Notes: a model not told the origin generated them from the sequence alone. Shown: positions 1 to 64,000, counted from the stretch's first letter. The stretch is 64,000 bases of DNA from Bacteroidales bacterium (GCA_015060245.1 SUYU01000013.1:6538-70537), one strand, 5' to 3'. Program-made: numbers and translations.

Positions 1-1
1 C

Positions 2-481
2 CATGTTTCTACCGGAGACCTGTTGAGGCAAGAGATTGCAAAAGAGAGTGAATTGGGCAAAATTGCCAAGGCTTTGATAGACAATGGAAACTTTGTTGAC
101 GATGCCATTGTTGAGCAGATGATTGAGAATGAGATTGAGAACAACCCTCACGTAAAGGGTTTCATCTTTGACGGTTTCCCGAGAACTGTTGCACAAGCAG
201 AGGTTCTTGAGAAAATGCTCCAAAAAAGATCGCAAGAGGTTACCAAGGTTCTTTCAATAATAATAAGTGACAAACTTGTATTTGAGCGTATCCAGCACAG
301 GGCCAACATTGAGGGCCGCAAGGATGACGCCAATGCAGAGACCATCCAGAACAGGATAAACACATACCATAAAAAGACAGAGCCGCTTATAGAGTTCTAT
401 AAGAATCTGGGCAAATACAACGAGATTTGCGGAGAGGGTACCATAGAGGATATTTTTGAGAAAATATCTTCATTGATGTAA
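2..481 (+). CDS. adk: adenylate kinase, 5'-truncated by the window edge
   Basis: The frame is open from base 2 (HVSTGDLLRQEIAKESELGK...). It has the FDGFPRT motif and an adenylate kinase C-terminal region. The TTG at 23 in the ORF track is internal to the gene. Confidence 0.9.
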   Translation, partial: HVSTGDLLRQEIAKESELGKIAKALIDNGNFVDDAIVEQMIENEIENNPHVKGFIFDGFPRTVAQAEVLEKMLQKRSQEVTKVLSIIISDKLVFERIQHRANIEGRKDDANAETIQNRINTYHKKTEPLIEFYKNLGKYNEICGEGTIEDIFEKISSLM

Positions 482-579
482 TGATATTGCCGTCGGCCGG
501 TAAGAAGATATACAGCAACTTGCTGAGGCCTGAGATAAAGGAGATTTATCTGAAAATGCAGAATTAAAAAGAAAGATAT

Positions 580-1581
580 ATGGGAAATTCAAATTTTGTG
601 GATTACGTAAAACTCTTCCTTGCTTCCGGCGACGGCGGTAACGGCTCTACGCATATGCGTAGGGAGAAATATATACCTAAAGGTGGCCCCGACGGAGGCG
701 ACGGCGGACGCGGAGGCCATATCATCCTCAGAGGCAATCCGCAATATTGGACCCTCATACATCTCAAGTACCGCAAACACATAAAGGCAGAACCGGGAGA
801 GAGCGGAAGCGGGGCATTGTGCAAAGGTGCAAACGGAAAGGACATCTACCTTGAGGTTCCACTCGGCACAGTTGCCAAGGATGCCGAAACCGGCGAAGTG
901 CTCTTTGAAATAACCGAGCCAGGTGAGGAGAAGATTATTGTAAAGGGTGGCCGTGGAGGTCTTGGCAATGCAAACTTCAAGAGTGCAACCAACCAGACGC
1001 CACGCTTTGCCCAACCCGGAGAAGAGCATGTTGAGGGATGGTTTATCCTTGAACTCAAGATACTCGCAGATGTAGGACTTGTAGGTTTCCCCAATGCGGG
1101 AAAATCGACATTGCTCTCCACAGTATCTGCAGCCAAACCTAAAATTGCCGACTATGCATTTACCACCCTTGAGCCAAGCATAGGAATTGTCAACTATTAC
1201 GATGACAAATCATTTGTAATGGCTGACATTCCAGGTATCATTGAGGGTGCAGCAGAAGGCAAAGGTCTTGGTCACAGATTCTTGAGGCACATTGAAAGAA
1301 ACTCCATACTTCTGTTCCTTGTTCCGGCAGACAGCAAGGAGATAAAGGATGAATACAGGATCCTGCTCAAGGAACTCAAGAAGTTCAACCCCGAACTTCT
1401 GAACAAGCAGCGCATACTGGCAATCTCCAAATCAGACATGCTTGATGATGAACTCAAGAAGGAGATACGCCGTCACTTGCCAAGAAAGATTCCGCATATA
1501 TTCATCTCCTCTGTTGCAAATGAGGGTATAAAGGAGTTGAAGGATCTGATATGGAAAATACTCAACGAAGAGAATTTTTAA
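580..1581 (+). CDS. obg: GTPase Obg/CgtA
   Basis: Gly-rich Obg fold ([20 protein letters not shown]) followed by G-domain motifs GFPNAGKST and DIPG. Confidence 0.95.
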
Positions 1582-1599
1582 GCCCAAGGAGGAGACCTG

Positions 1600-2214
1600 A
1601 TGCTTGATGCTATAGTTGAATTTGACAAGGGGCTCATGCTCTCAATCAACGGATGCACAAATGCACTCCTTGATTTTCTCATGCCTTTGATATCACACAA
1701 GTATACCGGTATTCCAATCTACGCCGGTATACTTGCTCTTATTATATACCAATGGAGAAAGAGTCCAAAGACCATCATTATAATGGTGGCTGCTGTACTT
1801 CTTACATTTGCACTTTGCGACTCCCTCTCTGTAGCCCTCTTCAAACAGACTGTCCAGCGTCTGCGTCCTGCCTGGGATCCCGAGATAGGCCACCTTGTAA
1901 GAATGCTTGAGTACAAGGGCGGACAGTTCGGTTTTGTCTCGAGCCATGCCTCCAACCTGTTTGGGCTTGCAACCGTCACATCACTTATTGTAAAGAAGAG
2001 GTGGTATACCATATTTATATACTTGTGGGCAGCAGCCGTAGGATACAGCAGGGTATATGTAGGAAAACACTTTCCCCTGGATGTAATATGCGGTGCCCTC
2101 TTTGGCATGCTCGTAGGATACCTTGTATTCAAACTGCTGGTGCAACTCTTCAGGAAAATGAAACTTACCCCCTGGGGCAAAGATTTGTGCGCAAACGGCA
2201 ACATAAAGGAATAA
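1600..2214 (+). CDS. PAP2-family membrane phosphatase
   Basis: Multi-TM protein with the acid phosphatase motifs KQTVQRLRP, SSHASN and SRVYVGKHFPLDV. Confidence 0.8.
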   Translation: MLDAIVEFDKGLMLSINGCTNALLDFLMPLISHKYTGIPIYAGILALIIYQWRKSPKTIIIMVAAVLLTFALCDSLSVALFKQTVQRLRPAWDPEIGHLVRMLEYKGGQFGFVSSHASNLFGLATVTSLIVKKRWYTIFIYLWAAAVGYSRVYVGKHFPLDVICGALFGMLVGYLVFKLLVQLFRKMKLTPWGKDLCANGNIKE

Positions 2215-2238
2215 CTTTGGGCAAAAGAGGAGAACAGC

Positions 2239-3360
2239 ATGCTCTACATCACTGATACGAACACAGACCCCTACTGGAACCTGGCGGCAGAAGAGTACCT
2301 TCTCAAGAATTTCACATGCCCTATCTTCAGGCTTTGGCGTAACAGCAACTCAATAATAATAGGACACTATCAGAATGCCCTGGCAGAGATCGATTATGAG
2401 TACGTCAAGAGGAATAATATAAAAGTTGTCAGGAGGCTGACAGGAGGAGGTGCAGTATTTCATGATTTGGGCAACCTCAACTTCACATTCATTGAGCAGA
2501 AAAGGGGTATGGAGGAGAGCAGTGCAATGTTCAGACGCTTTACTGCCCCAATTCTGGAAGCCCTTAATTCATTGGGAGTTAAGGCCGTCATTGAGGGACG
2601 CAATGACTTGCTGATTGATGGCAAGAAATTCTCCGGAAACGCAATATGCATCTACAAGGAGCGCATACTCCAACATGGCACACTGCTTTTTGATGCCGAT
2701 ATGGGCAATTTGGGACAGGCGCTCAAAAGCCGTCCTGAAAAATTCATTGGAAAGGCAGTACAATCAACCAGAAGCCGCGTAACAAACATCAGCAGCCACC
2801 TGCCGCAAGCCATGACCCTTGATATGTTCCAGGAGTATTTGGGCAACTATATCTGCAGCAAATATAATTCCCCTGCTCCCAACGGGACCGGCACCAAAAC
2901 CGGATATTTTGCCAATATTGAGGCCTGCAAAAGTGATGCTGCCAAGGGAACTGCAGAGACATCACCCTACGCAAATATGAACAACGTTGAGCAGAGGCCA
3001 GAAGCAATAGTGAAATACACCTACACAAAAGAGGACCTTGCAGCAATAGAGGAACTCCGCAACACCAAATATGCCACCGACAACTGGAACTTCGGACACT
3101 CCCCCGCATACAGCATCAACAACATCAAAAAATTTTCCGGGGGGCTTGTTGAGTTTTCCATTACAACAAACGGAGGCATCATCACAGCAATGGAGATTCA
3201 CGGGGATTACTTCTTTACACGTCCTACAGAGGAGTTCATTGAGGCCCTTTCCGGAACTGCACACACTATGGAGGCCATTTCAGAACGCCTCGCACAATTA
3301 CCTGTAAATGAATACTTCAATGGCATAACATCAGATGAAATCCTGCAACTTTTCTTCTGA
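2239..3360 (+). CDS. lplA: lipoate-protein ligase A, with a low-complexity internal insert
   Basis: N-terminus DPYWNLAAEEYLL, RRLTGGGAVFHDLGN and GKKFSGNA are typical of LplA. An insert of about 45 aa (NSPAPNGTGTKTG...NMNNVEQRPE) lies before the C-terminal domain. Confidence 0.85.
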   Translation: MLYITDTNTDPYWNLAAEEYLLKNFTCPIFRLWRNSNSIIIGHYQNALAEIDYEYVKRNNIKVVRRLTGGGAVFHDLGNLNFTFIEQKRGMEESSAMFRRFTAPILEALNSLGVKAVIEGRNDLLIDGKKFSGNAICIYKERILQHGTLLFDADMGNLGQALKSRPEKFIGKAVQSTRSRVTNISSHLPQAMTLDMFQEYLGNYICSKYNSPAPNGTGTKTGYFANIEACKSDAAKGTAETSPYANMNNVEQRPEAIVKYTYTKEDLAAIEELRNTKYATDNWNFGHSPAYSINNIKKFSGGLVEFSITTNGGIITAMEIHGDYFFTRPTEEFIEALSGTAHTMEAISERLAQLPVNEYFNGITSDEILQLFF

Positions 3361-3369
3361 CAACCATTT

Positions 3370-4215
3370 TCAAAATCTCGTCTTCCATCTTTTGTGACTC
3401 CAGAGCCAGTTTACCTTGTTCTCCATAATATCGTTTTGAAGAAGTTCCGCAAACCTCTTTGTAAGTTCACCGTCGGGACACATGGCAGGGAACTCTTCAA
3501 TCAATTCAAATGCGATTTGATACTTTCCACGACTTGTTCTTGACATGGACATGTAAACAAGCGGAATATTCAGTTTTTTACTCAAATATTCTGCGCCTCT
3601 GAAAAAAGCACTCTTCTGATTTAGAAAATCTACAGTTACATAATTTCCTTTAGGAGACTGGTCAGCAATTATAAAGTAATTGGCTTTCTCGCCATTATTT
3701 CTTTGGCTTACAAATTCAAATAACGCTTCCTTCACCTCAACAATGTCCCCAACAGAAGCTGATTTTTTGAATGCCGAATATCTTATTTTTTTCAGCAATT
3801 TATTGACAAACCTATTTTTAGCCTTCTTATATGTAAAATATAGTTTACGGTCTGTAAATTTATTATTCCGGTCACTCTTTCCATTACCTGCTATTGCACC
3901 TATCAGTTCCCAATTGCCAGTATGTCCCATAACAAAAAGCATCTTGTCATACTTTTGTGACAATGCATCGGGCAACTCAGGATTGGACATGGTCACATGC
4001 TCACATAATTTTTTCTGCGAAACAAAAACGACCCATATTGATTCAACAGCCAGATCAAAGATATGTCTGTAATATTCTCTTCTCAAATGCACCAACTCCT
4101 TGTAGTCGGCGTTTGGAAAACTCCTTGCCATATTAATGTGTATGACATCACGCCTATAACCGGCCCAATCTGCCAATAACGCACATAAATCAGATATCAA
4201 ATACCTTATTTTCAT
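3370..4215 (-). CDS. lysophospholipid / lipid A (LpxL-HtrB-like) acyltransferase family protein
   Basis: HX4(D/E) acyltransferase motif GHTGNWE; size and layout fit late lipid A acyltransferases. Confidence 0.7.
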   Translation of the reverse strand: MKIRYLISDLCALLADWAGYRRDVIHINMARSFPNADYKELVHLRREYYRHIFDLAVESIWVVFVSQKKLCEHVTMSNPELPDALSQKYDKMLFVMGHTGNWELIGAIAGNGKSDRNNKFTDRKLYFTYKKAKNRFVNKLLKKIRYSAFKKSASVGDIVEVKEALFEFVSQRNNGEKANYFIIADQSPKGNYVTVDFLNQKSAFFRGAEYLSKKLNIPLVYMSMSRTSRGKYQIAFELIEEFPAMCPDGELTKRFAELLQNDIMENKVNWLWSHKRWKTRF

Positions 4216-4343
4216 AGAAACGCCCCATATACGATTGAAAACATGGGTAAAATTGTATAATTATCTGCTTATGAGTGTTTCCTGTTTGTCCGATAAAATA
4301 TTCTAATGCATTTCCATGCTACATTTAGGACACAAGAAAGGAG

Positions 4344-4376
4344 AAAAAAACCGGCACAGGAAAATTCCTGCGCCGG
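4344..4376 (-). terminator. rho-independent terminator after hpf
   Basis: Minus strand reads CCGGCGCAGG-aatttt-CCTGTGCCGG (10-bp stem with one G-T pair) followed by T7. It lies about 55 nt after the hpf stop. Confidence 0.75.
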
Positions 4377-4430
4377 CCAACCCAAAATTTATGGAAAAAT
4401 TCCCCATACAAGGAGAAGTCTTGTCATATT

Positions 4431-4724
4431 CTATTTGCCTGCCTTTTTTTCTTTAATTTTAACAATCTGCTCTTTTAAAACATCTACGCAATCAACAATG
4501 GCATCCTCAAAAGTTGATGCATTCTTTTGGATAAACAAATCCTTGCCCGGCATTGCAATCCTGATTTTTACATCTTTGTTTGCATTATCAGGTAAGAGTG
4601 ATAGAGTTACTTCTGCCTTGATGATTTCATCGTAAAATTTATCAAGTTTACCCACCTTCTTGTCTACAAACTCCAACAATTTAACATCAGCGTCAAATTT
4701 TACCGATTGAACTCTAATATCCAT
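4431..4724 (-). CDS. hpf: ribosome hibernation factor (short HPF/RaiA)
   Basis: 97-aa protein MDIRVQSVKFDADVKLLEFVDKKVGKLDKFYD... with the typical sigma54-modulation/RaiA fold sequence. Confidence 0.85.
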   Translation of the reverse strand: MDIRVQSVKFDADVKLLEFVDKKVGKLDKFYDEIIKAEVTLSLLPDNANKDVKIRIAMPGKDLFIQKNASTFEDAIVDCVDVLKEQIVKIKEKKAGK

Positions 4725-4725
4725 A

Positions 4726-5715
4726 TTACCTCCTTTTTTTTGCCCGTGGATGGGCGGTTATGTATATTTTTTTCAACTGTTCAAATGAGTTGTGCGTGTA
4801 AACCTGCGTTGCTGCCAACGAAGAGTGACCCAACACCTCCTTAATACTGTTCAGCCCCGCCCCGTCATTGAGAAGATGCGTTGCCAACGAATGTCTGAGG
4901 ATGTGAGGGGATTTTTTACCGCCAAACTCCTTGAAAGTCATCAATTCCTTTTTGACCACATTGTTGACAAACGAAAGGTAGAGAGGTCTGCCTCTGTCTG
5001 TCAAGAAAAATGAGTCATCAGTACAATCTTTGAAAGAACTCTTTCTTGTTTGTAAATATAATAAAATTTTATCATATAAACAATCTATTACCGGAATTTC
5101 TCTCTCTTTGGCCCCTTTTCCTGTAATTTTGAATAATTTTCTTGACAAATCAAGATTCTGGAGTTTCAATCCTGCCACTTCGGCACGTCTCATTCCTGTT
5201 GAGTAGAGCAGCAGGAGCATTGTCCTGTCTCTTACCGACGGGTAGTCATCCCCCACAGGCGAGTTCAGATATGCATCAAGATCATCTTTTGTGTAGAATT
5301 GCGGCAGACGGTGCTTCTCCTTTGGTCTGTAGACCCCAGCAACGGGATTGCTCTGCAACAGGCCCCTTTTCAAAAGATATCTGCAATAACTTCCAATGCC
5401 GCTCAACAGAAGATTTACACTCCTGGAACTCATTCCCTCCTTAAGGTTACTGGCCACAAATCCCCTTATTCTTGGTGTTGTGAGCATATTCAGTTGCTGC
5501 TGCACGTCTGCCCCATCCTCGGGTGCATGATCATCAGTTGAGGAACCGGCTTGAGAATCAGTCGGGGATTTCTCAAGGGAGAGGGCATAGGCAAAGAAGC
5601 GCTCCACAGCATCGCTGTACAGCAGAACGGTCCTTTCGGAATATCTTCTGTGGACTCTCAAATACTCAATATACTCATCAATGAATGCTATCATGGTTCC
5701 ATGAAATATATACAA
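4726..5715 (-). CDS. tyrosine recombinase, XerC/XerD-like
   Basis: N-terminal SAM-like domain (YLRVHRRYSERTVLLYSDAVERFF) and a catalytic C-terminus (HILRHSLATHLL, GHSSLAATQVYTH). The likely true start is the Met at 5694 (MIAFIDEY). It has an acidic low-complexity insert. Confidence 0.8.
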   Translation of the reverse strand: MYIFHGTMIAFIDEYIEYLRVHRRYSERTVLLYSDAVERFFAYALSLEKSPTDSQAGSSTDDHAPEDGADVQQQLNMLTTPRIRGFVASNLKEGMSSRSVNLLLSGIGSYCRYLLKRGLLQSNPVAGVYRPKEKHRLPQFYTKDDLDAYLNSPVGDDYPSVRDRTMLLLLYSTGMRRAEVAGLKLQNLDLSRKLFKITGKGAKEREIPVIDCLYDKILLYLQTRKSSFKDCTDDSFFLTDRGRPLYLSFVNNVVKKELMTFKEFGGKKSPHILRHSLATHLLNDGAGLNSIKEVLGHSSLAATQVYTHNSFEQLKKIYITAHPRAKKRR

Positions 5716-5838
5716 AAGTGCCCTTCTATGAGTTCTGCTTCAAAGTTACAACAAATGGGCTGATTTCAAAATACCCCATTTTAGGTATTGCCAAGAAGGA
5801 TTTTTAGATGTTAATTTGCATATTCAAATTGGAGTATC

Positions 5839-8352
5839 ATGCATTTGTCAGAACTTAAGACCGGTGAGTCCGGCATTATTATAAAGGTATTGGGCCATGG
5901 AGGATTCCGCAGAAGAATTCTGGAAATGGGTTTTGTGAAGGGGCAGAAGGTAACGTCTCTCCTCAATGCTCCTCTCAAGGATCCCATCAAATACAAGATA
6001 ATGGATTATGAGGTATCGTTGCGCAGAAGCGAAGCGGCAATGATTGAGATTATCCCCTATACTCAGGATAATCTTATGGCCAACGGCACACGGCCAAGCG
6101 GCCAGATAGTGAGCAGCAGTGTTGAAGAGATGGTCTCCAACAAATTCAATGAGATAAATGTAGCGCTGGTGGGCAATCCCAACAGCGGCAAGACGTCGCT
6201 CTTCAATGCGCTGTCGGGAAGCCACGAGCATGTGGGCAACTACAGCGGTGTAACGGTTGATGCCAAATTGGGACACTTCAAATATAAAGGATACAAATTC
6301 AACATTACCGACCTGCCCGGCACCTATGCCCTCACTGCATACTCTCCGGAAGAGATTTATGTAAGAAGATATCTGCTTGACAATACCCCGGACATAATAC
6401 TCAACTCCGTTGTCGCTTCAAACCTTGAAAGGAATCTTTACCTTACAAGCGAACTCATTGACATAAACCAGAAGACAGTTGTTGCCCTGAATATGTATGA
6501 TGAACTTGAGAAGAGCGGTGCACAACTTGACTATATGAGCCTTGCCAAACTTGTGGGTATTCCAATGGTTCCGGTAGTGGCCCGCGAAAAGAAGGGGCTT
6601 GACAACCTGCTTGACACCATAATTGCTGTCTATGAAAACACATCTGCCGGCAAAATGGCCACTGGGGCCAAAACTGCAGCAGAAAAGGGTGGCGAACCCG
6701 ATGTTGCCGAGATCATAAGGCATATACATATAAAATACTCCCCGGTAATTGAAAAGGAGATTGCCACAATATCAAAGGAGATTAAGTCCAATGATGAAAT
6801 ATTTCCCAAGGCCTTTCCACACAGATACTGGTCTGTGAAACTGCTTGAAGGAGACCGGGAGGTTGAATCGATACTCAGGAAATCACCTGAATACAGCAAA
6901 TGGATCTCAATGCGTGAGGCCGCTGTCGAGCGGATAAAGAGGCAACTTGGCGAAGATGTGGAGACTGCCATAAGTGACGAAAAGTATGGTTTCATTTCAG
7001 GTGCCTTGCGCGAGACTTTCACACCCGGCAACAAGGAGCAGAACAAGAATACAACAATCATTGACACCATTGTTACCCACAAGGTATTCAGTTTTCCAAT
7101 CTTTCTTCTCCTGCTTTGGATTATGTTCAATGCCACATTCACCTTTGGGGCATACCCCCAGGAGTGGATTGAGTCGCTTGTTGGAATCTTTGGTGAATTT
7201 GTAAGCGGCCTTCTTCCCGACGGCGCCCTCAAGGACCTTATTGTAAATGGTATCATTGCCGGCGTGGGCAGCGTTATAGTCTTTCTGCCCAACATCCTCA
7301 TCCTCTATCTTTTCATATCACTTATGGAGGACTCCGGATATATGGCACGAGCCGCATTCATAATGGACAAACTCATGCATAAGATGGGGTTGCACGGCAA
7401 ATCGTTCATTCCCATGATTATGGGCTTCGGATGCAACGTTCCGGCCATAATGAGCACACGTACAATTGAGAGCAAGTCGAGCCGCTTCATTACAATACTC
7501 ATAAACCCATTCATATCGTGCAGCGCACGATTGCCCGTATACATTCTCCTTGCTGGAATCTTTTTTCCAGAGAACTCCGGTACAGTACTTATGCTGCTCT
7601 ACCTCCTTGGAATTGCAGTTGCCATCATAACAGCAAAACTGCTCCGCAAATTCCTCTTCAAGGAGGATGAGACCCCGTTTGTGATGGAGTTGCCGCCATA
7701 CCGCGTACCTACCCTTCATGCCACTCTTGTACATCTTTGGGAAAAGTGCGCCCAATACCTCAAAAAAATAGGAAGCGTCATATTGTTTGCCTCAATAATA
7801 ATATGGTTCCTTGGCTACTATCCTCGTCCCGACAGCCAATCGGCATCTGGCGGCAGAAACAGCAACGGCTCATACCTTGAACAGGTTGGAAAATTCTGCG
7901 AACCTGCCCTCAAACCATTGGGACTTAACTGGAAAGCGGGTGTTGCGCTGGTATCTGGAGCAGCGGCAAAGGAGATTATAGTAAGCACCCTTGGTGTGCT
8001 CTACTCTGATGAGCAGACACAACAGGATGCCATGCAACTTAAGATGGAGGCAGAAAAATCTTTGGAAGAGATGCCCCAACTCCAGGAAAAAGTTGCAGAA
8101 AAGATTGAAGCAAAAATGGAAGAGGAGGATATACTGCTCAAATACCAGATTCTAAGATCGGGTGACTACACCGCAGCAAGCGCACTTGCATTTATGGTAT
8201 TTGCACTGCTCTACTTCCCATGTATAGCCACTTTGGCAACTATATCAAACGAAACAGGCAGTTGGAAATGGGCACTCTTCTCATTTTTGTACAGTTGCTC
8301 AATCGCTTGGGTACTCTCATTTGTTATATATAACATAGCAAACCTGTTCTGA
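5839..8352 (+). CDS. feoB: ferrous iron transporter, fused FeoA-FeoB
   Basis: N-terminal FeoA-like SH3 segment (LSELKTGESGIIIKV), G-domain GNPNSGKTSLFN and DLPGTYAL, and a C-terminal polytopic permease. Confidence 0.95.
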   Translation: MHLSELKTGESGIIIKVLGHGGFRRRILEMGFVKGQKVTSLLNAPLKDPIKYKIMDYEVSLRRSEAAMIEIIPYTQDNLMANGTRPSGQIVSSSVEEMVSNKFNEINVALVGNPNSGKTSLFNALSGSHEHVGNYSGVTVDAKLGHFKYKGYKFNITDLPGTYALTAYSPEEIYVRRYLLDNTPDIILNSVVASNLERNLYLTSELIDINQKTVVALNMYDELEKSGAQLDYMSLAKLVGIPMVPVVAREKKGLDNLLDTIIAVYENTSAGKMATGAKTAAEKGGEPDVAEIIRHIHIKYSPVIEKEIATISKEIKSNDEIFPKAFPHRYWSVKLLEGDREVESILRKSPEYSKWISMREAAVERIKRQLGEDVETAISDEKYGFISGALRETFTPGNKEQNKNTTIIDTIVTHKVFSFPIFLLLLWIMFNATFTFGAYPQEWIESLVGIFGEFVSGLLPDGALKDLIVNGIIAGVGSVIVFLPNILILYLFISLMEDSGYMARAAFIMDKLMHKMGLHGKSFIPMIMGFGCNVPAIMSTRTIESKSSRFITILINPFISCSARLPVYILLAGIFFPENSGTVLMLLYLLGIAVAIITAKLLRKFLFKEDETPFVMELPPYRVPTLHATLVHLWEKCAQYLKKIGSVILFASIIIWFLGYYPRPDSQSASGGRNSNGSYLEQVGKFCEPALKPLGLNWKAGVALVSGAAAKEIIVSTLGVLYSDEQTQQDAMQLKMEAEKSLEEMPQLQEKVAEKIEAKMEEEDILLKYQILRSGDYTAASALAFMVFALLYFPCIATLATISNETGSWKWALFSFLYSCSIAWVLSFVIYNIANLF

Positions 8353-8492
8353 TGCAAGAGACAATAGTTTACCTGCTGGTAGCCGTAGCGGCAATAGCAC
8401 TGGTTCTGAAGATACGCAGAAACATAAAAAACAGAGGCACCTGTCAAGGGTGCCCCAATGCCGGGAATTGTCACAACTGCAAACCCGAATAG
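8352..8492 (+). CDS. FeoB-associated Cys-rich small membrane protein (46 aa, below the ORF-track cutoff)
   Basis: The ATG overlaps the feoB stop (TGATG). My translation is MQETIVYLLVAVAAIALVLKIRRNIKNRGTCQGCPNAGNCHNCKPE*, one TM helix plus CxxCxxxxxCxxC. Confidence 0.75.
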   Translation: MQETIVYLLVAVAAIALVLKIRRNIKNRGTCQGCPNAGNCHNCKPE

Positions 8493-8514
8493 AGGGTCTG
8501 CCTGTTGGTATGTC

Positions 8515-9813
8515 CTACAATATTTGCAGCATCTTCTCCACATAACCCATTGTGGCCAGACTGTCCATCTCCCACTTGAGGGCATCACGTGTAAGGCCGA
8601 AAGCCTCCTTATTCTCCTTGCTTACAGGCTCTACCGAGGGGCTTTCAAGTTTTAGGGGATCCACCGGTGTCCCGTTTTTCCATACTCTGAAATCAAGATG
8701 CGGGCCTGTTGATGCGCCGGTGCTGCCAACATAACCTATAACCTGGCCCTGCTTTACCCGGTCACCCTTCTTGAGTCCCTTGGCATATCGGCTCAAATGG
8801 AGATATGCTGTTGTATATACGGAGTTATGCCTGATCTTTACGGTGTTTCCACCGCCTCCTCCCCACCCCTTGGAGATTACAACACCGTCACCGATTGACA
8901 TGACCGGCGTGCCTGTCGGTGCCGCATAATCCACACCCGTATGAGGCCTGTATCCGCCATATACCGGATGTTTGCGTCTATATGTAAATTTTGAACTTAT
9001 ACGCTTGAAACTCAACGGCGCCTTGAGAAAGGCCTTACGCAGGCTCTCACCCTCTTCATTCCAATAGATATTGCCCTTATCGCCATCCTGGAACCTCACC
9101 GAGGTAAAGCACTTGCCATTGTGTGTAAACTCGCTGTACCACACATCACCTATGTCTATAAACTCCCCGTTATATGAGAGTTCTTCATAAACCACTTTGA
9201 ATGAATCGCCCCTCTGCAGTGAGAAAAAGTCAATTGTCCAGGCATATATATCAGACAACTTAAGAGCCAGCAGAGGCGATGCCCCGGCATCAGAGACATC
9301 ATTCCACAATGATGAGTTCACTGTAACCTCGGCAAATCTCTTTACCCTCTCAATCTGCTTCTCCACTACCCTTACAAAGAGAGAGTCTCCAAGCCCGAAT
9401 ACCACATGAGAAAGGGCATCCCTTTCATAAACAAAATATAGCGGCGCCTCTCCTCCATTTTGCCGTACCGACAGTGTATCGCCGGCTTCACTCCGGTAAT
9501 AGAATTCATAGCCGTTGCCTACCTTTATCATCCTTATGTCAAACACCTCTTTTGAGGCCTCCAGCACACCCTGCAAAGTGTTGTTAGAAACACCCCTCTC
9601 CAACATCAGTTCACCAAAGAAATCGCCGCTCTTTATTTTACCCTTTTCAACCCTCATGCCGTCTGAAGGGAGTCCATAGCAGTCCACCTGGGAAGATGCA
9701 GGGGCCTCTTCATTGTCGGGAACTACATTTTCATCTGATTTACAGGAGAATAATAACTGTATGAAGAGTATTGAAAGGAGGAAAAAATTTACGGTCTGAA
9801 CTCTATTTTTCAT
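8515..9813 (-). CDS. M23-family metallopeptidase lipoprotein
   Basis: Lipobox LLFSC, HTGVDYAAPTGTPV (HxxxD) and GSTGASTGPHLDFRV (an HxH-like motif that reads HLD here). Confidence 0.85.
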   Translation of the reverse strand: MKNRVQTVNFFLLSILFIQLLFSCKSDENVVPDNEEAPASSQVDCYGLPSDGMRVEKGKIKSGDFFGELMLERGVSNNTLQGVLEASKEVFDIRMIKVGNGYEFYYRSEAGDTLSVRQNGGEAPLYFVYERDALSHVVFGLGDSLFVRVVEKQIERVKRFAEVTVNSSLWNDVSDAGASPLLALKLSDIYAWTIDFFSLQRGDSFKVVYEELSYNGEFIDIGDVWYSEFTHNGKCFTSVRFQDGDKGNIYWNEEGESLRKAFLKAPLSFKRISSKFTYRRKHPVYGGYRPHTGVDYAAPTGTPVMSIGDGVVISKGWGGGGGNTVKIRHNSVYTTAYLHLSRYAKGLKKGDRVKQGQVIGYVGSTGASTGPHLDFRVWKNGTPVDPLKLESPSVEPVSKENKEAFGLTRDALKWEMDSLATMGYVEKMLQIL

Positions 9814-9929
9814 TTTGAAAAGCCAATGTTTTAAGGTTTACAACGCCAAAGTTAGAATTATAATTTTGATTGTTGATAACTTGGTGTAAAAAAATGGAAA
9901 AAAATGTAAGTTTTTGTAAAAAGATTTTA

Positions 9930-9937
9930 TAATTTTG
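9930..9937 (+). promoter_or_regulatory. candidate -7 box (TAATTTTG) for the mraZ/dcw operon
   Basis: Exact match to the Bacteroides TAnnTTTG -7 consensus, 36 nt upstream of the mraZ ATG. A second identical box lies at 9861-9868. Confidence 0.4.
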
Positions 9938-9972
9938 CATCACCCCATATACTACTATCAAAAGGTTAAGAA

Positions 9973-10419
9973 ATGGCTAAATTCATTGGCGAATATTGCG
10001 TGAAGAAAGATGATAAGGGCAGGATCATTTTCCCTGCTCCTTTCAAGGCCGTTTTTGCACCTGAAGAGAGCCTTGTTCTTGTAATCAAAAAGAATCTCTA
10101 TGAAAACTGCCTCGACATGTACACATATCAGGAGTGGGAAAGGGAATCTGAAGGAATCAAGGCAAGACTCAACTTCTTCAACAAAGAGCACGCTCTGTTC
10201 TGGAGAGAATACATGAGAGACAGGGCTGTTGTGGAACCGGACGGCAAACTTGGCCGCATTTCCATTCCAAAGAAACTTTTGGAAGCAATTGGAGCAGACA
10301 AGGAGATTGTTCTGGCAGGTAATGACCACAAAATAGAGATTTGGGCGAAAGAGTGTTATGATGCACGCCAGATTTCGCAGGAGGATTTTGTGGCACTTGC
10401 ACAGAAACTCCTCGGTTAA
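9973..10419 (+). CDS. mraZ: transcriptional regulator MraZ
   Basis: Two DxxxR-type half domains (DDKGRIIFP, DGKLGRISIP); first gene of the dcw cluster. Confidence 0.95.
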   Translation: MAKFIGEYCVKKDDKGRIIFPAPFKAVFAPEESLVLVIKKNLYENCLDMYTYQEWERESEGIKARLNFFNKEHALFWREYMRDRAVVEPDGKLGRISIPKKLLEAIGADKEIVLAGNDHKIEIWAKECYDARQISQEDFVALAQKLLG

Positions 10420-10452
10420 CAATTGTTTCACAAAGTTTTACAACAGCCTGCA

Positions 10453-11355
10453 ATGAGTGAGTATCACGTACCAGTACTTTTGGATGAAAGCGTATCCGCC
10501 CTTGAGATAAAGAGCGGAGGCATCTATGTCGACGCCACATTTGGAGGCGGAGGACACAGCCGCGAGATTTTGAACCGCCTTGGGCCCGACGGCAGGCTCA
10601 TTTCATTTGACCGCGACACCGATGCAATAAAGAATGCACCCGATGACAAGAGGCTCATACTGGTCCACAACAACTTCAGATTTGTAGAGAACTTTGTAAG
10701 ATACAACGGATATGACGGCGTAGACGGCATCCTTGCCGACCTTGGTGTATCATCTCACCAGTTCGACAGCGGCGAGCGCGGCTTCTCTTTCAGATTTGAC
10801 GCCCCGCTTGACATGAGAATGAACCGCAAGGCGCAGAAAAATGCAGCGGATGTTGTAAACAACTATACACAGGAAGATCTTACCAGAATTTTCAAACTCT
10901 ACGGAGAGATTGACAAGCCATGGAGAGCGGCAGAGTTCATCTGCAAGGCAAGGGCCACTTCTCCAATAGAGACAACCGGCCAGTTGAGCAAGGCTGTGGA
11001 GAAGATGTACAACCAGCAGACAGAGCACAAGTTCCTTGCAAAACTCTATCAGGCATTGAGAATTGAGGTGAATATGGAGATGCAGGCTCTTGAAGATTTC
11101 TTGAGCGGCGCACTCTCAATCCTCAAACCGGGCGGCAGATTATCTGTGATTACCTACCACTCGCTCGAAGACAGAATGGTAAAGAACTTCATGAAGAGCG
11201 GCAACACAGAGGGAGAGGTAAAGAAGGATTTTTACGGCAAGATTGAGAGCCCTTTTGAGATAATTACCCGCAAGCCTGTTGTTCCTACAGAGGAGGAGAT
11301 CAGCAGCAACACGCGCAGCAGAAGCGCTAAATTGAGGGTCGCTGCGAAAATATAG
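10453..11355 (+). CDS. rsmH: 16S rRNA (cytosine1402-N4)-methyltransferase
   Basis: MSEYHVPVLL start and SAM motif DATFGGGGHS. The ATG at 10453 is preferred over the upstream alternative start at 10423. Confidence 0.95.
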   Translation: MSEYHVPVLLDESVSALEIKSGGIYVDATFGGGGHSREILNRLGPDGRLISFDRDTDAIKNAPDDKRLILVHNNFRFVENFVRYNGYDGVDGILADLGVSSHQFDSGERGFSFRFDAPLDMRMNRKAQKNAADVVNNYTQEDLTRIFKLYGEIDKPWRAAEFICKARATSPIETTGQLSKAVEKMYNQQTEHKFLAKLYQALRIEVNMEMQALEDFLSGALSILKPGGRLSVITYHSLEDRMVKNFMKSGNTEGEVKKDFYGKIESPFEIITRKPVVPTEEEISSNTRSRSAKLRVAAKI

Positions 11356-11361
11356 GCTGTC

Positions 11362-11607
11362 GGGAAGCAAAAAGGAAAGGAAAAGACAGGAAGAGGAAAA
11401 GAGGAAAAGAAGAAGAAAAGAGGAAAAGAAGAAGAAAAAGGAAAAGGACAAGAAAAAGAAAACGCAAGAGAGAAAGCAAGAGAAAACGCAAGAGAGAAAG
11501 CAAGAGAAAAAGAGAAGAGAGAAAGAGAAGAAAAAGTTCAGGTAAAAAAATAAGAAAGGGAAAAGAGGAAGGGAGAAGAAGAAAAGCAAAAAGAGAAACA
11601 GGGCAAA
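11362..11607 (+). repeat. homopurine (A/G) low-complexity spacer with internal perfect tandem duplications
   Basis: By my count 11362-11536 contains no T and only nine C. There are perfect tandem copies of 19 nt (11401-11419 and 11420-11438) and of 24 nt (11461-11484 and 11485-11508). Confidence 0.9.
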
Positions 11608-11955
11608 ATGAGCAGGAATAAAGAAAATAGAGAAGAGAGTTTCAACTTCATGTCGGATGTATTTGGAGGCCAATTCTTGTCAAAGATGAGAATGACCAGC
11701 CAATGGCTCTTTATTCTTTACATTTTTGTACTCATAATCATCTACATAAGCATAAATCTGGGAGTTGCAAAAACACAACTTACACAGCGCAGGAACCAGA
11801 GGGAGATCAAGAATCTGAAGGCAGACTATACCAGCAAGACTGCAAGGCTCCAGTATCAGAGCAAGCAGGGTGAGGTAGAGATTCGTCTCAAGGCGGCCGG
11901 TTCAAAAGTTGAGAAGCCTCTGCATCCGGCAAGACTGGTACAGGTGCCCAAATAA
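11608..11955 (+). CDS. ftsL: FtsL-like cell division protein (Bacteroidetes type)
   Basis: Single TM helix (WLFILYIFVLIIIYISINL) followed by a coiled-coil-like segment, in the position between rsmH and ftsI. Confidence 0.75.
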   Translation: MSRNKENREESFNFMSDVFGGQFLSKMRMTSQWLFILYIFVLIIIYISINLGVAKTQLTQRRNQREIKNLKADYTSKTARLQYQSKQGEVEIRLKAAGSKVEKPLHPARLVQVPK

Positions 11956-11979
11956 ACAAAAAGAGCAAGAGAGAGAGTC

Positions 11980-14103
11980 ATGGACGGAATTTTTACAAGA
12001 ATTGCCAATGTATTCAGGATATTCATAGTTATCACATTCTGTGTGATAGCCAAGATTATCTATGTGCAGTTCATAAGTCCTTCAGAAATAAGTGCCGATG
12101 ACATTGCCCACAGGACCGAGACAATTGAGGCGAACAGGGGCGACATTCTCTCCTGCGACGGAAGACCGTTGGCCACATCCATTCCTTACTACCAGGTGAG
12201 GATGGACTGCACTGTCTCCAATCAGGACACTTTCAGCAAGTACATTGATGTACTTGCAAAGGAACTTGCCAATTTCTACAAGAACAAGAGTGCCGCAGCA
12301 TATAGCAAGGAACTGAAAAAGGCACGCAAGGATGGCAAGAGATATGTGAAGATAGGCAACAGGCTTGTTGACTACTCCGAACTTGAGCAGATCAAGAAGT
12401 TCCCTATACTTAAATTGGGAGCCAACAGAGGAGGTCTCATCACCGAGCAGAAATACAGGAGAAACAATCCTTACGGACGTTTGGCATACAGAACAATAGG
12501 ATTCATCAACACCGAAGGTGTAGGTGTGGGCATCGAGGGAAGTTGCGACTACTACCTTAAAGGAACTCCGGGCCATCAGGTTGTACAGAGAATGCTTGGA
12601 GGAGAGTGGATTCCGGTAAATGGAGAAGAGAGCGTAATGCCTCAGGACGGTTATGACATCCAGACCACCATTGACATTGAGATTCAAGAGGTTGCCGAGA
12701 AGGCACTCAAAGAGCAGTTGATGAAGTCCGACAACAACATTGAGGGCGCCACAGCGCTTGTAATGGAGGTTGAAACCGGCGCCATAAGGGCAATTGCCAA
12801 TATGAAGAAAGATGGCAAAGGAGGATTTGACGAGAGTTACAACTATGCCATTGGAGAGGCTACAGAGCCTGGTTCGGTTTTCAAACTTGTAACACTGGTT
12901 TCGCTTCTTGAAGATGGTTACGTAACACTTGACACCCCAGTTGATGCAGGTGCTGGAAAATGGACCGTAGGCGGACATACATACTCCGACACCCACCCCA
13001 TTGGACTTGTAACCGTAGAAAAGGCATTTGAACAATCATCGAATGTTGCATTTGCCAAACTTGCCTACGAGCACTACGGCAACAACCAGCAGGCCTACGC
13101 TGACAGGGTACAAAGCATGAAGATTGGAGAGCGTTTCAACCTCGACATCCAGGGAGAGGCACGTGCAACAATCTACACGCCGTCAGATGAGGCAATGTGG
13201 TCAAAGACATCGCTCACATCAATGGCAATAGGTTATGCTGCACTTGTAACTCCACTCCATACACTCACATTCTACAATGCCATTGCAAATGACGGCAAGA
13301 TGATGAAGCCCTACTTCATTGAGAACTACCAGAGCAACGGAGAGATTGTGAAGGAGTTCGAGCCTCAGGAGATCAGCGGTGCCATCTGTTCAAAAAAGAC
13401 TGCAGAGAGTGCGCAGAGGGCTTTGAGAAGCGTGGTTGAGAAGGGAACCGGAAGGATATATGTCAATTCAAAGGATTTTCCCATATCAGGCAAGACAGGT
13501 ACATCCCGTATAGCATTTGGAGGCAAAGAGGGATACGAGAGAAACGGATACAGAAGATACCAGGCCTCATTCTGCGGCTTCTACCCTTCAGACAATCCAA
13601 AATACTCTACCATTGTGGTAATATACTCAGGACCTACCAGGGGCAACTTTTACGGAGCAACCCAAGCGGGCCCTATCTTCAAGAAGATTGCCGAGTACAT
13701 ATACACAACCTCTCCAGACTGGGAAAGGACCCTTGACGGAAAAGAGAAGGCAACAGGAGTTCCTCAGATATCAATTGGAAAGACAGAGATGCAGCAGACC
13801 ATCCTTGCAGAACTTGACATAAACGGCAAGAGCCAACTTGAGAAGTTTGCCCCACAGGGCTGGATGGAGATAAGAAGGGACTCAACAAAGATATTTCCCC
13901 GCAAGTACTCTGTAATTACAGACTCGCTTGTAAATGTAGTGAATATGGGTGTCAAGGATGCAGTATATATATTGGAGAACCAAGGATTCAAGGTAAACTT
14001 CAAGGGGCGGGGACGCGTGATTGCCCAAACACCTGCAGCGGGTAGCAAAGTGGCCGCAAATTCAGTTATTAACCTGGAACTGTCAAACAATGGAACTAAT
14101 TGA
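11980..14103 (+). CDS. ftsI: peptidoglycan D,D-transpeptidase FtsI (class B PBP) with a C-terminal PASTA-like domain
   Basis: N-terminal TM helix, dimerisation and transpeptidase domains (SVFK, SGKTGT), dcw context. Confidence 0.9.
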   Translation: MDGIFTRIANVFRIFIVITFCVIAKIIYVQFISPSEISADDIAHRTETIEANRGDILSCDGRPLATSIPYYQVRMDCTVSNQDTFSKYIDVLAKELANFYKNKSAAAYSKELKKARKDGKRYVKIGNRLVDYSELEQIKKFPILKLGANRGGLITEQKYRRNNPYGRLAYRTIGFINTEGVGVGIEGSCDYYLKGTPGHQVVQRMLGGEWIPVNGEESVMPQDGYDIQTTIDIEIQEVAEKALKEQLMKSDNNIEGATALVMEVETGAIRAIANMKKDGKGGFDESYNYAIGEATEPGSVFKLVTLVSLLEDGYVTLDTPVDAGAGKWTVGGHTYSDTHPIGLVTVEKAFEQSSNVAFAKLAYEHYGNNQQAYADRVQSMKIGERFNLDIQGEARATIYTPSDEAMWSKTSLTSMAIGYAALVTPLHTLTFYNAIANDGKMMKPYFIENYQSNGEIVKEFEPQEISGAICSKKTAESAQRALRSVVEKGTGRIYVNSKDFPISGKTGTSRIAFGGKEGYERNGYRRYQASFCGFYPSDNPKYSTIVVIYSGPTRGNFYGATQAGPIFKKIAEYIYTTSPDWERTLDGKEKATGVPQISIGKTEMQQTILAELDINGKSQLEKFAPQGWMEIRRDSTKIFPRKYSVITDSLVNVVNMGVKDAVYILENQGFKVNFKGRGRVIAQTPAAGSKVAANSVINLELSNNGTN

Positions 14104-15568
14104 TTTATTGAAAGATGTAAAAACAGTTGAAAACTGTTGCAATCTGCACATGGAGATTGCCGCCATCTGTACCGATTCAAGGGAGTGTACGGAAGATGCC
14201 ATGTTCATTGCTGTAAAGGGTGCTGAAAACGACGGACACAAATATATTGGAGCAGCCATAGAGAAGGGGGCAAAGGCCATAGTCTGTACAGAGATTCCTG
14301 CACCATATAAGGAGTCTGACGAACCGGCAGGAAAGGGTATCGCCTTCATTAAGGTTGAGGATGACCGCAAGGCAGCAGCCATCATTGCGAGGAACTTTTA
14401 CAACGACCCGAGCAGGAATATCAGACTTGTTGGAGTTACAGGCACAAATGGAAAGACATCAATTGCAACACTGCTTTACAGACTCTTCACCAAATTGGGC
14501 TACTGCTGCGGACTGCTCTCGACAATAGCCAACTACGTTGGAGAAAAAAGATATGAGGCCCAAAATACAACTCCAGGACCGGTTGAACTGAACAGGCTCC
14601 TCTCCCAAATGGTTGATGCAGGCTGCGAATTCTGCTTCATGGAGGTGAGTTCGCACGCTTTGGACCAACAGCGAACAGAGGGACTGACCTTTACCGGGGC
14701 GGTATTTACAAATCTTACTCATGACCATCTTGACTACCACAAGACATTTGCAAACTACCTTAAATGCAAAAAGTCACTCTTTGACTCTCTTGCACCTGAG
14801 GCATTTGCACTTGTGAATACAGATGACAGGAACGGGGATGTAATGGTACAGAACTGCAAGGCTAAAATAAACAGTTATGCCTGCAGAAACGTAGCCACAT
14901 TCAAAACCAGGATCATTGAGAAGACAATAGAGGGAATGTTACTTGAAATCAACGGCAAAGAGGTATGGTGCAGGTTCATTGGCCAGCACAATGCATACAA
15001 TCTTACAGCAGTATATGGGGTCGCTGTACTATTGGGGGCAAAAGAGGATGAAACTATCCTTGCAATGAGCCAACTTACCTCTGTAGCCGGAAGATTGGAG
15101 TACTTCAAGGGAGCCAACGACGTAATCGCAGCCGTAGACTATGCCCACACTCCAGACGCCCTTGAGAATGTCCTCAAAACTCTCAAGGAACTTGAACCGG
15201 CAGGCGGAATATGCTGCGTGTTCGGATGCGGAGGAAACCGCGACAAGACCAAACGCCCCGAAATGGGCGCAATTGCTGGAAAATATGCCCAGAGAATAAT
15301 TGTAACCTCCGACAATCCACGTTTTGAGGATCCTCTTGAGATCATCAGCGATATAAAGGAGGGAATGGACATTAAGGCGCGTGCAAAAACGCTCTTCATC
15401 GTACAACGCGACGAGGCAATCCGTACCGCCATACTTACAGCACAACCTGGATCAATAATTCTTGTTGCCGGCAAAGGGCACGAGGATTACCAGATAATTA
15501 ACGGAGTAAAACACCATTTTGACGACAAGGAGATCATTCAGGAGACCTTTGCCCAACAGATGGCCTAA
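14090..15568 (+). CDS. murE: UDP-N-acetylmuramoyl-L-alanyl-D-glutamate--2,6-diaminopimelate ligase
   Basis: GTNGKTS P-loop and Mur ligase domains. The ATG at 14090 (MELIDLL) overlaps the ftsI end by 14 nt. Confidence 0.95.
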   Translation: MELIDLLKDVKTVENCCNLHMEIAAICTDSRECTEDAMFIAVKGAENDGHKYIGAAIEKGAKAIVCTEIPAPYKESDEPAGKGIAFIKVEDDRKAAAIIARNFYNDPSRNIRLVGVTGTNGKTSIATLLYRLFTKLGYCCGLLSTIANYVGEKRYEAQNTTPGPVELNRLLSQMVDAGCEFCFMEVSSHALDQQRTEGLTFTGAVFTNLTHDHLDYHKTFANYLKCKKSLFDSLAPEAFALVNTDDRNGDVMVQNCKAKINSYACRNVATFKTRIIEKTIEGMLLEINGKEVWCRFIGQHNAYNLTAVYGVAVLLGAKEDETILAMSQLTSVAGRLEYFKGANDVIAAVDYAHTPDALENVLKTLKELEPAGGICCVFGCGGNRDKTKRPEMGAIAGKYAQRIIVTSDNPRFEDPLEIISDIKEGMDIKARAKTLFIVQRDEAIRTAILTAQPGSIILVAGKGHEDYQIINGVKHHFDDKEIIQETFAQQMA

Positions 15569-15587
15569 TATATAATTCTAGAAGGAA

Positions 15588-16871
15588 ATGATTTATCATC
15601 TATTTGAATATCTGGAACAGAGCGGAATTGATTTTCCGGGTTTGGGACTTATGAAATATATCTCATTCAGGGCATTGCTTTCAACCATGACAGCACTGCT
15701 TGCCGGTTTGTATCTTGGTCCCAAGATTATACGCAAATTGCAGAAGAGACTTATTGGCGAGGAGATCAGGGATCTTGGCCTTGAGGGCCAGATGCAGAAG
15801 AAGGGCACACCTACCATGGGCGGAATAATCATTCTGCTCTCAATTCTCATTCCTGCGCTTCTCTTTGGAAATCTTACAAACGTATATATCCAGTTGCTCA
15901 TAGTCACAACTGTATGGCTTGGTTTCATAGGATTTCTTGACGACAGCATAAAGGTATTCAAGAAGAACAAAGATGGCCTCAAGGGCAAGTACAAGATTAT
16001 AGGCCAGGTCTCTTTGGGTATTGTGGTGGGCCTTGTCCTATGCTTCAGCGACCAGGCTGTAGTGAGGGAAAAATCTACTCCGAACGCTGTTCAGGCGCAT
16101 CCCGAAATAATTCAGGGGGGCACAGTACACTCATCTGTAGTATACTTTGAGGATGTAAAGAGCACACAGACAAACATACCTTTCATAAAGGACAACGAGT
16201 TTGACTACGCATGGCTATCGCCACTTAAGGGCAGGGCAGATGAAATTGCAGGATGGGTAATCTATATCCTTGTAATCATTTTCATCATAACAGCCGTATC
16301 CAACGGTACAAACCTTACAGACGGCATGGACGGCCTTGCAACCGGCACATCGGCAATTATAGGTACCACAATAGGCATCCTTGCATATCTGTCGGGAAAC
16401 TCAATGTATGCCTCATACCTCAACACAATGTACATCCCGTACAGCGGTGAGGTTGTGATTTACATGGCAGCCTTTGTGGGAGCCCTTATAGGTTTCCTAT
16501 GGTACAACACATTCCCTGCGCAGGTCTTCATGGGAGATACAGGCAGCCTTGCTTTGGGAGGCATCATTGCGGTTGCAGCAATCATCATCAGAAAAGAACT
16601 TCTCATTCCTATACTTTGCGGAATCTTCTTTGTTGAGAGCCTTTCTGTAATCATACAGAGATTATATTTCAAACATACAAAGAAGAGATATGGGGAGGGA
16701 CAGAGGATCTTCAAGATGGCACCTCTGCACCACCACTTCCAGAAAGAGGGAATTCCGGCACTCATACAGAGGCCCCATAAAGCCTTGCCGGAAGCAAAGA
16801 TTGTAGTGAGATTCTGGATTATTACAATCCTTTTGTGTGCATTAGCAGTAATAACACTTAAAATAAGATAG
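15588..16871 (+). CDS. mraY: phospho-N-acetylmuramoyl-pentapeptide transferase
   Basis: Polytopic membrane protein with [10 protein letters not shown] and [11 protein letters not shown] motifs. Confidence 0.95.
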
Positions 16872-16873
16872 TT

Positions 16874-18208
16874 ATGAAAAGAGTAGTTGTATTGGGCGGT
16901 GGAGAGAGCGGAGCAGGTGCTGCCGTACTTGCCAAAGTTAAAGGCTTTGACGTTTTCTTGAGCGACAACGGCAAGATCAAGGATGAGATGAAGGAACTTT
17001 TGTGCAAATATGAAATTCCTTTTGAAGAGGGAGGTCATACCGATGAACTCATTCTGAATGCCGATGAAGTTATAAAGAGTCCCGGAATACCCGAGACCGC
17101 ACCGCTTGTTGTGGCAATAAGGGAGAGAGGCATTGGCGTTATCTCCGAGATTGAGTTTGCCGGAAGATATGACTCTGCAAAGAAGATTTGCATTACCGGA
17201 AGCAACGGCAAGACCACAACAACCTCACTCATCTACTTCATGCTCAAGAATGCAGGCCTGAATGTGGGCCTTGCCGGAAATATAGGGCAGAGTTACGCTT
17301 ATCAGGTAGCAACCGAGAAGTATGACTACTACGTATTGGAACTCAGCAGTTTCCAGTTGGACGGGATGTATGATTTCAAGGCCGATATTGCCATACTCAT
17401 GAACATTACCCCCGACCATCTCGACCGCTACGACTTCAATATGCAGAACTACATAAACTCAAAGTTCAGAATTACACGCAACATGAACGAAGAGGATTGC
17501 TTTGTATTCTGCGCAGATGACCCTGTTACTGTAACCGAACTTGAGAAGATTGTCCTTAAGGCGCAGATGCTGCCGTTCAGCCAGGAGAAGGAGGTTGGGA
17601 ATGGAGCATGTGTAAAGGATGACAAGATGTGCGTCACCTACAACAAGGATGAGTATGTGATGTACTTGAGGGAACTTGCGCTTGAGGGCAAACACAACGT
17701 CTACAATTCAATGGCCGCCGCCATAACAGCAAAGGCTATAAATATAAGCAACGAACTCATCCGCGAGAGTTTGATGAGTTTCAAGGGAGTGGAGCACAGA
17801 ATGGAGAAGGTGCTGAAGATCAAGGATGTGCTCTATATAAATGATTCAAAGGCAACCAATGTCAATTCATCATGGTATGCACTTGAGAGCATGAAGACCC
17901 CTGTGGTATGGATTGCAGGCGGCAAAGACAAGGGGAACGATTACGGGCCGCTTTATGAACTTGTCAAGGAGAAGGTCCATACACTTATCTGCATGGGTGT
18001 ACACAATGAGAAGTTGCATGAGTGCTTTGCCGACAAGGTTGACGTGATGGTTGATGCCCTTTCTGCCAAAGAGGCGGTTGAACTTGCATACAGATATGCC
18101 AAACCAGGAGATACAGTATTGTTGTCGCCTGCATGCGCAAGTTTTGACCTTTTCAAGAGTTATGAAGACAGAGGCCGTCAGTTCAAGGCAGCCGTAAGGG
18201 AGTTATAA
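16874..18208 (+). CDS. murD: UDP-N-acetylmuramoylalanine--D-glutamate ligase
   Basis: GSNGKTTT P-loop, Mur ligase fold, cluster position. Confidence 0.95.
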   Translation: MKRVVVLGGGESGAGAAVLAKVKGFDVFLSDNGKIKDEMKELLCKYEIPFEEGGHTDELILNADEVIKSPGIPETAPLVVAIRERGIGVISEIEFAGRYDSAKKICITGSNGKTTTTSLIYFMLKNAGLNVGLAGNIGQSYAYQVATEKYDYYVLELSSFQLDGMYDFKADIAILMNITPDHLDRYDFNMQNYINSKFRITRNMNEEDCFVFCADDPVTVTELEKIVLKAQMLPFSQEKEVGNGACVKDDKMCVTYNKDEYVMYLRELALEGKHNVYNSMAAAITAKAINISNELIRESLMSFKGVEHRMEKVLKIKDVLYINDSKATNVNSSWYALESMKTPVVWIAGGKDKGNDYGPLYELVKEKVHTLICMGVHNEKLHECFADKVDVMVDALSAKEAVELAYRYAKPGDTVLLSPACASFDLFKSYEDRGRQFKAAVREL

Positions 18209-18226
18209 ACATTTACAAGAGTAGCA

Positions 18227-19609
18227 ATGGCCAAGTTTAACCTGAATAGTGAAGAGCCCATAATAAACCGCCTGCATGGTGACAAGGTGATCTGGATAAT
18301 AATTTTCATATTGTCCCTGATCTCCATTGCCCTTATCTACTCTGCAAGCAGTTCATTGGCATTCAAGGAGAATGTAACTAATTTCTCCTATCTGATGAAC
18401 CAGTGCAAATTTGTGCTGCTTGGGCTTGTCACCGTTTTCATATGTTACAGGATACCGTTGGGATTATACCGGTTTGCAACATATTTGATATTTGGAATAA
18501 GCCTGTTGCTGCTTATGCTTACCCTGGTACCGGGAATAGGCAAGGAGATTAATGGGGCAAGAAGATGGATAGTCATAGGCCCGTTGCAGTTCCAGCCGGC
18601 AGAACTTGTAAAGATAACACTCATTCTCTATCTTGCAAGAGCCCTGGAGATGTGGGAGTTGAAGAACTTCAAGGATTTCTTCATAAAGATCCTGACCCCT
18701 ATTGGAGTCGTTTGCGTGCTGATACTTGTGGGTAGTGTTTCAACCTCGCTGATTGTGGGTGCGCTCAGTTTTCTTATCCTCTGGATGGCCGGAGTAAAAC
18801 TTTCGTACCTGCTAAAATCAATAGGTCTTGCAGCGTGCTTCTTCATATTCCTTATCCTGCTCAACTCGGGTGTCAAACTGATTGACAAGGATATTGACCT
18901 GTTTCCGCGTTTCAGCACAGCAGTGAGCCGTCTTGAGAAGTTCTTTGTGAAGGAGGAGATTGACCAGACCCTTACAGCAGAGGAGATACAGAAGAAAAAG
19001 GATGAGACATTCCAGGCCGATATGGCAAGGATAGCCATTTCATCGGTCGGAGTCTTGGGCAAGGGCCCGGGCAAGAGTACACAACGTTATGTTCTCCCCC
19101 ATCCTTACTCAGATTTCATATATACAATCATCATTGAGGAGTATGGATTGTTGGGAGGTGTATTTGTACTTATGCTTTACCTTTGGTTCCTCTACCGGTG
19201 CGTAATAATGGTAAAGCACTGTACCAAAAAGTTCACTGCAATTACGGTGGGTGGCCTTGGACTTATGATTTCAATCCAGGCAGGACTTCACATCCTGGTA
19301 AATGTGGGTATCCTCCCTGTTACAGGCCATACATTGCCGCTTGTGAGTCTCGGTGGCACATCGTTGCTCATATTCAGTTGCGCCTTTGGAATAGTTCTGT
19401 CTGTCAGCAGGACAATTGACATTGACAGCACAAAGAAAGCCGAGCAGAAGAGACTCGAAAAAGAGGCAGCCGAGAAGATGATTGCAGAACAGAGTGCTGC
19501 AGAAAAGGAGAGCACCGCTCTGCTTGAAGAGGGCAAGCAGATGCGTCCGTCAAACCAGGAAGAGGAGTTGCACGATATAATTGACGAGCACACCGGAGAG
19601 TTCAAATAG
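18227..19609 (+). CDS. ftsW: SEDS peptidoglycan glycosyltransferase FtsW, with a charged C-terminal extension
   Basis: Ten-TM SEDS-like sequence in the dcw position, with a C-terminal K/E-rich tail. Confidence 0.9.
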   Translation: MAKFNLNSEEPIINRLHGDKVIWIIIFILSLISIALIYSASSSLAFKENVTNFSYLMNQCKFVLLGLVTVFICYRIPLGLYRFATYLIFGISLLLLMLTLVPGIGKEINGARRWIVIGPLQFQPAELVKITLILYLARALEMWELKNFKDFFIKILTPIGVVCVLILVGSVSTSLIVGALSFLILWMAGVKLSYLLKSIGLAACFFIFLILLNSGVKLIDKDIDLFPRFSTAVSRLEKFFVKEEIDQTLTAEEIQKKKDETFQADMARIAISSVGVLGKGPGKSTQRYVLPHPYSDFIYTIIIEEYGLLGGVFVLMLYLWFLYRCVIMVKHCTKKFTAITVGGLGLMISIQAGLHILVNVGILPVTGHTLPLVSLGGTSLLIFSCAFGIVLSVSRTIDIDSTKKAEQKRLEKEAAEKMIAEQSAAEKESTALLEEGKQMRPSNQEEELHDIIDEHTGEFK

Positions 19610-19641
19610 AGAGTGTTAAACATTTACAGATATAGTTGATA

Positions 19642-20775
19642 ATGGAAAAGTTGAATGTAATTATAAGCGGAGGAGGTACAGGAGGTCATATATTTCCTGC
19701 CATTTCAATTGCCAACGGTATAAAGGAGATCAATCCAAAGGCAAATATCCTGTTTGTGGGAGCAACCGGAAGAATGGAGATGGAGAAGGTTCCTGCTGCC
19801 GGCTATGAAATAATAGGAATTCCTGCACAGGGACTCAGAAGGCCGTTGTACCACCCTTACAACATAAAGGTGGCATTTGACTATTTCCGTTGCAAGATTA
19901 AGGCCAGGAAAATCATTAAAGATTTCAAGCCCAATATTGTTGTTGGAGTAGGCGGATATGCCAGCGCCCCTATCGTTGGAGTTGCGGCAAAAAGCAAGAT
20001 ACCTACACTGCTTCAGGAGCAGAATTCGTTTGCCGGCATAGTGAACAGGACCAACGGCAAACATGCTGACAAAATCTGCGTTGCCTACGACGGAATGGAG
20101 CGCTTCTTCCCTAAAGAGAAGATAATGATTACCGGCAACCCCATAAGAAAAGATATTGTAAAGAGCACACCGCAAATGAGGGAAGAGGCCTACAGGTTCT
20201 ACAACCTTGACCCCAAAAAGAAGACAATTTTTGTTGTGGGCGGAAGTCTTGGATGCAGGACACTCAACGACTGCATGAAGGATGAGATAAGCAAAGGCAA
20301 ACTCTTTGCATCTGATGTGGAGGGAAGTTGTCAGGTAATATGGCAGTGTGGTAAGATATACAAGGATGAAGTTGACGCATTTATGGAGAACCACAAAGGG
20401 GTAAATGTGTTCCACACCCATTTTATCCAGAGGATGGATCTTGCATATGCCGCTGCAGATATAGTAATAAGCAGGGCGGGCGCAGGAACCATATCTGAAC
20501 TTTGTGTTGCCGGCAAGTGTACAATATTTGTTCCGTCGCCAAATGTGTCGGAAGACCACCAGACCCACAATGCAATGGCTCTTGTACACAAGTATGCAGC
20601 CATGATGGTAAGGGATGACGCAGCGGGGAAGGAACTCTTTCCATGTGTGGACAAACTTCTGAAGAACCCTGCAAAGATTCAGGAGATGGAGAGGAATATC
20701 CTTGCTCTTGGCAAGAAAGATGCGGCTGCGGTAATTGCAAGGGAGTGCATCATATTGTCGGGAATAAAGAAATGA
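19642..20775 (+). CDS. murG: UDP-N-acetylglucosamine--N-acetylmuramyl-(pentapeptide) pyrophosphoryl-undecaprenol GlcNAc transferase
   Basis: GGGTGGHIFPA motif. The ATG at 19642 (MEKLNV) is preferred over the TTG at 19636. Confidence 0.95.
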   Translation: MEKLNVIISGGGTGGHIFPAISIANGIKEINPKANILFVGATGRMEMEKVPAAGYEIIGIPAQGLRRPLYHPYNIKVAFDYFRCKIKARKIIKDFKPNIVVGVGGYASAPIVGVAAKSKIPTLLQEQNSFAGIVNRTNGKHADKICVAYDGMERFFPKEKIMITGNPIRKDIVKSTPQMREEAYRFYNLDPKKKTIFVVGGSLGCRTLNDCMKDEISKGKLFASDVEGSCQVIWQCGKIYKDEVDAFMENHKGVNVFHTHFIQRMDLAYAAADIVISRAGAGTISELCVAGKCTIFVPSPNVSEDHQTHNAMALVHKYAAMMVRDDAAGKELFPCVDKLLKNPAKIQEMERNILALGKKDAAAVIARECIILSGIKK

Positions 20776-20782
20776 CAGAGGT

Positions 20783-22174
20783 ATGAAGAATGTATATTTC
20801 ATAGGTATTGGCGGTATTGGCATGAGCGCTGTAGCAAGGTTCTACAACCATGCCGGATACAATGTGAGCGGTTATGACAAGACCCCCTCAAAACTTACAG
20901 CAAAACTTGAGGAGGAGGGCATTGCCATACATTATACCGACGACGCTTCATATATCCCTGCAGATGTGGAGCAGACGCTTGTAATATACACTCCCGCCAT
21001 TCCTGCAGATATGGGAGAACTTGTTTATGCCCGACAAAAAGGGTACAGGCTCGTAAAGCGTTCAAGGGCTTTGGGCGAGATTGCCTCAACACAGTGCTGC
21101 CTTGCCATTGCAGGAACACATGGCAAAACTACCACAAGCACTATGCTTGCACACATATACACCCATGCAGGAGTGGGTTGCAACGCATTTTTGGGTGGTA
21201 TCTCAAAGAACTACCATACCAACCTGCTTTTGAGCAGAAACCCTGTTATTGTAGCGGAGGCCGATGAGTTTGACAGGTCGTTTCTCCAACTCTATCCGGA
21301 GATTGCTGCCATAACATCAACAGATGCCGACCATCTTGACATATACGGCAACCTTGAAACCATTCAAGGCGCATTTGCAGAGTTTGCCGGCCAGATCAAA
21401 GAGAACGGATACCTTGTTGCAAAGAGGGGAATATCGCTTGATACAAGCGGAGTTAAGGCAAAAATATTTACCTACTCATTCAAGGAGCAGGCAGACTTCT
21501 GTCCGGAGAATGTAGAGATACTTGAAGGTGGTCATTTCAAATTTGATTTGCGCTATCCAAAACATACCATATATGGAAATGGAGCGGAAAGGGAGGCCGG
21601 AAAGATTGAAAACTGCATTATGGGTGTACCGGGCTGGGTAAATGCCGAAAATGCCATTGCAGCCTCGGCTGTTGCCCTTCTGGGAGGAATTGAACCGGAG
21701 AAGATACGTCAGGCACTTGCTGCCTTCGAAGGTGCCGAAAGAAGGCTTGACATTCATGTGAACGGTGCAAAGGCGGCCTACATTGATGATTACGCCCACC
21801 ATCCGAAGGAACTTGCCTCTGCAATAGGTTCAATAAGGAACATGTTTCCGGGCAGAAGGATATGCGGCATATTCCAACCGCATCTGTACACCAGGACCAG
21901 GGATTTTGCGCCAGAATTCGCAGAGAGCCTGAGCATGCTTGACGAGTTGCTCCTTCTGGACATATACCCTGCTAGGGAACTACCGATTGAAGGTGTTGAC
22001 TCCTCAATCATCTTTGAAAAGGTAACAATAGAGAAAAAGCAACAGATTGCCAAAGAGGATCTGTTGGAAAAACTTGAGAATATGGATATTGATATTCTGG
22101 TAACTTTTGGTGCCGGAGATATCGACAGACTTATTCCTGCAATAACAGAACTTGTAAAAGGGAGAAACAGATAA
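20783..22174 (+). CDS. murC: UDP-N-acetylmuramate--L-alanine ligase
   Basis: GIGGIGMSA and GTHGKTTT motifs. Confidence 0.95.
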   Translation: MKNVYFIGIGGIGMSAVARFYNHAGYNVSGYDKTPSKLTAKLEEEGIAIHYTDDASYIPADVEQTLVIYTPAIPADMGELVYARQKGYRLVKRSRALGEIASTQCCLAIAGTHGKTTTSTMLAHIYTHAGVGCNAFLGGISKNYHTNLLLSRNPVIVAEADEFDRSFLQLYPEIAAITSTDADHLDIYGNLETIQGAFAEFAGQIKENGYLVAKRGISLDTSGVKAKIFTYSFKEQADFCPENVEILEGGHFKFDLRYPKHTIYGNGAEREAGKIENCIMGVPGWVNAENAIAASAVALLGGIEPEKIRQALAAFEGAERRLDIHVNGAKAAYIDDYAHHPKELASAIGSIRNMFPGRRICGIFQPHLYTRTRDFAPEFAESLSMLDELLLLDIYPARELPIEGVDSSIIFEKVTIEKKQQIAKEDLLEKLENMDIDILVTFGAGDIDRLIPAITELVKGRNR

Positions 22175-22175
22175 T

Positions 22176-22976
22176 ATGTTCAAGAAGATTCTCATATATT
22201 TGGGCTGGAGCCTCCTTGCACTTATGGCAGGTGCATACTTCTTCTATGCAGAGATGCTTACAAGGCAGAACCGCAGCAGCGAGGTGTGCAAAGGCATAAA
22301 GGTGACCCTCCTTGACAGCGCAGAAAACAAGTTCGTTGCCAAGTCTGAAGTAATTGACATCATAGAGGAGTTTACCGGAACCGTGATTGGCAAACGCAGG
22401 GATGAAATAAACCTTGCAAACATAGAGAAACTGCTTGAAAAGAGGAGCGCCATCAAGGCTTCACAGGTAAGTTTGGGCATCGACGGCATAATGAAGGTAG
22501 ACATTACCCAACGCCGCCCGCTGCTGAGGATTGAGACAGCAAACGGAGGATTCTACATTGACGAAACCGCCTATATCTTTCCGCTTGTTGACGCATTTAC
22601 CTCATACGTGCCTATAGTGTCGGGCAATATTCCCCTCAACATTGAGAAGGAGCACAGAGGAGAGATTCTTGACGACCCCGAAGGTTGGACAGACAAGATA
22701 ATGGAACTTGGAATATTCCTCACCGAAAACCCGTTCTGGGATGCCATGGTGGAGCACATATACATAAGTTCCAACGGAGATGTCCTGCTCTCCCCAAAAG
22801 TGGGAAATTTTGAGATAAACATTGGAGACCTCAACAACCTCGACTCCAAATTCAGCAGACTGCTGGCCTTTTACAAGAACATTGCACCGCATGAGGGGTG
22901 GGAAAAGTACAAGGCAGTGAACCTCAAATATAAAAACCAGATAATTTGCACATTGAACAAAAACAAGAAAAAATAG
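22176..22976 (+). CDS. ftsQ: cell division protein FtsQ
   Basis: N-terminal TM helix followed by a POTRA-like region, positioned between murC and ftsA. Confidence 0.8.
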   Translation: MFKKILIYLGWSLLALMAGAYFFYAEMLTRQNRSSEVCKGIKVTLLDSAENKFVAKSEVIDIIEEFTGTVIGKRRDEINLANIEKLLEKRSAIKASQVSLGIDGIMKVDITQRRPLLRIETANGGFYIDETAYIFPLVDAFTSYVPIVSGNIPLNIEKEHRGEILDDPEGWTDKIMELGIFLTENPFWDAMVEHIYISSNGDVLLSPKVGNFEINIGDLNNLDSKFSRLLAFYKNIAPHEGWEKYKAVNLKYKNQIICTLNKNKKK

Positions 22977-22988
22977 ATATATACAGCC

Positions 22989-24350
22989 ATGAGACACCTG
23001 ATTGCAGCCATTGACTTGGGAACTACAAAGGTAGTTTGCCTTGTTGGAGAGAAGACTCCAAACGGAATAAAAATTATAGGTTACAGCCAAGCACCTTCAA
23101 AGGGAGTACTGAGGGGTGAGGTAATTAATATCCAGCACGTACTTGATTCTATGGAACCCGTTGTAAAGGAGGTTGAGAATGCTATAGGATACCGCATAAA
23201 TGAGGTATTTGTAGGTATTGCCGGACAACATATCCGTTGCACATCAATGGCACATCAGGCTACACGCAAAGAGCCGGAGGAACTCATTACCCAGGAGGAG
23301 ATTGATACCATAACCCAAAACATGTACGGCACATTTGTACAGAATGGCGAGAAGGTTCTCCACGTAATCCCACAATCATACAACATTGATGATTATATGG
23401 GCATTACAGAGCCTGTAGGAATGATTGGCCAACAGATCAATGCAAACTTCAAACTCTTCATCGGCAAAAACAACTCTGCACAGTTCAGCAACAACGTGAT
23501 CAACCGTGCCGGCCTCAAATTGCGTGAACTTGTCCTTGAGCCACTTGCCTCTGCCAAAGCGGTACTTACAGAGGAGGAGTGCGAGGTTGGTGTTGCAATG
23601 CTTGACATTGGAGGCGGCACATCAGACCTTCTCATCATCCAGGACGGCATCATAAGGCACGCTGCAGTAATTCCTTTTGGCGGCAACTCAATAACAGAAG
23701 ATATACGTATGGGCTGTGGCGTCTCTTCAAAACATGCCGAGCAACTGAAGATTCAGCACGGATACTGCATAAGTGCAAATGCTCCCAAAAAGAGCATAGT
23801 AATACCCGGCATTGGCGGCAGAGAGGGCAGGGAGATCTCATTCGGGGTACTTGCAGGCATAATTGAGGCAAGAATGGCTGAGATCTTTGAGGCTGTAGAT
23901 TATGAAATCGAGAGATCCGGATTCAAGAACCAGTTGCAGGCAGGTATTGTAATCACAGGCGGCACATCAAGAATGTTGAGCATCTGCGAACTCGCAAGCC
24001 TTGTTACAGGCCTTGAATCAAGAGTGGCATACCCCGATGAAAACATCTCATCAGAATCATTGAGCGATGTATTTGCACCGGCAGCCTCAACAGCCGTAGG
24101 TCTGATACTTACAGGATTTGAGAAGATGGCACGCGAAAAGACCATCTACAACACTGCCACTCCAATAAATTATGAGATATTCGGTGACCAGGAGGATAAG
24201 AAAGAGGAAGAGGTTACCGTTGAAGAGAGTGCAACTGCTGAAACTGTCAAGGCCCAGGAGGCTCCTGCAAAGGCAAAGGTATCATTCTGGAACAAGTTGA
24301 AAGGCTCTTTCAGTACAGACAAGATGTTTAACCAAGATAATGAGGCATAG
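22989..24350 (+). CDS. ftsA: cell division protein FtsA
   Basis: Actin-like ATPase sequence (IAAIDLGTTKV, DIGGGTSD). Confidence 0.95.
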   Translation: MRHLIAAIDLGTTKVVCLVGEKTPNGIKIIGYSQAPSKGVLRGEVINIQHVLDSMEPVVKEVENAIGYRINEVFVGIAGQHIRCTSMAHQATRKEPEELITQEEIDTITQNMYGTFVQNGEKVLHVIPQSYNIDDYMGITEPVGMIGQQINANFKLFIGKNNSAQFSNNVINRAGLKLRELVLEPLASAKAVLTEEECEVGVAMLDIGGGTSDLLIIQDGIIRHAAVIPFGGNSITEDIRMGCGVSSKHAEQLKIQHGYCISANAPKKSIVIPGIGGREGREISFGVLAGIIEARMAEIFEAVDYEIERSGFKNQLQAGIVITGGTSRMLSICELASLVTGLESRVAYPDENISSESLSDVFAPAASTAVGLILTGFEKMAREKTIYNTATPINYEIFGDQEDKKEEEVTVEESATAETVKAQEAPAKAKVSFWNKLKGSFSTDKMFNQDNEA

Positions 24351-24352
24351 TT

Positions 24353-25774
24353 ATGGAGATTCCGTTCAATGACATATTCATCCCCGAGAACCTGGGGACA
24401 AGCAAATCCATCATCAAGGTAATTGGTGTTGGCGGTGGCGGCTGCAATGCAGTGAGCGAGATGCACAGGCAGAAAATCCAGGATGTGGAGTTTCTCATAA
24501 CCAATACCGACCGGCAGTCTCTTGAGACCAGTTCGGTTCCCGACAAAATCCGTCTTGGCAACAAGGGTCTTGGCGCAGGCTGCAACCCCGAAGAGGGACG
24601 CCGTGCTGCCGCAGAGAGCCTTGAAAAGATAAAGAAAGCCCTTTCTGACGCAACAGAGATGGTATTCATTACAGCAGGAATGGGTGGCGGTACAGGAACA
24701 GGTGCTGCTCCGGTAATTGCCCAAATAGCCAAAGAGATGGGCAAACTTACCATTGGAGTTGTAACAATTCCTTTCCGTGATGAGGGAAAATCATTCATGA
24801 AAAGGGCAATCCTCGGTATAAAGGAACTCCAGAAATATGTAGACAGCCTTCTGATTATCGACAACCAGAAGATATATGAGATATTTGGCGAACTTACCCT
24901 CCGCGAGGGTCTTCATAAGGCCGACGAAGTATTGAGCACAGCAGTGAAGGGTATAGCGGAAATCATTACCCGTACAGGTTTCATGAACGTTGACTTTGCA
25001 GATGTGAAAATGGTAATGCAGAACAGCGGAATGGCCATAATGGGTACCGGAACCGCTTCCGGCCCCGACAGAGCCGCAAAAGCCGTTGAAATGGCCTTTG
25101 AATCGCCCCTGTTGAACGATTGCGACTTGAGTACAGCCAAAGGAGTGCTTGTAAATATAACCACAACCATAGACACTGATCCTGACTGTATCAAAATGTC
25201 TGAGATGAAACAGATTATGGAGTATGTGAACAACTACACCGGCAATGCCGATGCCTTCAAACGTGGTGTTGTTTATGATCCGGAGATGGGCGACAAGATA
25301 AGCGTTACCATTGTTGCAACAGGCTTCCATGTGAACAACCTTCCCCAAATAGATTTTGAAGAGCAGATTGACCCCGACAGAATCATGCTTGGAGACAGCG
25401 GCCTTTACGGTTCGGGATATGTACCTGAAAAGACTTCAAAAATTGAGATAGACGGCATTCAGCAGCAATACTCATACGGCACAACACAAGAGCCCCAGGA
25501 TGCCGGCCAGGAGAGCAAAGAGGAGCAGGTTGTACAAGTTCCGCAACAGACATATACAAAATGTGTGGGCAAACCGGCACTTATTCTTGAGCCTGGAGAC
25601 GACATAGTAAAACTTGAGACAGTGCCTGCATACCTCCGCCGCAACCGCAATCTTCAGGAGCAGATTGCAGTGCAGACCCAACCCCAGCAGCAGGCCGGGT
25701 CAATGAAGGTGGAGACAATTGACGGCCAGCACCATTTGAGCAATAACAGTTATCTGCACCAGACACAGGACTGA
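24353..25774 (+). CDS. ftsZ: cell division protein FtsZ, with a long Q/P-rich C-terminal linker
   Basis: Tubulin signature GGGTGTGAAPVIA. Confidence 0.97.
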   Translation: MEIPFNDIFIPENLGTSKSIIKVIGVGGGGCNAVSEMHRQKIQDVEFLITNTDRQSLETSSVPDKIRLGNKGLGAGCNPEEGRRAAAESLEKIKKALSDATEMVFITAGMGGGTGTGAAPVIAQIAKEMGKLTIGVVTIPFRDEGKSFMKRAILGIKELQKYVDSLLIIDNQKIYEIFGELTLREGLHKADEVLSTAVKGIAEIITRTGFMNVDFADVKMVMQNSGMAIMGTGTASGPDRAAKAVEMAFESPLLNDCDLSTAKGVLVNITTTIDTDPDCIKMSEMKQIMEYVNNYTGNADAFKRGVVYDPEMGDKISVTIVATGFHVNNLPQIDFEEQIDPDRIMLGDSGLYGSGYVPEKTSKIEIDGIQQQYSYGTTQEPQDAGQESKEEQVVQVPQQTYTKCVGKPALILEPGDDIVKLETVPAYLRRNRNLQEQIAVQTQPQQQAGSMKVETIDGQHHLSNNSYLHQTQD

Positions 25775-25827
25775 TGGAGCAGAAGAGCAACAGATTATAT
25801 AACGCAAACAGATAAAACCATTATATT

Positions 25828-27441
25828 ATGACAGAGAGAAAAAGACGCGTAAGATTTGCGCCAAGTCCAACAGGACCTCTTCACATGGGTGGAGTAAGGA
25901 CAGCCCTATACAATTACCTCTACGCAAAACAGGCCGGAGGAGATTTTATCTTGAGAATTGAGGATACAGACTCCCAGCGCTTTGTTCCGGGAGCGGAGAA
26001 ATATATAATTGAATCATTGAAATGGTGCGGAATCTATCCCGACGAGGGAGTTGATGCAGAGGGCAATGTAATTGAAACACCTTCTGAGAGGCATCCGCAT
26101 GCACCATACCGCCAGTCACAGCGAAAACCTATCTACAGGGCATATGCAGAGCAACTTATTGAGAACGGATATGCCTACTACGCATTTGACTCGGCTGAGG
26201 AACTTGATGCTAAACGCAAGGAGGCAGAGGCGAACAAGAGCACATTTACCTACAACTACATTACCCGAATGGAGTTGAAGAACTCGCTTACTTTGCCTGC
26301 AGAGGAGGTTGAGAACTTGCTCAAGACCACAAACAACTGGACAGTACGTTTCAAGAACCCTGAAAACAGGGTTGTAGAGATGGATGACCTTATCCGCGGC
26401 CACATTGAGATAAACACAAATACACTTGATGACAAAGTGTTGTGGAAAGCGGCAGACCAGTTGCCTACCTATCACCTTGCCAATATTGTAGATGACCATC
26501 TTATGGAGATTACAGAGGTTATACGCGGCGAAGAGTGGCTGCCTTCTCTCCCACTCCACTACCTTCTTTATGAAGCATTCGGATGGCAGGAGTCGCAGCC
26601 CCGTTTTGCCCACCTTTCTCTTCTTCTCAAACCCGACGGAAAGGGCAAATTGAGCAAACGCGACGGTGACCGCCTCGGATTCCCTGTATTCCCGCTAAAA
26701 TGGGTCAATGCCGAGGGTGAGGTATCGCGCGGATACAGAGAAGACGGCTACTATCCGGAAGCCTTTGTAAACATGCTTGCACTACTTGGCTGGAACCCGG
26801 GCACAGAGCAGGAACTCTTCACTTTGGATGAACTTATAGAGGTATTCTCACTTGAAAGGGTAATCAAATCGGGAGCCCGTTTCAACCCGGATAAAGCAAA
26901 ATGGTTCAATCAGGAGTATTTGAGAAAACAGACCAACAGCCAGTTGGCAGAGCAGTTCTCCACTATTCTTGAGGAAAAAGGCATAACAGTAGAGAGCAAT
27001 GAAAAAGGAATAAGGGCCGATTTTGAGGGTAAAAACTTCTCTTTTGGCTATGTGGAGTCACTCTGTGGCCTGATTAAAGAGAGAGCCCACTTTGTGGCTG
27101 ACTTCTGGGACATCTGCAGTTATTTCTTCATTGCACCTGCAAGTTACGCAGAAAAAGATGTCAAGAAGTTCTGGAATGCAGAGACCAAAGCCATTATTGA
27201 AAAGATGTACTCGCACATTGAGGCAATGGATCCTCAAATGCAGGTACCTCAGATTGAAGAGTACCTTACAGGTTATGTAAAGGAGAATGAATGGAAGATG
27301 GGAGCAGTCATGAATACATTGCGTCTCTTCTTTGTAGGCGAGGCAAAAGGCCTCGGCATTGCCGACATAGTTTACCTGATTGGCCAGAAAGAGACTCTCG
27401 GCCGTATCTCTGCAGCAATAGAGGCTCTTCCTGTAGAATAA
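25828..27441 (+). CDS. gltX: glutamate--tRNA ligase
   Basis: HIGH-type motif PTGPLHMGGVRTA and KMSKS-type motif KLSKR. Confidence 0.95.
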   Translation: MTERKRRVRFAPSPTGPLHMGGVRTALYNYLYAKQAGGDFILRIEDTDSQRFVPGAEKYIIESLKWCGIYPDEGVDAEGNVIETPSERHPHAPYRQSQRKPIYRAYAEQLIENGYAYYAFDSAEELDAKRKEAEANKSTFTYNYITRMELKNSLTLPAEEVENLLKTTNNWTVRFKNPENRVVEMDDLIRGHIEINTNTLDDKVLWKAADQLPTYHLANIVDDHLMEITEVIRGEEWLPSLPLHYLLYEAFGWQESQPRFAHLSLLLKPDGKGKLSKRDGDRLGFPVFPLKWVNAEGEVSRGYREDGYYPEAFVNMLALLGWNPGTEQELFTLDELIEVFSLERVIKSGARFNPDKAKWFNQEYLRKQTNSQLAEQFSTILEEKGITVESNEKGIRADFEGKNFSFGYVESLCGLIKERAHFVADFWDICSYFFIAPASYAEKDVKKFWNAETKAIIEKMYSHIEAMDPQMQVPQIEEYLTGYVKENEWKMGAVMNTLRLFFVGEAKGLGIADIVYLIGQKETLGRISAAIEALPVE

Positions 27442-27522
27442 CCGGGCAAGAGCACCGGCAACGGAAAAGGCATCTCCATAAATTGCGTGATACTGACCCA
27501 AAAGTCATCTATATAAATAGCG

Positions 27523-27554
27523 AATCCCTGTTAGAGTGTGTTCTAACAGGGATT
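27523..27554. terminator. hairpin between the convergent gltX and the accessory block (possibly a bidirectional terminator)
   Basis: 13-bp stem AATCCCTGTTAGA / TCTAACAGGGATT with a 6-nt loop, followed by a T-rich run on the plus strand. Confidence 0.6.
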
Positions 27555-27625
27555 TGCTGTTTGATAAAGAATCTTCCAAGTAATCCTCATGATTGTTTTG
27601 AAAAGATCTTATGGGTTACCCGCTA

Positions 27626-27735
27626 CTATTTTAGCGTTGCAACCACCAGCACCGGATTGCTCTCCTCTGTGAGAGTGGCGGCTATCTCTTTCATTTTTGG
27701 AGAATTGCTCTTTGTGGCATATTCAATGAATTTGT
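27626..27735 (-). repeat. shared 3'-end repeat, copy A
   Basis: Near-identical at nucleotide level to the copies at 31640, 32904 and 34614 (ctattttagcgttgcaaccac.agcaccggattgctctc...ggagaattgctctttgtggcatattcaat). Confidence 0.9.
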
Positions 27736-28834
27736 CAGCAGCAATAATCTGATACATCTTGTTGCCTATACAATGTTGTGGATCAAATGGAGCACCGCCA
27801 TCAATATCATTAACGAAACCATGAGCCTTGAATTCATAATTATAAGGCATCGTATATAACTCATTACTGACCTTATCCAGAATCATAACTCCTTTTTTAA
27901 ATTCAGAATCAGATCCTCTGCTATATATGCCCGACAATGAATATTTATTGCCCAATAAAGAAATACTAATAAAACTTGCGCACTCTTTTACACTATTGAA
28001 GTTTACATCAAACCTCAACCTGTCGCCACCATCCTTCGTAATGACATCCCTTTTATACTTTCCAAAATCAAATATATAATTGGACAATTCCTTAAAATCA
28101 GTACTGAAGAGAGTAAGCCTGTCACCCATACCATTAAACACCCTCAAAGCACCATTAAATGAATACACCAAATCCGGGCAGACGATATCCATATCTCCTA
28201 AAAATGCCCCCTTCATACAATAAGAACCCTCCTCTGACAATTCGTATGAAAAAACAACTTTTGACATAGTATCAACAACAAATACCTTCTGCAAATACTT
28301 AAGTTTATCCACCATTATTGCCGCTGTAAATGCATAGTTGCCTTTCTCCAAATATGCTCCATACCTTATTGTTGAGCCACCTTGAATATTAGGTCTAATT
28401 ACCCTAACATTGCTGTTTTCTACATAACATGAAAGAATCTTGAAATCATCAAAAAGACAAAAATCACTATTCAAGTCATGCTCTACCGAAAGTCCCTGAA
28501 TCGAAAGATACTCCTTTGGCCCACGACCTTTCCTATCAACAGTTCGTACATATTTACCTGAAGTGTCAAACACCAGTACGCTCTCCTCTTGAGTCTGTAC
28601 ATAATAATACTTTCCGTCAAAATCAAATCTTGGCACATATCCCATGACAGATTCCGGAGTAGTTTCCAAAGGTATATATTCTATTTCCTTGGCATACCTG
28701 CCCAATTTTACCTCTTTACAATTCTTTACCGCATTCTCAACAGAAAAATGCTTATTATCCACTCTGACACTACCCTCGGCAGTACCAGAACAGCAAATAA
28801 GAACAACAGACAACAATAAAAATACATTTCTCAT
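27626..28834 (-). CDS. paralog A: lipoprotein of the '6-bladed beta-propeller / BF3164-like' family
   Basis: Lipobox (MRNVFLLLSVVLICCSG; Met at 28834 preferred), family motifs EIEYIPLET, KGRGPKEY and NDIDGG, and the shared tail ...KFIEYATKSNSPKMKEIAATLTEESNPVLVVATLK. The family call comes from memory of annotated Bacteroidales proteins, not from a search. Confidence 0.7.
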   Translation of the reverse strand: MRNVFLLLSVVLICCSGTAEGSVRVDNKHFSVENAVKNCKEVKLGRYAKEIEYIPLETTPESVMGYVPRFDFDGKYYYVQTQEESVLVFDTSGKYVRTVDRKGRGPKEYLSIQGLSVEHDLNSDFCLFDDFKILSCYVENSNVRVIRPNIQGGSTIRYGAYLEKGNYAFTAAIMVDKLKYLQKVFVVDTMSKVVFSYELSEEGSYCMKGAFLGDMDIVCPDLVYSFNGALRVFNGMGDRLTLFSTDFKELSNYIFDFGKYKRDVITKDGGDRLRFDVNFNSVKECASFISISLLGNKYSLSGIYSRGSDSEFKKGVMILDKVSNELYTMPYNYEFKAHGFVNDIDGGAPFDPQHCIGNKMYQIIAADKFIEYATKSNSPKMKEIAATLTEESNPVLVVATLK

Positions 28835-28873
28835 AACAATACACTTTTCTACAGCAGGGAATATTTCTACCAC

Positions 28874-28945
28874 CTATTTTAGCGTTGCAACCACAAGCAC
28901 CGGATTGCTCTCCTCTGTGAGGGTGGAGGCGATCTCTTTAATCTG
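28874..28945 (-). repeat. shared 3'-end repeat, copy B (shorter)
   Basis: The first ~70 nt from the stop are near-identical to the other copies, then the sequence diverges. Confidence 0.85.
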
Positions 28946-30067
28946 CGGATTATCATACATTGATGCATATTCTACAAAATCAATTGCATCAACGAGCCAT
29001 ACACACTTTCCATCACTTGTAAACCACTGGGGGAAAAATGGCAATCCTCCATCAAGATCATTCTCAAATGCAACCATCCCTATTTGTGGAATATTTTTCA
29101 TTGCATATAATTGGGACTCTTTATTATCATACAATAAAAAACCTACAGACTTCACATTACCCCCACCACAAATAGTAGAGAAATAACTGTCTGGAAAAAT
29201 AAATGATAAAAGGAAAAAATTATCACAACCTCTTGCCCCTGCAAAAAACAACTTCTCGCGTGGATTTGAATTATGCCTCAAGTCCCCATATTTTCCAAAA
29301 TCTATATTATATGCAACAGACTTCTCTTCTCCGTTCAGTCTATAAATGGTTTCAAAATCCCCCTTTACCAAATGAACTGTCCCATCCATACCTTTATAGA
29401 GTTTTGAATTTGCAAGAGTGGTTCCCTCTTTACCCATCATCAACATTGGAGTTCTGTACAATTCTCCCACATTAATTACAGCCTCAACAGTTCCATTACC
29501 ATTGAGCAATACACAATGCTCAACCAAGTCTCTTGTAAGTGAATCCTGTTTTGATGTCAGAATAACATACCCATTCTGTGCCGGCATAAAATCATCTATG
29601 TACTTAACTCCAATATCCTTGACTTCCTGTAAGGATATATTGTCAATCAAATCCAATTCTTGGTCATACACCAGAATCTTTTCTCGGGTAAGTACTGAAG
29701 TATTTCCTAACTTTTCATCAAAAACTAAACTTTGAATAAAGAAATATTCGTTTAAGCCTCTTCCTCGAGTACCAATTTTTCCTTTAAACTCTCCTTTGTG
29801 ATTGAAACACCGGATTTCATCGCCATGTGATGCAAAATTATATTGGCCATTACCGCCTGAAAAAAGAAGCACATTACCCAAAAGAGACTCCTCATTCGTT
29901 TGCAGTGGTATATACTCTATAGAAGAGAAGTACTTGCTCATCTTCAAAGTTTGAGCCTCCCCAACCGCTTTCGCAAAATCAAGTTTTTTGACTTCCTGTT
30001 TATCATTTGCACAGCCAAATGCAAACAAGAACAATACAAATACTACATATTTTCTAAACATATACAT
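28874..30067 (-). CDS. paralog B: lipoprotein of the same propeller-like family
   Basis: Lipobox LFAFGC, SIEYIPLQT, RGRGLNEY, NDLDGG, and the same final 22 aa (KEIASTLTEESNPVLVVATLK). Confidence 0.7.
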   Translation of the reverse strand: MYMFRKYVVFVLFLFAFGCANDKQEVKKLDFAKAVGEAQTLKMSKYFSSIEYIPLQTNEESLLGNVLLFSGGNGQYNFASHGDEIRCFNHKGEFKGKIGTRGRGLNEYFFIQSLVFDEKLGNTSVLTREKILVYDQELDLIDNISLQEVKDIGVKYIDDFMPAQNGYVILTSKQDSLTRDLVEHCVLLNGNGTVEAVINVGELYRTPMLMMGKEGTTLANSKLYKGMDGTVHLVKGDFETIYRLNGEEKSVAYNIDFGKYGDLRHNSNPREKLFFAGARGCDNFFLLSFIFPDSYFSTICGGGNVKSVGFLLYDNKESQLYAMKNIPQIGMVAFENDLDGGLPFFPQWFTSDGKCVWLVDAIDFVEYASMYDNPQIKEIASTLTEESNPVLVVATLK

Positions 30068-30176
30068 ATCTTAATTAGTTGGTAAATCATCTTCGCCTAC
30101 CCATTGACATCTTTTACATGTATAATAAATTTGGGCTTAGCAATGAAAAGTGAAAACGGGCCAGGCACAGAAATGC

Positions 30177-31280
30177 CTAAACCTCCATATAACCTAATCT
30201 GAAATCACCCTCATTATAATCACCATAAAGAAGATAGAGTTTATTACCGGTATCATCATACTTTATGTCAAATATTTCTCTATTCAATTTATATGTTTTC
30301 AATAATCTTCCTGCCCAATCATACTCTAAGATATAGTACAAATCATCTTCTAAATCTAACTTCCTGCCATAATATACGGCATATATCCTTTCTTGTGATA
30401 CAGCAATAGATACAAAACCCGTTACATCATAACTATGCTGATGATATGTGCATCCTCCTCCAGAATGCAACTTAATATATAATTTGGGAACGTGATACCT
30501 ATTCTCATTCAATAATACTATTGAATCATTTTCAAGTGAGTAAATACCCATATACGCACCATAATTTGTCCCAGTTACCATTCTTTTTCCATCCGGTCTT
30601 ACAGCAATTCTGGCAAAATCAAACATTTTTCTGCTGATCAATTCTTTGTGTTTTATTTCCACAATATTCGGATATAATGCAAATGTATCTAACAATTTAC
30701 CTTTATTATCATACAATTCGTACAGGTTCCTGTTCTTTCTCTTATTACCTGGAGTTGCTATAATTCTATCGTTTATAGGAATAATATCCGCAAAAGCCAA
30801 TTGCCCCATAAATTTACCTGGAACAGGAGACAATCTTGTAAATTCAAACGGATATGAATGTGACATTATCTCTTTTACTTTATATGTATACACCGTACTT
30901 AAAGGTAAGTGTACAACATAATAAGTACTGTCATTACCTGTTGTAAAATGTACATATGTCATACCCATAATAAATTCTCCAGGCCCTCTGCCAATAGCCG
31001 CAAAACTCTTCAAATACTCGCCTGTCCTTTTTGAAAAAAGATGTTGGGTATATTCATAATCGGAGCCCGTAGCAACTACAAAACTATCTTTAACAGCGAG
31101 TTTATGATAATGAGCCGTTTCTTTCTCTATCCTGGTTATTTCAATTACATCAGCATCTTTTGCCTTACTCAAATCAGGAGGAATAAAGGCTAGAGGATTA
31201 TCATTGGCTCTATTACATGATGAAAAGGTTACGATTGTGCAAACAATATAAAAAATAATAGATGCTAATCTTAATTCCAT
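30177..31280 (-). CDS. divergent lipoprotein, distantly related to the propeller-like paralogs and lacking the shared tail
   Basis: Lipobox TFSSC and a GRGPGEF motif in the equivalent position. The C-terminus differs (…EGDFRLGYMEV) and there is no 3' repeat. Confidence 0.55.
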   Translation of the reverse strand: MELRLASIIFYIVCTIVTFSSCNRANDNPLAFIPPDLSKAKDADVIEITRIEKETAHYHKLAVKDSFVVATGSDYEYTQHLFSKRTGEYLKSFAAIGRGPGEFIMGMTYVHFTTGNDSTYYVVHLPLSTVYTYKVKEIMSHSYPFEFTRLSPVPGKFMGQLAFADIIPINDRIIATPGNKRKNRNLYELYDNKGKLLDTFALYPNIVEIKHKELISRKMFDFARIAVRPDGKRMVTGTNYGAYMGIYSLENDSIVLLNENRYHVPKLYIKLHSGGGCTYHQHSYDVTGFVSIAVSQERIYAVYYGRKLDLEDDLYYILEYDWAGRLLKTYKLNREIFDIKYDDTGNKLYLLYGDYNEGDFRLGYMEV

Positions 31281-31297
31281 TTTACATATGATATAAG

Positions 31298-31555
31298 TTA
31301 CTCTTCTTTGGTAGAAAAATCATATCCACATGTTGGGCAGATACCTCTTGTCAATTTACCATCGCCACCTTTGGGATTTGAACCATCCTCAGGAGCAAAT
31401 AATTCTCCACATCCTGGGCACACAAATATACACATATTAGTGGATGTTCCTTTACATGTTCCATAAATACCAGTAGACTCTGATTGAACTACTTGCGCAA
31501 TAGAATAAACTGCAGCCAATAAAATTGTCACTACCGACAAACCTATAATCAACAA
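31298..31555 (-). CDS. small membrane/exported protein P1 with two CPxC knuckles (zinc-ribbon-like)
   Basis: Hydrophobic N-terminus LLIIGLSVVTILLAAVYSIA, then CPGCG-23 aa-CPTCG and an acidic end. The start is uncertain: the TTG at 31555 is used in the track, and the in-frame upstream codons read ...KIKKR with no ATG. Confidence 0.55.
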   Translation of the reverse strand: MLIIGLSVVTILLAAVYSIAQVVQSESTGIYGTCKGTSTNMCIFVCPGCGELFAPEDGSNPKGGDGKLTRGICPTCGYDFSTKEE

Positions 31556-31627
31556 TCTCTTTTTTATCTTTTGATTGTTTTTAAGTAATTCTACAAGCAG
31601 TGACTATGTTGCCCCACAAAGGCTGCA

Positions 31628-31751
31628 ACCTCCCCAATCCTATTTTAGCGTTGCAACCACAAGCACCGGATTGCTCTCATCTGTGAGGGTGGAGGCAATC
31701 TCTTTCATTTGCGGAGAATTGCTCTTTGTGGCATATTCAATAAACTTGTCG
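31628..31751 (-). repeat. shared 3'-end repeat, copy C (includes 12 nt past the stop)
   Basis: Near-identical to copies D and E, including cctccccaatc downstream of the stop. Confidence 0.9.
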
Positions 31752-32836
31752 GCATTTATCATCTGATACATCTTATCTCCAGCATAGTATACAGGATCAA
31801 ATGGCATACCCCCATCAATATCATTCACAAAGCCATGAGCGTTGTACTTATAATTATATGGCATTGCTTTAAGTTTATTAGTGGCTTTGTCCAGAATCAA
31901 ACTGCCTGCAGATAAAAATTTATCATTATTACCATTGGCATATATCTCCTGTAAAGAGTGCTTGTTGCCCATAAGGATAAGTTTTATAAAAGACTCCGTT
32001 TCAAATACATTATTAATACGCAGTCCCTTTGAATTATTTATAACTACATCATTTGGATTATAGTTACCATAATCAAAAGTATAACATAACAACCTCTCAT
32101 AATTATCATCATATACTACAAGAGTATCACCTGTAGACTTTAAATATCTTAAACAACCTTTAAATGAATATAATGAGCCACTAGTTGTGGAAGTTCCTTT
32201 TATCCCCCAATTGTACACAGACTCTGTTCCTAAAATTCCCAAATTCTTTATATTCAATAAAGAATCAATAATAAATAAACCTAATGTATCTTTTCCATCA
32301 ATATTGGGAGTAGATGTACGCACTGCCATTTCCCCATCTTTAATAAAGAGACAAGAAGATACATTTGATATACCCAAAGTATCAAGATCCAAAGCCTCCA
32401 CACACTCACCATCAAGGGTATAACCAAGTATTTTAGAACCGCTTATTACGCTTATTTGATTATCCTCTTTTATGGTAAAACCATCTATCAGCATATACTC
32501 CTTTGGTCCCCTGCCATGATTATTTATAAGATTTGTGAATTTTCCATTTGAATCAAATACTGTTATGTTTGTTGAACTGTATACATAATAATTACTGTTA
32601 CCCGCTCTAAACTTGGGCGCAAGACCAATAATTGATTCCTCCTTTGTTTCCAAAGGAATATATGCTATATCTGAAGCATACTCACTCAAACATATCTCCT
32701 GGCAATTCTGCATAGCCTCCTCTATGGAATATGTTCTATTATCATTATGATTAGAGACATTGCCTGTACACCCTGTTAAAAGAAACAGCCCCATAGCAAT
32801 GAAAGCGGCATACAAATTATTGAATTCTTTTACCAT
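31640..32836 (-). CDS. paralog C: lipoprotein of the propeller-like family
   Basis: Lipobox LLTGC, DIAYIPLET, HGRGPKEY, NDIDGG and the shared tail. Confidence 0.7.
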   Translation of the reverse strand: MVKEFNNLYAAFIAMGLFLLTGCTGNVSNHNDNRTYSIEEAMQNCQEICLSEYASDIAYIPLETKEESIIGLAPKFRAGNSNYYVYSSTNITVFDSNGKFTNLINNHGRGPKEYMLIDGFTIKEDNQISVISGSKILGYTLDGECVEALDLDTLGISNVSSCLFIKDGEMAVRTSTPNIDGKDTLGLFIIDSLLNIKNLGILGTESVYNWGIKGTSTTSGSLYSFKGCLRYLKSTGDTLVVYDDNYERLLCYTFDYGNYNPNDVVINNSKGLRINNVFETESFIKLILMGNKHSLQEIYANGNNDKFLSAGSLILDKATNKLKAMPYNYKYNAHGFVNDIDGGMPFDPVYYAGDKMYQMINADKFIEYATKSNSPQMKEIASTLTDESNPVLVVATLK

Positions 32837-32840
32837 ATTA

Positions 32841-33010
32841 ACATAATTTGCATTTGCACAAAATTACAGCAAACATTTATTAAAGCCAAGAACCTCCCCA
32901 ATCTTATTTTAGCGTTGCAACCACAAGCACCGGATTGCTCTCCTCTGTGAGGGTGGCGGCTATCTCTTTCATTTTTGGAGAATTGCTCTTTGTGGCATAT
33001 TCAATAAATT
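32841..33010 (-). repeat. shared 3'-end plus downstream-intergenic repeat, copy D
   Basis: About 170 nt align with 34551-34720 at a constant offset of 1710 nt, with only a few substitutions. Confidence 0.9.
32859..32866 (-). promoter_or_regulatory. candidate -7 box TAATTTTG inside the repeated intergenic cassette, upstream of paralog C
   Basis: The minus strand reads TAATTTTG, 22 nt before the ATG at 32836. A TCTTG lies 20 nt further upstream as a possible -33 element. Confidence 0.45.
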
Positions 33011-34136
33011 TCATAGCATTTACAGCCTGATACATTTTATTACCCACAACGCGTAAAGGCACAAACGGCGCACCACCATCAATGTCATTTTTGAAACCAT
33101 GAGCATTGAATTCATAATTATACGGCAAAGCGCACATCTTATTGCTTGCTTTATCCAACATCAGGAAGCAAGTTACACGATCTTTGTGCCAACCATCTGT
33201 GTTCCATCCCTTACTGAAGACTTTCGGCATGGCCTTCAAGCGCCCGTCAAGTTTAAACAGCATAAAACTGTCAGACTCAATATTCCACCTATGCTCAATT
33301 CCTGTAATGAATTCATCTTTGACTCCATGTGAATTGCTATAATCAAAGGTAATTTGTGATAATTCTTTCAAATTATTATCATAAAATACTATTGTATCGG
33401 CGGGTAATCCTTTAGACAGCCTTAAATTCCCTTTATATGAATGAATGAATAAACCATAATTCAGACTAAATTTATTTTCCAGATTCTCGTCCTTCAATAT
33501 ATTGCATAATGTATCAACTACAAGCAGCCTCGATGATGAAAAGGACCATTTCTTATCTGGCTCACGTTTACCCGTGCATAAAACAGCATACCTGCCTTCA
33601 TTAAGGTAGACGCCTCTATAAATGCCTGAAAAACTTGACTTGTTCAAATCTAGATTTTCACTGAGTACATCTTGCATATCCAATTCTCTTACACACTTTC
33701 CATCATCTTCATATACAAGTATTTTATAATTGTCAAACAGACAAGCATACTGCTCAACAAGATCACTTTCAAGAGAGAAGTCAGATGCGCTTAAATACTC
33801 TCCTGGGCCCCGTCCGCTTTTGTTTATCTGCGAAATATATTTACCATTCTGATCAAAGATCAATACGGATTGCGGCCTATTGGCATTGTAGATATACAAA
33901 TACTTCCCATCCGTGTTTATGTCAAACACAAACATCAATGATGATTTTTCATTTGTTTCCAACGGTATATACTCTATATCTGAAAAATACTTGCTCAAAG
34001 GCACATCTGCACAATTCTCAAGTGCTTCAGAAATATTATAACGAGTATCTTCAACGCTTGCCACATTTGATCTACAGGAGACTATGGCAAACACACACAG
34101 TACCAATATATATTTACTAAATCTACTCATTGTCAT
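32904..34136 (-). CDS. paralog D: lipoprotein of the propeller-like family
   Basis: Lipobox FAIVSC, DIEYIPLET, SGRGPGEY, NDIDGG and the shared tail. The ATG at 34136 lies 2 nt after the P2 stop (the track start at 34142 is a TTG overlapping that stop). Confidence 0.7.
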   Translation of the reverse strand: MTMSRFSKYILVLCVFAIVSCRSNVASVEDTRYNISEALENCADVPLSKYFSDIEYIPLETNEKSSLMFVFDINTDGKYLYIYNANRPQSVLIFDQNGKYISQINKSGRGPGEYLSASDFSLESDLVEQYACLFDNYKILVYEDDGKCVRELDMQDVLSENLDLNKSSFSGIYRGVYLNEGRYAVLCTGKREPDKKWSFSSSRLLVVDTLCNILKDENLENKFSLNYGLFIHSYKGNLRLSKGLPADTIVFYDNNLKELSQITFDYSNSHGVKDEFITGIEHRWNIESDSFMLFKLDGRLKAMPKVFSKGWNTDGWHKDRVTCFLMLDKASNKMCALPYNYEFNAHGFKNDIDGGAPFVPLRVVGNKMYQAVNAMKFIEYATKSNSPKMKEIAATLTEESNPVLVVATLK

Positions 34137-34138
34137 TA

Positions 34139-34465
34139 TCAATAAATAATTACTATTCTATTTTCATCTAAATCAGATATATGGTAAATTTTATCTATTT
34201 CTGTAACAGAACCACAGACTTGGCAAGATATGTATGAAACATAAAAATAAGTATGATCTGTACTCATGTAATAACCACAATATTCCACTAAATTTGCCTG
34301 GTGACACACTTCACATCTTAATAATGCTGTATATGTTTGACCATTATCATTTGCGGATGTTTCAGAATTTAATCCTCCTACTGAAGTAGCCGCATTCAAA
34401 GTATTGAATGTAAAAAAAGCAATTAATGTAAGAAATAACATCTTACCAAAGGGTAATTTCTTCAT
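34139..34465 (-). CDS. small exported protein P2 with two CxxC knuckles
   Basis: Sec-type signal peptide MKKLPFGKMLFLTLIAFFTFNTLNA, then CEVCH-26 aa-CQVCG. Its stop abuts the start of paralog D. Confidence 0.65.
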   Translation of the reverse strand: MKKLPFGKMLFLTLIAFFTFNTLNAATSVGGLNSETSANDNGQTYTALLRCEVCHQANLVEYCGYYMSTDHTYFYVSYISCQVCGSVTEIDKIYHISDLDENRIVIIY

Positions 34466-34550
34466 AGCATAAATATTTTATAAAGTTAATAAATCCAAGT
34501 TTAAACATTCCCACTTGACAGCGTATCCCAAGCATTGGCTACGTTGCCAC

Positions 34551-34720
34551 ACAATATTTGCATTAGCACAAAATTACAGCAAACATTTATTAAAGCCAAG
34601 AACCTCCCCAATCCTATTTTAGCGTTGCAACCACAAGCACCGGATTGCTCTCCTCTGTGAGGGTGGCGGCTATCTCTTTCATTCTTGGAGAATTGCTCTT
34701 TGTGGCATATTCAATAAACT
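34551..34720 (-). repeat. shared 3'-end plus downstream-intergenic repeat, copy E
   Basis: See copy D. Confidence 0.9.
34569..34576 (-). promoter_or_regulatory. candidate -7 box TAATTTTG inside the repeated intergenic cassette, upstream of P2
   Basis: Same cassette as at 32859-32866, about 104 nt upstream of the P2 ATG. Confidence 0.4.
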
Positions 34721-35789
34721 TGTCGGCCTGAACCAATTGATATAAATATTTATCAGTGCAAAAATCGGGAAGAAAAGGAGCACCATAATCAATATCATTT
34801 TTAAAGCCATGAGTCTCAAATTCATAATTATATGGCATAGCACATAACTCTTTTTTTTGTTTGTCAAGAATCATAACTCCTGCTGCCAACCTTGAATCTG
34901 TACCTTTGGAATATAATTTGGCCAACGAATATTTATTGCCCAACAAACCAAATTTTATAAATCTGTCGGACTCTAAAATTTCTCTTGAATAATTACGGAG
35001 GCTATTGGGATTTTCTGCATCCAAATTATTGAAATCATATTTTCCATAATCAAATATATACCTGTCGGCCATACAATTGCCATCATATACAAACAGCGTA
35101 TCTCCATTTGCATTAAATATATATATGGAATCTTTATAGGCATATACCTTATCATTTTCTACAATTGTCATCCCATTCGCCAAAAACGAAGGCATAATAC
35201 CCAGTTCTATAGCCGATATAACATTTGATGCAGAATCTACAATTTGCAAAGATTGGTGTTCGGATTTACCTTCGCTTACCAATGCAAACATGCCTTTCCC
35301 CATATTTGCACTGGATCTTATTGACGAATAACCCGCTTGTTTTAAGTTTACGCACCTTAGACTCTTGCCTTCTATTGAATAAGAGAGTATTTTTAAACCA
35401 TCATCCACAGAGACCTCCTTATTATCTACAGATAGATGATTTACTCTCAAATACTCTTCCGGTCCCCTTCCCTTTTTATTTATTTTGCTTACGAATTTTC
35501 CTTCTTTATCAAAAATCAATATGCTGGAAGTGGATACATATATGTAGTTCTCATCGGTACAAAATAATGGATTCCTACCAATAAGAGCCTCATTTGTAGT
35601 CTGTAACGGGATATATCCCAGTTCCAATGCATACTGACTTAATGGAATATCGCGGCACATTTTAAGTGCTTCCGGAATAGAATACCTTAAGTTATCATTA
35701 TCATTGGCAGCAGAATTACATCCTGACAATAAAAGTACTATACCGCAACATAATGAAACAAAAAGCATTTTGACAAATAATCTGCTCAT
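34614..35789 (-). CDS. paralog E: lipoprotein of the propeller-like family
   Basis: Lipobox LLSGC, ELGYIPLQT, KGRGPEEY, NDIDYG and the shared tail. Confidence 0.7.
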   Translation of the reverse strand: MSRLFVKMLFVSLCCGIVLLLSGCNSAANDNDNLRYSIPEALKMCRDIPLSQYALELGYIPLQTTNEALIGRNPLFCTDENYIYVSTSSILIFDKEGKFVSKINKKGRGPEEYLRVNHLSVDNKEVSVDDGLKILSYSIEGKSLRCVNLKQAGYSSIRSSANMGKGMFALVSEGKSEHQSLQIVDSASNVISAIELGIMPSFLANGMTIVENDKVYAYKDSIYIFNANGDTLFVYDGNCMADRYIFDYGKYDFNNLDAENPNSLRNYSREILESDRFIKFGLLGNKYSLAKLYSKGTDSRLAAGVMILDKQKKELCAMPYNYEFETHGFKNDIDYGAPFLPDFCTDKYLYQLVQADKFIEYATKSNSPRMKEIAATLTEESNPVLVVATLK

Positions 35790-35819
35790 AATATTTGCCT
35801 ACCTCCCCGTTACATAAAT

Positions 35820-36101
35820 TTACTTATCTATATCTTCTTCCTCCGATATTATGGTCTCCTCTCCACAAGTATTGCATTTGATTTTTTCTACGATGAAATG
35901 CTCGGGATTGTTCAAATCTATATATCCATATAATCGTATGTCGTCACTACCGCATATAGGACACACAATTATAGATTGATTTTCGGCCTGAATATTTTCT
36001 TCATTCAAAATCAATAATACACCATTGCTATCTCCAGCATTTATATTTGATGAAATTACAGATACCAATAGCAATAAAGTTAGAAATTTAATTTTTTTCA
36101 T
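35820..36101 (-). CDS. small exported protein P3 with two CxxC knuckles
   Basis: Signal peptide MKKIKFLTLLLLVSVISSNINA, then CPICG-25 aa-CNTCG and an acidic tail EEEDIDK. Confidence 0.65.
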   Translation of the reverse strand: MKKIKFLTLLLLVSVISSNINAGDSNGVLLILNEENIQAENQSIIVCPICGSDDIRLYGYIDLNNPEHFIVEKIKCNTCGEETIISEEEDIDK

Positions 36102-36206
36102 AAAAACATCTTATAAGGTTATTAAATATAGTTTACTGTACAAACGAACCTTGTGCATAAATTTCAGATGAATCAATAATTCTATAATATGCGCCATTGG
36201 CGATTG

Positions 36207-36214
36207 CAAATATA
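36207..36214 (-). promoter_or_regulatory. candidate -7 box (TATATTTG) upstream of P3
   Basis: The minus strand matches TAnnTTTG, 32 nt downstream of the nearest GTTTGACA box. Confidence 0.35.
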
Positions 36215-36245
36215 GAGAATATATGGTTTTACCTCATAAAAAAAA

Positions 36246-36336
36246 GTTTGACACAGTTGTTTTTATTCAACTGATTTACAGATATATAGAATTTCAATTC
36301 TTGAAAAAGTTTGACAGGCGGGAAAAATGTTTGACA
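36246..36336 (-). promoter_or_regulatory. three direct GTTTGACA boxes (copy 1), a candidate operator array
   Basis: Boxes at 36246-36253, 36309-36316 and 36329-36336 (minus strand: YTGTCAAACWTTT). Spacings are 63 and 20 bp, close to whole helical turns. Confidence 0.5.
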
Positions 36337-36403
36337 AGTCTCTAATTTAACCTGTTTTGTGCCGATAGCCTAACCTGAAACCATCTTCATTATTTTAATT
36401 TCA

Positions 36404-38044
36404 TCAGTTGGACTTTAACAGATTGGTTATATACGTATTCAAATTGATGTTATTGATATCTGTTCCCAACTTCTTACGTATACTGCTGCTTATATGATAG
36501 TGACGGCTTTGGTTGGTATAGAATCCTATATCCTTGCCATTCATTCCTATTGCAAAGAGACAACAATACTCCATCTCCAATTCTGTAAGATTCCTTTCTT
36601 TCAGATGTGATATAAATCTGGGATGCGTAGATTTGTAGACAAGCAACAGGGAGTGCATAAACTCTTCCCTATCTTCTATAATAGTGTCTATCTTACGCCA
36701 CAACTCCTTTTCATCCCTGATTCTTGATATGAAGAGTTGGTTCAACAAATCTATTCTCTCCTTTATTATATCTGTTATTGATTTGTCAAGCGACATATTT
36801 GAGTCAAGCAACTCTTTCAAACTCGAAACCTCCTCTTCCAAAAGCGAATAAGAATGTGCCAATCTCTCCTTTTCTGCCTCTACCAATCTCTTTTCAAGCA
36901 GGCTTGACTTCAATTTTTGCCTGATGAGAACTATAATAAGCACAAGCATAAGAATAAACGATACTGATGCCAACAGTATCAGCCTCCTCAAGTTCTGCTG
37001 TTGCGTATTTTTTGTCTCGAGAGCATGCCGTTCCTCCAGGAATCGCGTATCTTCCCTTATTTGCAACAGACTCAATGAGTCACTATGAAGGAAATATTTC
37101 TTATAGCACATTAATGATTTTTCGTAATCATTAAAATTTTCATATATCTCTGATAGAATTGAATACATACGTGTTGGCCTTTCGTTTGTATAAATCTTAT
37201 ACCTTTCAACAGCATCATAAGCACTTTTATAATCCTTAATACTACAATATGCTGCGGCAACACTCAGCCATTCCACATTGCGGTGAGGTACTTTATAAGT
37301 ATATTCCAATATTGTATTTGCAACACTATCCCTTTCATAGTCTGACCTATAGGTAACCAATATTTCATAATATTGATTAAGCCAGTTGAGATTTTGGGCA
37401 GTATCAACGATACTTTCTATATACTTGAGTTCTTTAAAAGCATTTACTGAATCTGATTGTGCAAAATAACCATAAAAGAGCCTTCTGTGAGAATTGAACC
37501 AGGAACTCTCTTTACCTCCAAGTTTAAATAGATTTGCGGCTTCCTTCATACACTTGTTATGGGACTCAAAATCAAATACAGACCTGTAAATTATTCCTTG
37601 GGCAAACAGCATCCTTGCCCTGGTAAGATTGTCATTGGAGAGTTTACCCTCATCAAGACCTTTTACAAAAGCGGCCATTGCTGACTCTTCATCATGGCGG
37701 TTTCTGTAAATGGCTCCTTTATAATAGTACATGCGGAGTTTGTCTGTTGCACTGCCTTTGTGTGTATAGTAATCTATGGCGGGTTGCAACACAGAAAAGT
37801 CTGTGGTATCTATGTAATTCTTGTCCATAGCCATGGAGAGCAACAGGGAGTGCTTTGCCTCCACTTTTGCACTTCGCAGTTGCGATTGGTCAATTGACCG
37901 GAGTGTGGCCAGAGCACTGTCGGGATAATGCTCAATATATGAATCAACTTCATTGAGAAGATTTAATGCCGCACTGTTGTCACGGCATGAAACAAAAAGT
38001 GTGATTGCTGCTATAAGAAACAGATATGGAACTCTTACACTCAT
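36404..38044 (-). CDS. one-component membrane regulator: lipobox signal, TPR-like periplasmic domain, one TM helix, coiled coil and a C-terminal LuxR/GerE-like HTH (copy 1)
   Basis: N-terminus MSVRVPYLFLIAAITLFVSC, TPR-like helical repeats, TM helix LILLASVSFILMLVLIIVLI, and C-terminus LTELEMEYCCLFAIGMNGKDIGFYTNQSRHYHISSSIRKKLG. Confidence 0.6.
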   Translation of the reverse strand: MSVRVPYLFLIAAITLFVSCRDNSAALNLLNEVDSYIEHYPDSALATLRSIDQSQLRSAKVEAKHSLLLSMAMDKNYIDTTDFSVLQPAIDYYTHKGSATDKLRMYYYKGAIYRNRHDEESAMAAFVKGLDEGKLSNDNLTRARMLFAQGIIYRSVFDFESHNKCMKEAANLFKLGGKESSWFNSHRRLFYGYFAQSDSVNAFKELKYIESIVDTAQNLNWLNQYYEILVTYRSDYERDSVANTILEYTYKVPHRNVEWLSVAAAYCSIKDYKSAYDAVERYKIYTNERPTRMYSILSEIYENFNDYEKSLMCYKKYFLHSDSLSLLQIREDTRFLEERHALETKNTQQQNLRRLILLASVSFILMLVLIIVLIRQKLKSSLLEKRLVEAEKERLAHSYSLLEEEVSSLKELLDSNMSLDKSITDIIKERIDLLNQLFISRIRDEKELWRKIDTIIEDREEFMHSLLLVYKSTHPRFISHLKERNLTELEMEYCCLFAIGMNGKDIGFYTNQSRHYHISSSIRKKLGTDINNINLNTYITNLLKSN

Positions 38045-38172
38045 AAAACAATTTCTCTGTCATGATTGTACATATTGCCATACTGGCAATTTTAATTGGA
38101 AGTAATAACAAACTCTATCTTTATCTTCCCATTTCAACATCTTACCAGCGTTTATTATTAATACATAATTTG

Positions 38173-38180
38173 CAAAGTTA
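38173..38180 (-). promoter_or_regulatory. candidate -7 box (TAACTTTG) upstream of regulator copy 1
   Basis: The minus strand matches TAnnTTTG, 31 nt downstream of the nearest box of the second array. The geometry is the same as at 36207-36214. Confidence 0.35.
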
Positions 38181-38210
38181 AGCATACATGACATTATATC
38201 ATAAAAAAAA

Positions 38211-38301
38211 GTTTGACACAGTTGTTTTTATTCAACTGATTTACAGATATATAGAATTTAATTTTTTGAAAAAGTTTGACAGGCGGGAAAAATGTTTGAC
38301 A
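38211..38301 (-). promoter_or_regulatory. three direct GTTTGACA boxes (copy 2)
   Basis: Boxes at 38211-38218, 38274-38281 and 38294-38301, offset exactly 1965 nt from copy 1. Confidence 0.5.
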
Positions 38302-38368
38302 AGTCTCTAATTTAACCTGTTTTGTGCCGATAGCCTAACCTGAAACCATCTTCATTATTTTAATTTCA

Positions 38369-40006
38369 TCAGTTGGACTTTAACAGATTGGTTATATACG
38401 TATTCAAATTGATGTTATTGATATCTGTTCCCAACTTCTTACGTATACTGCTGCTTATATGATAGTGACGGCTTTGGTTGGTATAGAATCCTATATCCTT
38501 GCCATTCATTCCTATTGCAAAGAGACAACAGTACTCCATCTCCAATTCTGTAAGGTTCCTTTCTTTCAGATGTGATATAAATTTGGGATGCGTAGATTTG
38601 TAGACAAGCAACAGGGAGTGCATAAAATCTTCCCTGTCTTCTATAATGGTGTCTATCTTACGCCACAACTCCTTTTCATCCCTGATTCTTGATATAAAGA
38701 GTTGGTTCAACAAATCTATTCTCTCCTTTATTATATCTGTTATTGATTTGTCAAGCGAGATATTTGAGTCAAGCATATCTTTCAAACTCGATACCTCTTC
38801 TTCCAATAGTGAATAAGAATGTGCCAATCTCTCCTTTTCAGCCTCTACCAATCTCTTTTCAAGCAGGCTTGACTTCAATTTTTGCCTGATGACAACTACG
38901 ACAAGCAGTAACATGAGGATGAGAGATATGGATGCTGACAGTGTACGTTTCCTGGAGTTATCTTTTTCTGCATTTTCCAGTTTAAGGCCATATCGCTCCT
39001 CTATAAACTGCGTATCACTCTTCAGTTTTGCGACATTTGCTGAATCACTTCTTGAAAAATACTGCTTGTAATGGAACAATGCATCAGAAATATTACCTGA
39101 ATTCTCATGCAATTCCGACAATATAGCATGGTATCTGATATTCTGATCTGCATTATATTTGTCATATAGTCCTATAGCATCAAAACCACTATTATAATCA
39201 CCTGTGAGCAAATATGCCGCAGCAACTGAAAGCCACGGAATCTGTGAATGTTCAACATTTCTCAAATAATCAGATAATGTATTCTTAAGACTATCCTTTG
39301 CATATTGCATCTCATAACTGAGAATAGCCTCAAAACATCTATTCTTATCAGCCTTTATATCATTTAGAGCAATTTTTTTTAGATATTCTATTTGCTCTTT
39401 GGCCTTTATAGAATCATTCTTTGCAGAATATCCATAATATACATTAATCAAGGAATTTATCTCAGAGCGTCTGTTTCCTCCTTTACGAAAACAACATGAA
39501 GCCTCCTGCATACACTTTATATATGCGTCAAAGTTCCTTAAATTGTAGTATATGTTGCCTTGAGCAAACAGCATCCTTGCTCTGGTCAAATTGTCATTGG
39601 AGAGTTTCCCCTCATCAAGACCTTTTACCAAAGCGGCCATTGCAGACTCTTCATCATTGCGGTTTCTGTAAATGACACTTTTATAATAGTACATGCGGAG
39701 TTTGTCTGTTGCACTGCCTTTGTGTGTATAGTAATCTATGGCGGGTTGCAACACAGAAAAGTCTGTGGTGTCTATGTAATTCTTGTCCATAGCCATGGAG
39801 AGCAACAGGGAGTGCTTTGCCTCCACTTTTGCACTTCGCAGTTGCGATTGGTCAATTGACCGGAGTGTGGCCAGAGCACTGTCGGGATAATGCTCAATAT
39901 ATGAATCAACTTCATTGAGAAGATTTAATGCAGCACTATTGTCACGGCATGAAACAAAAAGTGTGATTGCTGCTATAAGAAACAGATATGGAACTCGGGC
40001 ACTCAT
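38369..40006 (-). CDS. one-component membrane regulator, same architecture (copy 2)
   Basis: The N-terminal ~148 aa and C-terminal ~175 aa are nearly identical to copy 1. The central ~225 aa (distal TPR region and TM helix) are strongly diverged. Confidence 0.6.
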   Translation of the reverse strand: MSARVPYLFLIAAITLFVSCRDNSAALNLLNEVDSYIEHYPDSALATLRSIDQSQLRSAKVEAKHSLLLSMAMDKNYIDTTDFSVLQPAIDYYTHKGSATDKLRMYYYKSVIYRNRNDEESAMAALVKGLDEGKLSNDNLTRARMLFAQGNIYYNLRNFDAYIKCMQEASCCFRKGGNRRSEINSLINVYYGYSAKNDSIKAKEQIEYLKKIALNDIKADKNRCFEAILSYEMQYAKDSLKNTLSDYLRNVEHSQIPWLSVAAAYLLTGDYNSGFDAIGLYDKYNADQNIRYHAILSELHENSGNISDALFHYKQYFSRSDSANVAKLKSDTQFIEERYGLKLENAEKDNSRKRTLSASISLILMLLLVVVVIRQKLKSSLLEKRLVEAEKERLAHSYSLLEEEVSSLKDMLDSNISLDKSITDIIKERIDLLNQLFISRIRDEKELWRKIDTIIEDREDFMHSLLLVYKSTHPKFISHLKERNLTELEMEYCCLFAIGMNGKDIGFYTNQSRHYHISSSIRKKLGTDINNINLNTYITNLLKSN

Positions 40007-40019
40007 TTTGGGGCAGTTG

Positions 40020-40778
40020 TTATTGTGCTATAAACCTGTATGCTATCTCTCCAATCTGTTTTTCCGGCGCACTTTGTGATGCAGAGAACCTGCTTCTTTT
40101 GGCTGCAGCAATGGCTGCCTTTATAAGGCACTCGTCGGATGAAGATGATGACCCTTCAATGATTGAGGCGGCAACAACATATCCTCTTCTGTTTACTGTA
40201 ATCTGCACATAAACATCGCCTCCGCCATAACATTTGTATACCGGCACCGGCAATGACATTCCTTTTCTTCCATCAAGTGAATATGAGAGCACAGAGGGGC
40301 CTTTATATGTTTCAGTTTTGCCCTTTTTCTCCTGGTTGCCTGTTGAAACATCATCATCACTACCCTGCTCCATCATGGCCTCCCTGCGGGAAGCGTCAAG
40401 TTTCTTCTGGAGTTCACGGGCCTCATCATAAACTTGTGAAGGATTCTTGAAGCGGTCATCCCTGAGGTTGCGGCCACTGCTTCTGTCTACCGCCACATTC
40501 CTGTAGGCAGAGGCCGAAACATTTCCATTCAAAAGATCTTCAACGGCCTTCTGCGCCTGAATCTTTATCTCCTCCTCCTTTATCTTCTGCTCCATCTCCT
40601 CCAAACCGGTAAAGTCAAGTACAAAGGCGGTCTCCTCCGCCACTACATTGCTTATTGTAGTTGCCAGCAGAACAATTATTATCACAAGATGGAACACCAC
40701 AGTTGAGTAGAAGCCTATTCTCCTCTCTTTGGTATTCAGAATCTCCCTGTTTATGTACTCCTTTACCCTTTTGAACAT
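40020..40778 (-). CDS. TonB C-terminal-domain-like membrane protein
   Basis: N-terminal TM helix, a charged/coiled linker, and a C-terminal GDVYVQITVNRRGYVVAASII...AAIAAAKRSRF segment resembling TonB_C. Met at 40778 preferred. Confidence 0.5.
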   Translation of the reverse strand: MFKRVKEYINREILNTKERRIGFYSTVVFHLVIIIVLLATTISNVVAEETAFVLDFTGLEEMEQKIKEEEIKIQAQKAVEDLLNGNVSASAYRNVAVDRSSGRNLRDDRFKNPSQVYDEARELQKKLDASRREAMMEQGSDDDVSTGNQEKKGKTETYKGPSVLSYSLDGRKGMSLPVPVYKCYGGGDVYVQITVNRRGYVVAASIIEGSSSSSDECLIKAAIAAAKRSRFSASQSAPEKQIGEIAYRFIAQ

Positions 40779-40820
40779 ATAAATGCAAATTTGTCGGGAA
40801 TATCCGCTTCCCGACAAATA

Positions 40821-41438
40821 TTATTTTATTTTCAACTCTTTCTCTATAATGGCCATCAGCATGTCTATTGCCACCTGATTATGGCCACCTTGCGGAATTA
40901 TTATATCCGCGTAACGCTTGCTCGGCTCAATGAACTGAAGGTGCATGGGTTTTACCGTCTGCTCGTAACGGCGCAGCACCCACTCCACAGTCTTGCCACG
41001 TTCAACTATATCTCTGCAGATAACACGTGAAAGACGGTCATCAGCCTCGGCATCAACAAAGACCTTGATGTCCATCATCCGGCGCAACTGCTCACATGTG
41101 AAGATGAGTATGCCCTCAACAATTATTATGTGTGCCGGCTTTACGTGTACAGTCTCTGTCTTTGACCTTGAGCAGGTAACATAAGAGTAAACCGGCTGCT
41201 CAACCGGTTTACCCTCCTTAAGCGAATTGAGATGCTCAATAAGGTATTCAAAATCTATGGAATCTGGGTGGTCAAAGTTATGCACGGCCTTCTCCTCTTC
41301 TGTAAGATGGCTGCTGTCTTTGTAGTAGGCATCCTGCGGTATAACCACAAAATCCTCTTCACTCATAAGTTCCTTAAGTTTGCGTACTACGGTGGTCTTG
41401 CCCGAACCGGTTCCGCCTGCAATACCTATTATAAGCAT
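40821..41438 (-). CDS. udk: uridine kinase
   Basis: P-loop IGIAGGTGSGKTT and uridine kinase length and sequence. Confidence 0.9.
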   Translation of the reverse strand: MLIIGIAGGTGSGKTTVVRKLKELMSEEDFVVIPQDAYYKDSSHLTEEEKAVHNFDHPDSIDFEYLIEHLNSLKEGKPVEQPVYSYVTCSRSKTETVHVKPAHIIIVEGILIFTCEQLRRMMDIKVFVDAEADDRLSRVICRDIVERGKTVEWVLRRYEQTVKPMHLQFIEPSKRYADIIIPQGGHNQVAIDMLMAIIEKELKIK

Positions 41439-41456
41439 TCCCTATAATTTTTAATC

Positions 41457-42851
41457 CTAGAACTCTGCTGATTTTGGTGTACGTGGGAATGGAATCACAT
41501 CACGGATGTTTGCCATACCTGTAACAAACAACAGCAATCTCTCAAAGCCCAAACCGAAACCGCTGTGAGGTGCAGTACCAAAACGGCGGGTATCGAGATA
41601 CCACCACAAGTTTCTGGTATCCATATCAAGTTCTGCAATTCTCGCCTCAAGTTTCTCAAGGCTTTCCTCTCTCTCTGAACCTCCAATGATCTCACCGATC
41701 TTAGGGAACAGTACATCCATTGCACGTACAGTCTTGCCATCCTCATTCTGCTTCATATAGAATGCCTTGATATCTTTCGGATAGTCTGTAAGGATTACCG
41801 GTTTCTTGAAGTGTTTCTCCACAAGGTAACGCTCGTGCTCGCTCTGCAGGTCAATGCCCCAGCCAACAGGGTACTCAAACTTCTCGCCGCTTGCCTCAAG
41901 AATCTTGACACCCTCAGTGTAAGTAAGTCTTACAAATTCAGTATCAATGACACCTCTCAAACGCTCGATAAGTTCCTTGTCAAACATATCGTTCAAGAAC
42001 TTTAGGTCATCCATGCAGTTGTCAAGAGCATATTTTACAAGATACTTGATAAAGTCCTCTGCAAGGTCCATATTGTCGGTAATGTCATTGAATGCGACCT
42101 CAGGCTCAACCATCCAGAACTCTGCCAAGTGGCGTGGAGTGTTTGAGTTCTCAGCCCTGAATGTAGGTCCGAAGGTGTAGATGCTGCCTAATGCCATTGC
42201 TCCAAGTTCACCCTCCAACTGGCCGCTCACTGTAAGTGATGTCTGTCGGCCAAAGAAGTCCTGGGTAAAATCAACACCGCCCTCCTCATTTTTAGGGATA
42301 TTGTTCAAGTCCATTGTTGTAACCTGGAACATTGCGCCTGCGCCCTCGCAGTCAGATGCTGTGATAAGCGGAGTGTGAAGATAGCAGAAGCCTTTTGAGT
42401 TGAAGTAGTTGTGGATTGCAAAAGCCATTGCATGCCTTATTCTCAAAACACATCCGAAAGTGTTTGTACGAGGTCTCAAATGGGCAATCTCTCTCAAGAA
42501 CTCCATGCTGTGACCCTTTTTTTGCAAGGGATACTGCTCAGGATCTGCCTTACCGTATATTTCAATTTCAGTTGCCTGAATCTCAACGCTCTGACCTTTA
42601 CCCAAAGATTCAACAAGATTACCTTTTACAGCAATGCAGGCACCTGTTGTAATATCTTTCAACAATTCTTCCGAGAAATTCTGGGTATCACAAACTACCT
42701 GTATGTTATTTACAGAAGAGCCGTCATTCAATGCAATGAAAGCAACATGTTTATTACCTCTTTTTGTTCTTACCCAACCTTTTGCCAAGACTTCACTTCC
42801 GGGAGCCTCTTTCAGTAACTGGGATACCGTTTTTCTTTTAATCTCGCTCAT
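41457..42851 (-). CDS. asnS: asparagine--tRNA ligase
   Basis: Class IIb OB-fold N-terminus and a C-terminus [29 protein letters not shown]. The Met at 42851 is preferred because a -7 box and a terminator occupy 42888-42929. Confidence 0.9.
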
Positions 42852-42887
42852 ATTATGTCTATTATATAGTTTTCTTCTAATAACCCA

Positions 42888-42895
42888 CAAAAATA
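42888..42895 (-). promoter_or_regulatory. candidate -7 box (TATTTTTG) for asnS
   Basis: The minus strand matches TAnnTTTG, 37 nt upstream of the ATG at 42851. Confidence 0.4.
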
Positions 42896-42896
42896 C

Positions 42897-42929
42897 GAAG
42901 AAGAGTACTATTTAACAATACTCTCCTTC
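42897..42929 (-). terminator. rho-independent terminator after the SGNH hydrolase gene
   Basis: Minus strand: GAAGGAGAGTA-11 nt loop-TACTCTTCTTC (one mismatch), followed by GTATTTTTG. Confidence 0.6.
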
Positions 42930-42953
42930 GCATAATTTAAAATTTGACCTCTA

Positions 42954-43643
42954 CTATTTCACATATTTTCCAATTGCCTCACTCCAGATGGCATATCCCT
43001 CTTTCTTAAGGTGCAATCCGTCGGGGCTTATCTGAGGATTCATACTCTCTGTACCCTCTTCCAAAAACAGCGGATGAATATTTATATATGTAATCTTGAG
43101 TTTTTTGGCCAACTGCTCAAGTCTCTCATTTACAAGAGCCACCATATATGTTTTACCGTCAAGTTTCTTATATCTCTTGAAACTCTCGTTGAATGGAAGC
43201 ATGCTCTGAAGATAGAGTTTTGTTTTTGGGCACTCCTGCTTAATCTTTACCAAAACCTTCTCAATACGTGCTGCAATTGTATCGGCAGAGAGGTCGTGGC
43301 TCACATCATTTGCGCCGCAAAGGAAGAAGAGTTTGCGTGGATTACCTGGTGTAATCTGCTCAAGCCTGTCATAAATTCCCTCTGCTGTATCACCTACAAT
43401 GCCCCTGTTTCTGATAGCGCCACCCTTTTTATTTAGTTTTGCCTCAGTCTTAGGAAAATATTTGCTCCACTCACCGCCCTCGGTAAGGCTGTCGCCAAGC
43501 AAAACAATATCCTCCTCCGTAATTGGAGGCTCCTGCTGAAACTGTGCCACCCTCTTGTAGTAGTGGTCTGAATACTTCTTCTCCTGTGCCTGACCCATAA
43601 AAACAATCATAAGGCCAAAAAACAATAATGCAATCTTTTTCAT
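42954..43643 (-). CDS. SGNH/GDSL-family hydrolase, secreted
   Basis: Signal peptide MKKIALLFFGLMIVFMGQA and the GDSLTEGG block. Confidence 0.8.
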   Translation of the reverse strand: MKKIALLFFGLMIVFMGQAQEKKYSDHYYKRVAQFQQEPPITEEDIVLLGDSLTEGGEWSKYFPKTEAKLNKKGGAIRNRGIVGDTAEGIYDRLEQITPGNPRKLFFLCGANDVSHDLSADTIAARIEKVLVKIKQECPKTKLYLQSMLPFNESFKRYKKLDGKTYMVALVNERLEQLAKKLKITYINIHPLFLEEGTESMNPQISPDGLHLKKEGYAIWSEAIGKYVK

Positions 43644-43654
43644 ATTTCCAATTT

Positions 43655-45205
43655 TCAATACCACAATATTTTTGACGGCGCACTCTCATTCCAGCAACGG
43701 TCTACCGCAGTTACCACATATTTACAGCCGGCGCCATGATTCCTGTTCTCTTCAACCACATTATACTGCAACTCATCGGTTATTTTAAGGATATATTTTG
43801 AGTTGCCTATATCTGCCTTCACGCCATCAGGGAAGCAGTAAACAATGTAGAAAAGTGCCTTCTGCATAGGATTTGCGGCATCCTTTTCATTCTGCTGCCA
43901 ACGTATATAGTGACCATCCTTTGCAATGTCAGAGAGGGCTTTTGGTGCCTTTTTGTCCAAATCTGAATAGACTGGAACAAGGGCCGGATACTTCTGGTAC
44001 ACATTCACAAGGCTGTCGGCAATCTTATGCGAGTTTCTTATTATGCTCCAGCCCGGCCACCATACGTTTCCATGTACATTTGGTAGAGTCCTTACAAGTT
44101 CCATTTTTCTTCTCATCTGGGTTGTGTTGGGATTCTGCAGATCGGCCTTCCCGAATGTGCTTATGCTCTGTCCCACATAGAAATGCCCCTTTGGAGTGTT
44201 GTTATTCCACCAGTTGATAAGCACCTCGTAGTCAGCCTTGGCGTGGCCTATCTCCCAGTAAAGTTGCGGAACATTGTAATCTATATAACCCTTCTCCACC
44301 CATAGCGGAACATCGGCATAGAGTTGCTCATAGTTGGAGAGACCGTTGGTCTCGCTGCCGCTTCCGTCGGGAGTATCCTTTTTGTTCCTGTGGATGCCGA
44401 ACGGGCTTATACCGAACCTTACCCAAGGCTTGATTGATTTTATAGCCTCATTGAGTTCCTTAATAAGCAATGTAACGTTGTATCTGCGCCAGTCCGCCTT
44501 CTGCTCAGGTTGTGTGTAACCATGATCAGGACCATACTTTTCAAAGGCAGCCTGATCATCAAACTCTTCACCCTCAATAGGGTATGGATAGAAATAGTCA
44601 TCAAAGTGAATTGCATCAACATCGTAGCGGGTAACAATATCGGAGATAACCTTTACAGTATGCTCCCTTGATGCCGGCTCACATGGATTGAAATACCATT
44701 GTTTTCCATGTTTTACAAATATTTCGGGTTTCTTGAAAAATATATGCTCTGCACATAGTGTGTCGGTTGCCTCTGATGTCACCCTGTAAGGGTTGCACCA
44801 TGCATGAAGTTCCATACCCCTCTTGTGGCTCTCCTCCACCATAAATGCAAGCGGATCCCAATTCCCTTCGGGAGCCTTGCCCTGTACTCCTGTAAGATAT
44901 CTGCTCCATGGTTCAAGTTCAGAAACATAAAAGGCATCGGCAGTTGGCCTGACTTGAAATACCACAGCATTGCAACCTGCAAGCGCAAGTGAGTCCAACG
45001 TATTTATGAACAGCGCCTTAATCTGCTCAACATTCATTGTTCGCATCTGCCTGTTTCCAACGGTATGTATCCAGGCTCCTCTAAATTCACGCTTTGGAAG
45101 TTCATACTTTTTGACACCCTTATTTGCCGCATTTGACAATGTTGGTTGCATAGCAAACAATAGAGCCAACAATGCAAAACATACAGGTTTAAAAACTCTT
45201 CTCAT
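43655..45205 (-). CDS. glycoside-hydrolase-like family 10 (GHL10/YngK-like) protein, secreted
   Basis: Signal peptide, then EFRGAWIHTVGN and a TIM-barrel-like sequence typical of that family (recognised by eye). Confidence 0.6.
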   Translation of the reverse strand: MRRVFKPVCFALLALLFAMQPTLSNAANKGVKKYELPKREFRGAWIHTVGNRQMRTMNVEQIKALFINTLDSLALAGCNAVVFQVRPTADAFYVSELEPWSRYLTGVQGKAPEGNWDPLAFMVEESHKRGMELHAWCNPYRVTSEATDTLCAEHIFFKKPEIFVKHGKQWYFNPCEPASREHTVKVISDIVTRYDVDAIHFDDYFYPYPIEGEEFDDQAAFEKYGPDHGYTQPEQKADWRRYNVTLLIKELNEAIKSIKPWVRFGISPFGIHRNKKDTPDGSGSETNGLSNYEQLYADVPLWVEKGYIDYNVPQLYWEIGHAKADYEVLINWWNNNTPKGHFYVGQSISTFGKADLQNPNTTQMRRKMELVRTLPNVHGNVWWPGWSIIRNSHKIADSLVNVYQKYPALVPVYSDLDKKAPKALSDIAKDGHYIRWQQNEKDAANPMQKALFYIVYCFPDGVKADIGNSKYILKITDELQYNVVEENRNHGAGCKYVVTAVDRCWNESAPSKILWY

Positions 45206-45229
45206 ATAATCATATTTTTATAGTTTATA

Positions 45230-46465
45230 CTAGTTGAATTGAAGGCCCATGGCATCCATTATTCTCTTTGGAATATCGGTATTGTCCATTCTGCCCACAA
45301 ATGCCTCTGATCCCGCACCTACGGCAAATACCGGCACAGCAGCACCTGTATGTGATGTTGTTGTCCAGCCTATTTTTGCCGCTTTCGACAATGAGTCTGC
45401 CGGAGTATGCTCCATGTAGTTGTTGATGTCTGCCCTCTCCGAGGTGGTCATTTGAGCCTTTCTGCCCGGCACTGAGGCCAAATCAAACACATAACCTTTT
45501 GTTCTGCCCAATGTCAAGCCACCTGTTTCATGATCTGCAGTTACAACTATAAGAGTTTCATCGGGATGTTTCAGATAGAACTGGTAGGCAACCTGGATTG
45601 CCTCGTCAAAATCTATGGTTTCATGGATTGTGTTAGTAATGTCATTCGCATGGGCAGCCCAGTCAATCTGACCGCCTTCGGCCATAATGAAGAATCCTTT
45701 ATCATTGTCGAGGAACTCTATTGCTGCCTCCACAACCTGTGCAAGGGATAAATCGCTCTCTTCGCGCTCAAATGAGTAAGGAAGAATATTGTTGGCATCG
45801 GCACTCTCCTGGAAGAAGAGAATCTTGTCTGCTGACCCTTTTTTGGCCTCAAAATCCTCTGCACCCATAGCAACTGCGTAGCCATTTTCCGCTACAATGT
45901 CATATAGGGGTTTTCTGTCGCCCTGTTTTTCAACGCCACCGAATCCACCTCCACCAAAGAACTCGAAACCGCTTAACGGCAACTGCGCTGCAATTGAATA
46001 GTAATCATTTCTGGCGGCAGAATTTGCATAGAATGCAGCAGGTGTTGCATGGTCTATGGTAACCGTTGACATTACTCCAACTTTATATCCAAAATTGTGT
46101 ATCATTTTGGCAATGCTTACAAGATTGGAGGTATCAGGAGATACTCCCAACATGCCATTGTTGGTTTTATATCCTGTAGACAATGCTGTTCCGGCCGCTG
46201 ATGAACATGTTATCATATTGCTTGCAGAATAGGTCGTTGCCATTCCCATGGCAGGAAATTGTGTAAAAGCAAGAGGCTCACTTCCAATTTTGCCCTGTTT
46301 GGCAGCATTATAGGCCTCTGCCAATGCCACATGCGCAAAGCCCATACCATCGCCTATAAAATAGAAAACATACTTTGCCTGCTTCTGGTTATTGTTGCAG
46401 CAGGATGAGACAACAAAAAGTAGTGCCAAAAACATAGACACTGCTCCCGACAGATTTTTTTTCAT
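45230..46465 (-). CDS. alkaline phosphatase
   Basis: FIGDGMG, active-site region, TADHETGG. Confidence 0.9.
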   Translation of the reverse strand: MKKNLSGAVSMFLALLFVVSSCCNNNQKQAKYVFYFIGDGMGFAHVALAEAYNAAKQGKIGSEPLAFTQFPAMGMATTYSASNMITCSSAAGTALSTGYKTNNGMLGVSPDTSNLVSIAKMIHNFGYKVGVMSTVTIDHATPAAFYANSAARNDYYSIAAQLPLSGFEFFGGGGFGGVEKQGDRKPLYDIVAENGYAVAMGAEDFEAKKGSADKILFFQESADANNILPYSFEREESDLSLAQVVEAAIEFLDNDKGFFIMAEGGQIDWAAHANDITNTIHETIDFDEAIQVAYQFYLKHPDETLIVVTADHETGGLTLGRTKGYVFDLASVPGRKAQMTTSERADINNYMEHTPADSLSKAAKIGWTTTSHTGAAVPVFAVGAGSEAFVGRMDNTDIPKRIMDAMGLQFN

Positions 46466-46506
46466 ATTTCAAAGAATTAATATTTCAAAACATGCTCCAA
46501 AGGTAC

Positions 46507-46542
46507 AAAAAAAAAAAGAGGCAACTTATACAAGTCACCTCT
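46507..46542 (-). terminator. rho-independent terminator after the exbD pair
   Basis: Minus strand: AGAGGTGAC-loop-GTTGCCTCT hairpin followed by T11. Confidence 0.7.
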
Positions 46543-46563
46543 TTTTATAACCAGACTTAAAGA

Positions 46564-47037
46564 CTAATTTTCTGGACCAGCCTGACGTGCTGAATACATG
46601 ATCTTAAGCGCTGAACAACGTCTAAGTTCCTGTTTTACGTCAGTGATGATACCCATACGAACATTCTCGTCAGCCTTGATAACAACTGTCATGAAAGTTC
46701 TGTCAGCCTCGCTCAAATTCTCGCGCTCTGCTGCAACGAAGTCTCTAATATCATCTGTTGTCTTGAATGAATCATTCAACTGAATACGAGCATCTGTACC
46801 ATACTCAGCCTGTTTTGAAATTACAGGAGTACCGATGTTAATGTAAGATGCAAGGTCTTTTCTCTCCAATTTAGCAATCTCTGATGCCTGTGGAAGTTTA
46901 ACTGTAACAAGCGCAGTCTCTTCTCTCAACTGTGTTGTTGCCATAAAGAAGAACAGCAACATAAATACGATATCAGGAAGAGATGTGGTTGCCAATGGTG
47001 GAACCTCTTTTTTACCGCCTCTATTAAATTTAGCCAT
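46564..47037 (-). CDS. exbD: biopolymer transport protein ExbD/TolR
   Basis: N-terminal TM helix (LPDIVFMLLFFFM) and an ExbD periplasmic domain. Confidence 0.85.
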   Translation of the reverse strand: MAKFNRGGKKEVPPLATTSLPDIVFMLLFFFMATTQLREETALVTVKLPQASEIAKLERKDLASYINIGTPVISKQAEYGTDARIQLNDSFKTTDDIRDFVAAERENLSEADRTFMTVVIKADENVRMGIITDVKQELRRCSALKIMYSARQAGPEN

Positions 47038-47055
47038 AATTTTATATCCTCCTAA

Positions 47056-47640
47056 TTATCTACGTTTACTAATATCTTTAGGCTCGGCCTCTGAAATATT
47101 CTGCGGAATGGCCTCACGGACAATCTTCTGTTTGTCCTCATCCAAAGCATTATATTTCTTGCCGTAATTCTTCATTGCAAAATCATCACGAATCTCATTG
47201 AAAGCCTTTACAAGTTCATTCTGAACCTGCAAATATGAATTGTAACTTGTACCGCGGTCATTCTGCAATGATACAACACCTTTAGAAACTGCATACTGGC
47301 CAAATCCCTCAATATCCTTCATCTCCTTCTCTGGAAGGTTTTCAAGATTCAAAGGATTGGTCACGAACTCAACAATCTTGTCCTTAATCTCAGAAATCTC
47401 CATAATCTGACCACCTGCAATGATTCTGTCTGCAGCATTGATCTTAACCTGGATGATATTTCTGCGGTTGACTTTTGCATCCTCTTGTTGCTGATTCTCA
47501 TCAGGCATAGGAGGCAAACGACGCTGAAGACCCTTATCGGAGTTCATTGTAGTTGTTGTCAACCAGAAGATCAATAGCAAGAAAGCGATATCGGCCGATG
47601 ATGAAGCGTTAATGCCTTCTGCATTTCTCTTAATAGCCAT
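47056..47640 (-). CDS. exbD: biopolymer transport protein ExbD/TolR (long form)
   Basis: DIAFLLLIFWL TM helix and an ExbD-like domain. Confidence 0.8.
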   Translation of the reverse strand: MAIKRNAEGINASSSADIAFLLLIFWLTTTTMNSDKGLQRRLPPMPDENQQQEDAKVNRRNIIQVKINAADRIIAGGQIMEISEIKDKIVEFVTNPLNLENLPEKEMKDIEGFGQYAVSKGVVSLQNDRGTSYNSYLQVQNELVKAFNEIRDDFAMKNYGKKYNALDEDKQKIVREAIPQNISEAEPKDISKRR

Positions 47641-47667
47641 AATCTAATGTGTGTTATATCTGAATTA

Positions 47668-48072
47668 TTATTTATTTCTAGCGCTGCTGATAACCGGACC
47701 CAATACAATACCCAAAACTGCAATAACAAACAATAGAGCAGTTAGAATCAATCCAGCATCAGTATATTTCCAAGCCGACTCTGTTGCAGCAACTCTTGAA
47801 CCCTCAACTGCCTCTGGTGATGCAAGGAAATAAGAGATAACGCAAAGAACAGCCACAAAGGCTACTTTAACCAACATACCTTTCTTTCCTTTACCATTGC
47901 TGAAGAAAAGAGGCATAAGCACTGCACCTACCAAAGCAACAGCCGATAGGACAAGAGCCCAGTTGATTATAGTTGTTACCATACCATCTGAATACCCTGA
48001 TGTGTAGAATACTACAGCAAGGATTGCAGATACGATTAGCAACAATACTGAAATGTATTTTGTGAATTTCAT
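47668..48072 (-). CDS. four-TM membrane protein of unknown function in the exbBD cluster
   Basis: Four hydrophobic helices, no recognisable motif; sits between exbB and exbD. Confidence 0.5.
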   Translation of the reverse strand: MKFTKYISVLLLIVSAILAVVFYTSGYSDGMVTTIINWALVLSAVALVGAVLMPLFFSNGKGKKGMLVKVAFVAVLCVISYFLASPEAVEGSRVAATESAWKYTDAGLILTALLFVIAVLGIVLGPVISSARNK

Positions 48073-48083
48073 TTTAAATCAAA

Positions 48084-48824
48084 TTATTTTTTTACGTATT
48101 TAACAACCAAATCAACTAGAGAAATAGAAGCGTCCTCCATTGAAAGAACGATGCTATCAATCTTAGAAACGATGTAGTTATAGAAGAACTGAAGGATAAT
48201 AGCAACGATCAAACCACCTACGGTTGTAATCAACGCAACTTTCATACCACCAGCAACAATGTTAGGAGAGATATCACCTGCAACCTCGATAGCGTCGAAT
48301 GCAGCGATCATACCAAGCACTGTACCCAAGAATCCAAGTGAAGGAGCAGTAGTGATGAACAACTGAATCCAAGAAAGACCGCTCTCAAGTTGGCTCATCT
48401 GAACGCCACCGTAAGAAACAACTGCTTTCTCAACTACGTCTACACCCTCTTCTGCACGGCTAAGACCCTGATAGAAAATGCTTGCAACTGGACCACGAGT
48501 GTTACGGCAAACCTCTTTAGCAGCCTCAACGCCACCATTCTGAAGAGCCTCCTCAACTTTAGCCAACAATTTGGCATTGTTAGTAGTAGCAAGGTTTAGA
48601 TAAATGATTCTCTCGATTGAAAGAGCCAAACCAAAGATAAGACACAAAAGAACAGCGCCCATGAAACCAGCACCACCCTCAATGAATTTTGCTTTTAGTT
48701 GTTGGTACACAGGAACATCTGATTGGCCTGCTAGCAAATCAGCAGCAGCGTCTTGTGCGAAAAGATCTTGTGCAGCAAGTGCAATAAGGCCAAATGCTGC
48801 CAAAAACATGAAAGTTTTTTTCAT
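48084..48824 (-). CDS. exbB: MotA/TolQ/ExbB proton channel protein
   Basis: Signal-like N-terminus (MKKTF...), three TM helices and the conserved LGFLGTVLGMI segment. Confidence 0.85.
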   Translation of the reverse strand: MKKTFMFLAAFGLIALAAQDLFAQDAAADLLAGQSDVPVYQQLKAKFIEGGAGFMGAVLLCLIFGLALSIERIIYLNLATTNNAKLLAKVEEALQNGGVEAAKEVCRNTRGPVASIFYQGLSRAEEGVDVVEKAVVSYGGVQMSQLESGLSWIQLFITTAPSLGFLGTVLGMIAAFDAIEVAGDISPNIVAGGMKVALITTVGGLIVAIILQFFYNYIVSKIDSIVLSMEDASISLVDLVVKYVKK

Positions 48825-48935
48825 AATTTTTTGAGTAATTAAAATATTAAACAATGTATTTAAATAGTTAATAGTATTTTATAGCATATTATAAAATATC
48901 GCGCAATTTACGCAAAATATTTTAATTAGATACAA

Positions 48936-49976
48936 TTATATTGATATTTCTCCTTTGACACTATGGGCCAGACGCTGCCTAACAATATCATTATCATTGC
49001 TTTGACCCAGTAAAAAAAATAATTTTGTGAGGGCTGCCTCAAATGTGCTGTCATAACCGCTCACAACCCCCTCCTTCTTGAGTGCCACACCTGTAGCATA
49101 GGCATCCATATCCACGCTACCTGCCTGACATTGAGTAACATTGAGAACTATCAGCCCCTTCCCTACAGCCCTCTTTATGCTCTTTACAAACCATTCACTG
49201 GTAGGTGCGTTACCGGAGCCGAAGGTTTCAATGATTACCGCCCTTATGCCAGGTGTATCAATTACGGCATCCATCACCTGCGGAGTTATTCCCGGGAATA
49301 TCTTGAGCACCCCCACTCGGGTATCTATTCCTTTATTTACCCTCAACGGCCTGCCCCACTCCTTGGGATACCTTATAAATGATGTATTGAACTTGATGTG
49401 TATTCCCACTTCTGCCAGTACAGGATAATTGGCCGAACGGAATGCCCTGAAGTTTTCGGCGTTGTACTTTGTTGTACGGTTGCCTCTGTATAGATAACTC
49501 TCAAAGTATATGCACACCTCGGGAACCATTGCTCTTCCGTTGGCATCCTGCGCTGCAGCAATCTCTATTGAAGAGATAAGGTTCTCCTTTCCGTCGGTCC
49601 TCAACATACCGATCGGCAGTTGGCTTCCGGTAAAGACTACAGGTTTTTCAAGATCCTCAAGCATAAAACTCAACGCTGAAGCCGAGTAGGACATGGTGTC
49701 GGTACCATGCAGCACTACAAAACCGTCATACTTGCTGTAGTTGATGCTTATTATCTCTGCAAGTTCAATCCAGAATGACGGAACAACATCAGATGAGTCA
49801 ATAACAGGATTGAACGAGTAGGAATCAATGGTGCAGCCGAATTTCCTCAACTCAGGCACCTCCTCCTGAATCTGGTTGAAATTGAATGGAACAAGGGCAA
49901 GAGTATCAGGATCCTGCTTCATACCTATGGTTCCACCTGTGTAAATCAATAGTATAGATCTGTTTTTCATAGTCAA
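48936..49976 (-). CDS. ansA: type I L-asparaginase
   Basis: LLIYTGGTIGM and HGTDTM motifs. Confidence 0.9.
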   Translation of the reverse strand: MTMKNRSILLIYTGGTIGMKQDPDTLALVPFNFNQIQEEVPELRKFGCTIDSYSFNPVIDSSDVVPSFWIELAEIISINYSKYDGFVVLHGTDTMSYSASALSFMLEDLEKPVVFTGSQLPIGMLRTDGKENLISSIEIAAAQDANGRAMVPEVCIYFESYLYRGNRTTKYNAENFRAFRSANYPVLAEVGIHIKFNTSFIRYPKEWGRPLRVNKGIDTRVGVLKIFPGITPQVMDAVIDTPGIRAVIIETFGSGNAPTSEWFVKSIKRAVGKGLIVLNVTQCQAGSVDMDAYATGVALKKEGVVSGYDSTFEAALTKLFFLLGQSNDNDIVRQRLAHSVKGEISI

Positions 49977-49979
49977 CTC

Positions 49980-50780
49980 CTATATTCCGAACAACTCTTT
50001 TGCATTGGCAGTGGTGACACCGGCCACCTCTTCTACACTGCACCCCTTTATCTGTGCCACCTTCTGTGCAATTACAGGAATATATGCGCTCTCATTCCTC
50101 TTGCCCCTGTACGGCACTGGTGTGAGCCATGGGGAATCAGTTTCAAGAAGTATATCCTCCAGCGGCACTCTCTCAATCACCTTTGCCACACCGGCATTCT
50201 TGTAGGTAACCACCCCGCCTATTCCTATTTTTATATCGCCATAGGTCCTGAGCCTGCAATATGTCTCATAACTGCCTGAATAGGCATGGAATACACCTTT
50301 GAGATCCTTGAGGCACAACTCATCCAGCACCTCAAACACCTGATCTATGGCATCCCTAACATGCACGATTACAGGCAAACCATACTCCCTTGCCAAAAGG
50401 ATCTGCTCCGCGAAGGCCATCTTCTGCTCCCGAAGGAACTCCTTGCTCCAGTAGCCGTCAACACCTATCTCTCCTACAGCAACATAAGGATTTGTTGCAC
50501 CCGGAGAATTCCTCTGCAGCAACCTCTCCTTTACAAAATCGAGTTCATCTCTCCAATTGGCTCCTACCGATGTGGGATGAAGACCTATTGCCTCATGTAC
50601 AATGCCCCCATACTGTGCAGCCACCCTGCTCTGCCTGTCAAAACTCGCCATATCAATGCCGGGAAAGATGCAATTTGCGACACCGGCAGCAACCATCCTC
50701 GCAAAAGCCTCATCCAGGTCGGCATCAAAAGCCTCATCATACAGATGAGAGTGCGTATCAATAAACATATTCTTTTCCAT
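49980..50780 (-). CDS. TatD-family metal-dependent hydrolase
   Basis: IDTHSHL at the N-terminus and a TIM-barrel hydrolase sequence. Confidence 0.85.
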   Translation of the reverse strand: MEKNMFIDTHSHLYDEAFDADLDEAFARMVAAGVANCIFPGIDMASFDRQSRVAAQYGGIVHEAIGLHPTSVGANWRDELDFVKERLLQRNSPGATNPYVAVGEIGVDGYWSKEFLREQKMAFAEQILLAREYGLPVIVHVRDAIDQVFEVLDELCLKDLKGVFHAYSGSYETYCRLRTYGDIKIGIGGVVTYKNAGVAKVIERVPLEDILLETDSPWLTPVPYRGKRNESAYIPVIAQKVAQIKGCSVEEVAGVTTANAKELFGI

Positions 50781-50794
50781 CAGGTAACCAAAAG

Positions 50795-51922
50795 TCAGCC
50801 CACGGAGATATATCTGCCACCATGCACAAGCCTTACCCTGCCCTCAAGTTCCAGTTCAAGCAACAGGGCAGCCACATCTCCGTAAGGGAGCCCGGTAAGG
50901 TTGCATACAGAATCTATATCCAGTGCGCAATTATTCTTTAAAGATAGCAATATTTTCTCCTTTTTGTCATCTTCAAACGAAAATAAATTCATTTGTGCGC
51001 CAAATGCAGGAGCATAACCACCCTGCGGATTGCAGATTTCTGTTGCCGACACATCAGTGAATATCTGGGCCACATTCCTGGATATAAGATAATTACATCC
51101 ATAAGAGTTTGCATCTCCCAATCTTCCTGGCACGGCATAGACCTCCCTTCCGTATGAATTTGCAAACTCAACCGTACTCATGGAGCCTCCTTTTATACGG
51201 GTTTCGGCCACTATTGTTGCCGCAGAAAGGCCTGCAATTATACGGTTTCTCTTTATGAACTGCCAGCGCCTTACCCCAACTCCATGAGGGAACTCCGATA
51301 TTATACCGCCCTGCTTTACCATCTGTTTTGCAATGCTCCTGTGCCTTGACGGATATATAAGATCTATACCGCAGGGGAGCACTCCAATTGTCTCCAGTCC
51401 CATCTCAAGAGCCGCCTTGTGAGCAGTTATATCCACGCCATAAGCGAGTCCGCTCACTATCTTTACCCCTCCCGACAGAAGCAGTTGACTCTCTTTGCAC
51501 TCTGCAAAACCTGAAACAATCCTTGCTGTAGCCTCACGCCCGTAGGAAGAGGCCAGACGTGTACCCACTATTGAAACCGGAAGTCCCTCCTTCAAATTTG
51601 AACTTCCAAGGTAAAAGAGCACCACAGGAGCATCGGCACACTCCCTCAACAGGGGCGGATACTCATCACCCGTAATGGGAAGCACACTAACGCCTCTGGA
51701 GCGGGCCCACTCAAGTTCTCTCAGACTCTTTTCGAGCAGGGAGTCATTCACCATCTCCCGGGCAGCCCCCCTGATTCCCGATACCGCTTCAAGTTCATCA
51801 TCCCCCATAGAAAAGAGGGAGGCAGGATTCTCAAGAGAAGCAAGCAGTTGTCGGGAAGCAAGCGGATTATACCTGAACAACTCCGCTACAGCATAGATAT
51901 AAACGAGTTCTTCCATTATCAT
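50795..51922 (-). CDS. dprA: DNA-processing protein DprA
   Basis: Rossmann-like DprA core (GLAYGVDITAHKAAL, GGIISE) and a C-terminal winged-helix-like tail. Confidence 0.85.
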   Translation of the reverse strand: MIMEELVYIYAVAELFRYNPLASRQLLASLENPASLFSMGDDELEAVSGIRGAAREMVNDSLLEKSLRELEWARSRGVSVLPITGDEYPPLLRECADAPVVLFYLGSSNLKEGLPVSIVGTRLASSYGREATARIVSGFAECKESQLLLSGGVKIVSGLAYGVDITAHKAALEMGLETIGVLPCGIDLIYPSRHRSIAKQMVKQGGIISEFPHGVGVRRWQFIKRNRIIAGLSAATIVAETRIKGGSMSTVEFANSYGREVYAVPGRLGDANSYGCNYLISRNVAQIFTDVSATEICNPQGGYAPAFGAQMNLFSFEDDKKEKILLSLKNNCALDIDSVCNLTGLPYGDVAALLLELELEGRVRLVHGGRYISVG

Positions 51923-51929
51923 TCCATAT

Positions 51930-51966
51930 AAAACAAAAGGTCTGCAAAGGTATATCCCTGCAGACC
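51930..51966 (-). terminator. hairpin plus T-run after queA
   Basis: Minus strand: GGTCTGCA-12 nt loop-TGCAGACC followed by TTTTGTTTT. It lies only 8 nt before the dprA start, so read-through is implied. Confidence 0.5.
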
Positions 51967-52013
51967 CGTTACCCGTTTGAAACGGATATTTGTTTTATGG
52001 AATTGCGTATATG

Positions 52014-53063
52014 CTAGATTATAAGCATTGCATCGCCGTATGTTCCAAAAGAGTAACCCTCTTCCAATGCCACTTTGTAGGCATTCATGACGTTTTCGTA
52101 ACCTCCGAAAGCAGCAACAGACATAAGCATTGTTGATGAAGGCAAGTGGAAATTGGTAACAAGTGCATCAGGAACCGAAAATGCATATGGAGGGAAGATG
52201 AACTTGTTTGTCCATCCATCATAAGGTTTTACCTCCGCCCTTGTGGTTACAGGAGTCTCAAGAGCCCTTATAACAGTGATTCCTACAGCAAACACCTTAT
52301 TGCCGGCAGCCTTTGTTCCATTGATTTTCTTTGCAGTCTCCTCAGAAATAATCATCTGCTCAGAATCCATCTTGTGTTTTGACAAATCCTCAACATCAAC
52401 AGTACGGAAGTGTCCCAAACCCATATGAAGTGTAAGGAATGTGCTGTCAACACCCTTTATCTCCATTCTTTTGAAGAGTTCACGGCTGAAGTGAAGACCT
52501 GCGGCAGGGGTTGCCACAGCACCCTCATTCTTTGCAAAGATTGTATGGAAACGCTCATGGTCTATCTCCTCCGGAATAGTCCTTATCCATTTTGGCACAG
52601 GTATGTTGCCCACACTGAAAAGGGTATTCTTGAACTCTTCATACGAACCGTCATAAAGGAATCTCAATGTTCTTCCCCTTGATGTTGTGTTGTCAATTAC
52701 CTCTGCAACTAAAGAGTCATCCTCTCCAAAATAGAGTTTGTTTCCTATTCTTATCTTTCTTGCAGGGTCTACAAGAACATCCCAAAGGCGCTGCTCCTTG
52801 TTGAGTTCCCTCAAAAGGAACACCTCAATGTCGGCACCTGTCTTCTCTTTGTTTCCATTAAGGCGTGCAGGGAATACTTTTGTATCGTTGAATACAAATA
52901 CATCTCCCTCTTCTGTATATTGGATGATATCTTTGAAGAGTTTGTGCTCAATCTCACCTGTATCCTTGTGAAGGACCATCAGTTTTGATTCATCCCTATA
53001 TTTTGCAGGATATTTTGCCACCTGCTCTATGCTCAACGGAAAACTGAATTGTGATAATTTCAT
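52014..53063 (-). CDS. queA: tRNA preQ1(34) S-adenosylmethionine ribosyltransferase-isomerase
   Basis: [20 protein letters not shown]... and [12 protein letters not shown] motifs. Confidence 0.92.
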
Positions 53064-53107
53064 ACTTTTTTATGACGGTTAAAATTAGACAAAGTAACCG
53101 TTATACG

Positions 53108-53139
53108 AAAAAAGCGGAAAAAAGTTTCATTTTTCCGCT
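53108..53139 (-). terminator. rho-independent terminator after truB
   Basis: 10-bp stem AGCGGAAAAA / TTTTTCCGCT with a 7-nt loop, followed by a T-run on the minus strand. Confidence 0.65.
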
Positions 53140-53146
53140 CATTTTT

Positions 53147-53884
53147 TTAATCCTTGAGAATTTCAACCACCTCTTCCATGGAGAGCGAGTTGGAAACCGT
53201 GAATCCGCCCGACGCACTCCTTATGAGGCCGGTAAGGTGACCGCCACTGTCAAGGGCAGCACCTATATCACGCGCAAGCGACCTTATATATGTTCCCTTG
53301 CTGCATTTTACCCTCACAACAAGTTTTGGAAGCGAGAAATCCATTATCTCAAGAGCATATATTGTAATACGTGCCGGTTTCATTACAACCTCTTCTCCGG
53401 CACGGGCCATCTCATAGGCTCTTGTACCGTCAATCAGTTTTGCAGAGAAGATTGGAGGAATCTGGTCCTGCTCCCCCACCATTTCTTCAAGCACCCGTTT
53501 TACAGCATCAAGTGTTATATGCTCATACGGATAGGTTGCATCTATCTCCTTCTCGAGATCATACGACGGTGTTGTGGCACCGAGTGTAATCTCGGCAATA
53601 TACTCTTTCTGCTGTGCCTGCAGCGCCTCTGCCTGTTTGGTAGCCTTGCCAAGGCATATCAGCAGCACACCTGTAGCCAAAGGATCAAGAGTGCCGGCAT
53701 GGCCCACCTTTATGTTCCTCTTTCTGAAATGCTTCTGCGCAAGGAACTTGATTTTTCTCACAGCATCTGCCGATGTCCATTTGAGGGGCTTGTCCAAAGG
53801 AATTACAACACCACCCGGATAGTCATCAATATTGTGCGAGAGTTTTTGTAATGAACCCTTCTCTATTACAGTCAATGCATCCAT
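53147..53884 (-). CDS. truB: tRNA pseudouridine(55) synthase
   Basis: KPLKWTSADAV and GHAGTLDPLATG motifs. Confidence 0.93.
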   Translation of the reverse strand: MDALTVIEKGSLQKLSHNIDDYPGGVVIPLDKPLKWTSADAVRKIKFLAQKHFRKRNIKVGHAGTLDPLATGVLLICLGKATKQAEALQAQQKEYIAEITLGATTPSYDLEKEIDATYPYEHITLDAVKRVLEEMVGEQDQIPPIFSAKLIDGTRAYEMARAGEEVVMKPARITIYALEIMDFSLPKLVVRVKCSKGTYIRSLARDIGAALDSGGHLTGLIRSASGGFTVSNSLSMEEVVEILKD

Positions 53885-53887
53885 CTG

Positions 53888-54331
53888 CTAGCAGTCAATT
53901 TTCTCTACTCTTCTCTGATGTCTTCCACCCTCAAAATCAGTGGCAAGGTATGTTTTTACAATCTCAATTGCAAGATCCTGAGGAATGAAACGGGCCGGCA
54001 ACGACAATACATTTGCATCATTGTGCTGTCTTGCAAGAGCAGCAAGTTCTGTAGTCCAGCACAAAGCAGCCCTCACACCCTTATGTTTGTTGATTGTCAT
54101 GCTTATACCGTTACCTGAACCGCATATTGCAATACCGCAACAGAAATCACCATTCTGTATACCCTCTGCAAGAGGATGGGCAACATCGGGATAATCCATA
54201 CTCTCTGTTGAGTGTGTTCCAAAATCCTTTACCTCATAACCCATCTCCGTCAAAACAGGTTTGAGCGCCTCTTTCAATTCATAGCCGGCATGGTCAGCAG
54301 CCATTCCAATCATCTTTTTCATAATATTCAA
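53888..54331 (-). CDS. rpiB: ribose 5-phosphate isomerase B
   Basis: RpiB/LacAB sequence (GIAICGSGNGISMTINK). Confidence 0.9.
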   Translation of the reverse strand: MNIMKKMIGMAADHAGYELKEALKPVLTEMGYEVKDFGTHSTESMDYPDVAHPLAEGIQNGDFCCGIAICGSGNGISMTINKHKGVRAALCWTTELAALARQHNDANVLSLPARFIPQDLAIEIVKTYLATDFEGGRHQRRVEKIDC

Positions 54332-54333
54332 GT

Positions 54334-55950
54334 TTATTTAGTTGTTGTTTCTGTTTTCTCTGTTTCACCCTTTTCCTCTTCAATTACCCGCTCAATCACA
54401 TTGTCGAGCCTGTTTATATAGGGGTAAAAGGCTTCATCATCAAGTGAGGTATACCTTCCAAAGAGTCCTTTCATCTGGGTTACAATAAACTCCTTTGACT
54501 TCTGCCACTCATCTCCTTTTGGCACAATGCCATTCTCTTTTGCAAAAGCCAGGAAGCCCGACTCTATGTCAATGCTCCGGGTAAGTTGCTCAAGATCTTC
54601 AAAACTCTTCACCTGTCTCAACTGTGCCCTGTAGGTATCAGCAAGTTTGATGCTGTATTTTACCTGCAGGCTCTTCCTGTTTACCGCAACGAGGAATCTG
54701 GTAACACCGGCAGTGTCTATCGGTACAAATATGTCGGGGATAATGCCACCGCCGCCATATACCACCTTGCCGGCAGGAGTCACAAACTTCAAGGAGTCAT
54801 TTCTCTTGATACTGTCGGCAACAGTCATCTCGCCATGCTGGTATCTCTCTATAATATCATACTGATAATCTTTAGAATACGGCTTCTGAATACACCTTCC
54901 TGTTGGTGTGTAGAAGCGTGCAACAGTAAGCCTTATACCTGATTTGTCGCTGAAATAGATAGGTTCCTGGACCAATCCCTTGCCAAATGAGCGGCGTCCC
55001 ACTATGGTACCTCTGTCGTTGTCCTGGATTGCTCCGGCAAAAATTTCACTTGATGAGGCCGAGTTCTCATTTATCAGCACATAGAGTTTGACATCCTGCA
55101 TTGAGCCTTTGCCGTCGGCATGGAAATCCCGTCTCTGTCTGTGAAGTCCATCCATATATACAATGAGTTGCCCTTTGGCAAGGAACTCATTTGACATGAG
55201 CAGTGCCTGGTCAAGATATCCTCCGGTATTGTCCCTCAAGTCCAGAATCAGGCTCCTGACGCCCTTGCCGCGCAACTTTTCAAGTGCCTCATGCACCTCT
55301 GTATAACTTGTTCTGGCAAATTTTGACAACTTTATATATCCGAGCGAGTCATCAATCATGTATGAGACATCAACGCTCTTTACAGGAATATTGTCCCTTT
55401 TTATGGTAAACGGCACAAGTTCCTCAAGGTCATCACGCTTGATTCCTATTTTTACAGTGGTGCCGCGAGGGCCCTTGAGACGCTTCACAATGGAGTCCTG
55501 GTCCATCTTCACACCGGCAATATTCTCGCCATCCACAGTAATTATCCTGTCTCCCGACAGCAGGCCAGCCCTTTCAGAGGGACCGCCAGGTACAACATTT
55601 ATCACAACCACAGTATCATTAGGCACATTGAACTGGATACCTATACCACTGAAATTGCCTGTAAGCGACTCGTCTGCCACCTCAAGTTCCTTTGGAGGAA
55701 GATAAACCGAATGGGGATCGAGGTTCTGCATGACATGCGGCAAGGTCTTCTCCACTATATCCTTATAATCAATCGAGTCTACATAATGCTGCTCTATCTG
55801 GTCAAGGATGACCAGCAGTTTGTCCCATTTGTGGTCACTTACATCCACCTTTCTGGGCTCCTTGTCACACATGCGCACTATAAGCAATACCACAAGCAGC
55901 ATGGTAATTGCCGGCATTACACGGTTTAGTCTTTCAATGAATCTTTTCAC
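54334..55950 (-). CDS. S41-family C-terminal processing peptidase
   Basis: N-terminal TM helix, PDZ region (GIQF...VVPGGPSERAGL), DLRDNTGGYL, and catalytic-region SASSSEIFAG. Confidence 0.88.
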   Translation of the reverse strand: MKRFIERLNRVMPAITMLLVVLLIVRMCDKEPRKVDVSDHKWDKLLVILDQIEQHYVDSIDYKDIVEKTLPHVMQNLDPHSVYLPPKELEVADESLTGNFSGIGIQFNVPNDTVVVINVVPGGPSERAGLLSGDRIITVDGENIAGVKMDQDSIVKRLKGPRGTTVKIGIKRDDLEELVPFTIKRDNIPVKSVDVSYMIDDSLGYIKLSKFARTSYTEVHEALEKLRGKGVRSLILDLRDNTGGYLDQALLMSNEFLAKGQLIVYMDGLHRQRRDFHADGKGSMQDVKLYVLINENSASSSEIFAGAIQDNDRGTIVGRRSFGKGLVQEPIYFSDKSGIRLTVARFYTPTGRCIQKPYSKDYQYDIIERYQHGEMTVADSIKRNDSLKFVTPAGKVVYGGGGIIPDIFVPIDTAGVTRFLVAVNRKSLQVKYSIKLADTYRAQLRQVKSFEDLEQLTRSIDIESGFLAFAKENGIVPKGDEWQKSKEFIVTQMKGLFGRYTSLDDEAFYPYINRLDNVIERVIEEEKGETEKTETTTK

Positions 55951-55966
55951 TGGATAATCTTTTTGT

Positions 55967-56395
55967 TTAACCTAATTTGTCCGCCTCTATCTGCAGTATC
56001 TCTATACCGGCACGTGCCATAAGGTCAAGGCCGTCGGTAATCCTGTAGGCGTCACGGTAGACCACACGCCTTATTCCAGACTGGATTATGAGTTTGGCAC
56101 ACTCCACACAAGGTGCAGCCGTAACATATAGGGTGGCTCCATCGCTGCTGTTGTTCGATTTGGCAACCTTTGTAATTGCATTTGCCTCTGCATGCAGAAC
56201 GTAAGGTTTTGTAATGCCGTTCTCATCTTCACATACATTCTCAAAACCGCATGGTGTTCCATTGTAGCCGTCGGATATTATCATTCTGTCCTTCACTATC
56301 AAGGCTCCCACCTTCCTGCGCTGGCAATATGAATTCTCGGCCCATACGCCCGCCATTGCCAGATAACTCCTGTCAAACTGATACTGCTTGTCCAT
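55967..56395 (-). CDS. deoxycytidylate (dCMP) deaminase
   Basis: HAEANAI and PCVECAK zinc motifs. The Met at 56395 avoids overlap with the upstream gene. Confidence 0.88.
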   Translation of the reverse strand: MDKQYQFDRSYLAMAGVWAENSYCQRRKVGALIVKDRMIISDGYNGTPCGFENVCEDENGITKPYVLHAEANAITKVAKSNNSSDGATLYVTAAPCVECAKLIIQSGIRRVVYRDAYRITDGLDLMARAGIEILQIEADKLG

Positions 56396-56405
56396 CTGCC
56401 TGTTT

Positions 56406-58064
56406 CTATTGGTACATATAACGTTTGATGCTCTTCTTTGGAGTCTTCTCAAACTCCTCTGGCATAATTCTCACATGCGCAATCTTCTGATAATTCGGCA
56501 TATCAACATTCACCTGGGCAATATTCTCCTGCATCTTCTTTAGCAACGCCTCATCATCAAGTTTGTCGGCCTGGGCCTGATCCATATCGGGATATATAAG
56601 TGCAACCAATTGTCCTTTATCTTCAATCACCAAAGATTCAACCACATAAGGCATATTGTTTATTGCACTCTCAATCTCCTCCGGATAGATATTCTGTCCG
56701 CTCGGACCCAAAAGCATGCTCTTGCAGCGGCCCTTGATATATAGGAAACCGTCGGCATCAATCACACCCATATCACCTGTCTTGAACCAGCCGTCATCGG
56801 TAAAGACCTCTGATGTAGCCTGCTCGTTGTGGTAGTAGCCCAACATCACATTTGCACCCTTGACCTGAATCTCTCCCGGCACATTCTGCGGATCGTTGGA
56901 ATCAATCCTTATCTCCATACGTGGGGCAGCCTTGCCGCAAGAGTAGAGGCGAGCCTTGTTCCACGGTGCATATGATATGATTGGAGCGCACTCGGTCATA
57001 CCGTAACCCACAGTATAAGGGAACTTTATCCTGTGGAAGAATTCGTCAGCCTCCCTGTTGAATGCAGCACCGCCAATTATCACCTCAGCAAAATTGCCTC
57101 CGAACGTCTTTACAAGTTCATCCTTTATCTTTGCCTCAATCATCTGGTCCATCACAGGCAATTTGAGCAACACCTTCATGCTGGTCTTGTTGATGATAGG
57201 CTGAAGTTTCTGTTTGTATATCTTCTCAATGATAAGAGGAACGGCAATGATAACATCAGGTTTGATCTCTGCAAACGCCCCCATAATGATTTTTGGACTC
57301 GGAATCCTTGTAAGGAAATGCACATGGGCTCCCACTGTCATCTCAAAGAGGAACTCAAACATCATTCCATACATGTGCGCTGTAGGCAACATCGACACTA
57401 TATTGGAAGTTGAACCAATCTTTGGAAATACCTCCTGGGCAAAAAGCACATTTGATTTCAAGGCCCTGTAAGGAATCATCACTCCTTTTGAGAAGCCCGA
57501 AGTACCCGATGTATAGTTGATCATTGCAAGTTCATCGGGAGATGACTCCTCATGATAGTTTATGTCATCAGAAGTGAAATTCTTTGGATATTTCTTTCCG
57601 AAATGCTCGTTCAAATGCTCCCTTGTCTCTACAATCTGATCTCTTGTAGCATATAGCAACGAAAAATCGTCAATTTGTATTATAGCCTCAAGGTTAGGCA
57701 TTTCTGTTTCAGAAAGGCTCTCCCAGGCCACCTTGCCCACAAAAAGTATACGGCTGTCTGAATGGTTTACAATGTGGTGTACATTGCCCGGCTTGAACTC
57801 GTGCAGGATCGGAACAGGTACCGCACCGTAAGTTATGCTCGCCAAAAAGACAACACCCCAGTTTGCCTGGTTCCTTGAACAGATGGCAATCTTGTCACCC
57901 TTCTCAACACCACAAATTCTGAATATTATATGTAATTTCTCTATTCTTCTGGCAACATCCCTGTAGTGCAAAGTGATTCCTTTGTAATCTGACAGTGCCG
58001 GTGAATTCCAGTTCTTCCTGAAACTCGTCTCCAGCATTTTGTTGAAAGACATCTCCATACTCAT
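56406..58064 (-). CDS. AMP-dependent synthetase / long-chain fatty acid--CoA ligase
   Basis: AMP-binding motif YTSGTSGFSKGV and TGD. The start is ambiguous (ATGs at 58094, 58064, 58058 and 58052); 58064 is the first that does not overlap the ABC gene. Confidence 0.85.
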   Translation of the reverse strand: MSMEMSFNKMLETSFRKNWNSPALSDYKGITLHYRDVARRIEKLHIIFRICGVEKGDKIAICSRNQANWGVVFLASITYGAVPVPILHEFKPGNVHHIVNHSDSRILFVGKVAWESLSETEMPNLEAIIQIDDFSLLYATRDQIVETREHLNEHFGKKYPKNFTSDDINYHEESSPDELAMINYTSGTSGFSKGVMIPYRALKSNVLFAQEVFPKIGSTSNIVSMLPTAHMYGMMFEFLFEMTVGAHVHFLTRIPSPKIIMGAFAEIKPDVIIAVPLIIEKIYKQKLQPIINKTSMKVLLKLPVMDQMIEAKIKDELVKTFGGNFAEVIIGGAAFNREADEFFHRIKFPYTVGYGMTECAPIISYAPWNKARLYSCGKAAPRMEIRIDSNDPQNVPGEIQVKGANVMLGYYHNEQATSEVFTDDGWFKTGDMGVIDADGFLYIKGRCKSMLLGPSGQNIYPEEIESAINNMPYVVESLVIEDKGQLVALIYPDMDQAQADKLDDEALLKKMQENIAQVNVDMPNYQKIAHVRIMPEEFEKTPKKSIKRYMYQ

Positions 58065-58071
58065 ATCTCTG

Positions 58072-59898
58072 TTATTTAAAATTTTGCAATTCACACAAAT
58101 GGGAGTACAATCCCTTGTTGTTTAAAAGTTCATTATGTTTTCCCCTCTCAATTATCTCGCCCTTCTGCAGAACTACAATCTCATCTGCATTCTGTATTGT
58201 TGACAATCTGTGGGCTATGACAATGGAGGTCCTGTTCTTCATCAAATTGTTGAGTGCATCCTGCACGAGTCTCTCGCTCTCCGTATCAAGTGCCGATGTA
58301 GCCTCATCAAGAATAAGGATAGGCGGGTTCTTGAGCACTGCACGTGCAATTGCGAGCCTCTGACGCTGTCCGCCGCTCAATTTGGTACCCCTGTCGCCTA
58401 TATTGGTATCATACCCGTTCTCCATCTCCATAATGAAGTTATGGGCATTGGCTACCTTGGCTGCATTTATGACATCCTCCCTGCTCACATTCTCCATACC
58501 GAAGGTTATATTGTTGTAAACGCTGTCGTTGAAGAGGATGGCCTCCTGAGTAACGATACCCATAAGCGAGATGAGGCTCTCCATGCTGTACTCCTTTATA
58601 TTCCTGCCGTCCAATAGGATTTCGCCGCCTGTAACATCATAAAAACGCGGCAACATGTCGGCCATGGTTGATTTTCCGCCTCCCGACGGCCCTACAATAG
58701 CCACTGTCCGGCCCCTTGGTATTACAAGATTTATATCCTTGAGTACAGGCTCCTGAGCATAGGCAAAATTTACTCCTCTGAACTCGATTCCCTCCTTGAA
58801 CTCCTTTATCTCCACCGGTGCTGCTGACTCCTTGACCGGATTGTCCACATCCAGAATGGCAAAGAGCCTGTTGCCCGAAACCATACCCCTCTGGATACTT
58901 GCATAGGCATTTGACATAGCCTTGGCAGGCTCAAGCACCCTCCAGTAAAAACTTATATACACCACAAACTCCGGAATACCCATTCCCAACTGGCCGTGGA
59001 TCTGCAGCCATCCGCCATAGAAAAGCACTGCAGCAGCAACTGTAATTCCCAAAAATTCAGAGAGAGGTGAGGCAAGTTCCTGTCTGTTAAACATGGCCAT
59101 ACTGCTCTCCCGGTGCTCCACATTTGTCTTTTCAAACGATGCATTCACATAGTTCTGCGCATTGAAGGCCTTTATTATCCTTATACCCGAAATGGCCTCC
59201 TCGAAATGGGTCACAATCCGCCCCATCAAAGACTGGGTCTCAACAGCCTTGCGCTTGAGGTAACGGCTTATGCGTCCAATCACGATTGCCGAGAAAGGGA
59301 GTGTAAGCAAGGTAACAAGGGTAAGCCTTGGCGACATATAGAAAAGGCCCACCAGAAAACCTATTATAAGAAGCGGTTCCCTGAAGAGCACATGAAAACT
59401 GTTTGCAACACCATTCTGCACCTCAGTCACATCATTTGATATGCAGGAGAGGATATCTCCCTTTTTCTGGTCACTGAAATACCCAACATTCAGGCTTGAA
59501 ATCTTGTTGAAAAGTGCCCTGCGGATATTGAGCATTATATATGTACGCATATTTACAAGAATGCGCTGCGACAGATACCTGGTAAGGTTTGAGAGGAACG
59601 AGGCAAAAATGAAGATTCCGCATACGAACATGAGCGCCTTGAGTACACCAAAATCCTGCATTATGTAAGTAAGGCCATACCTGAAGAGTTCCTGAAAATA
59701 CTCCGGTGTAAGCGAGAACTCGGGCACCACCAATTGCTGCTTTATATTTGACGGATCAAACAGGACCGTAATAAGCGGACCTATAAGGGCATAATTCAAA
59801 ACTCCAAAAATCACAGAAAATATTGACAAAACCAGATACCCCGGCCAGAATCGGCTGAAGGGTTTTGCAAATGCCATAAGTCTCTTGAATGACTCCAT
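58072..59898 (-). CDS. ABC transporter permease/ATPase, MsbA-like exporter
   Basis: Six-TM domain, Walker A GPSGGGKST, signature LSGGQRQR, Walker B ILILDEATSALD. The Met at 59898 (MESFKRL) is preferred. Confidence 0.9.
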   Translation of the reverse strand: MESFKRLMAFAKPFSRFWPGYLVLSIFSVIFGVLNYALIGPLITVLFDPSNIKQQLVVPEFSLTPEYFQELFRYGLTYIMQDFGVLKALMFVCGIFIFASFLSNLTRYLSQRILVNMRTYIMLNIRRALFNKISSLNVGYFSDQKKGDILSCISNDVTEVQNGVANSFHVLFREPLLIIGFLVGLFYMSPRLTLVTLLTLPFSAIVIGRISRYLKRKAVETQSLMGRIVTHFEEAISGIRIIKAFNAQNYVNASFEKTNVEHRESSMAMFNRQELASPLSEFLGITVAAAVLFYGGWLQIHGQLGMGIPEFVVYISFYWRVLEPAKAMSNAYASIQRGMVSGNRLFAILDVDNPVKESAAPVEIKEFKEGIEFRGVNFAYAQEPVLKDINLVIPRGRTVAIVGPSGGGKSTMADMLPRFYDVTGGEILLDGRNIKEYSMESLISLMGIVTQEAILFNDSVYNNITFGMENVSREDVINAAKVANAHNFIMEMENGYDTNIGDRGTKLSGGQRQRLAIARAVLKNPPILILDEATSALDTESERLVQDALNNLMKNRTSIVIAHRLSTIQNADEIVVLQKGEIIERGKHNELLNNKGLYSHLCELQNFK

Positions 59899-59899
59899 A

Positions 59900-60199
59900 C
59901 TACTTTTCCTCCTCAAAATCTATATATTCACCCATATTCTTCTCAATGACCTTCTCCTTCTGCTCCATTGTGGTAACAGTTACCTTTCCCTCCTGCTCCT
60001 TGCTGCGCTTCACCTCATCCTCACTGTTCTGTGCCCCTGTATACATGTTTCCAAAGGCCGAGCCGTTGAATCCGCCGAATGAAGCCCCGCCGTTCTTCAT
60101 CTTGCGCTTGAGATACCATGTAAGTACAAGCGGAAAGAATTTGGCCAGCAACCATCCGGAAACGAATATGAATATCAATAGTGTTAAAATGAACTCCAT
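59900..60199 (-). CDS. small membrane protein of unknown function (possibly DUF4834-like)
   Basis: One N-terminal TM helix, then a Gly-rich segment and a K/E-rich tail. Its start overlaps the stop of the 768-aa ORF and its own stop abuts the ABC exporter start. Confidence 0.5.
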   Translation of the reverse strand: MEFILTLLIFIFVSGWLLAKFFPLVLTWYLKRKMKNGGASFGGFNGSAFGNMYTGAQNSEDEVKRSKEQEGKVTVTTMEQKEKVIEKNMGEYIDFEEEK

Positions 60200-62505
60200 T
60201 ACTGTACTTTTCTTGTTTTACCTGTTTTAAGATTCACAATGAACTCCTTGCCATCCTTGCCGGTAACCCTTATCTCATCTCCACCCTCCAGGTCAATCTG
60301 GCTCTCATTGCTTATTACACGCTTCTTGTCCTTTACCTCTACCTCCGTTCCATCCATCCTGTAGATGCGTGTTCTGAAAACACTCTTCAAAATTATATAA
60401 TTTTCACCGTTTATTTCCTTTATGTCAGGCAACTCCTTCACAAACTCCGGAGCCTTTATATGCAGCCCCTTCAGGCTCTTCTTTCTCTCCAGATTGTACA
60501 ACGACACCGAGTTGTCTTCGTTGAGCACAAAGAACTTATACTCCTTATTCCCTTTCAGGTCAAAGAGTTTTGGACCCAACAATACCCTCTTCTCAAGTTT
60601 CACCGGAAAGTCCCTTACCATCCTTGCCATTCTGTCAAGCAGGTAGAGTCTGTCTTCCGAGGCAAAAATCATCTGCAGTTTGCCGTTCTGGAAGAAATCA
60701 ACCTGGTCAATCACGCCGCATACAGGTGTTTCAAACGGAATTGCCCAGATGCCCTTTTTGGCACCGCTCATCAACCGTATCTTATTGTTCGGCAACTGCT
60801 CCACGAAGAGTTTTTCACCCTTCACATGATCCCTTATCTCAAACGGACCCTTGCCTACAACAATTGTGCTGTCAATGTATATAGTGTTGTCAACACTCTC
60901 CTCCCGAGGCTTTTCATGCGGCATTTGGGCCAGTCTTGAAGCATGAAACTCCACTTGAGCCACAACATCCGCCCCCTCAACTCCTATATTGAGCGCCGCA
61001 ACCTCAAAGTTGTTGTACTCTGTACTGCGTGCAAAAAGGTTCCTGTAGTATGGTTTGACCGTCTGGAGCAGGCTGTCGGGACTCTCCTTTATATTTGCAA
61101 TTACCTTAACCACTCCCTGGCTACCTGTAAAACTCTTCAACGGAGTCTGGTCAAACCAATAGTCGAATGTCGTATAGTTGGCATTGCCAAGGGCAAACTC
61201 CGCAAGGATGTCAGTCGGGCCAATAATACTCCAGCCTCCACCCAAGTCGCAGATACTCTCTTCGTTGCAATGCGAAAAGATTTCTCCGAATACCGACTCG
61301 AGATACCCTTTGTACTCATAATCCTGCACCTGGGGCACCTTTTTCTTGTCAATCACGCTTGCCACCACATTGCCAAGGCCAAAAGAGGACTCGCCCCTGA
61401 CAAACGTGAGCCACTCATGCCTGTCGCCAAACTTGCAGTAGGCCGCAACAAGTTCCTTTGCGCCCAACGAATCTGCATACTCCAAAGGGGTCATCTTGCC
61501 CTCAATGCCAACAATATGCTGTTTGTATTTGTATCCCGAGAGTTTTTTGTGCACCTCAAGGAAGAGTTGGTGCGCCTTGGAATAACTCTGGAAATCAGAC
61601 AATAGAATACTTGCGCAAAAGAGTGTCTGGGCAGGCAGCACACTTCCCATCTCTGATTTGCCGTTCTTCTGGCCCATCAGTTCCGTTGACTGATACTTCT
61701 CCTCCCTGTCATTGCCCAATGCTCCATCAAGTTTAAGCACGCCATTTTCATAACTCATGTCAAAAGAACTCCATGAGGCATACCGCAATACAAAATCTGA
61801 ATATTTGAGGAACTGGCGCATGACAACGCCCGAAAAGAATTTTCCAATCTGATGATGGTTTATATAGAGTGCCTTCTTTCCACCACGCTTTGCGTAAAGA
61901 GAGGCAAAATCAACATTGTCAAGTATGGAGGTACCGTTGTCCATATGCCTGATTACACTCTCCACCAAAAAGGAAGAGGTACTCATTACAAGAATGTTGT
62001 TACATAGGGCAACATTGAGTGTATCGTTGAACCTGTAGATGTCTGTATAGTTATACTTTCTCTTTCTGCCCTGAAGGAACGGCAACACCTCAGCAGCACT
62101 CCTGCCCTCGGGGTTTATGCCCGACAAATCAGTAAATGCAAGCACCGAAACATCATTCTTTGATGAGTAGTGGAGCGACAGCACCAACGGAAGTTCCTGC
62201 TGCGGAAACATCTCCGCTATCCTGCTCTGGAGCCTTGAGACCGGATGCCGCTCATCCACAAGCCTGTAGGCAAACGAGAGGGTATCATTGAGCATGGGCA
62301 TGAACTCTCCGGCAGTCCCGATATCAAAAACCGCCACAGCATCACTTGGAATGGCCCTGCACAACTCCCCTGAGCCCGAAAGAACACCCTTTCCGGCACC
62401 ATCCCCTTTCCCTCCAAAGAGGCTTATAAAAAATATTGCTATTACAACTATCAGCAACACAGCCGTCAACGAGCCGTATATCAATAGTTTTCTATTGTTT
62501 GTCAT
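60199..62505 (-). CDS. large membrane-anchored protein of unknown function (768 aa)
   Basis: Long uninterrupted ORF with an N-terminal TM helix (LLIYGSLTAVLLIVVIAIFFISLF). I recognise no motif. Confidence 0.6.
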   Translation of the reverse strand: MTNNRKLLIYGSLTAVLLIVVIAIFFISLFGGKGDGAGKGVLSGSGELCRAIPSDAVAVFDIGTAGEFMPMLNDTLSFAYRLVDERHPVSRLQSRIAEMFPQQELPLVLSLHYSSKNDVSVLAFTDLSGINPEGRSAAEVLPFLQGRKRKYNYTDIYRFNDTLNVALCNNILVMSTSSFLVESVIRHMDNGTSILDNVDFASLYAKRGGKKALYINHHQIGKFFSGVVMRQFLKYSDFVLRYASWSSFDMSYENGVLKLDGALGNDREEKYQSTELMGQKNGKSEMGSVLPAQTLFCASILLSDFQSYSKAHQLFLEVHKKLSGYKYKQHIVGIEGKMTPLEYADSLGAKELVAAYCKFGDRHEWLTFVRGESSFGLGNVVASVIDKKKVPQVQDYEYKGYLESVFGEIFSHCNEESICDLGGGWSIIGPTDILAEFALGNANYTTFDYWFDQTPLKSFTGSQGVVKVIANIKESPDSLLQTVKPYYRNLFARSTEYNNFEVAALNIGVEGADVVAQVEFHASRLAQMPHEKPREESVDNTIYIDSTIVVGKGPFEIRDHVKGEKLFVEQLPNNKIRLMSGAKKGIWAIPFETPVCGVIDQVDFFQNGKLQMIFASEDRLYLLDRMARMVRDFPVKLEKRVLLGPKLFDLKGNKEYKFFVLNEDNSVSLYNLERKKSLKGLHIKAPEFVKELPDIKEINGENYIILKSVFRTRIYRMDGTEVEVKDKKRVISNESQIDLEGGDEIRVTGKDGKEFIVNLKTGKTRKVQ

Positions 62506-62530
62506 CAGAATAACCCTAAATTAAGAGGTA

Positions 62531-62538
62531 CAAATATA
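62531..62538 (-). promoter_or_regulatory. candidate -7 box (TATATTTG) for the 768-aa ORF operon
   Basis: The minus strand matches TAnnTTTG, 26 nt upstream of the ATG at 62505 and just after the terminator at 62573-62603. Confidence 0.4.
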
Positions 62539-62572
62539 CTCCTTTTTTCATAAATACTCATTACATTAAACG

Positions 62573-62603
62573 AAAAAGGCTGTACCAGAAAACTGATACA
62601 GCC
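62573..62603 (-). terminator. rho-independent terminator after the OB-fold gene
   Basis: Minus strand: GGCTGTATCAG-tttt-CTGGTACAGCC (one mismatch) followed by TTTTTCGTTT. Confidence 0.7.
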
Positions 62604-62629
62604 TGTTTCTCCATTATACTTATTGGATA

Positions 62630-63022
62630 CTAAAACGGCAAATCGCCTTCGCCGTCGGCTCCGGCGCCAATGAACGGATCTGAAGACCCGCTGCCCGAAC
62701 CATATCCGGCACCCATACCAGGATCCTGTACAGGAGCACCGGCAGGCATGTCACGCTGGATTCTCCAAGCCCTCACATCTGTATACCAGCGGCCGTTGAA
62801 CTCACGCGACTCAATATTCACCGAGATGTTCAACACCTCGCCTACAGCGTATACCTGCAGTTCAGAGACCTTGTCATCGCCCCAGACATTCATGCAGATC
62901 TTGCGTGGATACGTCTCCACAGTCTCTACAATAAAGTTCTGTTTGCGCCAAGGACCTCTGGCACTGTTACCGCTCTCTACCTGCAGTTTCTCAATAAGTT
63001 TACATTTTATATCAACTGCCAT
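62630..63022 (-). CDS. OB-fold-like protein (DUF3127-like) with a Gly-rich linker and an SSB-like C-terminal tip
   Basis: About 95-aa globular N-terminus, then PAGAPVQDPGMGAGYGSGSGSSDPFIGAGADGEGDLPF. Confidence 0.55.
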   Translation of the reverse strand: MAVDIKCKLIEKLQVESGNSARGPWRKQNFIVETVETYPRKICMNVWGDDKVSELQVYAVGEVLNISVNIESREFNGRWYTDVRAWRIQRDMPAGAPVQDPGMGAGYGSGSGSSDPFIGAGADGEGDLPF

Positions 63023-63027
63023 GGCAA

Positions 63028-63750
63028 TTATTTTTTCTCCTCTTTAGGAACTGCTTTGTAAACTTTTACAAGTTCTACATCAAATACCAATGTAGAGTAT
63101 CCAGGAAGTTCAGGACCCATAGGACGTGGACCGTAACCCAACTCAAATGGTACCCAAAGTTTGATTTTACCGCCTTCGCCAACAAGTTGCATACCCTCAG
63201 TCCAGCCTTTGATAACTCTGTTTAGAGGGAATTTTGCAGTCTCGCCTCTCTTGTAAGATGAATCGAACTCAGTACCGTCAAGCAATGTACCTACATAGTT
63301 TACCTCAACAGTATCCTGCGCAGTAGCCTTGATCTCCTCGTTGCCGGCAGCCTCTATCTTGTACTGCAAACCGCTCTCTGTTACCTGTACGCCCTCATTC
63401 TTCTTGTTCTGCTCAAGGAATGTTGCCTGCTCTGCCTCTTTCTGTTTTGCCATTGCAGTCTCTGCAGCAATCATATAGCCTTGAATGATCTGGCCAACCT
63501 TCTGACGGTCAATTTTAAGGCTGTCACCATTCAAAACAGCAAACATACCCTTCTGCATTTGTGCAAAATCAATGCAGTTCATGTTTGATGATTTAAGCAT
63601 CTCACCAAAAGAGATACCTACTGCGTAACTTACTGAGTCAATCTGGCCATCTGTAATGCCAGGCAACTTCTCAAATTTTGGAGCATTGCTGCAGGAAGCA
63701 AACATAAGAGCCCCCAAAGCGCAAATTGTCAATGTTTTTAATGTTTTCAT
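63028..63750 (-). CDS. FKBP-type peptidyl-prolyl cis-trans isomerase lipoprotein
   Basis: Lipobox MFASC, Mip-like N-terminal helix, and an FKBP domain (VNYVGTLLDGTEFDSS, LVFDVELV). Confidence 0.9.
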   Translation of the reverse strand: MKTLKTLTICALGALMFASCSNAPKFEKLPGITDGQIDSVSYAVGISFGEMLKSSNMNCIDFAQMQKGMFAVLNGDSLKIDRQKVGQIIQGYMIAAETAMAKQKEAEQATFLEQNKKNEGVQVTESGLQYKIEAAGNEEIKATAQDTVEVNYVGTLLDGTEFDSSYKRGETAKFPLNRVIKGWTEGMQLVGEGGKIKLWVPFELGYGPRPMGPELPGYSTLVFDVELVKVYKAVPKEEKK

Positions 63751-63767
63751 CTTTAAAATTTATTAAG

Positions 63768-64000
63768 TTAATTAGATTCTTTTTTACAGGTCAAGTACAT
63801 GGCTGCAAGTCCAAGCAGTGCCGCCAGTGTTGATGTAATGAGGATTGTAGCCTTTCCAAGATTTATAAGGTCAATATCATTGAATGCCAATGAGTCAATG
63901 AAGATTGACATTGTAAAGCCTATACCTGCAATCATACCCAAGGCCCATACCTGTTTCCACTTTGTACCCTGTGGCAGTTCTGCAATCTTCAACTTCACCG
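63768..64000 (-). CDS. nhaA: Na+/H+ antiporter NhaA, C-terminal part only (the gene runs off the window)
   Basis: GIGFTMSIFI motif; the frame stays open to the window end. Confidence 0.8.
   Translation of the reverse strand, partial: VKLKIAELPQGTKWKQVWALGMIAGIGFTMSIFIDSLAFNDIDLINLGKATILITSTLAALLGLAAMYLTCKKESN

Follow-up and report, generated by a model that had tools for sequence, protein, structure and literature searches.

Two adjoining minus-strand genes of an uncultured gut Bacteroidales bacterium, A and B, form a mosaic pair, in which the ends, including a shared putative control site, are near-identical while the sensor cores are very different. We put the probability at about 0.65 that the two are, in the whole of this statement, a recombinational mosaic pair of envelope-spanning one-component regulators with a shared operator. 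The pair lies within the 64,000-nucleotide stretch of DNA that was analysed (the window), in a gene cluster that adjoins ftsA and ftsZ, and is composed as follows:

Gene A, 36404-38044, minus strand: 546 aa, the downstream copy; N-terminus, core and tail of the native A-type, residues 375-515 B-like and probably converted.
Gene B, 38369-40006, minus strand: 545 aa, the upstream copy, starting 13 nt past a TonB-like gene; N-terminus of native type.
Homogenised 5' block of A, 37601-38050, minus strand: partner in B at 39563-40012, 5.1% different.
Diverged core of A, 36926-37600, minus strand: partner in B at about 38891-39562, 46% different, dS saturated.
Homogenised 3' block of A, 36404-36925, minus strand: partner in B at 38369-38890, 2.9% different.

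The direct-repeat periods of the pair are 1965 and 1962 nt. Scanned in sliding windows, A and B share 92-100% of their nucleotides at the 5' ends and 42-65% in the core; identity is again 88-100% at the 3' ends and reaches 95-100% over about 170 nt downstream, a profile that reproduces the sharply bounded pattern given in a preliminary description of this DNA. Counted by block, the differences amount to 23/450 (5.1%) in the 5' block, 311/675 (46.1%) in the core, 15/522 (2.9%) in the 3' block and 3/168 (1.8%) in the non-coding downstream block, with a Fisher p of 1.6e-110 for the core versus the ends. At the protein level the boundaries fall at about residue 150 and at residue 374, the latter directly past the TM helix, in agreement with the block sizes of about 148, 225 and 175 aa that had been proposed. 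The 5' block of A covers the signal peptide with its lipobox (Cys20 at 37985-37987) as well as the first pairs of TPRs, and is the most conserved part within the family of A/B homologs. The core of A contains TPRs 4-8, the juxtamembrane segment and the TM helix almost to its end, the final codon of the helix falling just below 36926, and the 3' block is predicted to encode a coiled coil and a cytoplasmic helical domain.

Two of the predicted protein elements map to A as follows:

TM helix (predicted), residues about 355-374, 36923-36982, minus strand: inside a continuous helix (324-415) leading into the coiled coil.
Four-helix HTH-like unit, residues about 485-546, 36407-36592, minus strand: within the 3' block.

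The lipobox LFVSC ends in Cys20, and at least 90% of 55 homologs retain this cysteine; a strict PROSITE-like lipobox rule is passed by 68 of 118 homologs, and the 15 failing homologs that were examined likewise show a hydrophobic stretch ending in Ser-Cys. A lipobox cysteine following an N-terminal hydrophobic segment, as found here, is typical of lipoproteins, and lipidation is predicted accordingly. The full-length AF2 model (pLDDT 85) shows a TPR solenoid at residues 24-320 followed by the helix at 324-415, and Foldseek relates it to TPR proteins (E 7.6e-5, probability 1.0). The TPR profile matches of A and B themselves are weak and single-repeat (E 0.004-0.02), Pfam TPR_2 is matched by 35 of 55 homologs, and a search of the PDB with the family profile retrieves consensus TPR at 1.5e-7; profile matches and alpha-solenoid fold together place A and B among the TPR-repeat proteins. 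One strong hydrophobic helix is found at residues 300-460 in 117 of 118 homologs. Family conservation and the AF2/Foldseek predictions thus support the lipobox, TPR, single TM helix and C-terminal helical DNA-binding-like domain that had been read from the sequence, and the TPR part would be periplasmic and the C-terminus cytoplasmic.

The family to which A and B belong is large (753 matches) and uncharacterised, and all 55 members tested match the NCBIfam model BT3442_fam (NF053779). Both proteins align to this model over their full length, A with 57.9 bits (E 8e-16, residues 9-538) and B with 48.7 bits (E 5e-13), and neither reaches its equivalog cutoff of 940 bits. Because these scores are so far under the cutoff (58 versus 940 bits), A and B are distant homologs, and not orthologs or equivalogs, of BT3442. 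This Bacteroides thetaiotaomicron gene, itself without characterised function, stands first in a cluster of genes for lipoproteins and pore-forming proteins that adjoins ftsZ (PMC2954219). The position near ftsZ is shared with A/B, whereas the targets there are MACPF proteins and lipoproteins and those here beta-propeller lipoproteins.

The predicted architecture recalls the SusR-like regulators, which are restricted to Bacteroidota, combine a periplasmic sensor, a membrane span and a C-terminal cytoplasmic HTH-type domain without clear similarity to classical DNA-binding families, and are encoded next to their target operons (PMC3878776). BT3442 is absent from the SusR paralogs listed there (PMC3878776). 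At the level of prediction A and B display this same order of parts (lipobox signal, TPR 24-320, TM 355-374, four-helix C-terminus), and share with BT3705, BT3091 and others the target-adjacent gene and, as predicted here, direct-repeat operators. In A/B, however, the sensor is a lipobox-anchored TPR solenoid, and no susC/susD or glycoside hydrolase targets are found downstream of them, so that the locus is not of the polysaccharide-utilisation type. For a profile test of membership we used Pfam DUF6377 (PF19904), whose proteins look to us to be of the same kind, and the test assumes that this model represents SusR-like regulators. The score of A is 19.6 bits (E 7e-4), below the cutoff of 36.7, and its alignment covers only the TM and coiled-coil part; B gives no match, and 1 of 55 family members is hit at E<=1e-3.

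ToxR, CadC and TcpP join a periplasmic sensor and a cytoplasmic DNA-binding domain in one polypeptide through one TM helix. A and B would couple sensor and output in the same way, in the opposite topology: the winged HTH of ToxR, CadC and TcpP is N-terminal and cytoplasmic and their sensor C-terminal and periplasmic, and they are without TPRs, lipobox or homology to A/B. A TPR solenoid sensor with an HTH output, as predicted for A/B, is also seen in the RRNPP proteins (Rap, NprR, PlcR, ComR) and in MalT/LAL-type regulators; the Foldseek fold matches include Rap, NprR and MalT domain III, and reflect generic TPR similarity. Unlike A/B, these proteins are soluble and cytoplasmic, and the RRNPP HTH is N-terminal. 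Residues of about 48-153, within the N-terminal module, match Porphyromonas gingivalis FimS (NF053520; E 3e-4 for A, 2.5e-8 for the best family member) in its periplasmic N-terminal TPR portion, but FimS signals through a histidine kinase where A/B are predicted to carry a fused HTH. The preliminary description had called this design unusual, which does not hold for Bacteroidota given the SusR-like regulators (PMC3878776) and the size of the A/B family itself.

The C-terminal domain was modelled by AF2 as four short helices (pLDDT 87.5). Its top specific Foldseek matches are LuxR/FixJ-type DNA-binding domains, with non-significant E values of 0.8-8; these include RcsB-DNA (33-36% identity over 58-64 columns, rmsd 2.3-3.4 Å) and the ComA DBD (TM 0.71, rmsd 2.3 Å), neither significant, as well as VraR, QscR, SdiA and EvgA, equally non-significant. 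No match to Pfam GerE (PF00196) was obtained at E<=0.1 with the full A and B proteins, or to GerE/LuxR_C at E<=1 among 23 C-terminal domains; Pfam, NCBIfam and PDB profile searches returned no significant DNA-binding family, the PDB search no HTH, and hhalign against seven LuxR-type sequences reached 10.6% probability over the first 24 columns only. The LuxR/GerE assignment made earlier therefore fails at the profile level, and the similarity is confined to the fold and is non-significant. The signature LTExE..CCLYAIGLKGKEIG...SS.IR.KLG is invariant throughout the family, and the HTH regions of A and B are identical.

The DNA shared downstream of the two genes and its surroundings include the following:

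Shared region after A, predicted operator, 36236-36403, minus strand: TGTCAAAC boxes at 36329-36336, 36309-36316 and 36246-36253.
Shared region after B and before gene A, identical copy of the predicted operator, 38201-38368, minus strand: boxes at 38294-38301, 38274-38281 and 38211-38218.
Bacteroidetes-type -7 box TATATTTG, 36207-36214, minus strand: about 31 nt past the promoter-proximal box; predicted promoter of the downstream operon.
Bacteroidetes-type -7 box TAACTTTG, 38173-38180, minus strand: equivalent position; predicted promoter of gene A.
Unique spacer joining the operator-like DNA of B to A, 38051-38200, minus strand: predicted promoter core and 5' UTR of A; 1x unitig depth.
First predicted target gene, 35820-36101, minus strand: 93 aa, signal peptide, four cysteines (CxxC...CxxC).
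Second predicted target gene, 34614-35789, minus strand: DUF5128 six-bladed beta-propeller lipoprotein, first of a six-paralog array (27626-35789).

The three boxes of each copy are direct repeats with start-to-start spacings of 20 and 63 nt, and Bacteroides promoters have the -7 consensus TAnnTTTG. The 8-mer TGTCAAAC occurs 16 times in the 64 kb versus 2.5 expected, and its extended form TGTCAAAC(A/T)TTTT is found in the entire window at these six sites only. The boxes are conserved in five related loci, and are kept in L036-B, L035, L038 and L039 also at places where the DNA around them has diverged. Analogous direct repeats lie right after the stop codon at ten other family loci, spaced by about 20 nt and by 54-98 nt, and their motifs differ from one locus to another. 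The predicted operators of SusR-like regulators are direct repeats with long spacers (PMC3878776), a trait that the three boxes share, with binding predicted. With three boxes and a -7 box conserved across species, the shared downstream DNA is likely to be an operator. It had been recognised earlier as duplicated DNA, which it is, while the conserved putative operator and promoter within it were missed. Genes for small secreted 4-Cys proteins and for propeller lipoproteins of the DUF5128/TolB-like type lie downstream of A; at other loci of the family, rSAM/SPASM, OMP_b-brl_3, Peptidase_C10 and DUF4249 are found. A search for RNA runs returned next to nothing. The earlier proposal of one DNA specificity with different sensors fits the identical HTH regions and the same three-box element after both genes.

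The alternative that survives best is that A and B do not bind DNA, and are instead membrane-anchored TPR scaffolds or chaperones for the adjacent lipoproteins, a role first proposed for BT3442, with the repeats being promoter elements read by another factor. The absence of a significant HTH profile match is in keeping with this, as is the fact that BT3442 was described solely as a TPR protein-interaction protein (PMC2954219). Nevertheless, we consider it unlikely in view of the confident four-helix fold, for which every one of the best specific structural matches is a LuxR/FixJ DNA-binding domain, the family-wide invariance of the C-terminal signature, the variation of the downstream repeat motifs among family loci, and the acceptance of SusR, with the same architecture, as a regulator. 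We lean, on balance, towards the regulator and operator model.

That the tandem itself might be artefactual, as had been raised beforehand, merits consideration, since the corresponding site in related genomes is filled by a gene of either A-type or B-type, and repeats of this length can break short-read assemblies, two of which (L001, L002) stop inside the repeat; the alleles of two strains at one locus could then have been stitched together. Such a strain mixture predicts a flank depth equal to the sum of both cores. In Logan unitigs from sample X1 the flanks, the 150-nt spacer and both cores have depths of 43, 41.7, 42.3 and 40.9 (1x), against 83-88 (about 2x) for the shared blocks, and X3 likewise has flanks, spacer and both cores at 1x and shared blocks at about 2x; the full comparison comes from these two, X2 having shown no unitig over the B core. 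In addition, the complete pair recurs, with the genes in the same arrangement, in the L036 and L037 assemblies, the L004 assembly bridges the B-to-A junction, and the unique 150-nt spacer links the putative operator of B to A. An artefact is thus very improbable: the pair is a real two-copy tandem.

The history of the pair can be followed through relatives with a single copy, with the aid of two further features:

TonB-C-like membrane protein gene, 40020-40817, minus strand: immediately upstream of B; syntenic anchor common to L035, L038 and L039.
A-to-B conversion tract (approximate, putative), 38300-38445, minus strand: last ~25 codons of B and first intergenic part; this strain only.

The position immediately behind the TonB-like gene is occupied by just one A-type gene in L038 and in L039, and by just one B-type gene in L035; the core and C-terminal domain of gene B are L035-like (B-type). 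Between the window and L035, dS is 2.29 for the TonB-like gene and 1.70 for udk in the flanks, as compared to 0.28 for the B core and 0.23-0.30 for residues 375-515 of both window copies. The dS of the B core is hence about 7-fold below that of the flanks (1.7-2.3), which indicates transfer between lineages. Between A and L038, dS is 0.72 for the N-terminal block, 0.95 for the core, 0.61 for the flank and 1.58 for residues 375-515. The ends are 96-100% identical between the paralogs and 71-83% identical to orthologs, and the C-terminal domain is 71% identical to A-type relatives; as expected of concerted evolution, the paralogs are closer than orthologs in defined tracts, whose ends vary by strain. 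Compared with this strain, the B copies of the sister strains L036 and L037 have different last ~30 codons and proximal intergenic DNA, and lack the tail tract; the C-terminal 400 nt are 100% identical between their two copies, where the copies of this strain show a few differences. The conversion tracts therefore differ among strains.

We therefore hold a recombinational origin of the mosaic to be highly probable, and both processes suggested before have taken place: gene conversion has homogenised the ends, as indicated by strain-dependent tracts and segment-wise dS, and recombination has replaced the core, as indicated by the A-type and B-type relatives and the low dS of the B core to L035. 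The ancestral locus would have had one gene, of A-type, the arrangement that the nearest relatives show. A second copy would then have gained a B-type core and C-terminal domain by exchange with a distant lineage (dS 0.3 versus ~2 in flanking genes), after which residues 375-515 of A, in its C-terminal domain, would have been converted by B and, in this strain only, the 3' tail of B and the proximal intergenic DNA by A. It should be noted that the direction of each event is inferred from few relatives, two of which (L038, L039) are short, low-coverage metagenomic contigs.

A recent tandem duplication, after which the sensor core came under rapid diversifying selection without any contribution of foreign DNA, might be entertained, since it is in the TPR core that the family varies. 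The segment-wise dS values contradict it: the core dS of 2.2 is saturated, so the two cores are old, orthologs of each exist elsewhere (A-type in L038 and L039, B-type in L035), and the B core is at 0.28 from L035 with its flanks at 1.7-2.3, which leaves this reading with hardly any probability. Least probable of all is an old duplication shaped by unequal purifying selection without recombination, for although conservation across the family is highest in the N-terminal ~150 aa and the HTH region, uneven protein constraint is refuted as the origin of the mosaic by a dS of 0.07-0.15 in the ends versus ~2.2 in the core and by tracts that vary between sister strains, as well as by a non-coding 168-nt block only 1.8% different and a coiled-coil segment (375-420) that is poorly conserved family-wide but identical in A and B.

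On the reading favoured here, A and B would be tandem paralogs in a Bacteroidales family of envelope-spanning one-component transcription regulators, with BT3442 as a distant relative. In each, a lipoprotein signal peptide would precede a periplasmic TPR solenoid of ~300 aa acting as sensor, the inner-membrane helix would run on into a cytoplasmic coiled coil serving for dimerisation, and the C-terminal four-helix HTH-like domain would bind DNA. The TGTCAAAC(A/T)TTTT boxes, ~31 nt upstream of the -7 box, would constitute the operator from which A/B activate the gene downstream. B may be transcribed together with or just after the TonB-like gene, and B and A would both act on the promoter of A and on that of the 4-Cys secreted protein/beta-propeller lipoprotein operon, resulting in a two-sensor, one-operator cascade in which the identical coiled coils would make heterodimers possible. 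DNA binding, activation, heterodimers and ligands are what we infer for A/B, the activator role and the heterodimers being conjecture.

Divergent sensor segments between conserved flanks are known from the staphylococcal agr groups and the pneumococcal comCD pherotypes, where they are alternative alleles of related lineages exchanged by homologous recombination. A/B resemble these in having a sharply bounded divergent sensor segment with conserved flanks at one locus, but differ in that both alleles stand in tandem in one genome and are partly homogenised by gene conversion. It is a tentative and rather doubtful generalisation that proteins of the A/B type are lipid-anchored TPR sensors with one TM helix, a divergent HTH and a repeat operator right after their own gene, whose cores are exchangeable specificity cassettes. 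If true, sensor cassettes comparable to the agr/com pherotypes would move between lineages through recombination within conserved ends, and in the tandem copies gene conversion would preserve two modules in common, an N-terminal one for docking and another for dimerisation/DNA binding. Two periplasmic signals would then converge on one promoter, possibly via heterodimers, and these signals could be secreted peptides or proteins from the downstream operons of A/B themselves.

The two genes for predicted lipobox-TPR-TM-HTH-like regulators, termed here A and B, lie in tandem with B upstream:

36404-38044, minus strand: gene A, an ORF of 546 aa
38369-40006, minus strand: gene B, an ORF of 545 aa, in tandem with A

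Direct-repeat detection in this region returned periods of 1965 and 1962 nt, and no third paralog was found within the 64-kb window. Sliding-window comparison bore out the nearly identical ends and diverged core noted in the preliminary description: nucleotide identity is 92–100% in the first ~450 nt, 42–65% across a core of ~675 nt, 88–100% in the last ~520 nt and 95–100% for ~170 nt beyond the stop codons. The two copies differ at 5.1% of positions in the 5' block, 46.1% in the core, 2.9% in the 3' block and 1.8% downstream (difference counts in core versus ends, Fisher p = 1.6e-110). At the protein level the boundaries fall near residue 150 and at residue 374, the latter directly past the hydrophobic helix, in agreement with the positions proposed earlier. 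Uneven protein constraint can be ruled out as the cause of this pattern, given the near-identity of the non-coding block and the low dS in the ends (0.07–0.15, versus a saturated value of about 2.2 in the core).

The possibility that one copy is an assembly duplication, raised at the outset, is contradicted both by other assemblies and by unitig depth. Two sister strains (L036 and L037) carry the same pair of 545 and 546 aa in the same order, and a short contig from another assembly (L004) covers the B-to-A junction. Depth was evaluated with Logan unitigs of two faecal metagenomes, X1 and X3; for a further sample, X2, no B-core unitig was shown. In X1 the flanks, the 150-nt spacer, the A core and the B core have equal depths (43, 41.7, 42.3 and 40.9, respectively) and the blocks shared by A and B have about double the depth of these unique parts (83–88), and X3 displays the same pattern of equal unique parts and ~2x shared blocks. 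If two strains with alternative alleles had been mixed, the depths of the two cores would add up to that of the flanks, which the depths in X1 and X3 contradict. The tandem pair is hence not an artefact.

In related genomes a single regulator gene occupies the same site, immediately downstream of the TonB-like gene (L035, L038 and L039), and the strain comparison suggested earlier as a check for core-swapping uncovered alternative cores at this site, namely the A-type in L038 and L039 and the B-type in L035. Flank identity to the window ranks L038 (89%) and L039 (85%) closer than L035 (80%), a ranking with which the identities of individual segments conflict. The B core matches that of L035 at 92% identity, and residues 375–515 of the C-terminal domain of both window copies are 92–93% identical to L035 and only 71% to L038 and L039, while the A core is 77% identical to L038 and 73% to L039, and both window copies end in 30 codons of the A-type (86% to L038). 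Between the window and L035, dS is 2.29 in the TonB-like gene and 1.70 in the next flanking gene, udk, versus 0.28 in the B core and 0.23–0.30 in residues 375–515. Between A and L038 it is 0.72 in the N-terminal block, 0.95 in the core, 0.61 in the flank and 1.58 in residues 375–515. These values point to a history in which the native gene would have been A-type, a second copy would have acquired the B-type core and C-terminal domain through exchange with a lineage resembling L035 (in which direction is uncertain), and the C-terminal domain of A would afterwards have been converted by B. Between the copies, the C-terminal 400 nt are 100% identical in L036 and show a few differences in the window. 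The B genes of L036 and L037 retain their own last ~30 codons (…IREKLKMDLHTTTLKNYISLLLAKE) and their own proximal intergenic DNA, and a tract at about 38300-38445 in B of the window strain is identical to A. Such strain-specific tracts indicate that conversion between A and B is ongoing among strains and operates in both directions. Conversion of the ends and replacement of the core had been offered as alternatives; the segment-wise dS and identities, the strain-specific tracts and the single genes of the relatives indicate that both occurred, and the evidence for this evolutionary reading is stronger than a first look at the sequence alone could give.

A second, independent mosaic pair was encountered in a Bacteroidales MAG from yak caecum (L023), with tandem family genes at 7914-9566 and 9751-11385 whose products are ~30% identical to A. 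Their first ~450 nt (~150 codons) are 91–100% identical, and identity is about 50% in the rest, C-terminal domain and downstream DNA included. Thus, the breakpoint near residue 150 recurs in an unrelated pair, which marks a functional module boundary there and the conserved N-terminal module as a unit kept common by tandem copies.

The family search recovered 753 proteins at E<=0.001; the 120 matches listed are mostly 540–560 aa long and, where a source is named, derive from Bacteroidales genomes or gut metagenomes. PGAP names the relatives 'hypothetical' or 'TPR repeat protein', and tblastn against plasmids gave nothing beyond partial matches to the N-terminus, with hypothetical or TPR protein as their labels. 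The NCBIfam model BT3442_fam was matched by all 55 sampled members over the full length of the proteins, far below the model's cutoff, and the periplasmic N-terminal part of Porphyromonas gingivalis FimS by 7 of the 55. The AF2 model (pLDDT 85) predicts a TPR solenoid at residues 24–320, a single helix at 324–415 that contains the hydrophobic span 355–374, and a C-terminal helical domain. Foldseek recovered the TPR fold at E 7.6e-5, with matches including LGN, Rap, NprR and MalT domain III. At least 90% of homologs conserve Cys20, the residue that closes the N-terminal hydrophobic stretch, and one strong TM segment is present in 117 of 118 homologs.

When the C-terminal domain was modeled alone (AF2 pLDDT 87.5), the top specific Foldseek matches of its last four helices were LuxR/FixJ-type DNA-binding domains (E 0.8–8). 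These included an RcsB-DNA structure (33–36% identity over ~60 columns, rmsd 2.3–3.4 Å) and the ComA DNA-binding domain (TM 0.71), with further matches to VraR, QscR, SdiA and EvgA. No HTH family was detected in Pfam/NCBIfam scans of the full proteins and 23 isolated C-terminal domains, or in a family-profile search of PDB sequences, and hhalign against LuxR-type sequences, which is indicative only, gave a probability of 10.6%. On the fold predictions the domain is likely but not proven to be an HTH; the LuxR/GerE assignment of the preliminary description was rejected by sequence and is not established by fold matches in this E-value range. The same has been said of the DNA-binding domain of SusR (PMC3878776).

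The shared DNA downstream of both genes contains three direct TGTCAAAC(A/T)TTTT boxes with start-to-start spacings of 20 and 63 nt, and ~31 nt past them lies a match to the Bacteroidetes -7 promoter consensus, TAnnTTTG:

36207-36214, minus strand: predicted -7 box TATATTTG, a consensus match
38173-38180, minus strand: predicted -7 box TAACTTTG, a consensus match

The box 8-mer occurs 16 times in the window versus 2.5 expected. The extended motif is restricted to the six sites downstream of A and B and one lone variant at 19614, and no other regulon members were found with it in the window. The boxes are kept after B of L036 although the surrounding DNA has diverged; L035 and L038 keep them too, as does L039 with single-base variants. 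Several other family loci have analogous direct repeats right after the regulator stop codon (for example, ATGAAAC, TGAAACT, CTGAAAT and GTCAAAC), with spacings of about 20 nt plus 54–98 nt. Direct repeats with long spacers, which the A/B boxes resemble, are also the predicted operators of SusR-like regulators (PMC3878776). No terminator-like hairpin was found between either regulator gene and its predicted operator; a sigma-70 promoter scan is uninformative for Bacteroidetes, and a search of RNA runs returned only one metatranscriptome with 5% of the locus words. The shared downstream DNA is a cis element and candidate operator, and on our reading each regulator gene would be followed by a promoter that it controls, such that the duplicated unit would be gene plus operator. 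An operator copy would thereby control A, and both proteins would reach the promoter of the downstream operon. Given the identical HTH regions and the shared, conserved predicted operator, the earlier proposal of the same DNA specificity with different sensors appears well motivated. Between the second and third boxes we also noted an inverted repeat, CAGTTG-N8-CAACTG (36268-36287 and 38233-38252, minus strand), kept in the window and L036 copies and present as CAGCTG-N8-CAGCTG in L035, which could act as a further site for binding or have a structural role.

The following genes lie downstream of the pair:

35820-36101 and 34139-34465, minus strand: small Cys-rich proteins of 93 and 108 aa with signal peptides and CxxC...CxxC
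27626-35789, minus strand: array of six paralogous DUF5128/TolB-like six-bladed beta-propeller lipoprotein genes
22989-27441, plus strand: ftsA, ftsZ and gltX, adjoining the lipoprotein array

Each 4-Cys gene sits just upstream of a propeller gene, as does a similar 93-aa Cys-rich gene ahead of the TolB-like propeller gene of L035; the products of the two window genes weakly match zinc-ribbon models and the TIGR04165 Cys-rich peptide (E 6.5e-5). Five of the six propeller genes share 75–82% nucleotide identity over 115–300 nt at their 3' ends, and two of the proteins have near-identical C-termini (…KFIEYATKSNSPxMKEIAATLTEESNPVLVVATLK), suggesting gene conversion in this array too. Its gene content differs in L036.

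Upstream, a hairpin at 40789-40819 (12-bp stem with 5 GC pairs, terminator-like score on both strands) takes up most of the 42 nt that separate udk from the probable ATG of the TonB-like gene (about 40778), so that the TonB-like gene may be transcribed together with B as a separate unit. The adjacency of regulator and TonB-like gene is confined to close relatives (window, L035, L038 and L039); distant family loci have unrelated upstream genes, and a functional tie to the TonB-like gene as a family feature was rejected. Downstream genes elsewhere in the family include those for radical-SAM/SPASM enzymes, OMP_b-brl_3 barrels, Peptidase_C10, DUF4249 and small secreted proteins. At L017 (3564-7376), L014 (5338-6633), L013 and L029, family members lie directly upstream of genes for a secreted protein of ~120–130 aa, a radical-SAM/SPASM enzyme and an OMP_b-brl_3/CarboxypepD_reg outer-membrane barrel, joined in L013 by an apparent C39-peptidase gene, judged by eye only; these look like peptide-modification (RiPP-like) clusters.

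The A/B design, described at first as unusual, was overstated as such: as in SusR, a sensor in the periplasm, a single membrane span and a DNA-binding domain at the C-terminus are combined with a neighboring target, though in A/B these are known from predictions. A/B were not placed in the SusR family, since the DUF6377 match is below threshold and PUL genes are absent from the locus. A distant homolog, BT3442, heads a lipoprotein and MACPF cluster in B. thetaiotaomicron (BT3442-BT3433) directly beside ftsZ and ftsA (PMC2954219). The window cluster likewise adjoins ftsA and ftsZ, and this vicinity is possibly a shared positional hotspot. No functional study of the A/B family was found in the literature on BT3442, DUF6377 and SusR-like proteins. 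A and B are predicted regulators of a known kind, from an uncharacterized family, and their recombination history is clear.

Bacteroidales dominate gut communities, and to our knowledge only a few classes of their envelope-to-DNA signaling have been studied. For a large family whose annotation is limited to 'hypothetical' or 'TPR protein', the locus provides a concrete model, with a candidate DNA-binding domain, candidate target genes and, as candidate operator, the three TGTCAAAC boxes. Four runs under one organism label (X10-X13, 'organism A', 2025) contain ~60% of the locus words and give contigs of up to 197 kb; in their unitigs the 3' end of copy A and its intergenic region are variant. 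The runs may stem from an isolate of a related strain or from an enrichment of one, and experiments could then become feasible. The pair is a clear natural case of modular sensor evolution, in which lineages exchanged a sensor core together with a DNA-binding module, and sister strains reveal gene conversion under way in both directions. If the operator prediction is true, looking for repeats right behind the stop codons in the same way could link hundreds of family members to their regulons; many of these members adjoin radical-SAM peptide-modification clusters.
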